Positions 1-64,000 of a stretch of 64,000 bases of DNA are shown piece after piece (position 1 is the stretch's first letter; every line of letters starts with the position of its first letter). This DNA is from Octopus vulgaris (Eukaryota), in the NCBI GenBank assembly GCA_951406725.2, contig OX597818.1, positions 27,466,001 to 27,530,000 of the forward strand. The letters run 5' to 3'. The position numbers and the translations under genes were made by a program. The notes under the pieces were generated by a model, which made no database searches, had not been told where the DNA came from, and was given only the letters and a program-made list of their open reading frames with translations.

Positions 1-229
1 CACAATTTCAAGAATATTATCAGTTTCCCAAGTTTGTTAAATGAATATTTTTGAGAAAATGAAAATTCTTTAATATATCGGTATAATTTTTTTTTTTAAA
101 TGAAGAAGTGATTTTGTTGGTATGGCTACTTGGAACACTATAAGCCTTACAATAATAACTATGTGATCGCTGCTATTTCTAGCATGCTGAACAAGATAGT
201 TTTTAATGAGCTTTCATTTATAAATGATA

Positions 230-1604
230 TGTATCTGAAAAAGAAAATTTAGCAGCAAAGGCACAATGGCAGGGAGAAAGATGGGCAACTGAATTAGATG
301 AAACCAGGGCAAAGCGACTGAAACAGATGCCTGAATATGCATGGAGACATAGACATGATTCTGTTTCCATTACATATGACCAACTGGTTAGGGTATCTCA
401 AGAGTAGAATATTCTACTTCAAAATAATGGTGTCAGGTCACAAATTGTTGATGCAACACTATAGAGATCTTTTCTTTGCAATCATATGGAAGTAGTAGAG
501 TAGACAACTAATCTAAGACTGCTTACAGAAAGTTATTCTGATGAAAGAGAGTTTGCTAATTACCTTGTTGATGTAAGAAACGGTAACATTTCTGTTGAAC
601 AAAGCCTAGGTGAATTCAAAATCAACCTACCCAATGACGTTTGTGATTTTGTATATGCTGACCTAAAAACATAACTTCACAAACCCTATGTGGCTTGCAA
701 ATCGAACCATTGTTACTCCAACAAATGAAGCAGCACAATTTGTGAATGATTTTCTATTGACCAGGATCCCTGGTGAGCTAAAAACATACAGAAACTCAGA
801 TACAGTTGATAATGAAACTCTGTACCCAATTGAGTTCATCAACAAACTTACACCGTCAGGAGTTCCACCTCACATTCTCAAACTGAAGAAAAAATGATGC
901 ATAATGCTTCTGAGAAATTTAGATGCTACTAATGGACATTGCAATGGAACACACTACATCATTGTCAGTTTACATGATCATGTTATTGAGGCTGAGGTTG
1001 CTTCTGGTCCTTATGCAGGGTCAACTTTGCTAATCCCAAGAATACCACATGTATCTCCAGAAATGGAATTACTATTCACATTTACATGCAAACAATTTCC
1101 TGTCAAGCCAGCTTTTGCCTTGACATGCAACAAAGCATAGGGACAGACTTTTGACCAAATTGGAATATATCTTCTGACACAATTCTTCTCACATGGTCAG
1201 CTCTATGTTGCATTATCTAGAGTTTGAAAGAAGGCTAATGTAAAAATATTGGCTGAGAGAAATGGAAACAGTATGATTACTGACAATTGTGTCTACAAGG
1301 AGATACTATTTTAAAGCAAAATATGCTTTTTAGCAAGTTTCAGCAAATAGAATTAACACAGAAATTATATGTAAAGTAACATATATTTGTGTAAAATTAA
1401 ATTGTTTTGGCATATTTCAGCACATGTCGAATGAATGATATCATTATATTAGATCATTTTAAATTTGAGTATATTTGTAAAAGTAAGGAAATGTCATTCC
1501 CATGTGTTCTCACAGCACCAGACTTTTGTATGTGTGTGTGTGTATGTGTGTGTGTGAGTGTGTGTATTAATCCATCCATCCATCCATCCATCCATCCATC
1601 TATC

Positions 1605-1675
<71 letters not shown>

Positions 1676-1925
1676 CATCTATGCACACCTATGTAAGTTC
1701 TTTCAATTATTAATGATAAATATATATAACAGATTGACTCTAAAAAAGAGAGATTATGACTGTGATAAAATAACGAAAGCAATACTTACTAAGCAAGTGA
1801 GCACTATTATACAAAAAAATAATTAGACATAAAATATCATAAAAATTATTAGAATTGGGAATCAAATATGGAAATATTACTGAGTGGCTAACAGAAAACC
1901 ATCCGGAGGGCAGTCTTTCTGCTAG
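230..1925 (+). mobile_element. Helitron remnant with a decayed Pif1-like helicase C-terminus and a 3' terminus
   Basis: ORFs 688-897 and 904-1140 read PSGVPPHILKLK, MLLRNLD..GHCNGT, RIP, KQFPVKPAFALTCNKA*GQT and FSHGQLYVALSR, ending VYKEILF* at 1314. These are Pif1 motifs of Helitron RepHel, interrupted by stops. An imperfect palindrome (agaaaaccatccggagggcagtctttct) precedes CTAG|T at 1922-1925. The 5' boundary is approximate. Confidence 0.85.
1529..1682. repeat. Compound microsatellite (TG)n-(TCCA)n-(TCTA)n
   Basis: Directly visible in the sequence. Confidence 0.95.
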
Positions 1926-2169
1926 TGTTTCTAATTGTAATGTTGGAATTCATGTGTAACTTTATTATATAAATTGAAATTCAGAGGTAATGAATTTATG
2001 GTCAAATTTTGATATAAATAGATAAGTACTATTGCATAACTGAATATTCACGAGCCTTTTAAATTTTATTTGAGAAAATTGTGTATTGATGACATAATTC
2101 ATGCTTCGTGTTTGTTTTGAGGAAAGTAAAAAAGAAATTAATAACACAACCCAACAGTTATTTTCTGTT

Positions 2170-3030
2170 AGGACATTATTACCTGATTTGAAGGTTGTTT
2201 TTGATATGCTGAATCAAAAAATGCAATCCATTTTTTTACCATCATATCTAAATTTCAAGATATTCACCCCCCCCCCCCCGTAGGTGATATACATGGACTT
2301 TAAGATGATCAATTTTCTTCTGGAGCAATAAAGTGGATACACCAAATGTCTATGCTTTTTATGTATGTGGAACAGCAGAATCAGGGAAAAAACAGTGGGT
2401 GACCAAAGAATGGCTGTTGCAAACATTAGTTCCAGGGTCTTTTAATGTGGTTAAAGAACCTTTAGTTCAAACAGGAAAAATCATGCTACCTCTTCTCTGT
2501 ATCAAATTTGGCATTATGAAGCAGTTTGTTAAAACTTTGGATAAAGATTGATTATGCTTTCATTATACTTGCATCACATTCTCCAGTCTGGAAAGTGTAA
2601 TGATAAAACTGGAATATTTGAATGGCCTCGAATCAGAAAACTGATGAAAAATAGGAACACTGTAAGTTCAATTAAGCATTAAAAGCAGTGAAGCAACAAT
2701 ACAGAATTCATTTGTAATAGTTGTAAATACCTTTCTGGGCAATATGAATGCCAACTATGCCAAAATAATTGATAATATGCTTTCAAAAATTGGGAGCAAA
2801 TATGAGGATAAACCTGCACTATCTACACTTTCACTTTGATAAATTTTGAAGACATAAGTAATGAAAAGAGAGAATATTTCTATCAGAACATAAAATCAAT
2901 GGAACAAAGGCATCAAGGCAGATGGGACTTGCATATGATGATGGAATATTGTTGGAACTCAGCTCATGATCTTCCTGAGTTTTAGCACTCAAGAAAATCA
3001 TCCAAGTGCAAATTCATAGGAATTTAGGCA
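2170..3030 (+). mobile_element. Chapaev3-like (CMC) DNA transposase fragment, decayed
   Basis: Broken frames read DFKMINFLLEQ*SGYTKCLCFLC, LPLLCIKFGIMKQFVKTLDKD and FYQNIKSMEQRHQGRWDLHMMMEYCW. Same family as 25341-27199. Confidence 0.7.
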
Positions 3031-3839
3031 TAAACAATGTTGTAATTTGTCTGTTGATTTTTTTAGATTTCTATTAGTTTGTTAATAGAAGTTTAAGACA
3101 ACATTTTGGTTTTGAAGAAAAACCAATTTCTATGAATCTTTGTATGCTTGCCTTTTCCTCATAAGTTGTTTTATTGAAAAAACAATTTTTTTCTATGGAT
3201 CCAGCATTTTAAAATCATGATATGATGGTAATAAATGAATATTATTTTGGGATTTTGTGTGTAAAAAACTCCAAGTTCAGACTGTGTAGTGTATATGAAC
3301 TTATGAAATTGGAGAAATGTAGGTAAAATTTTATGAAAAGTTAGCATTGATAGATTTTATTTAATTTTTTTTTTATTAATCACCTTTATTTTTAGCTTGG
3401 CATTAAATTCAACAATCACAATTCATAAAAACCTAATATTTCATTACATTTTTTGATATTTAGTTTCATTTTAGTAACATTAGATGTGAAATTAATGTAA
3501 ACCTATATTCAATATGTTTCTTTCTATTCTAACTTCTTTTTTCTGAAACTTGCAACTTTGAAATCAGATTTTGTCAATATTTTGAAAATCTGAATGGTAC
3601 TCTGATGAAGATCTTAAATACAAGGATTTCTTATATCAATATGTATTTTTAGATATAATTTGAAATTTTGTGTTGCCTATTTTGTAACAGTTTAAACATT
3701 TTGCAACTCTTAAAGAACATAAAACTTGTTTAAAATTTTCCCATTTTGAATACATCGCCTTATCTTTAATGCAACTAGAAATTTCAATTGTTGATTCAAT
3801 AACTAGAAAAAACAAATATCTTTATGAAAGTATTTTTTC

Positions 3840-4192
3840 TTTTATTTATTTTACTTGTTTCAGTCAAACAAATTAGCCCCAGGACTTATACCTTGTAAGC
3901 CTAGTACTTATTCTATTGGTCTCTTTTGCTGAACCGCTAAGTTATAGGGATGTAAACACACTAACATTGGTTGTCAAGTGATGGTGAGGGGGACAAACAC
4001 AGACACACAAACATATGCATATATATATTTACAACAGGCTTCTTTCAGTTTCTGTCTACCAAATCCACTCAGAAGGCTTTGGTCGGTCTGGGGCTATAGT
4101 AGAAGACACTTGCCCAAGGCGCTATGCAGTGGGACTGAACCCTGAACAATGTGGTTGGGAAGCAAGCTTCTTACCACACAGCCACACCTGTG
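3840..4192 (-). mobile_element. SINE-like dispersed repeat (same family as 56390-56860)
   Basis: Shares the blocks cttttgctgaaccgctaagttatagggatgtaaac and gggctatagtagaagacacttgcccaagg...gtgggactgaacc with 56390-56860. Confidence 0.65.
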
Positions 4193-4230
4193 CCTTTATT
4201 TATATAGGTAATTTGATTTTCTTTTTTCAG

Positions 4231-4485
4231 CTTCACCTGAAAGGATAAAAATCAAGAGTGATGAACCCTTTCTTGAAGGCCAAGAAGGCAATTTGCATTG
4301 TGAGACAATAAATGGATATCCAGAAAAATATAATTACAGGTGGAATCCAAATAACAGTACCTCAAAAAACATCACACTTCCTCAAATTCATCGAAAACTA
4401 AATAACAAGGTTTACACATGTTATGTTTCATCTAGATGCTATAAGAAATGTAGATTACATAAAAAGCATTGGATCAATGTTGAAT
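4231..4485 (+). CDS. IgSF receptor, Ig-domain exon 1 in window (phase 1-1)
   Basis: Acceptor ttttttcag|, donor |gtaagt. Reads SPERIKIKSDEPFLEGQEGNLHCETINGYPEKYNYRWNPNNSTSKNITLPQIHRKLNNKVYTCYVSSRCYKKCRLHKKHWINVE, with Ig hallmarks L-x-C, W and Y-T-C. Confidence 0.9.
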
Positions 4486-5344
4486 GTAAGTTGAAATCTT
4501 AAAATTTTATTATACATCTATGAAATAATTTATTATTTGCATTCAATACAGAAAAGTACTGTGATCTTTTTATATTCATTTTTCTTAAGATTACTTTTTA
4601 TTATGAAATTTCTTCATGATTAATTTTCTTTGTTTTTCCAAAATAACTTGAAATGGAAGTTTTTGATAAGTCTACTTCCTCACAACATGTTTCTCTGAGT
4701 CACATTTTGTTTACTGATACTGTACATTATGTTACTGATACTGTACATTATTTACATAAACATTATATTCACTGTCTCTTCTAACAACACATTGCTATTC
4801 AGATTATACTACCTTTTACTCCAACTCAACCTTCCACACAACCTTGTTACATAATGACAAAATTATGATTTGTCCATTAGCAGAGGCTTTTAAATCATCC
4901 TCCATTGGGGTCATGACAAAATAGCATTCTTTATAAGCATTTTTAAATGTAATCACAACACATATTAAAGAATAGTCTTGCAACTCTGTACCTTTTCTGT
5001 GCATGAACAACATACAACTAAAACCCTGAAAACTATTAAGTCTCTAATGATACTTTATTGTAAATACATATATAATTTTGTCAATACAACATTCCAAAGA
5101 CTAAACTTATTCTCCCGAGTTGGAAAATATTTCAGCTCTGATCAGTTTATTATCCTCTTAGAAAAAAGCCCACATTGGAATACTGCTCTGATATCTGGGA
5201 TAGTTCTGCTGCTACATGTACATACACACATTGTAGACAACATCCCTTAAAAGGATTCACTTTATAACATATAACAACTTGGAACCTTCAATTTTTTCTC
5301 CTTCCTCTCTTCATCTCTTCTACCATACCTATTTCTTTATTACC

Positions 5345-5562
5345 CACTAGGGGCTAAACACAGAGGGGACAAACAAGGACAGACATAGGTATTAAGTCGA
5401 TTACATCGACCCCAGTGCGTAACTGGTACTTAATTTATCGACCCCGAAAGGATGAAAGGCAAAGTCGACCTCGGCGGAATTTGAACTCACAACGTAATGC
5501 AGACGAAATACCGCTAAGCATTTCGCCCGGCGTGCTAACGTTTCTGTCAGCTCGCCGCCTTC
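5345..5562 (-). mobile_element. tRNA-derived SINE with a Nin-type central domain
   Basis: Reverse complement contains gagttcaaattccgccgaggtcgactttgcctttcatcctttcggggtcgataaattaagtaccag. Related copies at about 41110-41320 and 57445-57622. Confidence 0.75.
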
Positions 5563-5993
5563 TACCATACCACTTCCAACCAGACTTATCTGATGCATAT
5601 AGCTGTCCTTTTATCATTATCTTAGGTTTTATTCCCAAGCCCTGTACTAACTACTTTATTCATTCTTTTTATTTTGGAAATAAAGCTCTGCAAAACTTCC
5701 TTCTTGATATTTTCTCTATAATCATAAATTTGCAGGAAATCAAACTAAACATCAACATCATCAACTTAACTGATCTGAGATGTTCTGCAAGTATCATAGA
5801 TACTGTTTCTCCTTCTCTGATTAAATAAAGATCTCTAATATTGGTAGAAGGCCTGGTATTTTGGGACAGTATGTAGTTTTTAAATTGACCTCAATATTTA
5901 ACTGGTAATTAAATGAAAATTGTAACAAAAAGTTGCATGATATTTTGTTTGAGCTCTACCAATCCTTCTACTGCCCTTCTCTAACTAACTAAA

Positions 5994-8842
5994 TCATTAT
6001 CATCATCATTTAATGTCCAACTTCCATGCTGGTATGAGTTAGATGGTTTGACAGAATCCAACAAGCCAGAGGTTTCTAACAAGATGCCTTTCTTAGTGCC
6101 AACTTCTTGCAGTATATTCTGAATGCTTTCTTTGAGGCACCAGCACTAATGGGGTTGCCAAGTAACTCATAAGACAAAGAAAAAATAGGGTTGTATTAGA
6201 GAGAGGAGATTTATGCCAGGTGTTGAGAAGCTAAAATATGATAGTTAGACAGGTATGGATGTCTTGCTACAGAAGAGATACATGGCTACTCTTCATCATA
6301 TAACAGAGGGTGTAAGTTGCCTGAAAAGAAGTAAAGATTGTGGTGATGAGATGTCAGAGCATTCTCCCAAAGTTCAAGAAGGGGAGAATAAGAGAGAATA
6401 CAAACAGAGAATTGGTAAAGCTGGACAGGTAAGTTCATAAGTGTGTGAGAGAAGATTGGAACAGAGAGGAATGTAGTGAATGATGAACAAAGATGGAGAT
6501 ATGGTCGATTGTAAGTATTAGTTTGGTGGAGGTGGGGTGTGTGAAAAAAATTGAAGTGCCTAAAGAAGAGGAGGTGATAAATAGCAGTACAGGAAGGATG
6601 GAGAGCAGTTGTGTAGTAAACATTTAAAGAAATCAGAAATAAGGAGATAATATGTGAGGTAGGAGAGGGAGAGAAGAGAGAGGAAGATTCATAGTGAAAG
6701 AGATGGAGATCAGAGGTATGTAGGATTACCTCTTTGAGTGGCAGATACAGTTGGGGTGGGAGATTGACCATAGCAGATATAAGAGTGTGATAAGAATGAT
6801 AGCAGATTTGAAAGGGTGTTAAAGATGTAGTATAGTAGTCATAAGATGTATCTCAGGGGAGGAGAGGTATCTAGAGATATAGAATGGGGTGATTAGTGGA
6901 AAATGAAGGTGAAAAGGATGATATTGAACATGAGGGATGAATTTTAAACAGAAGTTGTTCCAGGGAAAGGGCAAGTAACTGGTAGCAAAAGATGATGAAA
7001 TATATGCAGATTCTGCTCTCATATGATTATAGTAACTGAGTGTACCATAGCTAGAAGAAAAATGGGAGGATGGGTGTTAGGTAATCAACAGGCAAAGGAA
7101 ATATATGGTTACCCAACCTGAGGGAAGTGCAGGGGAGGGAGAGAATGGAGGACAGCAGGATAGAGATGGTGGTGAAATGCTGGGTATACTCAAAAGGGAC
7201 AGGGATCAGAATATAAATGCGATGGTTGAGTAAAGGAAGAGAGAGATATAGATGGTGGCAAGTGCCAAGGCATACTGTTGAGGTTCAAACATCATAATAT
7301 AAGTGGCAGAATATTGTTAGGAAGCATGATTAGAGAATGCAGAGAGTGGTAGTGGTGAAAACCTGGGTATATAAAGAGTCAGGAGGCTACCAGATAGCAA
7401 TGATACAGAGGAACAGGGCTGTGAGAACAGAATTGGGAAGTGAGAGGTAGGCACGGTGTATGAAGGAGGAAATGTGAGGAAGACAAGAGATGTAGAGATG
7501 TAGATTGGTTTGTTGGGATAGGGTGTATGAAAAGTTTTCTTGTTGTGTGGGTGAAACACACAGAACGGGGGCTAGTGGAGAGCAATGATACAGTGGGACA
7601 GGATTGGGAAGGATTGGGACAGGATTGGGAAGTGGGAGGTAAGCACAGTGCATGAAGTAGAAATATGAGAAAATAAAGAAATGTAGTTTGGTTTGTTGTG
7701 GCAGAGTGTGTGAGAAGTTTTCTTGATAAGTGTGGGTGGGACACACAGCACTTCTAGGTCTCAGTTTCGTTGATGTGGGCAGGTCTTTTCAAGAATCTCA
7801 TATCACCAGACATCTTGGTCCATTGTCATTTCCTACATGAGGCCCAACATCCTGAAATCAGTCCTTACCACTTCATCCCATGTCTTCCTGGGTCTCCCTC
7901 TCCTACTGGTACCATCCACTTTCAGTGATCAGCACTTCTTTATGCAGCTGTCCTCATTCATATGCATCACATGTTCAAACCAGCATATTTTTCTCTCTTG
8001 TATGCTACATTTGATTCTTCTTATGCCTAACTTTTCTCTCAATACATTTGCACTTTGTTGTACATGCACACTGATTTTGCACATCCAACATTTCTCTCCA
8101 GGCTACGCATGTCATCTGCATTCAGAACCTATGTCTCACTACCATGGAGTATAGCCATTCACACACAAGCATCATACAGTCTATCTTTCACTCTGAGGGA
8201 GAGTCTTTTTGTTGCCAATGGAGGTAATAGCTCTCTGAACTTCCTCCATCCAATTCTTATTCTAGAAACAATACTTTCAGTGCATCCTCCACCATTTCTA
8301 ATTTAGTCACCTAAGTGATAGAAACTATCTACAACCTATCTACATAGACACTCTTATGTGTCCATAACTTGCACTGGGTATGCCTGAAATTTCTATGTAC
8401 ACTTTTCTATATATTGAGCAGGGCCATCTTGCTGAAAGGATTTGTGACTTGTCTGTTTTCCTACTAACTAAGACTTTGGTCTTTGCTAATTTAACTCTAA
8501 GGCCCTTTGATCCCAGACCTTGCTTCCACACCTGAAATTTTTTCTCTAGTTCTGGTAGTGATTCAGCTATAAGAACAGGATCATCAGCATAGATGAGCTC
8601 CCAAGGGTAGCCTGTCTTAAATTACTCTCTTATGGTCTGGAGGACTATGATAGACAAAACGGAGCTGAGAACCGATTCCTGGTGTACTCCTACATGTATA
8701 CTGAATTTGCTGCTATACTCATTGCCAACTTCCACCTTACTGACAGCATCCTTGTACATGACATATATGACCCCCACCAACCACTCATTGATCCCTAGCT
8801 TCTGCATTACCTGCCAGATATTGTGGTGGGGGACCCTGTCAA
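5994..8842 (-). mobile_element. RTE-clade LINE, 5'-truncated and decayed
   Basis: Minus-strand RT remnants read LGINEWLV..MYKDAVSKV..GVHQESVLS, ELIYADD and GLRVKLAKTKVL. The 3' end has a (GAT)n tail at about 5994-6010. Confidence 0.75.
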
Positions 8843-8923
8843 TCTGGTTAGTTTGGCCACCAGATTAATAAGTTATTAGGTGACTGGCTACACACACACA
8901 TACATGCACACACATATGCACAC

Positions 8924-8969
<46 letters not shown>

Positions 8970-10458
8970 TATTAATAAAACCACACAAAAACCATGTGAA
9001 TAGTTATTTATTTCACCATTTCTCAAGTGATTAAATGACCTCATGTGCTCATTTAAACTAGCTCATATGTAATTGTTAACCTACCATATTGACATTACCA
9101 GGTTTGAGAAATGACAAAATAAATTTGATTTTTCCAGTCAGGAAACCCTGGATAGCTTATTGACCAGGTGCTCTGTGACTTGTTGAATTTCATACCATAT
9201 GTATATACATATATACATATATATAATATATAATATATATTTCTATATTGTTGAGCAATACATTACTGGTCACAGAATACATCTAGTCAGAATGCTACTA
9301 TCAGCCCCATGTCAACTGCCACACCCAGGCAACATTGCCAACTCTACAGACTAAAATGAATTTGTGTTCTTAAGGGCAGCATCCAAATATTCTGCTTGTT
9401 TGAGTTTAGGAATGTGCTAAGATAGTGTGAACTTTTTAGTCTCATTCTCCTATCCATCAAGCAGGGCTTGCATTTTCTATTTCCATTCAGATATGGTATG
9501 GCCTAGAATGTTATAGCATTGCTTCATCTTTTAATCACTATATATCTGGTTCAAAATTTCCTGGGTTCTAAAAGAGGATCTGGCCTTCAAAAAGCTGTTT
9601 GTTGCCTCAACATATTTCTGTACATGTGTTACTCCATTGACGTTGGTTGACGCTACAATGCTTTGTAGACTATCACTTCTGTGTTGCATTGACCATTCCA
9701 TAACTAATACCAATCCATGGGAAACAATCTGAAAGTAATATAATAGCCCACACCATGTTTCACTTCACTTAATTTCCATAACCACCACCACCACCACCTG
9801 TAAGCAGATTTGTGACTGAAAGTATTCCTTCTATGACCATCCTATTTTTTCATACATAGTGTATGTAAGAATACATTAATAAGTGTACTTGTCATTATTA
9901 TTGAATAGCTCCAGTTGAATTTACTTCAGTAGGTCTTTTGCATTTAGACTATTAATAGAATGCTTAGGGGCTGTCTATAACTGGATATGTGATATCTAGA
10001 GCAAAAGTACCTAGCATGTTCATTATATGTTGGACTGCATGTATTGTTTGCATTATATAATAAAAAATCTAGCTGTGGTGGCACATGTCTGTTGTGAGAG
10101 GTAATGCTGTCTTGATATATAAATGACTTAAAATATGTTTCATTTTCAGAAACCTTTGTGTTTGTGAGTTTTAATTGCCTCATTCACCAGATGATGCAGC
10201 TATATACAGAAAATATTTATAGCTTATAGTAATCATAACTTAATGTTTAATAATTGCTGTTGTTTAGCTGCAAGTCAATTTTAAGAAAATTTTCAGTGAT
10301 TTTCATGCTGGCAGCCAGTGTTGGGAACTGCCTACCTTGCTCAGTGTTAGGATTTAAAGAATTAAACAAATTTCATAATAAATGATAGCAAAATGTTTCA
10401 TAGTTTCTCAAACATTTTCTGTGTTTTAAAAATTTTATATATTTATTTTTATTTATAG

Positions 10459-10707
10459 ATATACCTGATATTACTGCATCAGAGAATGTGACATTAATTG
10501 AGAATCAAGCATCCATTGTAAACTGTTCTGCAAAAGGAAACCCTATCCCAGAAGTGAGGTTGGAATGTAGAAATCAAAGTTTTCCTTCAAACTCCCCATT
10601 CACTTTTAATCGTAGAAATATCAGTGATGTTCTCTGTGTTGCCAATGCAAAGAGCACAAAGCATGGAAATCTGACATCTTGGAAAAAAATTAATATCCTG
10701 TTGAAAT
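10459..10707 (+). CDS. IgSF receptor, Ig-domain exon 2 (phase 1-1)
   Basis: Acceptor ttttatttatag|, donor |gtatga. Reads (Y)IPDITASENVTLIENQASIVNCSAKGNPIPEVRLECRNQSFPSNSPFTFNRRNISDVLCVANAKSTKHGNLTSWKKINILLK, with the C-x-A-x-G-N-P-x-P Ig motif. Confidence 0.9.
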
Positions 10708-12751
10708 GTATGATAAGAATATACTACTATTATTACTAGTACTCCCCTTCCCTCCTCCTCCTCCTCCTCCATCTCTTCCATCATTAATGTCCTTGCCACA
10801 CTACCATCACCACTACCAGCATCAGCACTATCATCATCATCAATTCCTATTTATATCCTAATTCCATTACCATTGCTTATCACTCTGTGAATCTTATTGT
10901 CAAGCATACAAAAGTGAAGTCTTGTAACCAATTAGATTGTTGAAGCATTAGAAAATATTTGTTAGTTACATTATTTCCCTGTTGCTTGGGTTCATGGTAC
11001 TTATTTACAGCTTGGTGGACTAACTGACACAGAACATTATTAATGAAATATGCATCATTAACATTGACCAGTAAGCTGACACCTTGTTCACTGATTTTAG
11101 TTCAAGTATTATAAAACTTAAGAATCTTCCAGATTCTGTCTTTTATTTCTTTTGCATAAATTCTCAGACTAAGTGGAAAATTGTGTCCTTGAACAAGCCA
11201 TCATATCACATTGCTTTAGTCTACTCAGCTGAAAATGAGTACCAGCTGACGCCCGGTAAAGATCCCCCCTCTCTCTCTCTTCAACTGTCACATCTTTCAT
11301 GATCTACTGGATTAAAGGTGGGTGGGCTGATAAGGTGTCTATGTCTGCTCATGACTGCATAAGTGCCTAAAACAATTTGTGAAAGAATGGTACATGCTAC
11401 CAAGTATTGCACATCTTTTAGCATCAACATCATTAGTATCACTCTTGTTTTATGCTTGTTTTATTTTCCATACTGAGATTTGTTTCCTGCTCAGCATCTT
11501 GTCATTTGTCATAGTCCATCATCATCTGATACTCCTTTCAACATCAGATAAAAATCACCAATCTTTCTCTGGTATATAAGACTTCTTTTCTGGTATTGGT
11601 GGGGATGTTATGGTTTTTACATCTGAATATCCTTCTTATTGCCAATCATTTTGCAATGGTGTCCAATTCTTTTGGAAAGTGGGTAATTATGTAAGGAAGG
11701 GATGTAGTCAAGTATCACTATATGCATTATCAATAAAGAATAAGGAAATGTAAAGTCAGCCTGTGTGGAACTGAGGAAAATAAAACTGAATAATATTAAG
11801 TTTGTAGTCACTATAAAAGGTAGGTTTCACAATTTCTAGTGATATATCCTGAAAACCTGCATACTTAACCTAGCTGAAACTGCATTCCAATGGCTAGCTT
11901 TTCCCCTTGAAAGCCAGAAATTATTTTAGCCTTGATGTAACCCACAATGTATACAAACATCTTGTGCTCTATAAAAGTCTCACTCATTGGTAATAACTCA
12001 CCCACACATTACAGCCTCCATCCTACACATGTGATGTTTCTTCTCCCTGCCCATTCTATCACTATTTATATAAACACTGCTCTGAGACTGACACAATCAT
12101 TTAATGAATTTGTCTCAACCACTCTTCTCATTATTACTGTGTCTCATTGCTCAGGCCCTGTGTTGACCATTATGTACAATCAAACTGCCTCAGGAGTGAA
12201 CATTGTGGAATTCTGTCCCAAGCACACTTGTGGTCTTCTTGCAGAAATTTATGTTAGCTGAATATAAACTGTAGCAGTTTCACTACAATAATATTTGCTG
12301 ATACTTTTTATTGACTGATATATGAAAAAATATAACATATTAATCTAACACATCATTTCTGCTATATCCACAGTCTTTACATTGAAAATATTAAGGACAC
12401 CTATTCTATGCAATTTGTTGCTGTATAGCTTCAGAACTTCCTCAGGTTAGGAGCATGAATTTACCTTCTGTGTAAAAAAATGAACAAAAGAATTTTAAAA
12501 ATGATTTGAGTTTGTTGATCCTTGATTTTAGTAATTGATTTATTATAAGCAACCATCAAATCAATTTATCCAGTTTAGACTATTTGAGTAGTTATAGTTT
12601 TTCTGTCTCTAAAGTTTATTTTTCTCTTTATAACCTCCTTGTTTCTATTGGTATATTCTGTAAACTTGAACTGCCCTATTTCTTCACATTGACGTATCTT
12701 TTGATTAGATTTTATCTCAGCAAATTTAATTTCTATAATATTTCATTATTT

Positions 12752-15372
12752 GTTGTCGGGAATTAGTAATAATGGTACACCCCACCCATGTGACAAATGG
12801 AATAGCCTAGTCACTCTAAGTAAAGAGAAGTACATGAAGTACCAGAGTACATAGTAAGTGATAAGAGATAGTCATGTCTTTACTGGTTTTACTAAGTATA
12901 TCGTATACTGGAGTGACATTATAATAATCCAACATTATAAGGACTATAACAGTGGCAATGAGAATTTAAATAATTCATAAGTAACTAATAAGCTTGACAA
13001 GGATAAAACAATTCATGTGAAGTAAATAGAATCTCAAAGAAGAGTTAATACACTCTCAAAGTTTTGTTGTGTGAATTTTACAGAAAAAAATTGGAAAATT
13101 ATGGAAAATTTGTTGGCCAGTTTGCGTGAGTTGCGAGAACAGCAACTGAAAGAGCAACACTACCAACAACAACTGAAAGAACGACAACAGCAGCAGATGT
13201 AACTGCAAGAACAACAAAAGAAACAACAACAACAAATAATATTACAGAAACAAATGCTGCAATTACTGAAGTCATCAAGAAAGTCAGAAAAAGTGTCCTC
13301 AACAAACTGTGTCACAACCTCCATAACAGAGTTCAAATACGAACCTGATGAAAGAGTTACCTTTGAAGCATACTGCAGAAGATATGAGAAAATCTTTGAG
13401 AAAAAATGTAAAGATTGGGACGACGAGATGAAAATGCACTTAATCTTGAGAAATGTGGAGGCAACAGAACATGAATGATACAGTAATTATGTACTCCCAA
13501 GAAAACCTTCAGACATAAACTTTAATGAGACAATAGATATAGTATCTACTATGGATATTTCCTATTTAGTATTGGGGAAGTTTCATTTATAAGGACGTAC
13601 TCCCGTATTTGTCTGAGTGTTGGGTCTTTTGGGTACTTGGATAAGATGCGGATGTCAAGTTGACCCAAGTTGCCTCCATTAGTGGTCTTTGGCATGTTGG
13701 TAGAATATGGAGGACTGTTTTCTGTCGTCATATTGTCTCAGATGTTCATTTAGTCTTTCCACAATGCTCATAGATGTCTCCCCATTGGTGCATATGGTAT
13801 TCTCAAAGGGGTACGTCCTACATAGTTGTGATTTGACAGAGTTCCCTGGCTTTTCGACAATCTTAATGTTGAGTTTGGTCTCCTTCAGAGCTTTTCTAAA
13901 TCTACAGGCTAGTTCTCCAAGGGCTGTGGCCTCTACAAACATCACTCCTTTATATTTGTCGGTTTTATACCACGTGTTCACCCTGATAACTGCATGGCAT
14001 GTAGGATTAGCCCTGACATTAACTGTAGAACTCGAAATGTAGTTTACAGCATAAGATGCATAGAAAATGCTTGTAAAGACATGACCATGACGTACATAGG
14101 GGAGACATCTAGGAGCATTGTGGAACGACTAAATGAACATCTAAATGAGACAAAAAATAGTCCTCCATACTCTACCAACATGCCAAAGACCACCATGGAT
14201 GCAACTTGGGTCAACTTGACATCTGCATCTTAACCAAGCACCCAAAAAACCCAACACTCAGACAAATTCGAGAGTACATCCTTATAAATGAAACTTCCCC
14301 AATACTAAATAGGAAATATACACAATAGATAAGTGTTTAAAACTTTCAGTGAAAAAAGCACATTGTTCAATGAGCTTTTTCAATGAGCATTATTCAATGA
14401 CACGTTGGAAGTGTCTGAACATGGAGAACAATGATGAGGACTACATCACATATGCTGGTAGAATAAACAGGAAATGTGAGAAGTTTAAGCTGGACGAATT
14501 AATGTTAGATATGTTAAGATGCTTGATTTTTTACACATGGATTTACTATTGAAAAGGACACAGAAGTTAGAACTAGAGTTCTCACAAAGCTGGAACAATA
14601 CCATGATGAAACCCTACAGCAAGTGTCAGAAGAATGTGAAAGGATAGTCAAATTAAGGCACAGCACAGAGGAAATTGAACATAAGATTGTTTCCAAGTAA
14701 AGCAAGTGTGAAATAGTCAGAATAGAGATAAAGTGTTTTCTAAAAACAACAAAAATCATGAAATAAACCCATGTTTTGCATGTGGGGGTATACACTTGAG
14801 GAAAAATTTTCCATTTAAAACAGTGGAGTGCTTTCATTGTGGAGATATATGACATATAAACACACACAGTAGAATGAAGATGATAAAACATCAGAACAAA
14901 GGAAAAAGAATAAATAGTAGGTCATTGGAAGAAATTGGTAATATAATGATGAGGAATTCGTGAAGGTGAAAATCAGAATTACAAGTGTTAAAATGCAGTT
15001 GGACACTGGTAGTAACATTACCATTATAAACCAAAAATCTTGGAAATATGTTGGTAAGCTGAAATTAATGAAATCAAAAAAGGTGGCACTTGGGAAAAAG
15101 ATTATATTTTTTCAGTGATTTCGTATGTAGCGTAACATTATGAGGTTAAACAAAAGAGGCAAAGATATAAGTATTAAAAAGCTCACTCAGTTTATTCAGC
15201 ACAGAGTGGATGAAACTATTCAAATTGTGGGCTCTGCCCGTAAGTGTTCTGAGTAAAAATATTGTTGTGTCAGTTAAAGGTTCAAATGAGAATGAAGGAT
15301 TGAGACAAAAAATGAAAAAATTATTTCTAGATGTTTTTTTGGAAGAACTGGGTTGTTGTACAAAAACAAGAT
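12752..15372 (+). mobile_element. Ty3/Gypsy LTR retrotransposon remnant (probable 5' LTR, gag, protease; 3'-truncated)
   Basis: Putative LTR TGTTGT...TAACA (about 12752-12951) followed by PBS-like gtggcaatgag. Gag-like SITEFKYEPDERVTFEAY.RRYEKIF and protease VKMQLDTGSNITII at about 14990. Homologous to the element at 36142-40065. Confidence 0.75.
13540..14321. mobile_element. Penelope-like element with two oppositely oriented GIY-YIG arms, inserted in the Gypsy gag
   Basis: The + arm reads CRTRNVVYSIRC..C...YIGETSRSIVERLNEH (GIY-YIG). The minus arm carries the same C-terminus. Flanked by a 10-bp direct repeat acaatagata (13530-13539, 14322-14331). Confidence 0.85.
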
Positions 15373-15644
15373 AAGATCACTGTAAAACAAGCTCAAATTG
15401 TTCCATGATTATGAATTTGGAATGAATATATTCCTTCACAGTGTCTTTCTATGATATACTACATGAGAAAAAATATTCAATGTCAGTCACAAGAATCTGA
15501 AGTGTTACAAGACACATTCATGTATTACTATAACCATGTTATTTATAAATTTATTTTTAAAATGTGTATGGAACTGAAATTTTGTATTAATTTTTATTGT
15601 ATATTTTAAATTGAAACTTTTCTGATTAAAATTTTTTTTTTAAG

Positions 15645-15899
15645 ATCCTCCTCAGGTAAACATTAATATTTCAGAGGGGATGTACAATGCTACAATAATT
15701 AATTGCACTGCATTTGATGGAATTCCAGCGACTTATGAATACAAACTGAAGCAAAAATGGGGAAATGCCATAAAGAATACTTATAACAAAAATGTATTAT
15801 CTATAAACAGCCCTTCTTTCAATAATTCTGGCACATGGGAGTGTCATGTAAGCAATAAAGATTTTCATGTGAATAAATCATCAAGCTACAAAATTCCAG
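15645..15899 (+). CDS. IgSF receptor, Ig-domain exon 3 (phase 1-1, GC donor)
   Basis: Acceptor ttttttaag|, donor CAG|gcaagt. Reads (Y)PPQVNINISEGMYNATIINCTAFDGIPATYEYKLKQKWGNAIKNTYNKNVLSINSPSFNNSGTWECHVSNKDFHVNKSSSYKIP, with the S-G-x-W-x-C-x-V-x-N F-strand motif. Confidence 0.9.
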
Positions 15900-17857
15900 G
15901 CAAGTATTTTACTAAGCCACAATTAAAATGTTAAAATATGTTTACAATTTTAATTATTATTTTTAAAATGGTAGAATTTTTCAGTTATTTGGTCTATTTA
16001 ATGACATTGTTGGACTTTGTTACTTTTTTATGTATATCAAAAATATTGATAATTTTTAACTATAATTTTCTGGAATGGTTTCATATGTAAATACTTAAAA
16101 ATTATAGTTTTAATAAATCCAATATCATCAAATTAAAAAAAATAACAACAAAAAAAACTGAAACTGTTTTTCAAGCATTTATTTTATGTCATGAAATAGT
16201 TGCCAGTTTGAGTTTAATTATGTAATTTATTATTTCTTATTATTTCAGCTGTCTATTGTATATCTGTATGAAGAATGTATTCTAAATATAAAATATTTAT
16301 TTTTATTCCAAATTATAAAGATATAGATTTAGGGATAGTTTACTTTTGGGCAAATAGAAGACTTATTTTCTAAGTGTAGTAATATGGGTGTTCTAAATTT
16401 ATATCACGTTATTTTTATCAGTTTTTGAAGGCAAAGCAATGTCTATATCCTGCTTAGACTTTCATGAAGGTCACTTTGTAACATAAAAGGCTGGTTTCCA
16501 GAGGATTTACTTTTATAGATCTTTTATTGGTAACTACTTCAAAGGTCTTGAAATTTAAGGTAATGTAAGAAATGAATGAACATTATTTGTATAATCTTAG
16601 AAATATTGACTGTGAAACCAATAGGCTGTTTCTTGGTAGCATTGGAGTCTTTATTGGAGATGATGCACATAATTGCATATTCCTTCATTAAATGATCTCT
16701 GAGAAGGAGAAATTTCAAAATTTGTAAGGAATTAGTCAATTTGAAATAATAATTTCAAGGCAATATCTTGGGACAATATCAGATAGTGGTAATTACATTC
16801 TAAATTACATAAGTTTCAGAATCTCTGAAGTGATATCTAGTACAGGTTATATAAAATCAGATACTTTGAAAAACTTTACTTTTTATGTTACACAGTAACT
16901 GCTTATATTTGACTACATCTATAAAAATAATCAGTAAGCTTTGTTATCTGCTTTTAGACATCACTTGAAACTGTAAAGTTGACTTGCTGGTTTTAAGTGA
17001 TCAAAGGTTTTTTGCACTTAACAGCTATAGAGGTGACTTCTTCAGTAATGAGTAGAGTTGAAAAAAAAGAAGTGATTGAATGTTTGTTATGTGTAGAAAG
17101 TTAAATTGGATTCAATATTGGTAGCAAATATACATATGTCCATATTATTGGGTTGGTAAAAGAGTGGTGGAAAAGACTCTGACAAGTTGCTGGTTGTCTA
17201 ATTAGCAAGAATCTGTGTAATCACAATTAAGAGAGATAAAAACTTATATTGTATAAATGTATATTTTACTCTTTTATCAATCTTGATATTGAAGTCTCAT
17301 ATGTGTGATGGAATTTTCTTCAAGTGTTATATTATTGTTTGTATGGTAGTAGAACAAATTCTTGTAAAGCACTCAGTGGTTGTTAATTTATATGATTTAG
17401 TGGTGTGTGAAATTGAGAGGATGTTACATATGAATCAAAATTGTGTTTGGCGTTTGACAGGTTATTCAGATCTTTTACATAATTATTACTATAGAAATAG
17501 AATCTAGAGAAATACAGGGAGTTGTGTGATTTGAGCATATGGAATGTGGTGAAACAATGTTAGAGGATCCTGTGGGATAATGCACTGTGGTTGTTTTGTA
17601 AAGGTTGTATTTGAATGAGATGATGAGCTGAAATTTGTTTAGGAAATAGGGATTCTAATTTGGAGCTGAAATTGTACAGATATCAGATCAGACTGAAAGC
17701 GTGTAAGTAAATTTCTCTTATAAAATTATATTGTTTACATTTTATTAGTCTATCTTTTTAAAAAAAACAAACAAACTTAAGAATAATCTATTTCAAATTT
17801 ATAATGTTTATTGTTATCAGAAAATATTTAATTTCTAATTTTTTTTTTTTTCACCAG

Positions 17858-18163
17858 TGAAACCTATTTTCAGTTCAGTATTCAATGATCCTAAGAGAAA
17901 TGTTTCAAATGGAGAAACTGTAATTTTCAAACAGTGTTTTTATTCACATCCAAAATCTGATGTAAAATGGCAAAAAAACGAGGAATCAATTGACTCAGAC
18001 AAATATTCAACAACTGATTATTTATCAAGTGAGTTTCCTTTCAAAGGAAACTGTACTAGTTTAACAATAGAAGACATCAAAGATAACGATTTTGGTACAT
18101 ATATCTTAACTGTAGAAAACCCCATAGGGAAAGAAGTGACTGTTTTTACCTTGAGACCTGAAG
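17858..18163 (+). CDS. IgSF receptor, membrane-proximal I-set-like Ig exon 4 (phase 1-1)
   Basis: Acceptor (t)n-caccag|, donor |gtaagt. Reads (V)KPIFSSVFNDPKRNVSNGETVIFKQCFYSHPKSDVKWQKN...NCTSLTIEDIKDNDFGTYILTVENPIGKEVTVFTLRPE. Confidence 0.92.
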
Positions 18164-21100
18164 GTAAGTTGTTACCTGTTTGTAATTATTCTTTAATCAC
18201 TTAAAATATTGTTTCATGTTTTATAGAGTATTAGTTTTGTTTTTTGTTTAGTATTTACATTTAGATGTAAAAGTAATAGTCCCTTAATAAATATACTAGG
18301 AAATTGCTAGAGGCAAACTTTTATTGAAAAACCATTCCTTTAACTTTAGTAATCAGTTTTTCAAGTTACCTACTATTTTTAATTGCTTATTAAGCAAAAG
18401 ATATCTAAATAAGAATGGAAATGACATGAATGTGATAAAACTTTCTACTGAAATATGGAAAGAGTGAACTGTTACATATAAATACTGAAATAATACTTCT
18501 TTTTGGTCTTTTACTGGTCCAAATTAGTTAAATCTATTTAGTTATTTTGCTTATGAGATTCCAAATAGCTCCTTCAAGAATATTTAGTAAATCTGTTAAT
18601 TGTACACACATTTTACAACTGAATATTTGAATTGATGTTAAATGATGACAAAGCAAACATGAGGAAGAAAAATTGCAAAAATTGTATCAGAACTACCTTG
18701 ATACAAGATACCACTGCAAGCTAGACAAGTATTTTAGAGAAGATTGCTTGAAGATGATGATTCATCCGTGGTTTTCATTAGTTAAAGAACAAAAGTCTAG
18801 AGCAGAATTGAGGGAACTTTTCAATATGGGATGGGGTATGAGTTGAGATGTAAAGAATCTGCGGAGCACATCTGTATGCTATATAAGTATACTATATATA
18901 TATATATATATATATTAAATTACTATTTAATTTTGCTTTTCATATGGATTTTTGTAGGCTCTGTCATTGAGTAATTTCAAATCTGAACACTGAGGAGGGG
19001 TTCCCCAGCCCCAATCCAGACTATAATTATAAAATATTCTCTGATTTTTACAGGGAAATAATATTATGTGGAATGGAAGAAATTTAAACTGTTGTCTGGC
19101 TTGAATAAATTGAAACTATCATGTTGACTTTTAGGCCTTTAGTCTACAGATATTTCTTTTAGATGTGAAATATTTGTCACAATTATTTAACAAACTCTGC
19201 TGTAAGACCTTAGCCAATTTTCTCAAAGATAGTTCTGAAATCATGTATTAAAATTCAATAACTGTAATGATTAGAAGGTGCTGATAATAGGACCCTAGCA
19301 AACAACTATATGTATGCAAAATTTCAACATGTAACCCCACTTTCTCTAGTAAAAATCATCACAACATTATGAGGGTTTGAAATCAGTATTGTAATCCGAC
19401 AATCCTATTAGTTTTTATGTACAGTCACAGCTTATAATTCTGAACTATTCAATGCTGCATTATATAATTGCAGTTAAGTCTGTGCAATCACAGAAGAGAG
19501 TGATTTGAAAAGAATCAGCTAAACATCATGATGCATAATAAAGTCTGAAACATTTCTCAACAAATTTATAAAATCAGCACAGATATTTCTCTAATTGCAA
19601 GGATGTAAGTTGGCTTTGGTTTCAATATTCCTTGATATTTTTTGACTGGCTTAATGTAGTTCAGAGGACTTAAATATTATTTAGTTTTTAAATATCCCAA
19701 CTCTAGATAAGTATTTTTAATACAAAATTATTTCTAGAGGGAACTGTGATTGGGGTAGAAATGCTTAAGCATGGGTAAATAGTTACATACTGTAAACAAA
19801 TAAAGTTGAGATGTATGTATCAAACTTGCTCATCATTGGGCAGCAACATTATAAGTGCTTTTTTTCAAAGCAATGGGCTTTGTAAAGATGTTATTAGTGC
19901 TACTAACATGGAGAGAATGATAAGGTTTTTGTTGACAATAAGGCACTAACTGTGATACCACTTAACTTCTACAAGCTTCATTAACTGATGTGAAGATTGG
20001 TTGCTTCTTCAGTTTGTTTTTGTTCTCGTGGCTATGACCATGCTGGTGCACCATGTTACTGAGAATAAATACAGATATGTTTGTCTGTGACAAGGCAGAG
20101 GATTTTATTATAAATGTAGGGAAATACCAGAATGGAAATGCTGATGTACCTGGGGAAGTAGCTCCATATATGTATAGAACTCAAGGATTTTGTGTGTAAC
20201 ACTAAGTTCAGAAAACTTGATTACCTATGAGTTAAGTGAAACTATAAACCTGACTAGTTATATTCTTGTTTGTAGGTTAAAATAAATGGTCTTAAATTCA
20301 AAACAAATTTCTAGTTAATAAGTTTAAACTTAATGCAAGACTTGTTTTGCTGCAACTATTAGGAAGAGAATAAAATATGACAGTTAAAATGTACTTTGCA
20401 TAGTTTCCAAACTGTAGTTCCTTAACTAAAGTCAATAATTTTCTATGACTCCTTTTGTAATATTTTCCAATAGGGATCACTTGACATTTAACCTTTTTCT
20501 TGAGTAAATATTTCTTGGTTTTTGTTTACTGTGCTTTTATACTTATAGTTTATTGCATAAAATGTTCATGAACATTTCATATTTTAGTAAATAGTTCAAA
20601 AGTATAAAATAACTTATTAACACTTTCAGAATTATACCTTCAACTATGGATGAGGGGCCACTGTTTTAAATATTGCTTATCAAAAAAGAAAGACCTGAGA
20701 ATTTTCACAGTGTAATAAATTGTTGGACATTTTAATAGATAATTTACACTATATGTTCCAAATTACATCTCACAGATGCTTTGGGATTCATCATCAAATA
20801 TTTTTCTTGGGTCTTAGAGGGTTTCAGGTCTTTTAATATTAGATTCCTTCACCCAGTTAACCCAGTCATGGTTGATCACCTCTCAGATTATATCCCAGTA
20901 GCAGCAAATCACCAGTTTACCATCTCTATCCAAAGCCATCTTGTACCCTTCTGTGTAGTTTCAGTAATAGAATTTATTGTTCTCTTCTTTGCTACACTAG
21001 TAATTTCAAGCCAATAGTAGCCATCAGCTAAGTCTTTGAAGCAGCTCTGTGGAGATGTTGAAGGGATCCTCTTTCAGTTCACAAGAAACAGAAAGGTACT

Positions 21101-21821
21101 TCACTCATGTTCCATGTGTAAAAATTTCTGGGATTTGTTGAAATGTCATAAGAAACCCAGTCAATTAGTTGAATTGTGTTGATGGAATAGTACAGCAAAT
21201 GAAGTGATAAGGAGTTGGTGTGTAGCCTACTAAGAAGGGAATTAATATATAATAGAATAAATTATTGTTTAATTTTTTATAACTACTCAAGAAGATCACA
21301 TGTGCCTCCAATAATTTCATTTTTATATATTTTATTTTATTAAAAAATTAATAAAATAATCTTTTGCTTTAATTAGATTAAGTTTTGCAGGTGGGATAGA
21401 GTTTAAGCTTAAATTTAAAATTTGGGTTTTAATTTTTTAATACTCAAAGGAGAAAGAGTAAGGGTTAGGAGGTTGTTAGAATAATGGTTACTATTAGAGT
21501 TCTATGGACAAGGCAAGTGTTTATGATTTGGGTTAATTTTTAATCCATAAAATAATTTTAATTTTTGAGATCTTTAACAATATCATAATTGCAAGAAATA
21601 AAATTCATGGTGACAGTATTCATTCAGTAACATTCAATAGATATTTCAAAAGCATGATTTCTTATATTGCTAAATTAATTATAATAAAATAGAATTAAAT
21701 TAATTGTTGCATAAAATGTTTTGAGAAATACACTTGAAAAATTCAAGAAAACATTGATGTATCTCACAATAAAATGAAAATCAATATAAAATCTATTGGA
21801 AGCATACAATTCATACAATTA

Positions 21822-22725
21822 TGTCATCTGGTGTACCACAGGAATCTGTTCTTGGTCCCCCTTTTGTTAGTTGCATACATTAATGACATAGATGCCAATT
21901 TAAAGAATGCCACAGTACTGAAATACGCAGATGATATCACACTGTACCTTGAGATAAAAGGACAGATCCTGAACACTATAGATCTTTCCTGCAATCGGAC
22001 CTGGACAGAATGCAACAATGGATCATGGACTGGAAACTCAAGCTGGCTGTAGACAAGTATACCACCATGCATTTTGGGAGGAAACCCCCAGCATCCACAC
22101 TCTGTCCACAACACTAATATCAAGAAGTCTTCTTTGTGAACATGACCTGGGCATTACTGTCAGCAGCGATTTGCACTGGACAAATTACATCTCTATAATT
22201 GTCAAGAAGGCCAAGGGTGTCTTGGCATCACTTAGCAAGACCTTTGCCAGCTGCTGTCCAGCCATCTTTTCAAGGCTATGGTGCAGCCACACTTGGAATT
22301 AGCATCACCAGTCTGGAACTGCTATCTTGCTCAGGACATTGACTTCCTGGAAACTGTTCAGAGATGTGCAACCAAGTGAATACCCTCCATCAGGCATCTG
22401 ACATACTCTGAATGCTTTGCTTCCCTGGGCATAGATACATTGAAGCTTCGACGTCTGGCAACTGACTTGGAAAACACCTACAAAATTATTAAGCATTGTG
22501 CCAACAGCCACCTTGAGCCTTCTTTGAGCTCTATATGTCTAACCCACGTGGGCATGCCTACAAAGTCAGAAAACAGCACAGCTCCCATGACTTTTGGAAA
22601 CATCTTTTACACTCAGAGTTGTTAGGTATGAAACAAACTACCTGCAACAGTTGTTAATTGTCAAGACATTGCATCCTTTAAAACCTGTATGCTTCCTGAA
22701 ATTTGCTAACATTACACCTGATATC
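21822..22725 (+). mobile_element. CR1-like LINE 3' fragment (RT domain), decayed
   Basis: Reads SGVPQESVLGPLLLVAYINDIDANLKNATVLKYADD, then HDLGITVSSDLHW and PHLELASPVWN..LETVQR across frameshifts. Confidence 0.8.
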
Positions 22726-22870
22726 TCTGCCTCCATACACATGCACACATGTATAACATATAACATGATTCGTACACTGTTTACTTTCCTGACTTTTGTA
22801 CATAATTCTATGTACTGTACATGCACCTTTGATGAGTTGTAGTGCACCTGAGCACTATAGTCAATAATTT

Positions 22871-23483
<613 letters not shown>

Positions 23484-24492
23484 CTTATACCAGAGATGAT
23501 ATTTCTATTAATATGGGGAGAATTAAAGAGCAGGAATTGGCTGTGTTTGATAGTATAGACCTCAAAAGTTGTATAACATCATGCCAACATCATACAGGCA
23601 AGATGTGGATTCTATACTGTGAAATGTATGCCCTCACTTTGTGCACAGTAATGCAATTTGGTTATTGTATGTAAAGAAACCAGGGTCTTATGTGCACAAA
23701 ACTGCATTCAGACAGTAGAAACATAGAAAATTATGAATTCAGTATCCTTAGGGTTTCATTTGGCTTGTTAGATGTAGTAGCCAAGTAGTTAAAATGATTA
23801 GTGCAAGAAGTAGTACTAGTGATTGAATTGTAACTTGGATTGGAACAGAATACAAAGAAGTTCTAAAATTTTCTTCCCTTATTAAAAATGAAAAGAATTT
23901 GCAGCTTCATATGAAAGGTAGATGGCATGGTGCATTTGTGAGAAGTTGAAATGATGCATAAAAGAACAATATGAATATTGGTTAGGAATGGAATTAACAC
24001 CATTTGTTGGATGTGCAATACTAACATGTATCACTGACTGAGTGGAAGCTGAGAAATTGATTTTTTTAGTGGATGTATAATGAAAAGGCATTTTTGTTGG
24101 ATTAAATGTGTGATAGAGAGAAATGGAAGTGGAATGAAATGATGGTATAATAAGGACACACTGTGGAAAAACTATAAACCTTCAGGTATGACCTAAAAAC
24201 TCTGAGGCTTATAATACATTACTTTAGTGTACTATAGAACATATTCATAGTGTTTTTAGCTAACACTTTGTGTTACAATGATTGTAAACAAATTGTCTGT
24301 ACAATATCTGTGTTGATATAAAAAGGGTGTACAACTGTGTGTGCATTTTTATTGTTTTTGAATTTTTCAGCAACTGTGTACCCCAATATCTACTGACCAT
24401 ACAATATAGGATAGATAATTAGTGAAAAATTCTTCATAGCCCTTTATCTTTTTAATATATTAATGCAGGGTCTTTTTAATATATCTTTTCAG

Positions 24493-24597
24493 AAATTACA
24501 GAAGTCTTTTTGGGAACAATTATTGGTTGTACTGTAGGAAGTGTATTATTATTAATAACTTTGGGGCTTGTTGCTTATAAATTCCACAAAATAAGAG
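24493..24597 (+). CDS. IgSF receptor, transmembrane exon (phase 1-1)
   Basis: Acceptor tcttttcag|, donor AG|gttggt. Reads (E)ITEVFLGTIIGCTVGSVLLLITLGLVAYKFHKIR: about 24 hydrophobic residues followed by a basic stop-transfer stretch. In frame with exon 4. Confidence 0.88.
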
Positions 24598-25340
24598 GTT
24601 GGTATGTTTTACACATTATTAAGATTTGTTAACTACATTGAGATACATATTCTTTAAACTCTCTTGGTTAAATATATGTTAGAATTTGTGTATATATATA
24701 TATGCATGTGTGTATGTTGTGTGTGTGTGTGTATGTGGGTGTATGTGTGTGTACATGTGTGTGTGTGTGTAAAGAATATACAGGCTGCAGATTGTGACAT
24801 ATAACCAGAGTTCGGACTCAGTAGTGGGTCCCACTCCTATATCCAGTGCAATATGATGTGGAGTATCAAAGCAAGTGTGTAGAAAATAAGCCATCTAATA
24901 GTATTAAAAAAATACAGAAAACATAAAATTTGATGCTTTATAAGCATTTATGTATTTCAGCAAATTATCATCAGGGTTACATAATTGCTATTGAAACATT
25001 ATATAACTTTGTTAATTCACCTCTTTGGTTTTCAGCAAGAAATGCAATGAGTGGTGTTAAATGCTCAATAAATATTCTCATTATGCAAATCATGAACAAC
25101 ATTGCTAGTGGTATAATGCAATTGGGAATAAACAAACAGACAAACCATAGTGATTCGAGGCCACACCTCTCATATCTGTGTAGATGCAACCGAGAAAATT
25201 ATATAAATATCAACAACAATAACAATGTCAATAGCAATAGCAGAGATGGTGGCCACAGTTTCAGCATTTTGGTCATAAATCAGGGTCTAACACCTTGCAG
25301 ATACTTAAATATCAAGTTTTACAATAACATTTGTCAATAA

Positions 25341-27199
25341 CGCTGGACAACAAAGATTTTGCTACTGGGGTAAAAGCATGTGTTTCAGACTAAATTGAGC
25401 ATTCTGATTTCGAATCTGCACTCAGAATTGTTCTAACACATCAGGATTTGAGTTATGTGCATGCACAAGATTATAACTATACTTTCAACTAGATATAGGC
25501 TGTATTATAAAATTTACTAAAATGAAAGCAGTCTTAATTCAAAATTAAAGAAATAACAGCAATAAAACAAACAAAGAGAAAGTTCATTATTTAGTTTAGC
25601 AATAGATGATGCTAATGTATTGTGTGCAATGCAAAATACAAAAATTTATTCTTGGTAACTCTCAGTGTTGTTTGTGCTACTGTCACATGTGGTATGTGTA
25701 TCTCTCACTCTCTCCGTGATTACTGTTTTAACTGTGTTCATTGTGTTAGATCACGAACAGGAGGGGCTGTGTGAATTACCCAGACAACTTTTGTCATGTC
25801 TATGGAAAATTTGCTCCATGAGATCAGCGGAGGAACATTGCCACCAAATTAAAAGCAGCCTATAAATATTATTTCGAGTGTAAAGTTGGGGACCAAGGCA
25901 AGAGGTGGGCACCTCACATATGCTACACTGTGTGTTACTCAGGGCTTACACAGTAGCTGAATGGAAAATGGAAGGGAATCATATCTCTTATTATTACTTT
26001 TGCATGACTAATATTAGCTGTTTCTCAAAGAAGAACAGAGAAAAAATTGTGTATGCAGATTGTAAGTCAGCTCTAAAACTGGTCCCACATGACTTCAAGA
26101 ACCCTGTCCCAGTTCCCCTCTTTCTGAAAGGAGTTAATTACTCAGTTCGCAAGTAGAATATTTGTGGTGATTTAAAGGTGATTTCCCTCCTCTTAGGACT
26201 GCACCTGAGATATACCAAAAATATGTGCTTCTTATGTGTTTGGAACAACTGTGACGACAGCAATCATTACACTGTAAAAGACCGGCCAAAAAGAGATGAG
26301 CGGTACAATGAGCATACAATGGTATACCCGCAAAAAAATCTTTCTTCCACCCCTTCACATCAAACTCGGCCTCATGAAAAGCTTTGTAAAAGCAATGACA
26401 CATGATGGTTGTGGCTTCCAGTACCTAAAAGTAAAATTTGGTGTAGAGAAAAGTGACACAAAACTAAAAGCAGGCATTTTCATTGGACCCAAGATCAGAG
26501 AATTGATAGCTGATAGCAAATTCAGAGATAAACTGAATCCAGTTGAGCCGACGGCATGGGATTCATTCGTGTCAGTTGTACAGAACTTTCTTGATAATCA
26601 TAGAGTTGAAAATCATGCTTATTTAATAAACAACATGCTGACAGTGTATGAAAGAATGGGATGATGAATGTCCCTTAAAATGCACATTTTGCATACTCAT
26701 CTTGATTTTTTTTCCAACGAATCTTGGTGCCCTTAGTGATGAGCATGGTGAGAGATTTCACCAGGATATATCTGCAGTGGAAATGAGGCTGGTTCAATCC
26801 ACACATGAGGGGGGGGGGGGCTACTGGTTCCTACAATGGGAAACCAGCATGATGCATAAGCACAAGAGCAAGTGTCTCAAACATTTCTGAGTATATAAAT
26901 AATAAAGTGAGTATTCTCTTAATATAAATATACTATGTACCATTATATTATAATACTATTTGCCTTGAACATAAATTTACTATATACAGTGATAATATAC
27001 TATTATAATAATTATTTACCTTGAACTTAACTATTCCTGATTCTGATATAGTATTAATATATAATTATGTGCATAACTCAAGATCCTAACATGCTACAGC
27101 AATTCTGAGTTCAGATTCGGAATCAGTGTACTCGGTTTAGTTTAGTACAGCATCATTTGTCTGGGTAGCAGACAATAAATCTTTTTTTGTTGCCCAGTT
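25341..27199 (+). mobile_element. Chapaev3-like (CMC superfamily) DNA transposon, both termini present, transposase broken
   Basis: Termini cgctggacaacaaa...ttttgttgcccagtt with about 130 bp of imperfect inverted repeat and TAA on both flanks. Reads CGDLKVISLLLGLHLRYTKNMCFLC, PPLHIKLGLMKSFVKA, KLKAGIFIGPKIR and SDEHGERFHQDI. Confidence 0.82.
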
Positions 27200-27429
27200 T
27201 AATCTACTATCTAGCAGACAGACAAAGAGTAGGGTGACCTTACCACCTCCACTTTCTATCACTCACACTTGTCACTGTCCATAGACACTCACACACACAC
27301 ATATAAGCAAACATATATATGCACACACATATACATACACATACATATATTTTTACATACATATACGTACATATATATACACATATACACACACATATAT
27401 TAATATATACCATACATAAGAAACTGACA

Positions 27430-28875
27430 TGAAAGTGCTATTATGAAAGGAGGCTGCTGAGTTTGGTGAATGCATGTGGGAACAAATTTCTTGGAGTTCT
27501 GTAATCCAAATGACATGATGATCTGCAAGACTAACTTCAAGAAACTAGCTAACCACCTGATCAACTAACAAGCTGGTGGACACACAAACCAGTTTGACAT
27601 CATCCTTTTCCAAGAACGAAATTATTAGTTGTGAATGCAAATCAGAGATGCAAACCAGTTTGGAAAGGGAAGATATGGAAACTTACAAGTCTATTGAACA
27701 GTTAGAAATTTAGAGAAGTATGAGTTGAAATATTTGATGAAAAAGAGGAAGAAATGGAGATGTATGGCTTAAAGGACAAATAGAAGTTTCCATGAGACAA
27801 CTCACTGGAGGAGCTTATAGACCAAATCCATGACTGGCATATGGTTTTAACCAGAATGGAAGTGATATGGTGGTGGAACAGTAAGTAAATAGTCATGAAA
27901 GTGGAGTGACACAGATGAAAAGATAGAATGAAAGGGGACAGCAAAGAAATATAGTAGAAGGGAAGCCAAGTGACAGGTTTACTTAGCAGAGGATAACATT
28001 AAGACTGGTGGAATAAGGTGTTCTGGATTGGAAGGCAGTATCTCAGAAAGAATCATGATATTGTGAGTTAGTAGTGTGTACAAATGGACAATGGCACACT
28101 TACATTTAGTAATACTGAAAGAAAAAGGTGTAGAAATGCTAATGTGAAAGGCAATTACATATGAAATATTTCCAATGCAGATGCAATAGAGGAACTGGTT
28201 ACTCTAGTAGGTAAACGAGTTAAGGATATAAAGGCAAGGAAAAGCTTGTAGACCATCAGGAATTACTGGTGCAAGGCTTAAAATATCTGACAGCATTGGA
28301 TATTGCTTCATAACTTGCATATTTGTTGGGCTGTGCAGAAGTCATACCCAATGATTGGCGTAGCAGTATCATAGTCAGCTGTTGCAAGTATAAATATGAT
28401 GCTTAAACCCTTTAGTACTCAGATTACTCTGTTTAATGTAATTCTTATTTATTCACATTGCTTTGAATTAATCATACATTATCTTGTAGCTCAGAGATTT
28501 TGATGATGTGATTGCTTATTTTTAGAATGACAATGGATGGGAGGTGTGAGAAGTTGTATTTGGCCTGTTTGAACAGGTAGAATATTTGGGATAGATATGG
28601 CCAGTTTAAATGCTAAATGTTTAAAGAGAGGTAATTACAGAGATATGAAATAATTGCATCAAATTATAAAAGTTACAGTAAGAGTTATAACCCAGTTAAT
28701 TAGGTAGAATACTAGCTTAGATAAGATGCAGTTTGGTTTTGAGCCAGGAAAAAAGTATTATTGTTGCTCTCTTTCTTGTGAGGCAACTACAAGAGAAGTG
28801 TTTAGCTAAAAGTGAGCCACTGTACTCAACATTTATCAACCTGGAGAAAGCCTTTCACAAGTTCCCTTGCTCTCT
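27430..28875 (+). mobile_element. RTE-clade LINE remnant, highly decayed
   Basis: Fragments read NTNFKK..HLI, RGNYRD.K, MQFG and VRQLQEKCLAKSEPLYSTFINLEKAF. Confidence 0.65.
28407..28620. mobile_element. MITE at a TTAA site (piggyBac-like) interrupting the RTE remnant
   Basis: ttaa-accctttag...tgctaaatgt-ttaa. Removing it approximately restores the RTE motif DAL-RGNYR. Confidence 0.5.
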
Positions 28876-30102
28876 AGGTAATACAGGAAAAGATTACCCA
28901 ATAGAGGGAGGTTTAATGGGCTATTAGAAATGGACATAGAATCCAAAAGTGCAATATATCTGAAATAGAAGGACCATATGTGAACAATAACTAGATTACT
29001 ATGTTAAGTATGTTATTGAAATAAAAGTTGCCTACTTGTAGAAGTGATCAGAGCTAAGTGCAGTGAAAATCTTTACATGAGATATTAGATATAACAGGTC
29101 GCCAGAACTGTGTATATGATAGATTAAGATGCCAGAAGTATTTACATTATATATAAAAAACACAGCACAGTGTGTCTGTCTAATTATATCCCTGAAGCAG
29201 TTTTGCATGGAAAGGGTTAAGTTGAGTTAAGCAGATATGTGATAACCTGTACAAAATTGTTAAAGGTAAAAACATTACACACGGTAAATACTATTGAAAA
29301 TGTATAAGTTGTTAAAAAGTTAATAGATCATAGAAGTAAGTGGGGCAAGATACATTAAAGAAATTATAGAGAGATCAGTGGAGAGGGAGAGAGTTTAAAT
29401 GATTAAAGACTATATGAATTCAGAAGATCTTAAAAGAATCTCACAAAGTCATTATAGAATCTAAAACCTCAGTCCTTCAGAAGTGCTTGCTCTGGTGTTT
29501 TCTCCTTTGCAGAATTCATATGCATTTCTCATAACAAATTAGACCTTACCCATATTAGTTAATCTTTTCTAATATTATCTAGTTTTTTAAACTCATTTCT
29601 CCTAACTTCTTAATACTTGATAGTGATCTTCTCTGAAAACTACAAGAATTTTCCTGAGTCCTGACCTTAATTCCCTTCTCATTTCTCTTGTTCCTTCCAC
29701 ACTGCTCCCCAACAGTGTCTATTCTGTTACTCTTTTTTACTATCACCCTCTCACATCTACAAGCCTGTTCTGCTCATCATACTTTATCCTAATCCCCTTA
29801 CTTAGAATCATCACACACTTTCTCCTTCCTATATGCCACTCAGCTTTAAATCTTCAGGTTTGCCAGTTGCAAGATGACCTATCTGTTGCTGTCAAAATCC
29901 ACCCAGTACACTCAGTAAAGCTGGCTTTAGGAAGGGCATTCAGTTGTCAAAACAAGGACAAAACAGTGACGCTGGAGCATGATGCACTTCTCAATCCTGC
30001 TGCATTCTGTAAAAGCACACAGCCCATACCAGCATGCAAAGCAGTTATAAAACAATGGTGATGAATTATGATAAAGATGATGATGATGATGATATATATA
30101 TA

Positions 30103-30481
30103 TCATCATCATCATCATTGTTTAATGTCCGTCTTCCATGCATGCATGGGTAGAATGTTTGGCAGGAGCTGTCCTGATAGAAGACTACCCCAGTCTACTG
30201 TGTCTGTTTTGGTAAGGTTTCTACAGCTGGATGCCTTTCCTAACACCAACTGCTTTTCGGACTCAGTGCTTTTTATGTGGCACTAGCACAGGTAAGGTTA
30301 GTTTTGGCATGATTTTTGTAGCTGGATGCCCTTCCAAATGCCAACCACTTTACAGTGTAGACTGGATGCTTTATATGTGGCATCAGCACTGGCAGGGTCA
30401 CCAAGTAACTCAGAAGACATAGAATTTTGAGAGGAGCAAGAGCATTTGAGGAGGGAAGTTGTGTCAGAGGATGAAAGGTTA

Positions 30482-30519
<38 letters not shown>

Positions 30520-31400
30520 GAAAGAGGTGTCTTACTATAGAGGAGGAACATTGTTACCAAATGAGAGATTGAGAGAGAGAGAGAGAGAAGGAGAAGAAAA
30601 GAGAGGAAGAGAGAGAAGGTGAGAGAGGGAAAGAGAGGTACAAGAAAGATTACAGAAACAGGTGTGCTGATGTGAAGGAGATACTTGGTTACCTAGTCAG
30701 AGGGAAAAGTAAGACAAGAAGAGGGAGCAATCAAGAATAAGAGCAGAAACAGGTGTGCTGCTGTAGAGGAGATACATGGCTACTCAGCCAAAGGGAAGAG
30801 CAAGGGAAAGAGAGAGAGAATCAGCAAAAGTGCAAGAGAGAGTAGGAGAGAGATGGTGAAGTACCAGGGTATACTCACAAGTAACAAGGATCAGAGCATT
30901 TATGTGATGGTAGAGCAAGGAAGAAGAGGTATGGAGGTCATAATATATGTGGTCAAGTATTGCCAAGAAGGTGCTAGTAAGGAATGGGGATTGCAGTGAT
31001 TGGCAAAACCCTGTGTATAAAAATGGAGGGGGGAAAAGCAGTGATACAGTGAGCAGGGTAGTGAGGGCAGATAGTGATCCAATGAGGGATTGGAAGACAA
31101 TCATAGTTTATGAAGAGGGAATGTGAAGGAGAGAAAGATGCTGTTTAGAATTGTTACATGTGGGTGGGACACAATGCTTCTAGCACTCAGTTCCATATTC
31201 AGAAGTGCATGTCATTGGTACCTATGTGGATGGTACCTATGGAAGAGGGAGACCCAAGAAGACATATGATGAAGTGGTGAGGATCAACCTTAGGAAATGA
31301 CAATGGACCATGATGTTTCGCAATATGAGGTTCTAGCCTGCCTTTATTCATATGCATCACATGTCCAAACCAACACATTCTCTTCTCCTGCATGCCACAT
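30103..31400 (-). mobile_element. RTE-family 3' end (tail, UTR, last codons)
   Basis: (CAT)n-gtttaatgtccgtcttccatgc head, as in other copies. Minus ORF 31199-31393 reads MQEKRMCWFGHVMHM, the RTE C-terminal motif. Confidence 0.65.
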
Positions 31401-31419
31401 CCTATTAAAGATACACAAA

Positions 31420-32460
31420 GTTACTGGCCTGTATACTACATAGTTATTCAATATAACACCTGCCCGCTTTAATAACTTCCTTGAGATGACTGTGGAATTA
31501 GGAACAGGTGTGTTTCACAGTTGCAGCTGATAAATCTTGGAAAGCCTAGCAGATGTGCTGCTTTGGCCCATCCTTGATCCTGAAGGTAGTCTTGTTAGGG
31601 ACTCTCTTGACTGTACTCCAGAATAAAATAGTCTAGAGGATTGCAGTTCGGAAAATTAGGATGTCACATGTATGGGCTGACATGATTGTAAAGTTGTTTG
31701 AAAGCCATGTTTGAGTCCTCCTGACCATCTTACTGATATCTTTAATCCAGGTCTTCATCACAGTCTCCAGAACTCCTAGTTTACATTCAGCCCCACATTA
31801 AAGATGTGAGGGGGCATGACATGTTCTTCATTGCTGATTATGCCAAAGAAACCATGTGGACAGGAATCTTGCTTTTCATGTCCCTAGAAACATCATCTTG
31901 GCTAACTTCTAACCATCTGTTATTTTGCTTGTTGTGTACTTTGTTTTACCAAAAGTGTTTGCATCCGAAAAATACCCAAACCTTGTTTGAATCCAAGATA
32001 TACTTTGACTTGCTTAAAAGTTCCTTGCTTCTCTTCATGTGGTTCCCTTAGGATTTCTGAGTGAGCAACTGTCCTGTCTGCATCTTGTAATGAAGGTCTT
32101 CATTCTCACAAGTTTTCATAATTTTATCAATGCAGTCGAATCTCACATATCCCAATGGTGGGTGTCTTCCTTAAGGAACTGCTTAACTTTCTAGATGAAA
32201 TCAGCACTTCTCACCCTTTGTTTACTGCAATTATGAGTTTCCCAAAGTAGCCACAGTGTTAATGTCAAAGTTACTATCCTCTGACTATTTCTTTACCCTC
32301 TGGACTATGTGCAGTGATAGCTTTAGGTTGTCAGCCTTGGTATTCATGCCAACACAGACTGCAGACACCACCACCTTCTTTTTCCACTCCTCAGGCCACT
32401 TGTATTCTTTTAATCTGTCTGGGTTTGTCATTTCTTTGAAGTCATGTACAAACAATATTA
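31420..32460 (-). mobile_element. Tc1/mariner-superfamily transposase remnant
   Basis: Minus strand reads QDSCPH at about 31853-31872 and M*HPNFPNCNPLDYF at about 31625-31670, decayed forms of QD.AP.H and WPPNSPDxNPLDY. Confidence 0.55.
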
Positions 32461-32650
32461 GTTTACATCATAACTTTCAAAATAGTATTTGATTTTTAGT
32501 TTAAACAGAGACACTAATTTAAAATCCACATGCTGTACTTCAATAAAACTTAGAAAATGTTAAATTCCATTGCATATCTTTACCATTGACTCAAAATTAT
32601 TAATCTTTATTAATAATCCAGTCTATAAAATATTCCCATTTTATATCTAA

Positions 32651-32955
32651 CTAGCAGTATCGCCCAGCGTTGCTCGGGTTTGTAAGGGAAATAACTATAT
32701 AAGCATTTTTAGAGAGTTACTTCCCTTATATAAACCGAGCCAAAAATGCATTAAAAATGCGGAAAAATGATGGTAAATATTTTTTTAAATCGTAGACTCA
32801 TCATAGACACGTGCTAATACCCAGAAGGGCTCGATATGAATCACGACTATAAGATACCAGCTTTTGGTTAAACTGCACCACAAAATGTGGGAGTAGTTAG
32901 GAATCTAAATTGGAGTAGACAGACTCTCACACAACTTCACTTTTATATATAAAGA
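32651..32955 (-). mobile_element. Non-autonomous Helitron, 305 bp, both termini intact
   Basis: On the minus strand: A|TCTTTATATATAAAAG at the 5' end, a GC-rich hairpin (acccgagcaacgctgggc), then CTAG|T at the 3' end. Excision restores ttttatatctaa-tttcttgaag, matching paralogous acceptors. Confidence 0.88.
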
Positions 32956-32965
32956 TTTCTTGAAG

Positions 32966-32980
32966 ATGTGGAAAATAGCC
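32966..32980 (+). pseudogene. Decayed type A microexon (acceptor kept, body and donor deleted)
   Basis: tttcttgaag|atgtggaaaata runs straight into ccaatattgatagtacacacca, the intron sequence that follows type A exons elsewhere (e.g. about 42432). Confidence 0.65.
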
Positions 32981-33216
32981 AATATTGATAGTACACACCA
33001 TAATTTTAGAACAGTTTGAAACTTGAAAGAATGCAAGCAACCCTAAATAATATCAATCTCTAACATTTTTCTATTAATTGGTGTATGTGTATGAGTATGA
33101 ATGTGTTTGTGAGTCTAGTTCCTTAGTATTTACTTTGGTAGTATCAGTACACTAACATAGTTTGTTTTTATTTTATTTATAACATGTTATCTATTCTTTG
33201 TATTAATTTCTTAAAG

Positions 33217-33258
33217 ATATGGACATTGCTTGTATGAATGGTTCAGAGAAAACTGATG
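33217..33258 (+). CDS. Cytoplasmic microexon type B (42 nt), Tyr replaced by Cys: DMDIACMNGSEKTD
   Basis: tttcttaaag|...gatg|gtaagt. Colinear with 52396-52437 and 59928-59969. Confidence 0.78.
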
Positions 33259-33587
33259 GTAAGTATATGAGCATTTCTTTAATAAATTACATTCATTAAA
33301 GCACAAGTTTATTCTTTTACTGATTTCAGCCCAAGGCTGTAGCCATTCTGAGATTCTGACATTATACAGTACACTATTTTTGTTTCTAAATACACATTTA
33401 TACATAAAATATACATTATAATATATTTCAATATTATTTTTATACTACTTTTGTGCAACAACAAAATAGTTAAAACATATTCTCCAAGCAAATAATTCTG
33501 CTCAAATATTATTTAATTTCTTGAATCTGGGGAAGATCATTATGCTGTTGTTCAAAACATGTTGTATACATATATTTTTGTATAAAA

Positions 33588-33910
33588 TCATCATCATTTA
33601 ATGTCCATTTTCTGTGCTGGCATGGGTTGGGCAGTTTGACAGGAACTGGCAAGCTGGAGAGCTGCACCAGGTTCTAAATGTCTGTTTTGACAATGCTTCC
33701 AAGGCTTGATGCACTTCTTAATGCCAACCACTTTCCAGAGTCTATTGGGTGCTATTCATGTAGCACCAGCACAAGCTCCTTTTACTTGGCACCAAAACAA
33801 GTGCTTTTTACAACATCAGCACAGGTGCTTTTTATGTGGCATCAGCACAGGTGATTTATACACTGGCACTAGCACCTGTGGAATCACCTAGTAGCTTGCA
33901 AGACAAAGAT
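33588..33910 (-). mobile_element. RTE-family 3' end fragment
   Basis: catcatcatttaatgtccattttctgtgctggcatgggttgg head shared with other copies. Confidence 0.65.
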
Positions 33911-34091
33911 CTCTCAGCTGAGAGAGGGAGTAGAGCCAAAAGAACTGGTTGTATCCGAAACAAGTGGTAAGAGTGTGATAGAGGGACAGAGATATCTCTA
34001 TCTCTACAAAGAGTAGATACTTGACTACACCAGTAGGACAAGAAGGAGAGGAAGGTGTGAAAGAGTTAAAGAGAAAGATAGAAATACAGTC

Positions 34092-34129
<38 letters not shown>

Positions 34130-34154
34130 TTTTCACATCGTACATTGAGAAGCA

Positions 34155-35073
34155 GTCATCATTATCATCATCATTATCATCCTCGTTTAGCATCCGCTTT
34201 CCATGCTAGCATGGGTTGGACAGTGCAACTGGGGTCTGGGAAGCCAGAAGGCTGCACCAGGCCCAGTCTGATCTGGCAATGTTTCTACGGCTAGATGCCC
34301 TTCCTAACGCCAACCACTCCATGAGTGTAGTGGGTGCTTTTTACGTGCCACCTGCACAGGTGCCAGACAAGTCTGGCAAACGGCCACGGTTGGATGGTGC
34401 TTTTTACGTGCCACCAGCATGGAGGCCAGGTGAGGCTAGCAAATGGCCACGATCGGATTGTGCTTTTTACATGCCACCAGCATGGAGGCCAGGCGCGGCT
34501 GGCAGCGGCCATGATCGGATGGTGCTTTTTACGTGCCACCGGCACGGAAGCCAGTCAGGGCGGCACTGGCAACGGCCACGTTCGGATGGTTCTCTTATGT
34601 GCCACCAGCACTGATATCACAGCGACAATTTCCATTCATGTTGATCAATTTTGATTTTTGATTTTTTGATTTTTTTGATTTTGATTTTCACTTGCCTCAA
34701 CAGGTCTTCACAAGTAGGGTTTTGTGTCCCAAGAAGGAAAGGTATGCATAAGTGGATTGAGGCCATGGGTGATGGTCTCACTTGTCCTGCCGGGTCTTCT
34801 CACGCACAGCATACTTCCAAAGGTCTAGGTCTCTAGTCATTTCCTCAGTGAGACCTAAAGTTCGAAGGTCGTGCTTCACCACCTCATCCCAGGTTTTCCT
34901 GGGTCTGCCTCTTCCACAGATTCCCTCAACAGCTAGGGTGTGGCACTTTTTCACACAACTATCTTCATCCATTCTCACCACATGGCCATACCAGTGCAAA
35001 CGTCTCTCTTGCACACCGCAACTGATGCTTCTTAGGTCCAACTTCTCTCTCAAGGTACTTACACTCTGTCGAG
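34155..35073 (-). mobile_element. RTE-clade LINE 3' end, comparatively young (ORF end, 3' UTR, (GAT)n tail)
   Basis: ORF 34778-35143 reads LREKLDLRSISCGVQERRLHWYGHVVRMDEDSCVKKCHTLAVEGICGRGRPRKTWDEVVKHD. The UTR has tandem repeats and CpGs are retained. Confidence 0.85.
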
Positions 35074-35299
35074 TATAAATAATAAAGATGGGATAGAGGA
35101 GATGTTCCATAAGAGTGTGATTGAAACTGTTTAGAGATAACAAGTGATGGTGAAAGGAATTGGAGTGGCTGAGAAGGGTCTTATTGGAGAAAGAGAGAAA
35201 GTGAGAGAGGGAGAGTGTGTGTGTGTGTGGAGGGGCCTCTAGTGGGGTGTCAGGAAGAGGGGTTTTGACAGAGGACAGGTGTATCTGAGAGGGTCATGG

Positions 35300-36141
35300 C
35301 TGTATGTACAGATGGCTATGATTTTACTTAGCTTGATATGTCTTCTCAAGCACAGTAAATCACCAGATGTCTTGGTTCCTTGTCATCTCCTCTGTGAGGT
35401 TCAATACCTGAAGCTAATTTTCACCACTTTATCCCATGTCTTCCTGGGTCTACCTCATCTACAGGTTTCTTCCACATTTAGAGACAGGCACTTCTTTGTG
35501 CAGCTCTTTTCCTCCATACACATCACTTGATCATACTAGTGCAATCTTTTCTCTTGCACACTATATCTGATACTTTTTATGTCCAATTTTACTCTTAAAT
35601 CACTTACACTCTGTTGTACATGTACATTAACATTATCCATTCAGTGGAGCATGCTGGCTTCATTTCTGTTAAGTTTTTGCATGTCCTCTGTTGCCCATGT
35701 TTCACTGCCATGACTCCATCATGGACAACCTGATGTACTATATGAGTAACTAGGCGATTTCCTACTCTACCAGATATTTTAAGCATCTCAGTGGTGATTT
35801 CTGTTGGGCCAGGGGCTTTCCTTGCCTTCATATCCTTAATTGCTTTATCTATCAAGCTAATGTTGATTTGGATAGCTGGTCTCTCTGTTGGGTCCACATT
35901 AGGCAAACTTTCCTTCACCCATACATTCTCTACATTTAGCAGACTTTCATAGCGACACTTTCATCCTTTTTGAAGATTCCCTAAGTGCAAGTGTACCATC
36001 ATGCATGTGAACACATTTCTTTCCTACAACATCATGATTTCCTCAAACACATTGTCTTGTAATCTCAAGCACATCAAGCCTCTGGTTCTCACACCATAGA
36101 ACATTGTCAAATCTTTTCCTTTCTGCTTCTCCCTTAGTAAA
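35300..36141 (-). mobile_element. Older RTE LINE fragment interrupted by the Gypsy element (continues at about 40066-40270)
   Basis: ORF 35604-35918 reads LIDKAIKDMKARKAPGPTEITTEMLK. The RTE sequence resumes after the right LTR. Confidence 0.75.
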
Positions 36142-39100
36142 TGTTGTAGCAAGAGTATAACACCCTCTGATGAGAATAGAGAGAACCACTACATATAAAT
36201 AGTAGCAATCTGATGTAGTTGGCAGTTCATAGTTTGGTCTTCGAAGTTCAAGTACAGTTTGAATTAGTATGTTGAAAATATTGATTGTTGGTTCGTTGTG
36301 TGTTTGTTGCTGCCACTGTTTCTATTTTGTATTGTTATAACACTGTTACAGTGTATTCTTTATCTATCATTGACAATATCAACTGTGCTACGATATTGGA
36401 GGGATAAGGATATAACATCTGGTGACGAGGTTTTTTGAAGCTCACATAGGTTATTTGACAATTTATTCACATACAAATTGTTAAATTATGGAGAACCTAT
36501 TAGCTGTAGCAATACAGCTACAAGAGAAGAAACAGGAACCACTACAGGAATTGCAGAAACAAATATTACAACAACAACAACAGTTAATTGAGTTATAGTC
36601 AAGGAAGTCTGAAAATTCAGTAAGTTTGTTTACGCCAGACAGTGTGGTGAACTCGATTTCTGAATTCACTTATAATCCAGATGAGGGTATTACATTTCCT
36701 GCATACTGTAGAGGGTACAAGGAAATATTTTACAAAGATTGCAAGTCATGGTCAGATGAAGAGAAAATGAGGCTATTACTACTTAAGGTAGCTTTGGCCA
36801 AGCCTGCATGCTACTGTAACTTTGTATTGCCAAAAAAGTCAAGTGAGATTTGTTTCCAAGAAACTATTGAATTACTATCAAAGATTTTTTTGTGACAAAA
36901 GTTCATTATTTAACACTTGAATGGAGTGTTGGAACTTAAACAAAAAATGACTATGATGACTTTATTATATACACTGGAGTGGTCAACCATATGTGTGAAA
37001 ATTTTAAACTTCAAAAACTCACATAGAATATGTTTAAATCCCTTATATTCGTACAGGCCTTACAGCAACCAAAGAGAGAGCAATTCAGGCAAGGATTCTT
37101 TCAAAAATGGAGCAAGTGAACCAAAACTTAACCCTACAGACAATTGCAGAGGAATGCCAAACAATGGTAAACCTGAAGCATGATGTGAAAAAATTCAAGA
37201 GAAAGATTCCACAAAAATACAGATGTAATGACCAAGAAAGTACAACCAAAAAAGATTGCTAGGCCCCAATCTATGTTATGGATGTGGAGACCTACACTTC
37301 AGAAAAGGGTGTCTGTTTAAAAACCGAAAATGCTATAGTTGTCAGAAACTTGGTCACAAGAGCTCACACTACAGGACAAGATTATGAGGGTCAAACTCAA
37401 AACGTTCTAAGGTGCTTTCAGCAGAAAGTGAACGAGACACAAAAATAAGAAAATTCATACATAAATAGTGTAAGTATTAAACTATAGTTGAGTATGGGTA
37501 GTGATATTTCTCTCATAAATGTGGCTATATGGAGAAAAATTGGGAAACCGAGGTTATGTAAAACAGCGAACATTGCATGTGGCGTGATGGGCAATTAAGT
37601 ACATTTCATGGGCAAAATGTGTACAGATGTCAAATTTCAAGGAGAAACATGCAAAGCAAAAATATTCATTGTGGAAAATACAATCAATCTGTTTGGTACA
37701 GATTGGTTGGAGTTATTTGACTTATGGTACCTCCCCATAAGTCTCTACTGCAAAGACATAAATGGTTGTTCCGTTAAAAATGAATCGTCTGAGGAATTGA
37801 GGAGAAAAAGATGTTTCCTCAAGGACTGAGGTCTATGTTTCCTGGAGGACTGAGGTCTATGTAAAAAGACTGAAACCTGCTTTCAAGTAAGGAAAAACGC
37901 TGTGCCTATATTTAAATCTAACAGAAAAGTACCGTTTGTAGCAATTGAAATTGTAAATGAAGAGTTGGACAAACTGGAAAAGAGTGGAATCATCAAAAAG
38001 GTGGATTACTTGAAGTGGACGGTGTCCATGGTGTGCATTAAAAAGAAAGATAATAAGATCAGGCTATATGCTGATTTCTCTACAGGATTGAATGACTTCT
38101 TAAAGACATGCTACCATCCACTCCTGACTTCAGAAGACATTTTTGCAAAATTAAATGGTGGAAAAATTTTCTTCAAATTGGATCTGTCTGAAGCTTATTA
38201 ACAGATTAAAGTAAATGACAAATGCTCAAAGAACCTGACAATAAATATACATAGAGAATTGTACAAATATACCTGGTTGCCTTTTGGATTAAAGGTTGCA
38301 CCGACAATATTTTAGCAAACCATGGATACTATGTTATATGATTGTGAATTTGCAATCCATTATTTGGGCAATATATTGATTAAGAGTAATTCATGTGAAT
38401 ACCATGCGGAACATAAAAGCTTTTTTCAAGAAAATTAAAGAGTACGGGTTCACTTTGAGTGAAGAAAAATGCAAATTCTTTTTGCCTCAAATTAAGTACT
38501 TAGGGCAAATAATTGATAAAAATGGTATTTGGTCTGATCCATTGAGGGCAGATGCAATAATAAATATGCCTACTCTGACAAATGTACCAACATTACAAGC
38601 ATTATAAGAGGGAGGGACAGAGATATGAAGGTCTTCTGGTGCAGAAGTGAGGCAGAGCTCTGTGGGAGTTTCCAGTGTAAGGGAAGAGATTACCAGTATA
38701 AGAGAAGAGATTACTGGTATGAGAGAAGGGATTTCCAGTACAAGAGAAGGGATTTCTGGTATTGGTAGTGGGGCGGGAAAGGGTGGGCACATTGTGAACA
38801 AACAATGGCTAGATTCACCACATGAAAATCAAAATAGCAGCAAGAGAACAATAGTGAGGCAAAGAATGACAGAACACATGAGAATTATGTCAAGTATTTA
38901 AAGAGATACGATTCTAAAATTATTAGAGAAAGAAAACAGGTTATGAAGTTATTTTAACTCAAGAATATTAGCATGTTAGTAATACATGTTAAATGAATAA
39001 AAGAATGATGAACAATTGAAAACAAGAGAAATTTCTTTACTTAGTGGCTGGATATTTCATGTCATGATATGATAGTGTCAGATAGTAGGGCAAGATGTAA

Positions 39101-40065
39101 AGGTTTGGGATAAACCATGTGCAAAGGAGTTCTTTATATAATCTACAGCTGGAAGTGGTCAAATAAGTGGCTAGCTTCACCAGAAGAAAATCGAAATTGC
39201 AGCAACAGGACAATAGTGAGGCAAAAAATGATTGAACATATGAGAATTATGTCAAGTATTTAAAGAGATACGATTCTAAAGTTATAAGAGAAAGCCATGT
39301 ACAAATTCACGAAAGTCACCCACAGAGTTGATGTTTGTGAGAAGAACAGAATTGATTTTTGATAATTTATTGCCAGAGAAAAAAAGATGTAAAGGAAATA
39401 TGAAAGATACAATGAAATATTTCGAAATAGGAGACAAAGTGTATTATAAAACCTACAGTAATGGCAAAGAAGAATGGGAGGATGGCTGTGTAACCAAAAA
39501 AATAGAAACTATCTAATTAAAGGACCATGTTGGGAACATAAGAGACACATAAATCAGCAAAAGAAGAGACATTCTGAGGAATGTGGAGAGATTCCTATGG
39601 AAGTATTTTTTATGTATTTGATGTCCCAGTACTAACAGAAATGGAGTCGCATAGAACCAGTGTGAGAAAACAGAAGCAGACTGAACACCTTGAGATAAGG
39701 CCCAAGTGAAAAAGATACTAAAAAAACAATAATAAATAAAATTTATTTATTTATTTATTTGGAACTCAAAATCACAAAGGAGAGATGTTGTGGTGAGAGT
39801 ACGATACCCTCTGATGGAAATAGATGAGACCACTACATATAAATAGTAGCAGTCTGACATAAGCAGCAGTTTGTAGTTTGGTCTTCAAAGTCCAGGTACA
39901 GGTTACAGTTCAAGTTAGTGAGTTGGAAATATTAATTGTTGGTTTATGTGTTTGTTACTGCTGCTGTTTTTATTTTGTATTGTTATAACACTGTTACAGT
40001 ATATTCTTCATCTATCACCGGCAATATCAACTGTGCTATGATATTGGAGGTGTATGGATATAACA
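36142..40065 (+). mobile_element. Ty3/Gypsy LTR retrotransposon, both LTRs, degenerate gag-pol
   Basis: LTRs at 36142-36417 and 39786-40065 (TGTTG...TAACA). PBS tctggtgacgag, PPT aaaggagaga, flanks gtaaa/ataaa. Gag with CCHC-like knuckles at about 37270-37370. RT reads IRLYADFSTGLN, GKIFFKLDLSEAY, LPFG and KCKFFLPQIKYLGQII. Confidence 0.9.
38657..38768 (+). repeat. 21-bp minisatellite, about 5 copies, inside the Gypsy element
   Basis: Unit approximately gagagaagggatttccagtac (ORF VREEITS IREEITG MREGISS TREGISG). Confidence 0.8.
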
Positions 40066-40492
40066 ATAAAATAAACGTTTTCTAGCTCCCTTTCTGGTTG
40101 CCTGATATAGATTTTTGCAACTACTATTCTGCCCATCCTTCCAGATTTGTTTCTTTGGTCTAATGGCCCTGTGTACTATACTGTTCCATTATCCTATCAT
40201 GTCACCTTAGGGCTGGAAGGGACTTTGCACTAGCCATAAATTTGGTCAGTGACCCTCATTAAGTTATTTATTCAAAAAACCCCAGTAAGTATAATTGATA
40301 CGGATTGTACATAGCAAGATCTGAACAGAAAGTTAATAACAAATTTATATCAAACTATTAATGTGTGTGTGTGTGTGTGTGTGACTATGAGACTATTTAC
40401 TTAGTATCTTTTCTGGTAATATCAACACACTACTAATATATTTAAATTTTATTCATAATCAAGTTATTTATACTTTTCTCTAATTCTTAAAG

Positions 40493-40534
40493 TCCTGGAT
40501 GGTGCTTATGATAATCTTTCAAAGAAACCTGAAG
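40493..40534 (+). CDS. Cytoplasmic microexon type B (42 nt): VLDGAYDNLSKKPE
   Basis: ttcttaaag|tcctggat...gaag|gtgagc, phase 1-1, YxN motif. Confidence 0.85.
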
Positions 40535-41109
40535 GTGAGCATATAGACATTTCCTGGATGAACTTCTGTTCATTAAAGCATATGTTATCAAATACTTTGG
40601 CTCATTCTTTTTTCTTTTTTGAGTAGAATGTACAGTGTAATAAAATATGTATGCATATATATAAATAAAACCATCAAAATGTTAAATTTCCATTGCATGT
40701 ATAAGAGATGTCTTGTAAACTTTTTTATGTAACTCCATACTTTTGCACCTTTATTAATCTTTACTGATAATCCAATTCATAAATGTATTTTGTAAGTTTT
40801 ATTTATACAAATAAACCAAATAATAATATAACTAGTAATGAATTTACTAGACATTTGCCTGGAGATGAGACAAATAGTTTAGAAGAGATTTTCAATGGGG
40901 AATATTATACACTGAAATGAACTGTTTTTGTTGAGGTAACCACAATAAGTCCTGCTTTTGGATACCACTAGCATGAAAATAATCTTAGAAAATATCTTAT
41001 TGCACAAGCTTCTCTTAATGATAACATGATTATTTTAAAATATCAGTGAAATATGTAACAGAAATAGTGACATATGAAATACTTAGTAATATTAAATTTA
41101 GTCTATAGA

Positions 41110-41320
41110 CAGCAAGGTGGTAGAATGGTTAGCATGCCAGGCAAAATGCTTAGTAGCATTTCGTCCAACTTTACGGTCTGAGTTCAAATTCCACTGAGGT
41201 TGACTTTGCCTTTCATTCTCTTAAGGTTGATAAAATAAGTACGAGTTGAACAGTGGGTGGTCAATGCAATCAACTTATCCCCTCTCTGAAATTGATGGTT
41301 CTCTGTCAAAATTTGAAATC
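41110..41320 (+). mobile_element. tRNA-derived Nin-type SINE
   Basis: A-box-like tggtagaatgg and B-box gagttcaaattcc, then gaggttgactttgcctttcat. Same family as 5345-5562. Confidence 0.7.
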
Positions 41321-41523
41321 AATATTAAATTTAGTCATACTATGTTCTGTGTTCAAATTTCTTTGAATGAAATTTCACCTTTGAGCCCTCTGTAAATACC
41401 ACTGTTATATAATTTCTGTATGAAAATTAGCATTTTCCGTGTTGAATATAATTTTTATTGCTGCTTTACTGAAGAACTTTCTCTCCATGCACTAACTCTG
41501 AAATGCCATATTTACCAAATATA

Positions 41524-41524
41524 G

Positions 41525-41587
<63 letters not shown>

Positions 41588-41639
41588 CTCTCTCTCTCTC
41601 CCTCTCTCTCTCTTCATCATCATCATCATCATCACCACC

Positions 41640-41673
<34 letters not shown>

Positions 41674-42088
41674 TCTTTTTAATGTCTGCTTTCTATGCTG
41701 GCATGGGTTGGATGGTTTGACTGAAGACTAGCAAGCCAGGAGGCTGCACCAGGCTCCAATCTGTTCTGTCCAGGTTTCTACAGCTGGATGCCCTTTTTAA
41801 TGCCAACCACTCCAAGAGCGTAGTGGGTGTTTTTTACGTGCCACTGGCATGGGGGCCAGTCAGGTAGCACTGGCATTGAACACACTCAAATGATGCTTTC
41901 CCTATACCACTGGCACAGGAGCCAGTCAGGTGGCACTGGCATTGAACACACTCAAATGATGCTTTCCCTATACCACTGGCACAGGAGCCAGTCAGGTGGC
42001 ACTGGCATCGGCTATGGTTCAAATGGTGCTTTTTATGTGCCACTGGCACAGACGCCAGTCAGGTGGCCCTGGCATCGGCCACAACAAC
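41524..42088 (-). mobile_element. (CTTT)n/(CAT)n microsatellite plus RTE-family 3' end with 66-bp tandem repeats
   Basis: Head ttaatgtctgctttctatgctggcatgggttgg. Repeat unit ccactggcacaggagccagtcaggtggcactggcattgaacacactcaaatgatgctttccctata. Confidence 0.75.
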
Positions 42089-42360
42089 GATTTCTTCTTT
42101 ACTTACTTATATCAAATGAATTTATTAGGTAATACTATTCTTTATTTTAAATACATCAATACAAAGATGAAGAACTTATACTTTATGTTCAGTTTGATGG
42201 ATTTCAAATAATAATCTTTGTTTCTAAATGCATGTTTATATATCAAAATATACCTACAATATATTATATTGTTATTTTTCTACCTTTTGTACAACATGAA
42301 AATATTTAATACATTCTCTTCACGCTATAAATATGTCCCTCTTTATCTAATGTTTTGAAG

Positions 42361-42420
42361 CTGTGGATGATCATTATATTGAAGTTAGTGAACTCCAAGA
42401 TATGTGCCTAGAACTCCCTG
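42361..42420 (+). CDS. Cytoplasmic microexon type A (60 nt): AVDDHYIEVSELQDMCLELP
   Basis: ttttgaag|ctgtg...cctg|gtaagt, phase 1-1. Confidence 0.85.
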
Positions 42421-42657
42421 GTAAGTATAATCAATATTGATAGCACATGACATAATCCCAAAATAGTATAAACTTGAACAGAAAGCTAATGACTACATTT
42501 TATAACAATCTAAATATACCCTATCATTGTGTGTATGTCTGTGTACATGTGCTTGTGCATTCATTAATATTTATTTTAGTAGTATCAGCACACTAGCAAC
42601 ACATTTTAAATGTTATTTATTGTCACATTATTTATATTTAAAATGATTTTCTTGAAA

Positions 42658-42691
42658 ACAAAGATGGTGCTTATTTCTAAGAAATTTGATT
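42658..42691 (+). pseudogene. Decayed type B microexon (acceptor AG>AA, internal deletion)
   Basis: tttcttgaaa-acaaagatggtgcttat-ttctaagaaatttgatt-gttagc. DGAY matches 40493, and the flanking introns are homologous. Confidence 0.65.
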
Positions 42692-43215
42692 GTTAGCATA
42701 TAGGCAATTCAATAAAATTATAATCATTAAAGCAAGAGTTAAAAAATATCTTAGCTTATCCTTTCTTTGAGTAGAATATACTGCTTAATAACATACATAT
42801 GTTTTTAATTAGAAAAGTTTGAAAATGTGAAAACCCCATTGCATATATAAAGAACTTGACTTCTTACACATATTAATCCATATTAATAATCCAGTGTATA
42901 CACATATTTTCATAATTTGCCATATTAAATAAAATTAGACTTTATTTCTCCTTACTTTTTCATACCAAATGAATTTATTAGACAATTCTTTTCCTTTTCT
43001 GAATACATCAATGAGAGAAGGGGATGAAGACTCATACTGTACACTCAGTTTGGCTGGATTTCAAATAATTTTTTTTACCTAATATATGTTTATATATAAA
43101 ATATGTATTACAATATATTTTGACATTAGCTTTATGACTTACAGTGTAACAATAACATATTTAAAACACCCTTTCCAAACAATAAACAACCCATTTTTAA
43201 TCTAATTTCATGAAG

Positions 43216-43275
43216 GTGTGGAGCATCAATATTTTGAAGTTTGTGAGCACCAAAATATATGCCCAGAACCTCCTG
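43216..43275 (+). CDS. Cytoplasmic microexon type A (60 nt): GVEHQYFEVCEHQNICPEPP
   Basis: tttcatgaag|gtgtg...cctg|gtaagt, phase 1-1. Confidence 0.82.
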
Positions 43276-43915
43276 GTAAGTATAACAGACATTGATAGTG
43301 TATAGCATGACTTTAGATATAGTCTAAATCATGATTAGAAATCTAACAACCATAATTTGAATTAACTCCTCTCTTTTTACATTTGTATATATGTGAGTGT
43401 TTGAGTGTATGTTAATGGTATTCATTGTAATAGTATATGCTCACTACCAGCATATTTTAGATGTTATATCAATGTTTTGTGTTCATTTTTTAATCCCTTA
43501 AAGTTCTCAATATGCACTACTTTTATGTAATTTCTATAAAAAAATAATAGCATTTTGCAGATAGAAAAGAATTTTGAGTGTCTCATTTTATGGAAGAACC
43601 TTCTCTCCAAACACTAAATTTGATATACCATATCTATCAAAACTGATCTTTCTGTTTCTTCATAAGAAATGAATTTATGAGGCAATATTTTTCTGTTTTT
43701 CAATACATCATTGAGAAGATGAAGAGCTTATACATTACATTCGGTTTGGCTGCATTTCAAATATATTTTCTTTCTCTATACATGTTTATATACAAATGTT
43801 TATATACAAAATATAGATTATAATATGTTTTTGCTACTTTCTGTACAATATTGAAATACTTAAAATATCCTGTCCTAACAATAAATACACCCATTTTATT
43901 TTAAATTTCTTGAAG

Positions 43916-43975
43916 TTGTGGAAGATGAACATGCTGAAGATAGTGAGCCCAAATATGTATGCATGAAACAACCTG
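43916..43975 (+). CDS. Cytoplasmic microexon type A (60 nt): VVEDEHAEDSEPKYVCMKQP
   Basis: tttcttgaag|ttgtg...cctg|gtgagt, YxxM motif. Confidence 0.85.
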
Positions 43976-44011
43976 GTGAGTATGAATCAACATTGGAAAA
44001 ACACAGCATGC

Positions 44012-45040
44012 CTTCAGAATACAACGCAAGTCGCTCAAATTCCTTGTAATTTTTTTCATATAATTGCTTAAAGAGGCGATTTTGCAGTGCATACTTTTTT
44101 ATCAAGTTGACAGCTTTGATAACATTTATAAGTGCATCATTCAAATGTTTCCTATGTGTTTGGCAACCAGATGCTGTCAATGAACACAGTGCACAAAAAG
44201 CACAACTATTTTAAGTAAGCACTGAATCCCCAATATCTTCTGATCATGATTTAACTTGGTAGATTGACCTTTCCACCCTCGCCTCTTTCACTATAGATCT
44301 AGATGGAATAGTTATGATAATCAAAGTAACTTATAAATACTTAGGTAAAATGAAGTAAAAAGGAGTAGATACTTGCACACTAACGATGCAGAAAAATATA
44401 ATTAAACAAGAAAGTACAGAATCAAGAACAAAAGTAAGATGAGATAAGAAGAGAGAGAGAGAAAGAAGTGGTATAATTTGACAATCCAGAAAGAAAAATG
44501 AATCTTAAAGAGACTTGTGTAAATGTTAACCAGTTAGCATGGACGTTGTTGATTGGATGGATTTTCCATGTTGTCGATAATGTTGAAGTGGAGTTTTGAT
44601 TAATAACTGCGACTTTGCCTTCTGTGCTGTCCATTATATATATATATATGTCTTGCAGCTTTAAAATTTTGGAGCAATTTGGTATGATGCAATGATATGT
44701 AACTGTTCATCTTATGAACCAAACATACAACACTCAAAATCTAATATTCTAACATGTGCTCTTTAGGTACATATATGTGTGTAATATAAAATTAGTACAT
44801 AAGGATGATTCATCAAAATTATAACTGCATATACATGTGTTTCTTATATGTATATGTATAACATGCATTTTACAAATAAAAATACATACCTACACGTTAA
44901 TAATTTACGATCCCCAAAATTTCTGTGCCCCCACCCTCGCAGACCCCTGTGGCTCCCTATTTTTCAAACTTAGCTTTGTGGCCTACAAGAAATGTTTCAT
45001 GGCCCCTAGAGGGTCATATGGCTCCTGTTGAGAAACCCTG
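44012..45040 (-). mobile_element. hAT (Buster/Charlie-type) fragment, internally deleted copy of 47149-50088
   Basis: Reads LNDALINVIKAVNLIKKYALQNRLFKQL. Terminus gttgagaaaccctg is followed by ctcTAcag (nnnTAnnn). About 1.5 kb is deleted at tgatca relative to the second copy. Confidence 0.8.
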
Positions 45041-45488
45041 CTCTACAGCAAGACACCTGTATCTGTCTCGCTATAACCTTTTGATCATCACTCCCTCCAA
45101 AGCCTCTCTCCCTCTTAAAAGTTTTTGTCTTGCAAGTACTTGGTAACTCTGTCAGTGCAGGTGCCACTTAAAAGCACCCAGTCCACACTGTAAAGTGGTT
45201 GGTATTTGGAAGGGCATCCAGCTGTAAAAACCTTGCCAAAACTATCCTCAACTGTGCTTGTGCCACATAAAAGCACTACTCACTTTGCCTGTGCTTTTGC
45301 CACATAAAAAGCACTAAGTCCACTCCGCTGAGTGGACTTAGTGTTAGGAAGGGCATCCAGCTATAAAAATCCTGTCAAAACAATCACAGAAGTCTAGTGC
45401 AGGCGTCAGCCTGACTGGCTTTTGTGATACCATCCCACTAATGTTAGCTTGGAACATGAACGGTAAACGATGATGATGATGATGATGA
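45041..45488 (+). mobile_element. RTE-family 3' end with (GAT)n tail (duplicated at about 50089-50537)
   Basis: Contains ggaagggcatccagct blocks and ends taaacgatgatgatgat. Confidence 0.7.
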
Positions 45489-45591
45489 GTATATTTTGTC
45501 ATTTGCTTTATGACTTACAGTGTAACAATAACATATTTAAAACATCCTTTCCAAACAATAAACAACCTGTTTTTAATCTAATTTCATAAAG

Positions 45592-45651
45592 GTGTGGAGC
45601 ATCAATATTTTGATATTTGTGAGCACCAAAATATATGCCTAAAACTGCCTG
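45592..45651 (+). CDS. Cytoplasmic microexon type A (60 nt), weakened donor: GVEHQYFDICEHQNICLKLP
   Basis: tttcataaag|gtgtg...cctg|gtaaaa. Duplicate of 43216-43275. Confidence 0.6.
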
Positions 45652-45837
45652 GTAAAAATATAACAGACATTGATAGCACACAACATGACTTTAGAATAGT
45701 CTAAATCATGATTAGAAAGCTAACAACCATAATTTGAATTAGCACTCTTTTTATTTTTGTTCATATGTGAGTGTTTGAGTGTATCTTGGTATTCATTGTA
45801 GTAGTATCTGCTCATTACTTGCATATTTTAGCTGTTA

Positions 45838-46638
45838 GGAATTCCAACCACATTTTGTGGTTCACCATCTCAACAGCTCCTTTATAGGATCCAGTGGCTA
45901 AAGACATCAGGAGAAACCACATCCAGTTTCGGTCCCTACTCCTCAACCGTTTTTGATGTGGTGGGTCCCTCATCTCTTAAAGGTGTCTTCAGCTCTGGTG
46001 TCGAGTGCGTTTCTTCTTTCTCCTTTTTTCTTTTGTTCTTTGGTTTCTTCAATGCAGTATCAACAAATGTCAGTGGGCAACTGACCATCCTGCCAAATTT
46101 CCCATCAAATACTCACCGGTAGGCTCCAGCAGCCAGCACCAGCTAACTGCCGCATGACACTGTCTAAGCTTCAACTAACCAATGGAGGGGAAGGGCATGT
46201 AATTTTAGCCCATGCCCTCTTTAAATTTGCCTTCGAACAGTGTCGTGTTAGTTTCAGTTCCAGCAGCCAGATCTGACCAGCTGTTTGGTGGTACATGTCT
46301 TCAAACCAGAGGGAGGGCATGCAAAGAATGAGATCATTACCTTGGCCCAACTGTCAATCAGTGATGCTGCTTAAGTGTCAGCCAGCCTCACCTAACAATG
46401 CTATTCCCCAGTTGGCATGTTATGGTTTTCAAGCCATTTTAGGTCTTTTCACTTCAGCCATACATAGAAGCTGGCTTTTTCGACTGCCTCTTGTATCCTC
46501 CTTATTACTTTTCTCAGCTCTGAGCTCGAAAATTCAAACCTTCTGTTAAATAACGTCATCATTTTCCTTTCAATGAAACCTCTTGCCTCCACTGCCAGGT
46601 GGTAATACTCAACAGGCCATCCCTGTTCTCTGCACTCT
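45838..46638 (-). mobile_element. 5'-truncated restriction-endonuclease-type non-LTR retrotransposon (HERO-like)
   Basis: ECREQGWPVEYYHLAVEARGF...IRRIQEAVEKASFYVWLK resembles the RLE C-terminus (EVGxRGF, AEKASxWLW). Absent from the paralogous site at about 43465. Confidence 0.7.
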
Positions 46639-47052
46639 TGTTTTGTGTTCATTTTTCAATCTCTTGAATATTCCAGTATGCACTTCTTTCATGTAATTTC
46701 TATAACAAAATGCTAATTTTGTGGATAGAAAAAATTTTTAGTGTCTTACTTTATGGAGGAACTTTCTCTCCAAACACTAAATTTGATATGTCATATCTAT
46801 CGAAATTGATCTTTCTGTTTCTTCATAAGAAATGAATTTGTGTGGCAATATTTTTGTTTTCCAATACATCTATGAGAAGATGAAGAACTTATACATTACA
46901 TTCAGTTTGGTTGTATTTCAAACATATTTTCTTTCTCAATACATGTTTATATACAAAATATACATTTTATTTTTGCTACTTTCTGTGCAATATTGAAATA
47001 CTTAAAATATCCTAAAAATAAATAAACCCATTTTATATTAAATTTCTTGAAG

Positions 47053-47112
47053 TTGTGGAAGATGAACATGCTGAAGATAGTGAGCCCAAATATGTATGCA
47101 TGAAACAACCTG
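47053..47112 (+). CDS. Cytoplasmic microexon type A (60 nt): VVEDEHAEDSEPKYVCMKQP
   Basis: Identical to 43916-43975, with intact AG/GT. Confidence 0.82.
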
Positions 47113-47148
47113 GTGAGTATGAATCAACATTGGAAAAACACAGCATGC

Positions 47149-50088
47149 CTTCAGAATACAACGCAAGTCGTTCAAATTCCTCATAATTTTTTTCATATAA
47201 TTGCTTAAAGAGGCGATTTTGCAGTGCATACTTTTTTATCAAGTTGACAGCTTTGATAACATTTATAAGTGCATCATTCAAATGTTTCCTATGTGTTTGG
47301 CAACCAGATGCTGTCAATGAACACAGTGCACAAAAAGCACAGCTATTTTAAGTAAGCACTGAATCACCAATATCTTCTGATCATAGTAGCAATGCCATCT
47401 GTTGTACAAGCCACAATGTTCTTCAATGGAATGTTGTTCTCTTCGAAATAGGCCTCAAGTGTTTTGAAGATGGATTTCCTTTCAAAACAGATAAAAGCAA
47501 TTCTTGACATATATCATTAACATGAAGAAACCTAACAAATGCCATTTAAAAAACAGAATTATCAGGTAGAGTTGATTTATCTGTTTGAAGTGAGAACTCT
47601 TTTACCCTAAGTTTTGAAACTAATTAGCTTTCAACATCAGCTGTCATTTCATCAATCCATCATGATACTGATGAGTTGCTCAGAGGAATAACACTTGTAA
47701 CCTCTTGTGGACTATGATACATGACTGTTGAAAGCACTACAGCCACTGCAGGCATGATCAAAAATGGCTTACCACCTTTTGCAATTAAATTTGCTATCTT
47801 GTAAGAAGCCAACATTTCTTTGTCTACTTTTGCTGCTTTTTGAGTGAACATTTGATCCACTGTCATCCTTCCTTGAAACTCATCATATAACTTTTTGAAG
47901 AAATCTAGTGGCTTGTATTTCTTATCTCTATGTGCAGTCTCCAGATGTTCTTTTAGTTTGCAGGGACACATATTTTCATTTGAGAACAAGGTCTTGAATA
48001 GCAGACACATTAGGTATGGTAGAATTTTGTGAAGATTTAATGAATCCATAAGCAAGATATTCGACAGAATATTATCTACACTTTTTTTAGGTGCACTTGC
48101 CATGTTTATCTGAAATAATAAACAAATATTTTCAAAAATGTTGAATAAAAAAGAGGTTAGTTTCAAGCGTTTTCGTCAGGGGTGAATACAAAGTAAGGTA
48201 AACCAATATACCTTTTTAACCAAGAATAAAATTAGTTCTAAAACCAAGTTTATAAAGTCAATATATTATGCAGTTAACTAAATCAAACGCTTTAATAATC
48301 AAGAAAAACAGATTAATATTTATGCTTATAAAAAGATAAAAATAACAAGACAAAATTCATCTTTCCCTTTTCAGTTGACAATCCAGAAAGAAAATTAATT
48401 TGATGAAAAGAAACTAAATTATAAAAGTGATCGATAAAGCAAGTGAGCTGGTAAGCTCATGGAAAAAATAGGGCTGATTTATTGCTGAATCAAACTCGAA
48501 TTGCCTAAAAGAGTTATATTGAAAATGTATTTTCTTTTTAAAAAAAAAATGATTTTATAATATATTTTGTTATAGTCTATTAAACATAGTTCAATATTAA
48601 ATTTTACTCTAATTCAATTAAGTATATAATACTATTCAGTGACTAATTATTGAATCATTAAATTGATTAATAATCTAATAGTTGTATAAAAAGGCATATA
48701 AGAATGATTTTATCTAGTTTTCTAATGAATTGTTTGTTTGTTTGTTTTCGGGGTATCCTCAGCCTCTCACCTCCCTCTTGATTCCCCATCTTAGTTTGGA
48801 TACTTCTCAAATTATAGGTTTTTTGAAAATAAATCCTATACTCATATGTGAAGAAACAGTTTTCCTGACTGCTTGGGTTCAGTTTGAATGCTTGATCAAT
48901 GATTTAACTTGGTAGATTGACGTTTCCACCCTCGCCTCTTTCACTATAGATCTAGATGGCATATTTATGATAATCAAAGTAACTTATAAATACTTAGGTA
49001 AAATGAAGTAAAAAGGAGTAGATACTTGCACACTAACGATGCAGAAAAATATAATTAAACAAGAATGTACAGAATCAAGAACAAAAGTAAGATGAGATAA
49101 GAAGAGAGAGAGAAAGAAGTGGTATAATTTGACAAAACAAAAAAGAAAAATGAATCTTAAAGAGACTTGTGTAAATGTTAACCAGTTAGCATGGACGTTG
49201 TTGATTGGATGGATTTTCCATGTTGTCGATAATGTTGAAGTGTGGAGGGGCAATGGCCCAGTGGTTAGGGTAGCGGACTCACGGTCATAGGATCGCGGTT
49301 TCGATTCCAGACCGGGCGTTGTGAGTGTTTATTGAGCGAAAACACCTAAAGCTCCACGAGGCTCCGGCAGGGATGGTGGTGATCCCTGCTGTACTCTTTC
49401 ACCACAACTTTCTCTCACTTTTACTTCCTGTTTCTGTTGTACCTGTATTTCAAAGGGCCGGCCTTGTCACTCTCTGTGTCACGCTGAATATCCCCGAGAA
49501 CTACGTTAAGGGTACACGTGTCTGTGGAGTGCTCAGCCACTTACACGTTAATTTCACGAGCAGGCTGTTCCGTTGATTCGGATCAACTGGAACCCTCATC
49601 GTCGTAACCGACGGAGTGCTTCATCCAAAATGTTGAAGTGGAGTTTTGATTAATAACTGCGACTTTGCCTTCTGTGCTGTCCGTTATATATGTATGTTTT
49701 GCAGCTTTAAAATTTTGGAGCAATTTGGTATGATGCAATGATATGTAACTGTTCATCTTATGAACCAAACATACAACACTTAAAATCTAATATTCTAACA
49801 TGTGTTCTTTAGGTACATATATGTGTGTAATATAAAATTAGTACATAAGGATGATCCATCAAAATTATAACTGCATATACACGTGTTTCTTATATGTATA
49901 TGTGTAACATGCATTTTACAAATAAAAATACATACCTACATGTTAATAATTTACGATCCCCAAAATTTCTGTGCCCCCACCCCCCGTAGACCCCTGTGGC
50001 TCCCTATTTTTCAAACTTAGCTTTGTGGCCTACAAGAAATGTTTCATGGCCCCCTAGAGGGTCATATGGCTCCTGTTGAGAAACCCTA
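47149..50088 (-). mobile_element. hAT (Buster/Charlie, ZBED5/SCAND3-like) transposon, 3' half missing
   Basis: ORF 47660-48166 reads MCLL..SNENM.P.KLKEHLETAH, ASYKIA.LIAKGGKPF and IPLSNSSV, then FSLQTDKST and ACTTDGIATMI. Terminus gttgagaaacccta at 50075-50088. Confidence 0.85.
49243..49628 (+). mobile_element. Young full-length tRNA-derived SINE with 12-bp TSD
   Basis: A box tggcccagtggttagg, B box ggtttcgattcc. TSD aatgttgaagtg at 49231-49242 and 49629-49640. The empty site is visible at about 44579-44590. Confidence 0.9.
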
Positions 50089-50639
50089 TTCTACAGCAAG
50101 ACACCTGTATCTGTCTCGCTATAACTTTTTGATCATCACCTCCTCCAAAGCCTCTCTCCCTCTTAAAAGTTTTTGTCTTGCAAGTACTTGGTAACTCTGT
50201 CAGTGCAGGTGCCACTTAAAAGCACCCAGTCCACACTGTAAAGTGGTTGGTATTTGGAAGGGCATCCAGCTGTAAAAACCTTGTCAAAACTATCCTCAAC
50301 TGTGCTTGTGCCACATAAAAGAACTACTCACTTTGCCTGTGCTTTTGCCACATAAAAAGCACTAAGTCCACTCCGCTGAGTGAACTTAGTGTTAGGAAGG
50401 GCATCCAGCTATAAAAATCCTGTCAAAACAATCACAGAAGTCTAGTGCAGGCGTCAGCCTGACTGGCTTTTGTGATACCATCCCACTAATGTTAGCTTGG
50501 AACATGAACGGTAAACGATGATGATGATGATGATGAGTATATTTTGTCATTTGCTTTATGACTTACAGTGTAACAATAACATATTTAAAACATCCTTTCC
50601 AAACAATAAACAACCTGTTTTTAATCTAATTTCATGAAG

Positions 50640-50699
50640 GTGTGGAGCATCAATATTTTGAAGTTTGTGAGCACCAAAATATATGCCCAAAACTGCCTG
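50640..50699 (+). pseudogene. Type A microexon copy with lost donor (GT>GA): GVEHQYFEVCEHQNICPKLP
   Basis: tttcatgaag|gtgtg...cctg|gaaaat. Confidence 0.75.
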
Positions 50700-50883
50700 G
50701 AAAATATAACAGACATTGATAGCACACTACATGACTTTAGAATAGTCTAAATCATGATTAGAAAGCCAACAACCATAATTTGAATTAGCACTCTTTTTAT
50801 TTTTGTTCATATGTGAGTGTTTGAGTGTATCTTGGTATTCATTGTAGTAGTATCTGCTCATTACTTGCATATTTTAGCTGTTA

Positions 50884-51685
50884 GGAATTCCAACCACATT
50901 TTGTGGTTCACCATCTCAACAGCTTCTTTATAGGATCCAGTGGCTAAAGACATCAGGAGAAACCACGTCCAGTTTCGGTCCCTACTCCTCAACCATTTTC
51001 GATGTGGTGGGCCCCTCATCTCTTAAAGGTGTCTTCAGCTCTGGTGTCGAGTGCGTTTCTTCTTTCTCCTTTTTTCTTTTGTTCTTTGGTTTCTTCAATG
51101 CAGTGTCAATGAATGTCAGTGGGCAACTGACTATCCTGCCAAATTTCCCATCAAATACTCACCGGTAGGCTCCAGCGGCCAGCACCAGCTAACTGCCGCA
51201 TGACACTGTCTAAGCTTCCACTAACCAATGGAGGGGAAGGGCATGTAATTTTAGCCTATGCCCTCTTTAAATCTACCTTCGAACAGTGTTGTGTTAGTTT
51301 CAGTTCCAGCAGTCAGGTCTGACCAGCTGTTTGGTGGTACATGTCTTCAAACCAGAGGGAGGGCATGCAAAGAATGAGATCATTACCTTGGCCCAACTGT
51401 CAATCAGTGATGCTGCTTAAGTGTCAGCCAGCCTCACCTAGCAATGCTATTCCCCAGTTGGTATGTTATGGTTTTCAAGCCATTTTAGGTCTTCTCACTT
51501 CAGCCATATATAGAAGCTGGCTTTTTCGACTGCCTCTTGTATCCTCCTTATTACTTTTCTCAGCTCTGAGCTCGAAAATGCAAACCTTCTGTTAAATGAC
51601 GTCATCATTTTCCTTTCAATGAAACCTCTTGCCTCCACTGTCAGGTGGTAATACTCAGTAGTCCATCCCTGTTCTCTGCACTCTT
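50884..51685 (-). mobile_element. Duplicate of the HERO-like fragment at 45838-46638
   Basis: ORF 51495-51698 is nearly identical, at the same insertion point. Confidence 0.7.
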
Positions 51686-52099
51686 GATTTGTGTTCATTT
51701 TTCAATCTCTTGAATATTCCAGTATGTACTTCTTTCATGTAATTTCTATAACAAAATGCTAATTTTGTGGATAGAAAAAATTTTTAGTGTCTTACTTTAT
51801 GGAGGAACTTTCTCTCCAAACACTAAATTTGATATGTCTTATCTATCAAAATTGATCTTTCTGTTTCTTCATAAGAAATGAATTTGTGTGGCAATATTTT
51901 TGTTTTTCAATACATCTATGAGAAGATGAAGAACTTATACATTACATTCAGTTTGGTTGTATTTCAAACATATTTTCTTTCTCAAATTCATGTTTATATA
52001 CAAAATATACATTTTATTTTTGCTACTTTCTGTGCAATATTGAAATACTTAAAATATCCTAAAAATAAATAAGCCCATTTTATATTAAATTTCTTGAAG

Positions 52100-52159
52100 T
52101 TGTGGAAGATGAACATGCTGAAGATAGTGAGCCCAAATATGTATGCATGAAACAACCTG
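52100..52159 (+). CDS. Cytoplasmic microexon type A (60 nt): VVEDEHAEDSEPKYVCMKQP
   Basis: Third identical copy; tttcttgaag| ... |gtgagt. Confidence 0.85.
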
Positions 52160-52395
52160 GTGAGTATGAATCAATATTGGAAGTACACAGCATGTCTTCA
52201 GAATAGTGCAAAACTTAAATAGAATGCTAACACTAACTTTTTTCTGTTGATGTGTGTGTGTGTATGTGTGTGTGTGCACATGCATTGTTTCAGTGTATGC
52301 CTTTAATATTTATTCTGATAGTATTAGAGCACTACTAACATATCATAAATATTATTTACAGCTATGTTATTTATTTTCCTTTATATTTCTTAAAG

Positions 52396-52437
52396 ATTTG
52401 GACGCTATTTATGCTAACATTCCAAAGAAACCTGATG
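52396..52437 (+). CDS. Cytoplasmic microexon type B (42 nt): DLDAIYANIPKKPD
   Basis: tttcttaaag|atttg...gatg|gtaagt, YxN motif. Confidence 0.88.
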
Positions 52438-52572
52438 GTAAGTATTTAAATGTATTGCAGGACAAGTTAGTAACAATTTTGGCTCATTATTTCTTTAAGT
52501 AGAATATAAAGTTTAATATATTGGTAGGATTGCAATTTAAACTTTGAAAATGATAGCAGTCCATTGAACATA

Positions 52573-53844
52573 CGAGGGGCGTTCAATAAGTAATGCCCCT
52601 GACCCACTTCCCATAGCAGTAGAGCAACGAAACTTGGCACAGCTATTAGTCTTTTTCTACATAGGAACCACCCAGAGTTACGCATTTCTCCCATTGCTTG
52701 ATGCAGCTCTGGAGACCGTTTTTGTAGAAGACCCCAGCTTGGTCCTCCAACCTGAACGTGACTTCAGAAATCAAGGCTGCATCATCTGGGAAACGCTTTC
52801 CTTTCAAAAACAACTTCATGACTGGGAAGAGGTGAAAATCGGAGGGTGCAAGGTCAGGAAAGTAGGGGATGGGGGAGGAGTTCATAGCCATACGCCTGTG
52901 CTTCTGATCTGGCGACAAGCGAGTTGTGGACCGGAGCGTTGTCCTGCAGGAGGAGGATGCCTTTGCTGATCTTGCCCTGCCTCTTGATTTTGATAGCTTC
53001 TCTTAATTTCCTCAAAAGTGAAGCATAATAGGCTCCTGTAATTGTGGTACCCTTTGCCAGGAAATCTGTCATCACTACTCCGTCCTGGTCCCAGAAGACT
53101 GTGAGCATGACCTTGCCAGCGGAGGGCTGCACCCTTGCCTTCTTTGGAGGGGTGAGTCACGGTGCTTCCACTGCATTGACTGGGCTTTGGTCTCTGGATC
53201 ATCGTGATGGACCCAGGTTTCATCCTGTGTAATCAGTCTTTTGAAAAATTTTGACTCATCTTCTTGGCACATCTCCAAATTCACCCTCGAGCACTCGACG
53301 CGTTCTTGCTTCTGGAAAGGCGTGAGCAACCTGGGAATCCATCTGGCAGACACCTTTTGCATATGCAAATGGTCATGAATGATAGTTTCCACAGACCCGG
53401 TACTAAACTTGACCTCATGGGCTATTTGGCGAATAATTATGCGTCAATCTTCCAAAATGGCAGCCTCAACTTGACGGACAGATGCCTCATCAATGGCAGA
53501 AGGGGCGACCAGATCTGGGAGCTGTTTCCACAGAGTTCCGACCATGTTTGAATTCACGATGCCAGCGTTTTACAAGGTCATATGATGGGGCATCATCACC
53601 ATAAGTTACTTTCATTTCATCAAAAGTCTCCCGTGGTGTGCATCCTTTCAAATACAAAAACCGGATCACTGCTCGACACTCAACAGGCTCCATTTCACAC
53701 TTGACTCGGTTCAAACACCTGTAAATCAGAAACCATATAAATGATTGCACAGATATATAGATATAAATGATTGCACATGCAAAATTTCAGCTAGATCAAA
53801 CAATTGCAAGTGGGTCAGAGGCATTACTTATTGAACGTCCCTCG
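52573..53844 (-). mobile_element. Full-length mariner transposon with frameshifted transposase (53693 to 52646)
   Basis: TA|cgaggggcgttcaataagtaatgcccctgaccca ... tgggtcagaggcattacttattgaacgtccctcg|TA. Reads WIPRLL, ITQDETWVH, LQDNAPVH and YFPDLAPSDFHLF in several frames. Confidence 0.93.
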
Positions 53845-54286
53845 TATGATAAACGTCATGCAGACATTCACTTGTACCTCCAATATTTTACCATTTTATT
53901 AATCCAGTTGATAAAACTATTTTCTGTAAATGTCAGTTGTACAACAAATAAACCAAATAATGATATAAGTAGTACTGCATTCACCAGATATCTGCATAGA
54001 GATTAGACAAAATAGTTTGGAAGAGATTTGCAATGGGGAAAGTTCTACACCTTTATCATTTATTTTTGTTGAATAGCCACATTCAATCCTGCTTATGGAC
54101 ACCTCTGACATGAAATTAATCTTGGAAAGTATCTTATTTCTGTAGAGATATTTGTGAGCAGTTTCTCTTAATGGTAACTTTTAAATATCAGTAAAATATT
54201 TGATGACTGATATAGTAGAATGCTGTATAAAACACTTAGTAGTATTAAATTTAATCTCACTAGACTCTGAGGTCAAATCCCTTTAA

Positions 54287-54905
54287 TCCTTAAATGGTGT
54301 AGACATCACCAATTGATATTTCATTAGAGAACAGCAAACATCATCAACTGATGTTTTATTAGAGAACAGTGGGCATCATCAACTGAGTTTTAAAAATTTT
54401 ACACGAATACAGCCATCTTCAAGTGACACCTGAGCATCTACTTCATCAAATGCATCTTAGTGTAAGTGGCCCTTACTGATGAGAGAAATCAAGTCATAAA
54501 TGGAATATCTATACAGTGATAAAGAAGATTTTTCTGGGTTGTTTTCATCATTAGATGAGTTAGATTACGATGATGATGATGATGATGATGATACTCTAGG
54601 AATCACAGATGAAAGTGATGCTTCAGCTAGCTCTGGATATGAAAAATACACTGAATTTCCTCATGTGTACAACAATATACAGCAACAATGTTGAAATCTC
54701 AAATGATTTTGGCTAAAATGATTTTATTACATTTTAGTCTTTATTTTAATAATTTAAGAGAATGAAAATATTGTTTCCTTAGTTTTGGGAGTAATTTAAA
54801 GTGAAAATAAGTATAAAAATTATCCTTAAGAAAAAAATGTTTTTTGTTTTTTTATCTTGTTGACACATGCATTCAAGCAACCTTTTTCTAGCCACTGTTT
54901 AAAAC
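54287..54905 (+). mobile_element. TTAA-flanked insertion, possibly a piggyBac derivative
   Basis: TTAA on both sides and weak inverted ends (tccttaaatggtg / cactgtttaaaac). Contains a short acidic ORF at 54500-54694. The uninterrupted paralogous site is at about 60285-60325. Confidence 0.45.
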
Positions 54906-55882
54906 TTAAAGTAAATTTTGTTCTGTGAGCAATCCTCCCACACATAAATACTACTTTTACATAATTCCTCTACTAATATTAGCATTTTTTGCTTCTATAG
55001 TAATAAAAGCAAAATTCTGTCTCTCTCTCTCTCTCTCTCTGGGAATCCTGTATCTCAGTCTAAATTTGTTCTACATAGACATATACCTTTTTGGAGTCAG
55101 TATGATCACAGGATGGAAAATCTGCCCTTCATTTGGTTCTTGAACATACATTATTGGGATCTGATTTAAAAGCATTGGGTTGCCTTTTCTAGCAGTTAAA
55201 GTTTAGCTGATTCATGCCATCTTGGTTGGCATTTGTCAGATGACATCAGAGGGGAAGATAACTGACATTCGCTTCATGAATTTTACTTTGAGATGAGAAC
55301 TCTGGGACAAATTGGTTAACAGTTGGAATTCAACTTAGGACTGGCACAATAGAATGATTGCATTACAGAATTAATTCCCATCTGTCTTTAACCTCTGATC
55401 AAACACTGCTGTGACATATAGTCATTATAAGTATGATAATCATGCTACATAGCTCTGTTTAGTTTTGAGCCACAGACCCAATTAGCCCTCCACACGAGCT
55501 AGCTTAAAAGTCTGCACAGTGTGCTGCCTTTAAGCTAGTATGGAATATAATTTAAGAACCTCTTTACTAAAGAACTTTCTTTCCAAGCACTAACTTTGAA
55601 ATGCTATATTTACCAAAATTAGGCTTTCTTTCCTCTTTACTTTTCCATAGCAAATGAATTTATTAGGTATTACTACACTCTTTTAAAATACATCAAAGCA
55701 AGGATGAAAAACCTATACTTTACACTCAGTTTGGCTGTATTTCAAATATTTTTTGTTTTCAAGTACATGTTTATCTGTATGATATAATATACATTACAAA
55801 ATATTTTATTATTATGGCTTTTGCTATTTTCTGTGCAACATCAAAATAATTAAATCTTCTTCTACAAACAATAAATATTCCA

Positions 55883-56201
55883 TTATTTACATTATTTACA
55901 TTTGACAGATATTTGTCCTCATCTTGTTTATTGTTATCACAACATTTTTGGCTGATATACCCTCCAGCCTTCATCAGGTGTCTTGGGCAAATTTCGAACA
56001 TGGGTTCTCATTCCTAAGGTATTTTTCGATGTTGTTGTTGTTATTATTATTATTATTCAGGTCACTGCCTGGAATTGAACTCAAAATCTTGGGGTTAGTA
56101 GCCCATGCTCTTAACCACTACACCATATGCCCACAGGCATATGGCATGTTAACAACAAACAAGATGAGGACATAATTCCTCATCTCTTAAATATAAAACT
56201 G
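55883..56201 (-). mobile_element. Penelope-type pLTR fragment with a decayed minimal hammerhead ribozyme
   Basis: Flanked by the direct repeat aataaatattcc. Minus strand reads gacac-CTGATGA-aggctgg..tcagcc-aaaaa-tgtt-gtg. An inverted partial copy lies at about 56147-56172. Confidence 0.6.
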
Positions 56202-56239
56202 AATAAATATTCCCATTTTTTATATTTAATTTCTTGAAG

Positions 56240-56296
56240 TTGTGGAAGATCATATTTTGAAATTACTGAGCCCAAATATTTATGCATGAAACACAT
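56240..56296 (+). pseudogene. Decayed type A microexon (1-nt deletion, donor lost), retaining traces of YFEI and YLCM
   Basis: tttcttgaag|ttgtggaagatca-tattttgaaattactgagcccaaatatttatgcatgaaacac-attaagt. Confidence 0.75.
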
Positions 56297-56389
56297 TAAG
56301 TTGAATCAGTAATGATAATATGCAGCATGATCTTAAAGATTGTCTAAAATATGAACAGAAAGCTAAGAATTATAATATATATCACTTCT

Positions 56390-56614
56390 TTTATTGTTTT
56401 TTATTTGTTTCAGTCATTGGATTGTGGCCATGCAGTGGCAACATAGTATGGTTTGAGTCAGATGAATTAATCTTAGTACTTCCTTTCATTTTTAAGTCTA
56501 GAATTTATTAAATCTGTTTCTTTTGCTGAACTGTTATGCTACAGGGATGTAAACAAACCAATACCAGTTGTCAAGCAGTGGGGGAGACAAATACAAACAC
56601 AAAGACACACTCGC

Positions 56615-56649
<35 letters not shown>

Positions 56650-56860
56650 TACATAATACACACGCACACACACACAATATATATATATATATATATATAT
56701 GACAGTTTCCCACTGAGTTTCTGTTAACAAAATTCACTCCCAAGGTTTTGGTCAGTCCAGGGCTATGGTAGAAGATACTTGCTCAAGATGTTGCACAGTG
56801 GACTGAACCCAAAACTATACAGTTTTAAAATGAGTTTCTTGACCACACACCCTTGCCTTT
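56390..56860 (-). mobile_element. SINE-like repeat with internal (TA)/(CA) microsatellite
   Basis: Homologous to 3840-4192. Confidence 0.65.
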
Positions 56861-56934
56861 GTGTGTGTGTGTGTGCACACGTGTATCTGTGTTTAAGTGT
56901 ATTTCATTAATATTTGTTATGGTTGTACCAATAC

Positions 56935-59137
56935 ATCATCATCATCATCATTGTTTAACATCTATTTTCCATGCTTGCATTAGTTGGATAGCTTAACAGG
57001 TCTCACTGAGCACAAAAACCCCCCAATCAGTTTGGTCTTTTGTCATCTCCTCTGTAAGGTTCAGTATTTGAAGTCAGCCTTCACTACTTTGTCTCATACC
57101 TCTTAGGGTTTCCCTTTTTCTGTAATTCCAACCACTTTAAGTGATCAGCATTTCTTTACATAGTTGTCCTCATCCATATGCATTCAATGATCAAACTAGC
57201 ACAGTCTTCTATGTTGCACACTTCATCTGATTTCTTTTATGACTAATTTTTCTCTTAGTACATTAGCACCTTGTTACACATGCACAATAACATTGCACAT
57301 GCAGTGGAATATACTAGCTTTCTTCCTCTCTATTTCTTGGTATGTCTCCTGCATTCAGAGCCCATACCTCATTATCATGTAACATTACTTTATGAACAGA
57401 GGCATTATACAATTGTTGCTAACAAAGGTAATATCTCTTAAGGAGTTAAGCTGGCAGAATTTTTAGAATGCCATCTTAATGTTCTGAGTTCAAATTCTGC
57501 CAAAGTCAACTTTGCTTTCCATCCTTTTGGGTCAATAAAATAAGAGCCAGTTTAACACTGGGGCTGATGTAATCAACTTATCCTCTCCCCTGAAATTGCT
57601 GGCCTTTTGCCAAAATTTGAAACCAAAGGTAATATCTTTCTGAATTTTCTCCATCCTAGCAACTGCACTTTCTGAAAATCCTTCTCCATTGCTAAATAGG
57701 TCACCTAAGTATCAGAAATTATCCACTACTTCTAGGGAGCCTCCAAGGTATTTGAAAGAATCAATTTCTTTTGTATGTTTAGTCTCCATGACACTTGTGC
57801 ATCTTCCACATGCAAAGACTACTTCCTCCATTAACTTTCCACTGATTCCTATGCACATCTTGTGTATCCATAGCTAGTGCTACCTAAACAGTTCCTACAT
57901 AACAAGCAGGGCCATTTGCATGAAGTAAGGCCCTGTCTGTTTTCTTGCTTACTAAAGCCTTGGGCTTTATTAAACTAATTTTAAGCCCCTTCAATTCCAG
58001 GTTTTGCTTCAACATCTGGAATTTCTTTTTTCAATTCTGATATGAGCATGAGATCATCAGTGCATAGTAATTCACAAGGGCAGTTGGTCTTAAATTAATG
58101 TGTTATGGCCAGGAGCACAATGATGAATTTGGAGGGTACTGAGAACCAAGTCCTAGTGGACACCTACCTGTACTCTAAATTCATCACTGTACTTACTTAT
58201 GGGAAACTCTCATCTTACTGACAGCACGCCCATAAATGACTTGTACAGCTTTCAGAAAATTTTGTCTATCCCTAGCTTTCTCAGAGACCACATTGCAGAA
58301 AGAGGGACTCTGTTGAAGGGACTCAATGAATGCCAAGTGCAATGGCTTATCTTACCTAAATCTTTCTCCTGTAGTTGTCTCTCTAGGAAGATGGCATCAG
58401 TAGCACAAAACAACAGTGCATCTTGTCAAGTCTCTGTTTCTAATTATTTGAGCAATAACTCTCTTTGTAAATTTCATGACCTATAACTTTATCCTTGCAA
58501 TGGCTGCTATACCAGGTATTGGGGATGATATCTTCCTGTGTAACATGATTATCCAGGTAACTAGACCATAACCTACTTTGTTGGATATTTTCTTGTTTCC
58601 ATATCTTTAATTGCTTTATCTATCATACTACTGTCAACTCTGACAGCTGGCCCCACTGTTTGGTTAATGTTGGAGAGACTCTCTTTCTCCCATGCATTCT
58701 CCACATTTGATAACCTTTCTTAGTAGCACTTCAATGCCACTTTCTTTTCAGGATCACTAAGTGCAAGCATAATGCTAGCCATCCATACATACTCCTCTCT
58801 CACAATATCTTGATTCTCTCTTATACACTGTCTTGCAATGAGAAATACCTCTCACTTCTGATCCTCACATTGTAAGACATTGGCAGACCTCTTCCTTTCT
58901 GCTTCTACTCTTGCTGAATAAACCTGGTGCCTAGCTTTCTGTCTAGCTACCAGACACAGTTCTTTGCTGCCCCCATTTTCTCACTCTTTTCAAGCCTATC
59001 TCTTTGCTTTTATGGCTTTATTTGCCTCACTTTTCTGTCACAATGTCACCCTTGATTTTGCTGAAACTTTGCTCCTGCTACAGATTTGGCCTGTTGCCCT
59101 CAGTAGGTTGTCCTGTAAGAACTTCCAGTTGTCCTCT

Positions 59138-59211
<74 letters not shown>

Positions 59212-59885
59212 TCCTCCTCCTTCTCATCAAATGCTTCAGTTAGAATCTCTAACTGTTTGAAGGATCCCCTTAAGTTTCTATATCTTCCTTTTCCAGATTG
59301 GTTTGTATCTCTGAGTCCATCTAACCCTAAGTCTGAAGTCATTAACCTATAGCCCTATGTTGAGGTGTATATTTCTCACGAGGAAAGGACAAGCATTTCC
59401 CTATCTCGCTTTCTAATAAAAATATAGTCAATCTAGCTTCTGTGCCAAATAGATTAATAATTGATTAGGTAGCTGGCAGGTTTTCTGAGGGCAGTGCTGC
59501 AGAGCAACAAGCCATTTGCACCTCAAAACTCAAACAGCTTTTTATCCTCCTCATTTCTGGAGCCCTAACCACCATGCATGCCATGAAATCCATTGGAGTG
59601 CTGCCCAACATATCTGCTGAAACCATAATAATAAAGTTATTGCTATTCATCATCGAGGTAGTCTGCAAAAGAACCTCATAGTATTGGTCCTTTTGATCCT
59701 CTGCCAGTTCAGTGGGGCATATGCAGTGGTAAGTAACACTGTAACATTAGCAAAGATTACTCTTAGGCTAACAATACTATTTCACACCTTAACTACCATG
59801 ATTACCTTAGCTACTCATTTCTCTGCCAAAAATATACCTACATCCCCAACCCATTATTACTACATATATGTTCTGTGCCTGTTAT
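56935..59885 (-). mobile_element. Long decayed RTE LINE (endonuclease through RT), with a nested SINE at about 57445-57622
   Basis: (CAT)n tail at 56935-56952. Remnants include LDYIF at about 59415-59435 and AIKDMET. The nested Nin-type SINE is flanked by the direct repeat caaaggtaatatct. Confidence 0.75.
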
Positions 59886-59927
59886 GCATATAGCCATGAT
59901 ATGTGTTTTGTTTTTAATTTCTTAAAG

Positions 59928-59969
59928 ACATGGACAATGCTTATGTTAATGTTTCAAAGAAACTTAATG
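59928..59969 (+). CDS. Cytoplasmic microexon type B (42 nt): DMDNAYVNVSKKLN
   Basis: tttcttaaag|acatg...aatg|gtaagt, YxN motif. Confidence 0.87.
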
Positions 59970-60367
59970 GTAAGTATATAAGCAACCTCTTAATAAAATT
60001 ACATTAAAGCAAGAGTTAACAAATATTTTAGCTCATTCTAAGTAGAATATGCAGTTTAATATGTGTACAAACATAATTAAAAGTTAAAAAATGTGAAAAT
60101 TTCATTGTATATATAATAAAATTTCTGAAAATATTCCTATGTAACTGATATTTTACACTTTTATTTATCTTTACTAATAATCCAGTCCATAAACATGTCT
60201 TGTGTAACATCTAGTTGTCCAAATAAACCAATGCCATATGGAATTAATTATTTGGCAGTAATTAATTTAGTCCCACTACCTTCTGAGTTCAAATTTCATT
60301 GAAGTAAATTTTGTTTTGTGAGACTCTATAAGTAATACTTTTTATATAAGATGTCAGTGCTGCTTTT

Positions 60368-60640
60368 ACTGGCTTCCGTGCCAGTGGCACGTAAAAAGCA
60401 CCAACCAATCGTGGCTGTTGCCAGCCTCCTCTGGCCCCTGTGCCGGTGGCGTGTAAAAAGCACCCACTACACTCATGGAATGGTTGGGGTTAGGAAAAGC
60501 ATCCAGCTGTAGAAACACTGCCAGATCAGACTGGAACCTGGTGCAGCCTCCTGGCTTCTCAGACCCCAGTCAAACTGTCCAACCCATGCCAGTATGGAAA
60601 GCGGACGTTAAATGATGATAATGATGATGATGATGATGAT
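60368..60640 (+). mobile_element. RTE-family 3' end with (GAT)n tail
   Basis: Homologous to 23085-23415. Confidence 0.8.
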
Positions 60641-60961
60641 AACTTCTCTAACAAAATTAATATTTTGTTTATGGAATAAAATTTCAAATGCCACTTTACT
60701 GAGAAATCTTCTCTGCAAACTCTAATTTTAAAATACCATAATACTAACCTTCTTTCCACTTTTTCATATGCAATGAATTTATTCAGCACGACTTTTCATT
60801 TTCTCAAGACATCAATGTGAGGATGAAGAACGTATACTGTACATTAAAGTTTGGCTGTATTTTAAATAAGTTTTCTAAATACTTGTTTCTATATATATAT
60901 ATATATCATCATCATTTAATATCAACCTTCCATGCTGGCATGAGTGGGGTATATATATATA

Positions 60962-61526
60962 TTGGGTTGTCCAGAAAGTTTGTGCCAATGTTTAAAGGAA
61001 AGAAAAAGGTCAATAAATACTTGCCATTACATTTTTAATCAACCAAATATGAACCATTTTGTTGCACAATGCATCTCCATCTTCCTTTAACTTGAAAATA
61101 CCCTCTTCCCAGAATTGAGGTGGTTTCATGGCAAAGAATTCATCAAGGTATCTTTTTATGTCATCCAAGGAATTGAAATTTTTACCATTAAGACTATTCT
61201 GCAGAGACCTGAATAAGTGAAAATCCGAAAGAGTAATATCTGGTGAATATGGAGGGTGGGGTAACACATCCCAGCCGAGCTGCAGCAATTTTTGTCTGGT
61301 TTCCAAAGCATCAAGTGTTGAAACTGAACTTTCTTACCTTCCATTTTAAAGGGTTACAGAATTAACACAGGTTATAGGAACATAAACCTTCTTCCACGAA
61401 AAGATAGCTCAAACTGTGCTCTAAATGGAGGTGTAGTCAAATCCTATTTTATGAACTCAACCATGTTCTAAAATAAGTCAAAAGGTAAGCTACTATAAAT
61501 CGGCATGAACTTTCTGGACAACCCAA
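60962..61526 (-). mobile_element. Internally deleted mariner element
   Basis: TA|ttgggttgtccagaaagt...actttctggacaacccaa|TA. Reads TRQKLLQLGWDVLPHPPYSPDITLSDFHLFRSLQNSL. Confidence 0.9.
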
Positions 61527-61528
61527 TA

Positions 61529-61569
<41 letters not shown>

Positions 61570-62055
61570 TATAAGCAAGGGCTAAAGAAGGTTATTCTAA
61601 AGCCAATATACTGATATTCCACATTTAATCTACTTGCTACAGAAAGTTGAATTGAAATTCGGGCAACTAAACCTTTGGAACATTTAAATTTCGTTATCTC
61701 AATATTGAATCAATTTCGGAATTAACCACATAAGGGTTCGTTCGTCTTCAGTTGAGCTTACAAGAGAATATAAGTAAGATACTCACATGCGCCTCTGGAA
61801 ATAGCCGAAGCGAATAACACAAGTACATCTAAGTAACCCAATTATATCCAAAAATAAAAGTTCTTAGGTTAGTCTCAGGACAACATGTTGACTTCCCGCC
61901 ACTACATATTGTAGTGGTAACAAGTCCCCCTGCAGCACATATACATATATACCTATAAAATGTATTATATTTGCTACTTTCTGTGCAATAAAGAAATAGT
62001 TAAAGCATTCTCCCCAAACAATAAATATGCTTGTTTTATATTTAATTTCTTGAAG

Positions 62056-62115
62056 CTGTGGAAGATTATTATGTTGAAGTCAGTGAGTTGAAATATGCGT
62101 GTATGAAACACCCTG
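62056..62115 (+). CDS. Cytoplasmic microexon type A (60 nt) with both tyrosine sites: AVEDYYVEVSELKYACMKHP
   Basis: tttcttgaag|ctgtg...cctg|gtaagt. Confidence 0.88.
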
Positions 62116-62314
62116 GTAAGTATAAACAATATTGGACAGCATGACTTCAGAATAGTGTAAAAATAGAAAGCTAACAGCTATAATCTATATCACTCTCTTC
62201 TTCTCCTCCACTGCCTCCCCTCCCCCATCTAACCATCTTCCTTCTCATCCTCCCACCCATTCCTCTTCCTCCCCTTCCCCAACCTTCTTCCTGCTATTGC
62301 TGTACCTCTTCCTA

Positions 62315-62315
62315 T

Positions 62316-62346
<31 letters not shown>

Positions 62347-64000
62347 AGCAGCAACAACAACAACAACATCGTTTAGCACCTGTTTACCATGCTGGCATGG
62401 ATTAGGCGGTGCCACAGGAAGTGGCAAGTCAAAAAGTAGCACCAATTCCTGCTGTCTGCTTTAGCATGGTTTCTATGGCTGGATGCCTTCCTAACACCAA
62501 TTACTTTACAAAGTGTGCTGGTTGCTTTTATATAGCACCAGCAGCAGTGAGGTCACCAAGTAACTAGCAAGAAAAGAGCTCTCACCTGAGGGTGGGAGGA
62601 TTATTGAGGGACAGAAAAATGAGTCATGCATTAGAGAAGAAATGTGACTATCTCAGGTAGGGTTTGAGTGGAGAGGGAAAGGAGAGAGAGAAGATGAAGA
62701 TGTGATGATGAGTGGATTGGAGAAGATGAGTGAGTTCACAAGATTGTGAAAGGCGAGTGGTAGATGGAGAGGGGATGTAATGAGTGGGAATAGTTAGAGG
62801 GAGGGGGTATGGCAGGGGATGTTGTGGGAAAGAAATTCAATGGAGACATATTGCATGCAGGTAGGTATGTGAGAGAGAGTGGAAGGGAATGCAATGGGTG
62901 GGGTGAGTGGTGGATGATGGGTTAATGGGAAATGTTGGATGATGGTTTGTGTGCATGAGGTGGGGCATAAACATAAAAGAAATGTCTTTAGGACCTCAAT
63001 TTTACTTAGCTGGGTAGGTTTTCTTGAGCACAGCAAATCACTGATAGTCTCTGTCCTTTATGATCTCCTCTGTCATCCCTGGTGAAGATTATTTCTCACT
63101 ATTTTGTCTCATGTCTTCCTGGGTCTACCCCCTTCTACAGGTTCCCTCTGCATTTTGAGATCAGCCCTTCTTTATGCAGCTGTCCTCATCCATATGCATC
63201 CATGACCATAGCAGCACAATCTTCTCTCTTCACTACATCTGATGTCACTTGTACACAATTTTTCTCTTAAAAGATTTACACTTTGTCGAATCTCACACTG
63301 ACATTGCACATCTAACAGAGTTTGCCTGCTTCATTTCTTTCAAGCCCTCACCTGTCCTTGTTAGTCACAACTCATGTTTCACTGCCATATAGCATAGCTG
63401 TCCATACAAATGCTTTATACAATCTGCCTTTCACTCACAGAGAAAAACCCTTTGTTACCAACAACAATAATAACTCTGGACTTTATCCAGCTTGTTCATA
63501 TTCTAGTAACTACACTTAGAGCATTTTTGTCTCCTACCAATTTGGTCATTTATGTAACAGAAACTATTTGATATCTCTAAGGATCTCTCTGGGCATTTGA
63601 GGAAGTCTATTTCCTGTGTATTCTTAGTGTTTATTGTACCTGCACATCTGCCATACACACAGACTACTTCCTCTGTTAACTTACCTCTGATTCCACTGCA
63701 CTTCTAACTTGCAGTAGATACAGTATAGGAAATTTCTAACTACACCTTTTATACATATCCAGTATGACCATTTTCCAGAATATATTAGTAATTTATCTGC
63801 ACTCCTGGTTACTAATATTTTAGTCTTTGCTAAGTTAACTCTAAGGCCATTTTTCACTAAATGCTTCTCCTGCAGTTGCCTTATTAAGAAGATAGCGTTT
63901 GTATCTCATCTATGTCAACTATTTTCTAATTAGTTGAGCTATGACATTCTCAGTGACTTTCATTTCCTGCTCCAGTAATTTGATACCTCTGTAATTACTT
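62315..64000 (-). mobile_element. Decayed RTE LINE 3' portion, running off the window
   Basis: catcgtttagcacctgtttaccatgctggcatgg head, and the block catgtcttcctgggtctacc shared with the other RTE copies. Confidence 0.7.

Follow-up and report, generated by a model that had tools for sequence, protein, structure and literature searches.

The window, a 64,000-nt stretch of Octopus vulgaris DNA, contains part of a multi-Ig, single-pass receptor gene of Octopus that houses two kinds of short exon, type A and type B, in its cytoplasmic-tail region. In our preferred reading (probability roughly 0.6), these cassettes stand in series in the tail and carry docking tyrosines, and the type A copies with a single tyrosine stem from two or three old mutations and tandem duplication, under moderate selection for at least one tyrosine. 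The reciprocal loss of tyrosines among type A copies is real and is likely traceable to those few mutations. The receptor is apparently uncharacterised in the literature; its modular signalling tail is real and seems to be undescribed.

Receptor gene and tail cassettes

The ectodomain is encoded by eight Ig-like exons. The first four precede the window, as does the first coding exon. The others, all on the forward strand like every window feature given below, were assigned by exon anatomy: exon 5 (4231..4485; Pfam Ig matches on the protein models), exon 6 (10459..10707), exon 7 (15645..15899; GC donor) and the membrane-proximal I-set exon 8 (17858..18163; also by Pfam). Pfam I-set and Ig_3 exceeded the cut-off in all three receptor proteins scanned. 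The single transmembrane segment, called by eye, is the hydrophobic exon 24493..24597 (ITEVFLGTIIGCTVGSVLLLITLGLVAYKFHKIR), which ends in KFHKIR. The cytoplasmic tail that follows has 222 residues and, in vulgaris, is built from cassettes with 12 tyrosines. The gene sits in a cluster of related genes containing at least 55 comparable type A copies, and close relatives of this cluster were found only within Octopus species. The tail sequence matched only the O. sinensis model among shorter proteins and nothing at 0.9 in an atlas search. Against solved structures, a single-protein query with the receptor gave no significant match and a profile query gave weak generic Ig matches; by ESM features it matched, at 0.95, a cluster automatically labelled CD22. 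A literature search on the receptor family and its locus ids, with most subscription journals outside its scope, found no paper, and six family locus ids were missing from three supplementary files of PMC9712504.

Every intact type A copy is 60 nt long, flanked by AG...GT and in phase 1 at both ends, and is thus frame-preserving. The first-pass annotation had placed the type A copies and their codons correctly, letter for letter. Three copies keep only site 1 and have lost the +3 Met of site 2: 42361..42420 (YIEV...DMCL, VDDHYIEVSELQDMCLELP; site 2 GAT, +3 Leu), 43216..43275 (YFEV...NICP, VEHQYFEVCEHQNICPEPP; AAT, +3 Pro) and 45592..45651 (YFDI...NICL, VEHQYFDICEHQNICLKLP; AAT, +3 Leu). Three others, 43916..43975, 47053..47112 and 52100..52159 (HAED...YVCM, VEDEHAEDSEPKYVCMKQP), keep only site 2, with CAT and +3 Asp at site 1, and differ from one another at 0 of 60 exon bases. 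Both tyrosines had been ascribed to the copy at 62056..62115 (YVEV...YACM, VEDYYVEVSELKYACMKHP), which is indeed intact, and to the dead copy at 56240..56297 (YFEI...YLCM), which has a 1-nt deletion and no donor and contains both Tyr codons only in a shifted frame. The annotation overlooked a site-1-only copy with a lost donor at 50640..50699 and two decayed remnants with approximate ends, 32966..33000 (exon mostly deleted) and 33527..33555 (acceptor lost, 3' part replaced). Copies 50640 and 45592 share a duplication of about 5 kb; the donor of 45592 is weak (GTAAAA), and this exon is missing from all three vulgaris/sinensis gene models. The flanks of 47053 are mosaic, resembling 52100 upstream and 43916 downstream. 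Copies 43916 and 52100 differ at 32 of 274 bases in their flanks but at 0 of 60 in the exon (p 0.0006). Gene conversion could also yield identical exons of this kind.

Type B cassettes with a tyrosine lie at 40493..40534 (YDNL), 52396..52437 (YANI) and 59928..59969 (YVNV). The cassette at 33217..33258 has lost its sole tyrosine (MDIACMNGSEKTD) and is present in gene models, and that at 42658..42695 is dead, with its acceptor lost and an 8-nt deletion. Across the family there are about 61 type B copies, a lower bound.

Contigs labelled RNA-type (a tool's guess, no run being recorded as RNA) cover exons only and splice both single-tyrosine classes in series, although the read evidence spans 43140-44040 only. 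They join the 3' end of 42361 to 43216, the latter exon to a site-2 exon across a GT..AG junction, and a site-2 exon to the type B exon at 52396 on its 3' side; a junction between two site-2 exons was present in both runs examined. Consecutive type A exons were also joined in all 18 gene models split into cassettes. In Dscam and other tandem exon arrays, which mostly encode extracellular parts, one exon of the array is used per transcript. The octopus gene shares with Dscam the tandem duplicated exons, alternative splicing and IgSF membership, but its cassettes are intracellular and in series, and the joins in contigs and models rule out mutually exclusive splicing.

For the O. bimaculoides orthologue, the 15 listed isoform records, which are annotations unchecked against reads, represent 15 distinct tails with one to four YxxM motifs. 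All 15 have both site-1-only and site-2-only cassettes, and none has a two-tyrosine exon, as counted in gene models. Orthologous cassettes differ between species at 1–2 of 19 residues, against 80–93% identity in the Ig domains; two bimaculoides copies diverge in the tyrosine-less half (HVGD, DVGD).

Ancestry of the single-tyrosine exons

The intron tree was built from profile-masked flanks, so that transposon-derived flanks were excluded, and included 55 of 57 type A copies; 32966 and 33527 were left out, their exons being largely missing. With 56240 as outgroup, the other eight window copies in the tree formed a clade (support 95/92), and 62056 was sister to the site-2-only copies (96/88). 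Taken with the tip states, this tree supported the proposal that two tyrosines are ancestral. A single clade of site-1-only copies was not rejected (AU p 0.33). Because that clade was not rejected and the site-2 exons are identical, the window pattern rests on two, at most three, mutations; six independent tyrosine losses are ruled out by the identical exons and the intron tree.

On the family tree Tyr1 changed seven times and Tyr2 three times; copy counts, taken from the matches listed, are lower bounds, and assembly redundancy could contribute to the many near-identical C28/C31 copies. A paralogous gene at C5:27.99-28.00 Mb has one exon with both tyrosines, one with site 1 only and one with site 2 only. 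Several paralogous arrays have site-2-only exons and no site-1-only exons, and three further regions have no type A exon, one of them with a related YAKV-type array. Asp at +3 of site 1 occurs in the HAED exons of the window and in DAED/DSED exons of another gene, which stand apart on the intron tree.

Selection on the cassettes and rival explanations

Among the 42 live type A copies listed, 16 have both tyrosines, 22 have site 2 only, four have site 1 only and none has neither. The statement that no intact type A copy lacks both tyrosines held for the family as well, with such copies numbering 0 of 55 listed and 0 of 17 in bimaculoides models. For the window taken by itself, chance would account for this absence (2dlnL 2.1, with the neutral rate as reference). 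Live-only tests masked 13 dead copies, and a strict set masked ten more. Across the family, a bootstrapped likelihood ratio indicated protection of the last tyrosine (8 of 300, p 0.027); the strict set lowered the ratio to 2.8. A model that loses the last tyrosine at the neutral rate was disfavoured (2dlnL 5.4), but one that loses it at the type B rate was not (2.4). Simulated independent loss left no tyrosine-less copy with probability 0.17–0.33, and neutral simulation left no tyrosine-less live copy in 9.7% of runs. Overall, 0 of 42 is weak to modest evidence for last-tyrosine protection.

Exon positions 1 and 2 diverged at 0.9 times (0.8–1.0) the intron rate; equal divergence of exon and intron was one half of what the first-pass annotation had named as refuting its reading. 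Tyr1 changed at 1.4 times the intron rate, and the +3 Met of site 2, also at 1.4 times, was not slow. Rates for Tyr2 (0.6, 0.15–1.4) and for the type B Tyr (0.85, 0.3–2.0; 2 of 61 rows dropped from the tree) compare with a neutral 1.92; because these intervals are wide, the rates do not demonstrate tyrosine constraint site by site, and in neutral simulation Tyr2 changes were not significantly few (p 0.24). Strictly intact copies numbered 33 of 55 against 10.4 expected neutrally (p 0.002), and splice sites and reading frame are therefore under selection. Joint loss of a tyrosine and its +3 residue, as proposed, describes the window copies but is ruled out as a general rule, since 16 of the 29 copies that lack Tyr1 still have Val or Ile at site-1 +3. 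Across the family, the tyrosine-less half did not decay faster (9 vs 15 and 10 vs 14, compared with 17 vs 25 as the baseline; Fisher p 0.72) in pairwise comparisons of natural copies, a crude measure of relaxation. Four of the 51 live type B cassettes listed across the family lack any tyrosine.

Duplication-degeneration-complementation asks for a dual ancestor, complementary losses, no dual copy left, relaxation of the lost element alongside constraint on the retained one, and two elements whose functions are distinct and needed. The intron tree with tip states gives a dual-element ancestor, and complementary losses with both classes kept were found, on two or three events; a dual copy does persist, 62056 being intact and present in all three vulgaris/sinensis models. 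The suggestion that a two-motif exon was subfunctionalised thus survives in part: the ancestral pair and the retention of both classes in bimaculoides agree with it, but the rates, the lack of decay in the lost half and the persistence of 62056 do not. Its strict form, with docking functions divided among duplicates, neither class now dispensable and the two-motif copy superfluous, we consider unlikely. Ancestry of the pair, the bimaculoides isoforms, the modest protection of the last tyrosine, the C5 paralogue with its independent set of all three exon kinds, and orthologue amino-acid changes that fall, as read by eye, mostly in the tyrosine-less half all argue for it. Yet the window events are few, that half is no faster family-wide, exons diverge about as introns do, the models of vulgaris and sinensis retain the two-tyrosine exon, and several paralogous arrays lack the site-1-only class. 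Class loss is also lopsided (22 vs 4), some live type B cassettes are tyrosine-less, and the simulated chance and strict-set ratio given above weaken the case for protection. Since all cassettes are part of the same chain, they need not complement one another; a division of labour between copies is possible.

The rates of exon and Tyr1 change, the neutral simulations and the tyrosine-less type B cassettes would also fit near-neutral drift, with only splice sites and frame selected, tyrosines lost at random and two chance losses amplified by duplication. This seems quite improbable to us, given the identity of the 43916 and 52100 exons between diverged flanks (which conversion could explain), the few cassette differences between species relative to the Ig domains, and the disfavoured neutral rate of last-tyrosine loss. 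Kinases prefer acidic residues upstream of a target tyrosine. The site-2-only exon could thus be a stronger YxxM cassette, retuned by a Val-to-Asp change that adds to an acidic run upstream of its tyrosine, and then amplified, while the site-1-only exon acquired another role. The recurrence of +3 Asp in a tree-separated gene and the invariance of the entire site-2 exon, tyrosine-less half included, in three copies point that way, but that half has changed in two bimaculoides copies, and exon-level conversion between genes could account for the common Asp, and we give this explanation very little credence.

Proposed function and relation to known receptor tails

Under our preferred reading of docking cassettes in series, the cassette tyrosines are likely phosphorylation-dependent docking sites. 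Site 2 (YxxM) would recruit PI3K and type B (YxN) would recruit Grb2, following the assignments of YxxM to PI3K and YxN to GRB2 in the available text of PMC9481563; site 1 (YxEV/I) would bind another SH2 protein, and SH2 matches in the genome number 36. The ancestral repeat unit was probably an A-B pair, its members about 300 nt from each other, that unequal crossing-over then copied. Two (at most three) old point mutations, followed by tandem duplication, likely gave rise to the single-tyrosine classes, with moderate selection retaining at least one tyrosine per cassette. The mosaic flanks of 47053 and the dead copies indicate array turnover, and cassette duplication, death and skipping would set motif numbers in the tail. 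The main trend would be multiplication of YxxM, site 1 being largely dispensable family-wide.

The ITAM pattern (Yxx[IL]x6-9Yxx[IL]) had 0 matches in the P0020 and P0028 tails, and the two-tyrosine exon was rejected as an ITAM, its sites being merely 4 residues apart and site 2 ending in Met. The ITIM pattern ([ILVS]xYxx[ILV]) had none in the vulgaris model and one (VAYVNL) in the bimaculoides orthologue; the exon matching the latter, just beyond the window, is without a donor in vulgaris. The Siglec/CD22 hallmark is an N-terminal V-set domain with a sialic-acid-binding arginine. CD22/Siglec and Xenopus FcR-like inhibitory receptors, as presented in the available text of PMC2413239, resemble the octopus receptor in their multiple Ig domains, single membrane pass, lineage-specific cluster expansion and several Yxx[LIV] tail motifs on separate exons. 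The octopus tail differs in being an array of repeats that carry YxxM and YxN motifs, and in the vulgaris model it has no canonical ITIM.

Botryllus FcoR is likewise an expanded invertebrate receptor family with multi-motif tails, many motifs having a YxxI/L/V core with upstream acidic residues, and its motif content varies by allele and alternative splicing (PMC11507803, available text). Its ectodomain is fester-related (Sushi-type), whereas that of octopus is multi-Ig; it has canonical ITIM and hemITAM motifs, and the same text describes no tandem homologous micro-exon array like that of octopus. The Hydractinia Alr family, too, consists of single-pass IgSF genes in a cluster, and their tails bear tyrosine motifs, with alternative tails in some cases (10.1101/2022.03.04.482883, available text); Alr tails have canonical ITAMs/ITIMs, which the vulgaris tail lacks, and the octopus receptor has eight Ig-like exons. 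Oyster CgIgIT2 is another molluscan multi-Ig, single-pass protein with a tyrosine-motif tail, but with one ITAM in place of a 12-tyrosine cassette tail (review PMC11999971, available text); the searches run found no sequence relationship between it and the octopus receptor.

Receptor tails with multiple tyrosine motifs and spliced variants are thus already known from tunicates, cnidarians and vertebrates. What appears to be new is a tail that consists almost entirely of duplicated one- or two-tyrosine micro-exons, for which the literature searched held no match. A bolder picture, which we hold to be doubtful, is that octopuses have their own CD22-like receptor cluster whose signalling output is set by a recombining array of skippable phosphotyrosine micro-exons, in which two-site exons were repeatedly resolved to one-site exons and splicing sets PI3K, Grb2 and phosphatase sites independently; if true, this would be subfunctionalisation within one 20-residue exon, visible in two or more genes and already finished in O. 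bimaculoides. The work points to a named family as a candidate for signalling in cephalopod immunity or cell recognition, and it offers a compact system for the gain, loss and number of docking motifs, with roughly 55 copies of type A and 61 of type B and at least seven and three tyrosine losses.

The receptor gene and its cassette exons

The window was placed at G000:C5:27466001-27530000 (contig C5 of genome G000) and contains four Ig-like exons and a transmembrane exon 5′ of the cassettes. Counterparts of the gene are O. sinensis LOC115212119, O. bimaculoides LOC106869178, and O. vulgaris CAI9722591; mapping of these proteins gave a structure of a first coding exon, eight Ig-like exons, a membrane exon, and a tail, which has 222 residues and 12 tyrosines. 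The last Ig exon had 11 close matches plus two weaker pieces in the genome and matched 18 proteins, 17 of which were Octopus-named or -labelled or of the same family; a profile search gave 17 hits in Octopus and a weak one to a copepod Ig protein. The most divergent domain between species was the membrane-distal one (80% identity), as in many recognition receptors. Literature searches aimed at this receptor family found no description of it. Ig exon 7 (15645-15899) ends in a GC donor; the vulgaris protein model P0020 lacks most of Ig exons 6-7, and exon 7 is included in the sinensis and bimaculoides models.

When the window was examined in full, every exon named in the first-pass annotation was present with the codons reported. 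Intact type A exons are 60 nt long with AG/GT borders in phase 1, and type B exons are 42 nt long in the same phase; thus any subset of cassettes preserves the reading frame. The copy at 56240 does have both tyrosine codons, but it carries a 1-nt deletion and its donor is gone. The donor of 45592 is weak. Three type A copies are additional to those annotated: 50640, with site 1 only and its donor lost, and the remnants at 32966 and 33527. A tandem duplication of ~5 kb (~44250-47360 versus 48900-52200, ~98% identity) comprises the units 45592/47053 and 50640/52100; the insertions between the units differ. By eye, a decayed LTR-retrotransposon-like element lies at ~36100-40070 between two similar ends of ~270 nt, in the intron that follows 33217; another of this kind lies near 12700-15400, and a broken PIF1/Helitron-like helicase-coding stretch at ~250-1320.

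Genome searches found tail arrays on C5 (27.5-28.8 Mb), C28, and C31. Near-identical copies of one array, at C28 7.99-8.01 Mb, C31 2.84-2.87, 6.65-6.66, and 9.11-9.13 Mb, and C5 28.58 and 28.76 Mb, reflect either segmental duplication in the recent past or redundancy in the assembly. The AG or GT is missing from several of their exons, and for some, gene models use an in-frame AG located 6-9 nt downstream. The tail array of a related Ig gene at G000:C5:29358071-29380316 (loci L071-L078) differs: its micro-exons are of YAKV type (e.g., VEDLYAKVNKPRMQTD), and not all of them have a tyrosine.

Loss of tyrosines from a two-tyrosine exon

In a tree of the flanking introns of 55 type A copies, eight window copies grouped together (95/92), 62056 lay next to the site-2-only trio (96/88), and 56240 fell outside that group, next to dead terminal copies from other genes. 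This placement supports the first-pass view that two tyrosines are ancestral. The introns neither resolved nor rejected a single clade of site-1-only copies (AU p 0.33). Derived exon letters around site 2 are common to these copies, and Asn occupies that site both in 43216 and in the counterpart of 42361 from bimaculoides, so the simplest reading is a single loss of Tyr2 followed by an Asn-to-Asp change. The site-2-only exons (43916, 47053, 52100) are identical despite flank divergence of up to 12%, and in 47053 the flanks are a mosaic of those of 43916 and 52100. In all, the window records two, at most three, losses.

A paralogous gene has one two-tyrosine, one site-1-only, and one site-2-only exon (G000:C5:27992658, 27997304, and 28004353), with TGT at site 2 and AGT at site 1 of the single-tyrosine exons; in its bimaculoides counterpart, Tyr1 is missing from one exon and a second exon has both tyrosines. 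It is a second, independent reciprocal case.

Constraint on exons and on the last tyrosine

The first-pass annotation had proposed subfunctionalisation into single-motif cassettes. Unfavorably for it, codon positions 1 and 2 changed at near the intron rate (0.9×, 0.8-1.0), and position 3 at 1.2×; Tyr1 changed at 1.4× (0.7-2.5) and Tyr2 at 0.6× (0.15-1.4). Since the tree was fitted to introns, gene conversion would inflate these exon rates. Splice sites and frame were clearly retained (33 of 55 copies versus 10.4 expected). Exons 43916 and 52100 differ at 0/60 positions versus 32/274 in the flanks; between species, cassettes differ at 1-2 of 19 residues and Ig domains are 80-93% identical. By these comparisons, the cassettes look constrained on short timescales. 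Compared with 56240, window copies seemed to have diverged in their lost half (5 versus 1, 3 versus 7, and 3 versus 6), but 62056, with both tyrosines, gave the same pattern (4 versus 7), and no lost-half asymmetry was found across the family (p 0.72). The reciprocal pattern itself was confirmed; subfunctionalisation has partial support, and in its strict form it is unlikely, at roughly one chance in five.

The observation that no intact type A copy lacks both tyrosines held: live copies numbered 16 with both, 22 site-2-only, 4 site-1-only, and 0 with neither. None of 13 dead copies lacked both, nor did any of 17 type A exons in bimaculoides models (16 found by pattern, one by reading). Tyr1 was replaced by CAT, GAT, AAT, TGT, TGC, or AGT (7 changes on the tree) and Tyr2 by AAT/GAT or TGT (3 changes). 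A model in which the last tyrosine may not be lost outperformed independent loss (ratio 4.7; 8/300 bootstrap replicates; ratio 2.8 in the smaller strict live set), but simulated independent loss left no tyrosine-less copy in 17-33% of cases. As a control, type B cassettes, with one tyrosine each, had lost it in 4 of 51 live copies, at a rate of 0.85 (0.3-2.0) versus 1.92 for neutral change; all three species have one of these, 33217, in their gene models. For the last type A tyrosine, a neutral rate of loss was disfavoured (5.4) and the type B rate was not (2.4); the window copies alone gave no decision (2.1). Together, the model ratios, simulations, and control show a moderate brake on this loss, not an absolute rule.

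Splicing and the proposed function of the tail

Splicing was examined in sequencing-run contigs covering 43140-44040. Coverage in run X1, which the tool guessed to be RNA, was confined to exons. One X1 contig joined 43216, preceded by the end of 42361, to a site-2 exon over a GT..AG intron; another joined a site-2 exon to the type B exon 52396, and site-2 exons were joined to each other in one contig each of runs X1 and X4. With identical site-2 exons, the contigs do not show which of the copies is used. A Dscam-type exclusive array is ruled out, as type A exons are spliced in series. Three vulgaris/sinensis models have one tail in common, skipping 45592, 50640, and 56240. The annotated bimaculoides tails were all different in the 15 records listed (of 16), with one to four YxxM; each had a YIEV and at least one HAED-YVCM cassette, and none had a two-tyrosine exon.

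In the vulgaris tail, YxxM and YxN occur four times each and Yxx[ILV] six times. A motif scan for canonical ITAM, ITIM, ITSM, and hemITAM, with consensus definitions from PMC11507803 and 10.1101/2022.03.04.482883, found none in it; with 0 canonical ITAMs, an ITAM-bearing receptor was rejected. Just past the window end (locus L011:808-849), the donor of the type B exon VDVAYVNLPRRPN is gone in vulgaris; the matching bimaculoides exon is used and holds the only canonical ITIM of that tail.

The octopus receptor may work like Botryllus FcoR, Hydractinia Alr, and CD22-type receptors. In IRS proteins, as described in PMC9481563, YxxM recruits PI3K and YxN recruits GRB2. The genome has 36 SH2 matches. 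When phosphorylated, the tail would act as a multi-site docking platform, whose motif numbers would be set over evolution by cassette duplication and death and, within an animal, likely by cassette skipping.
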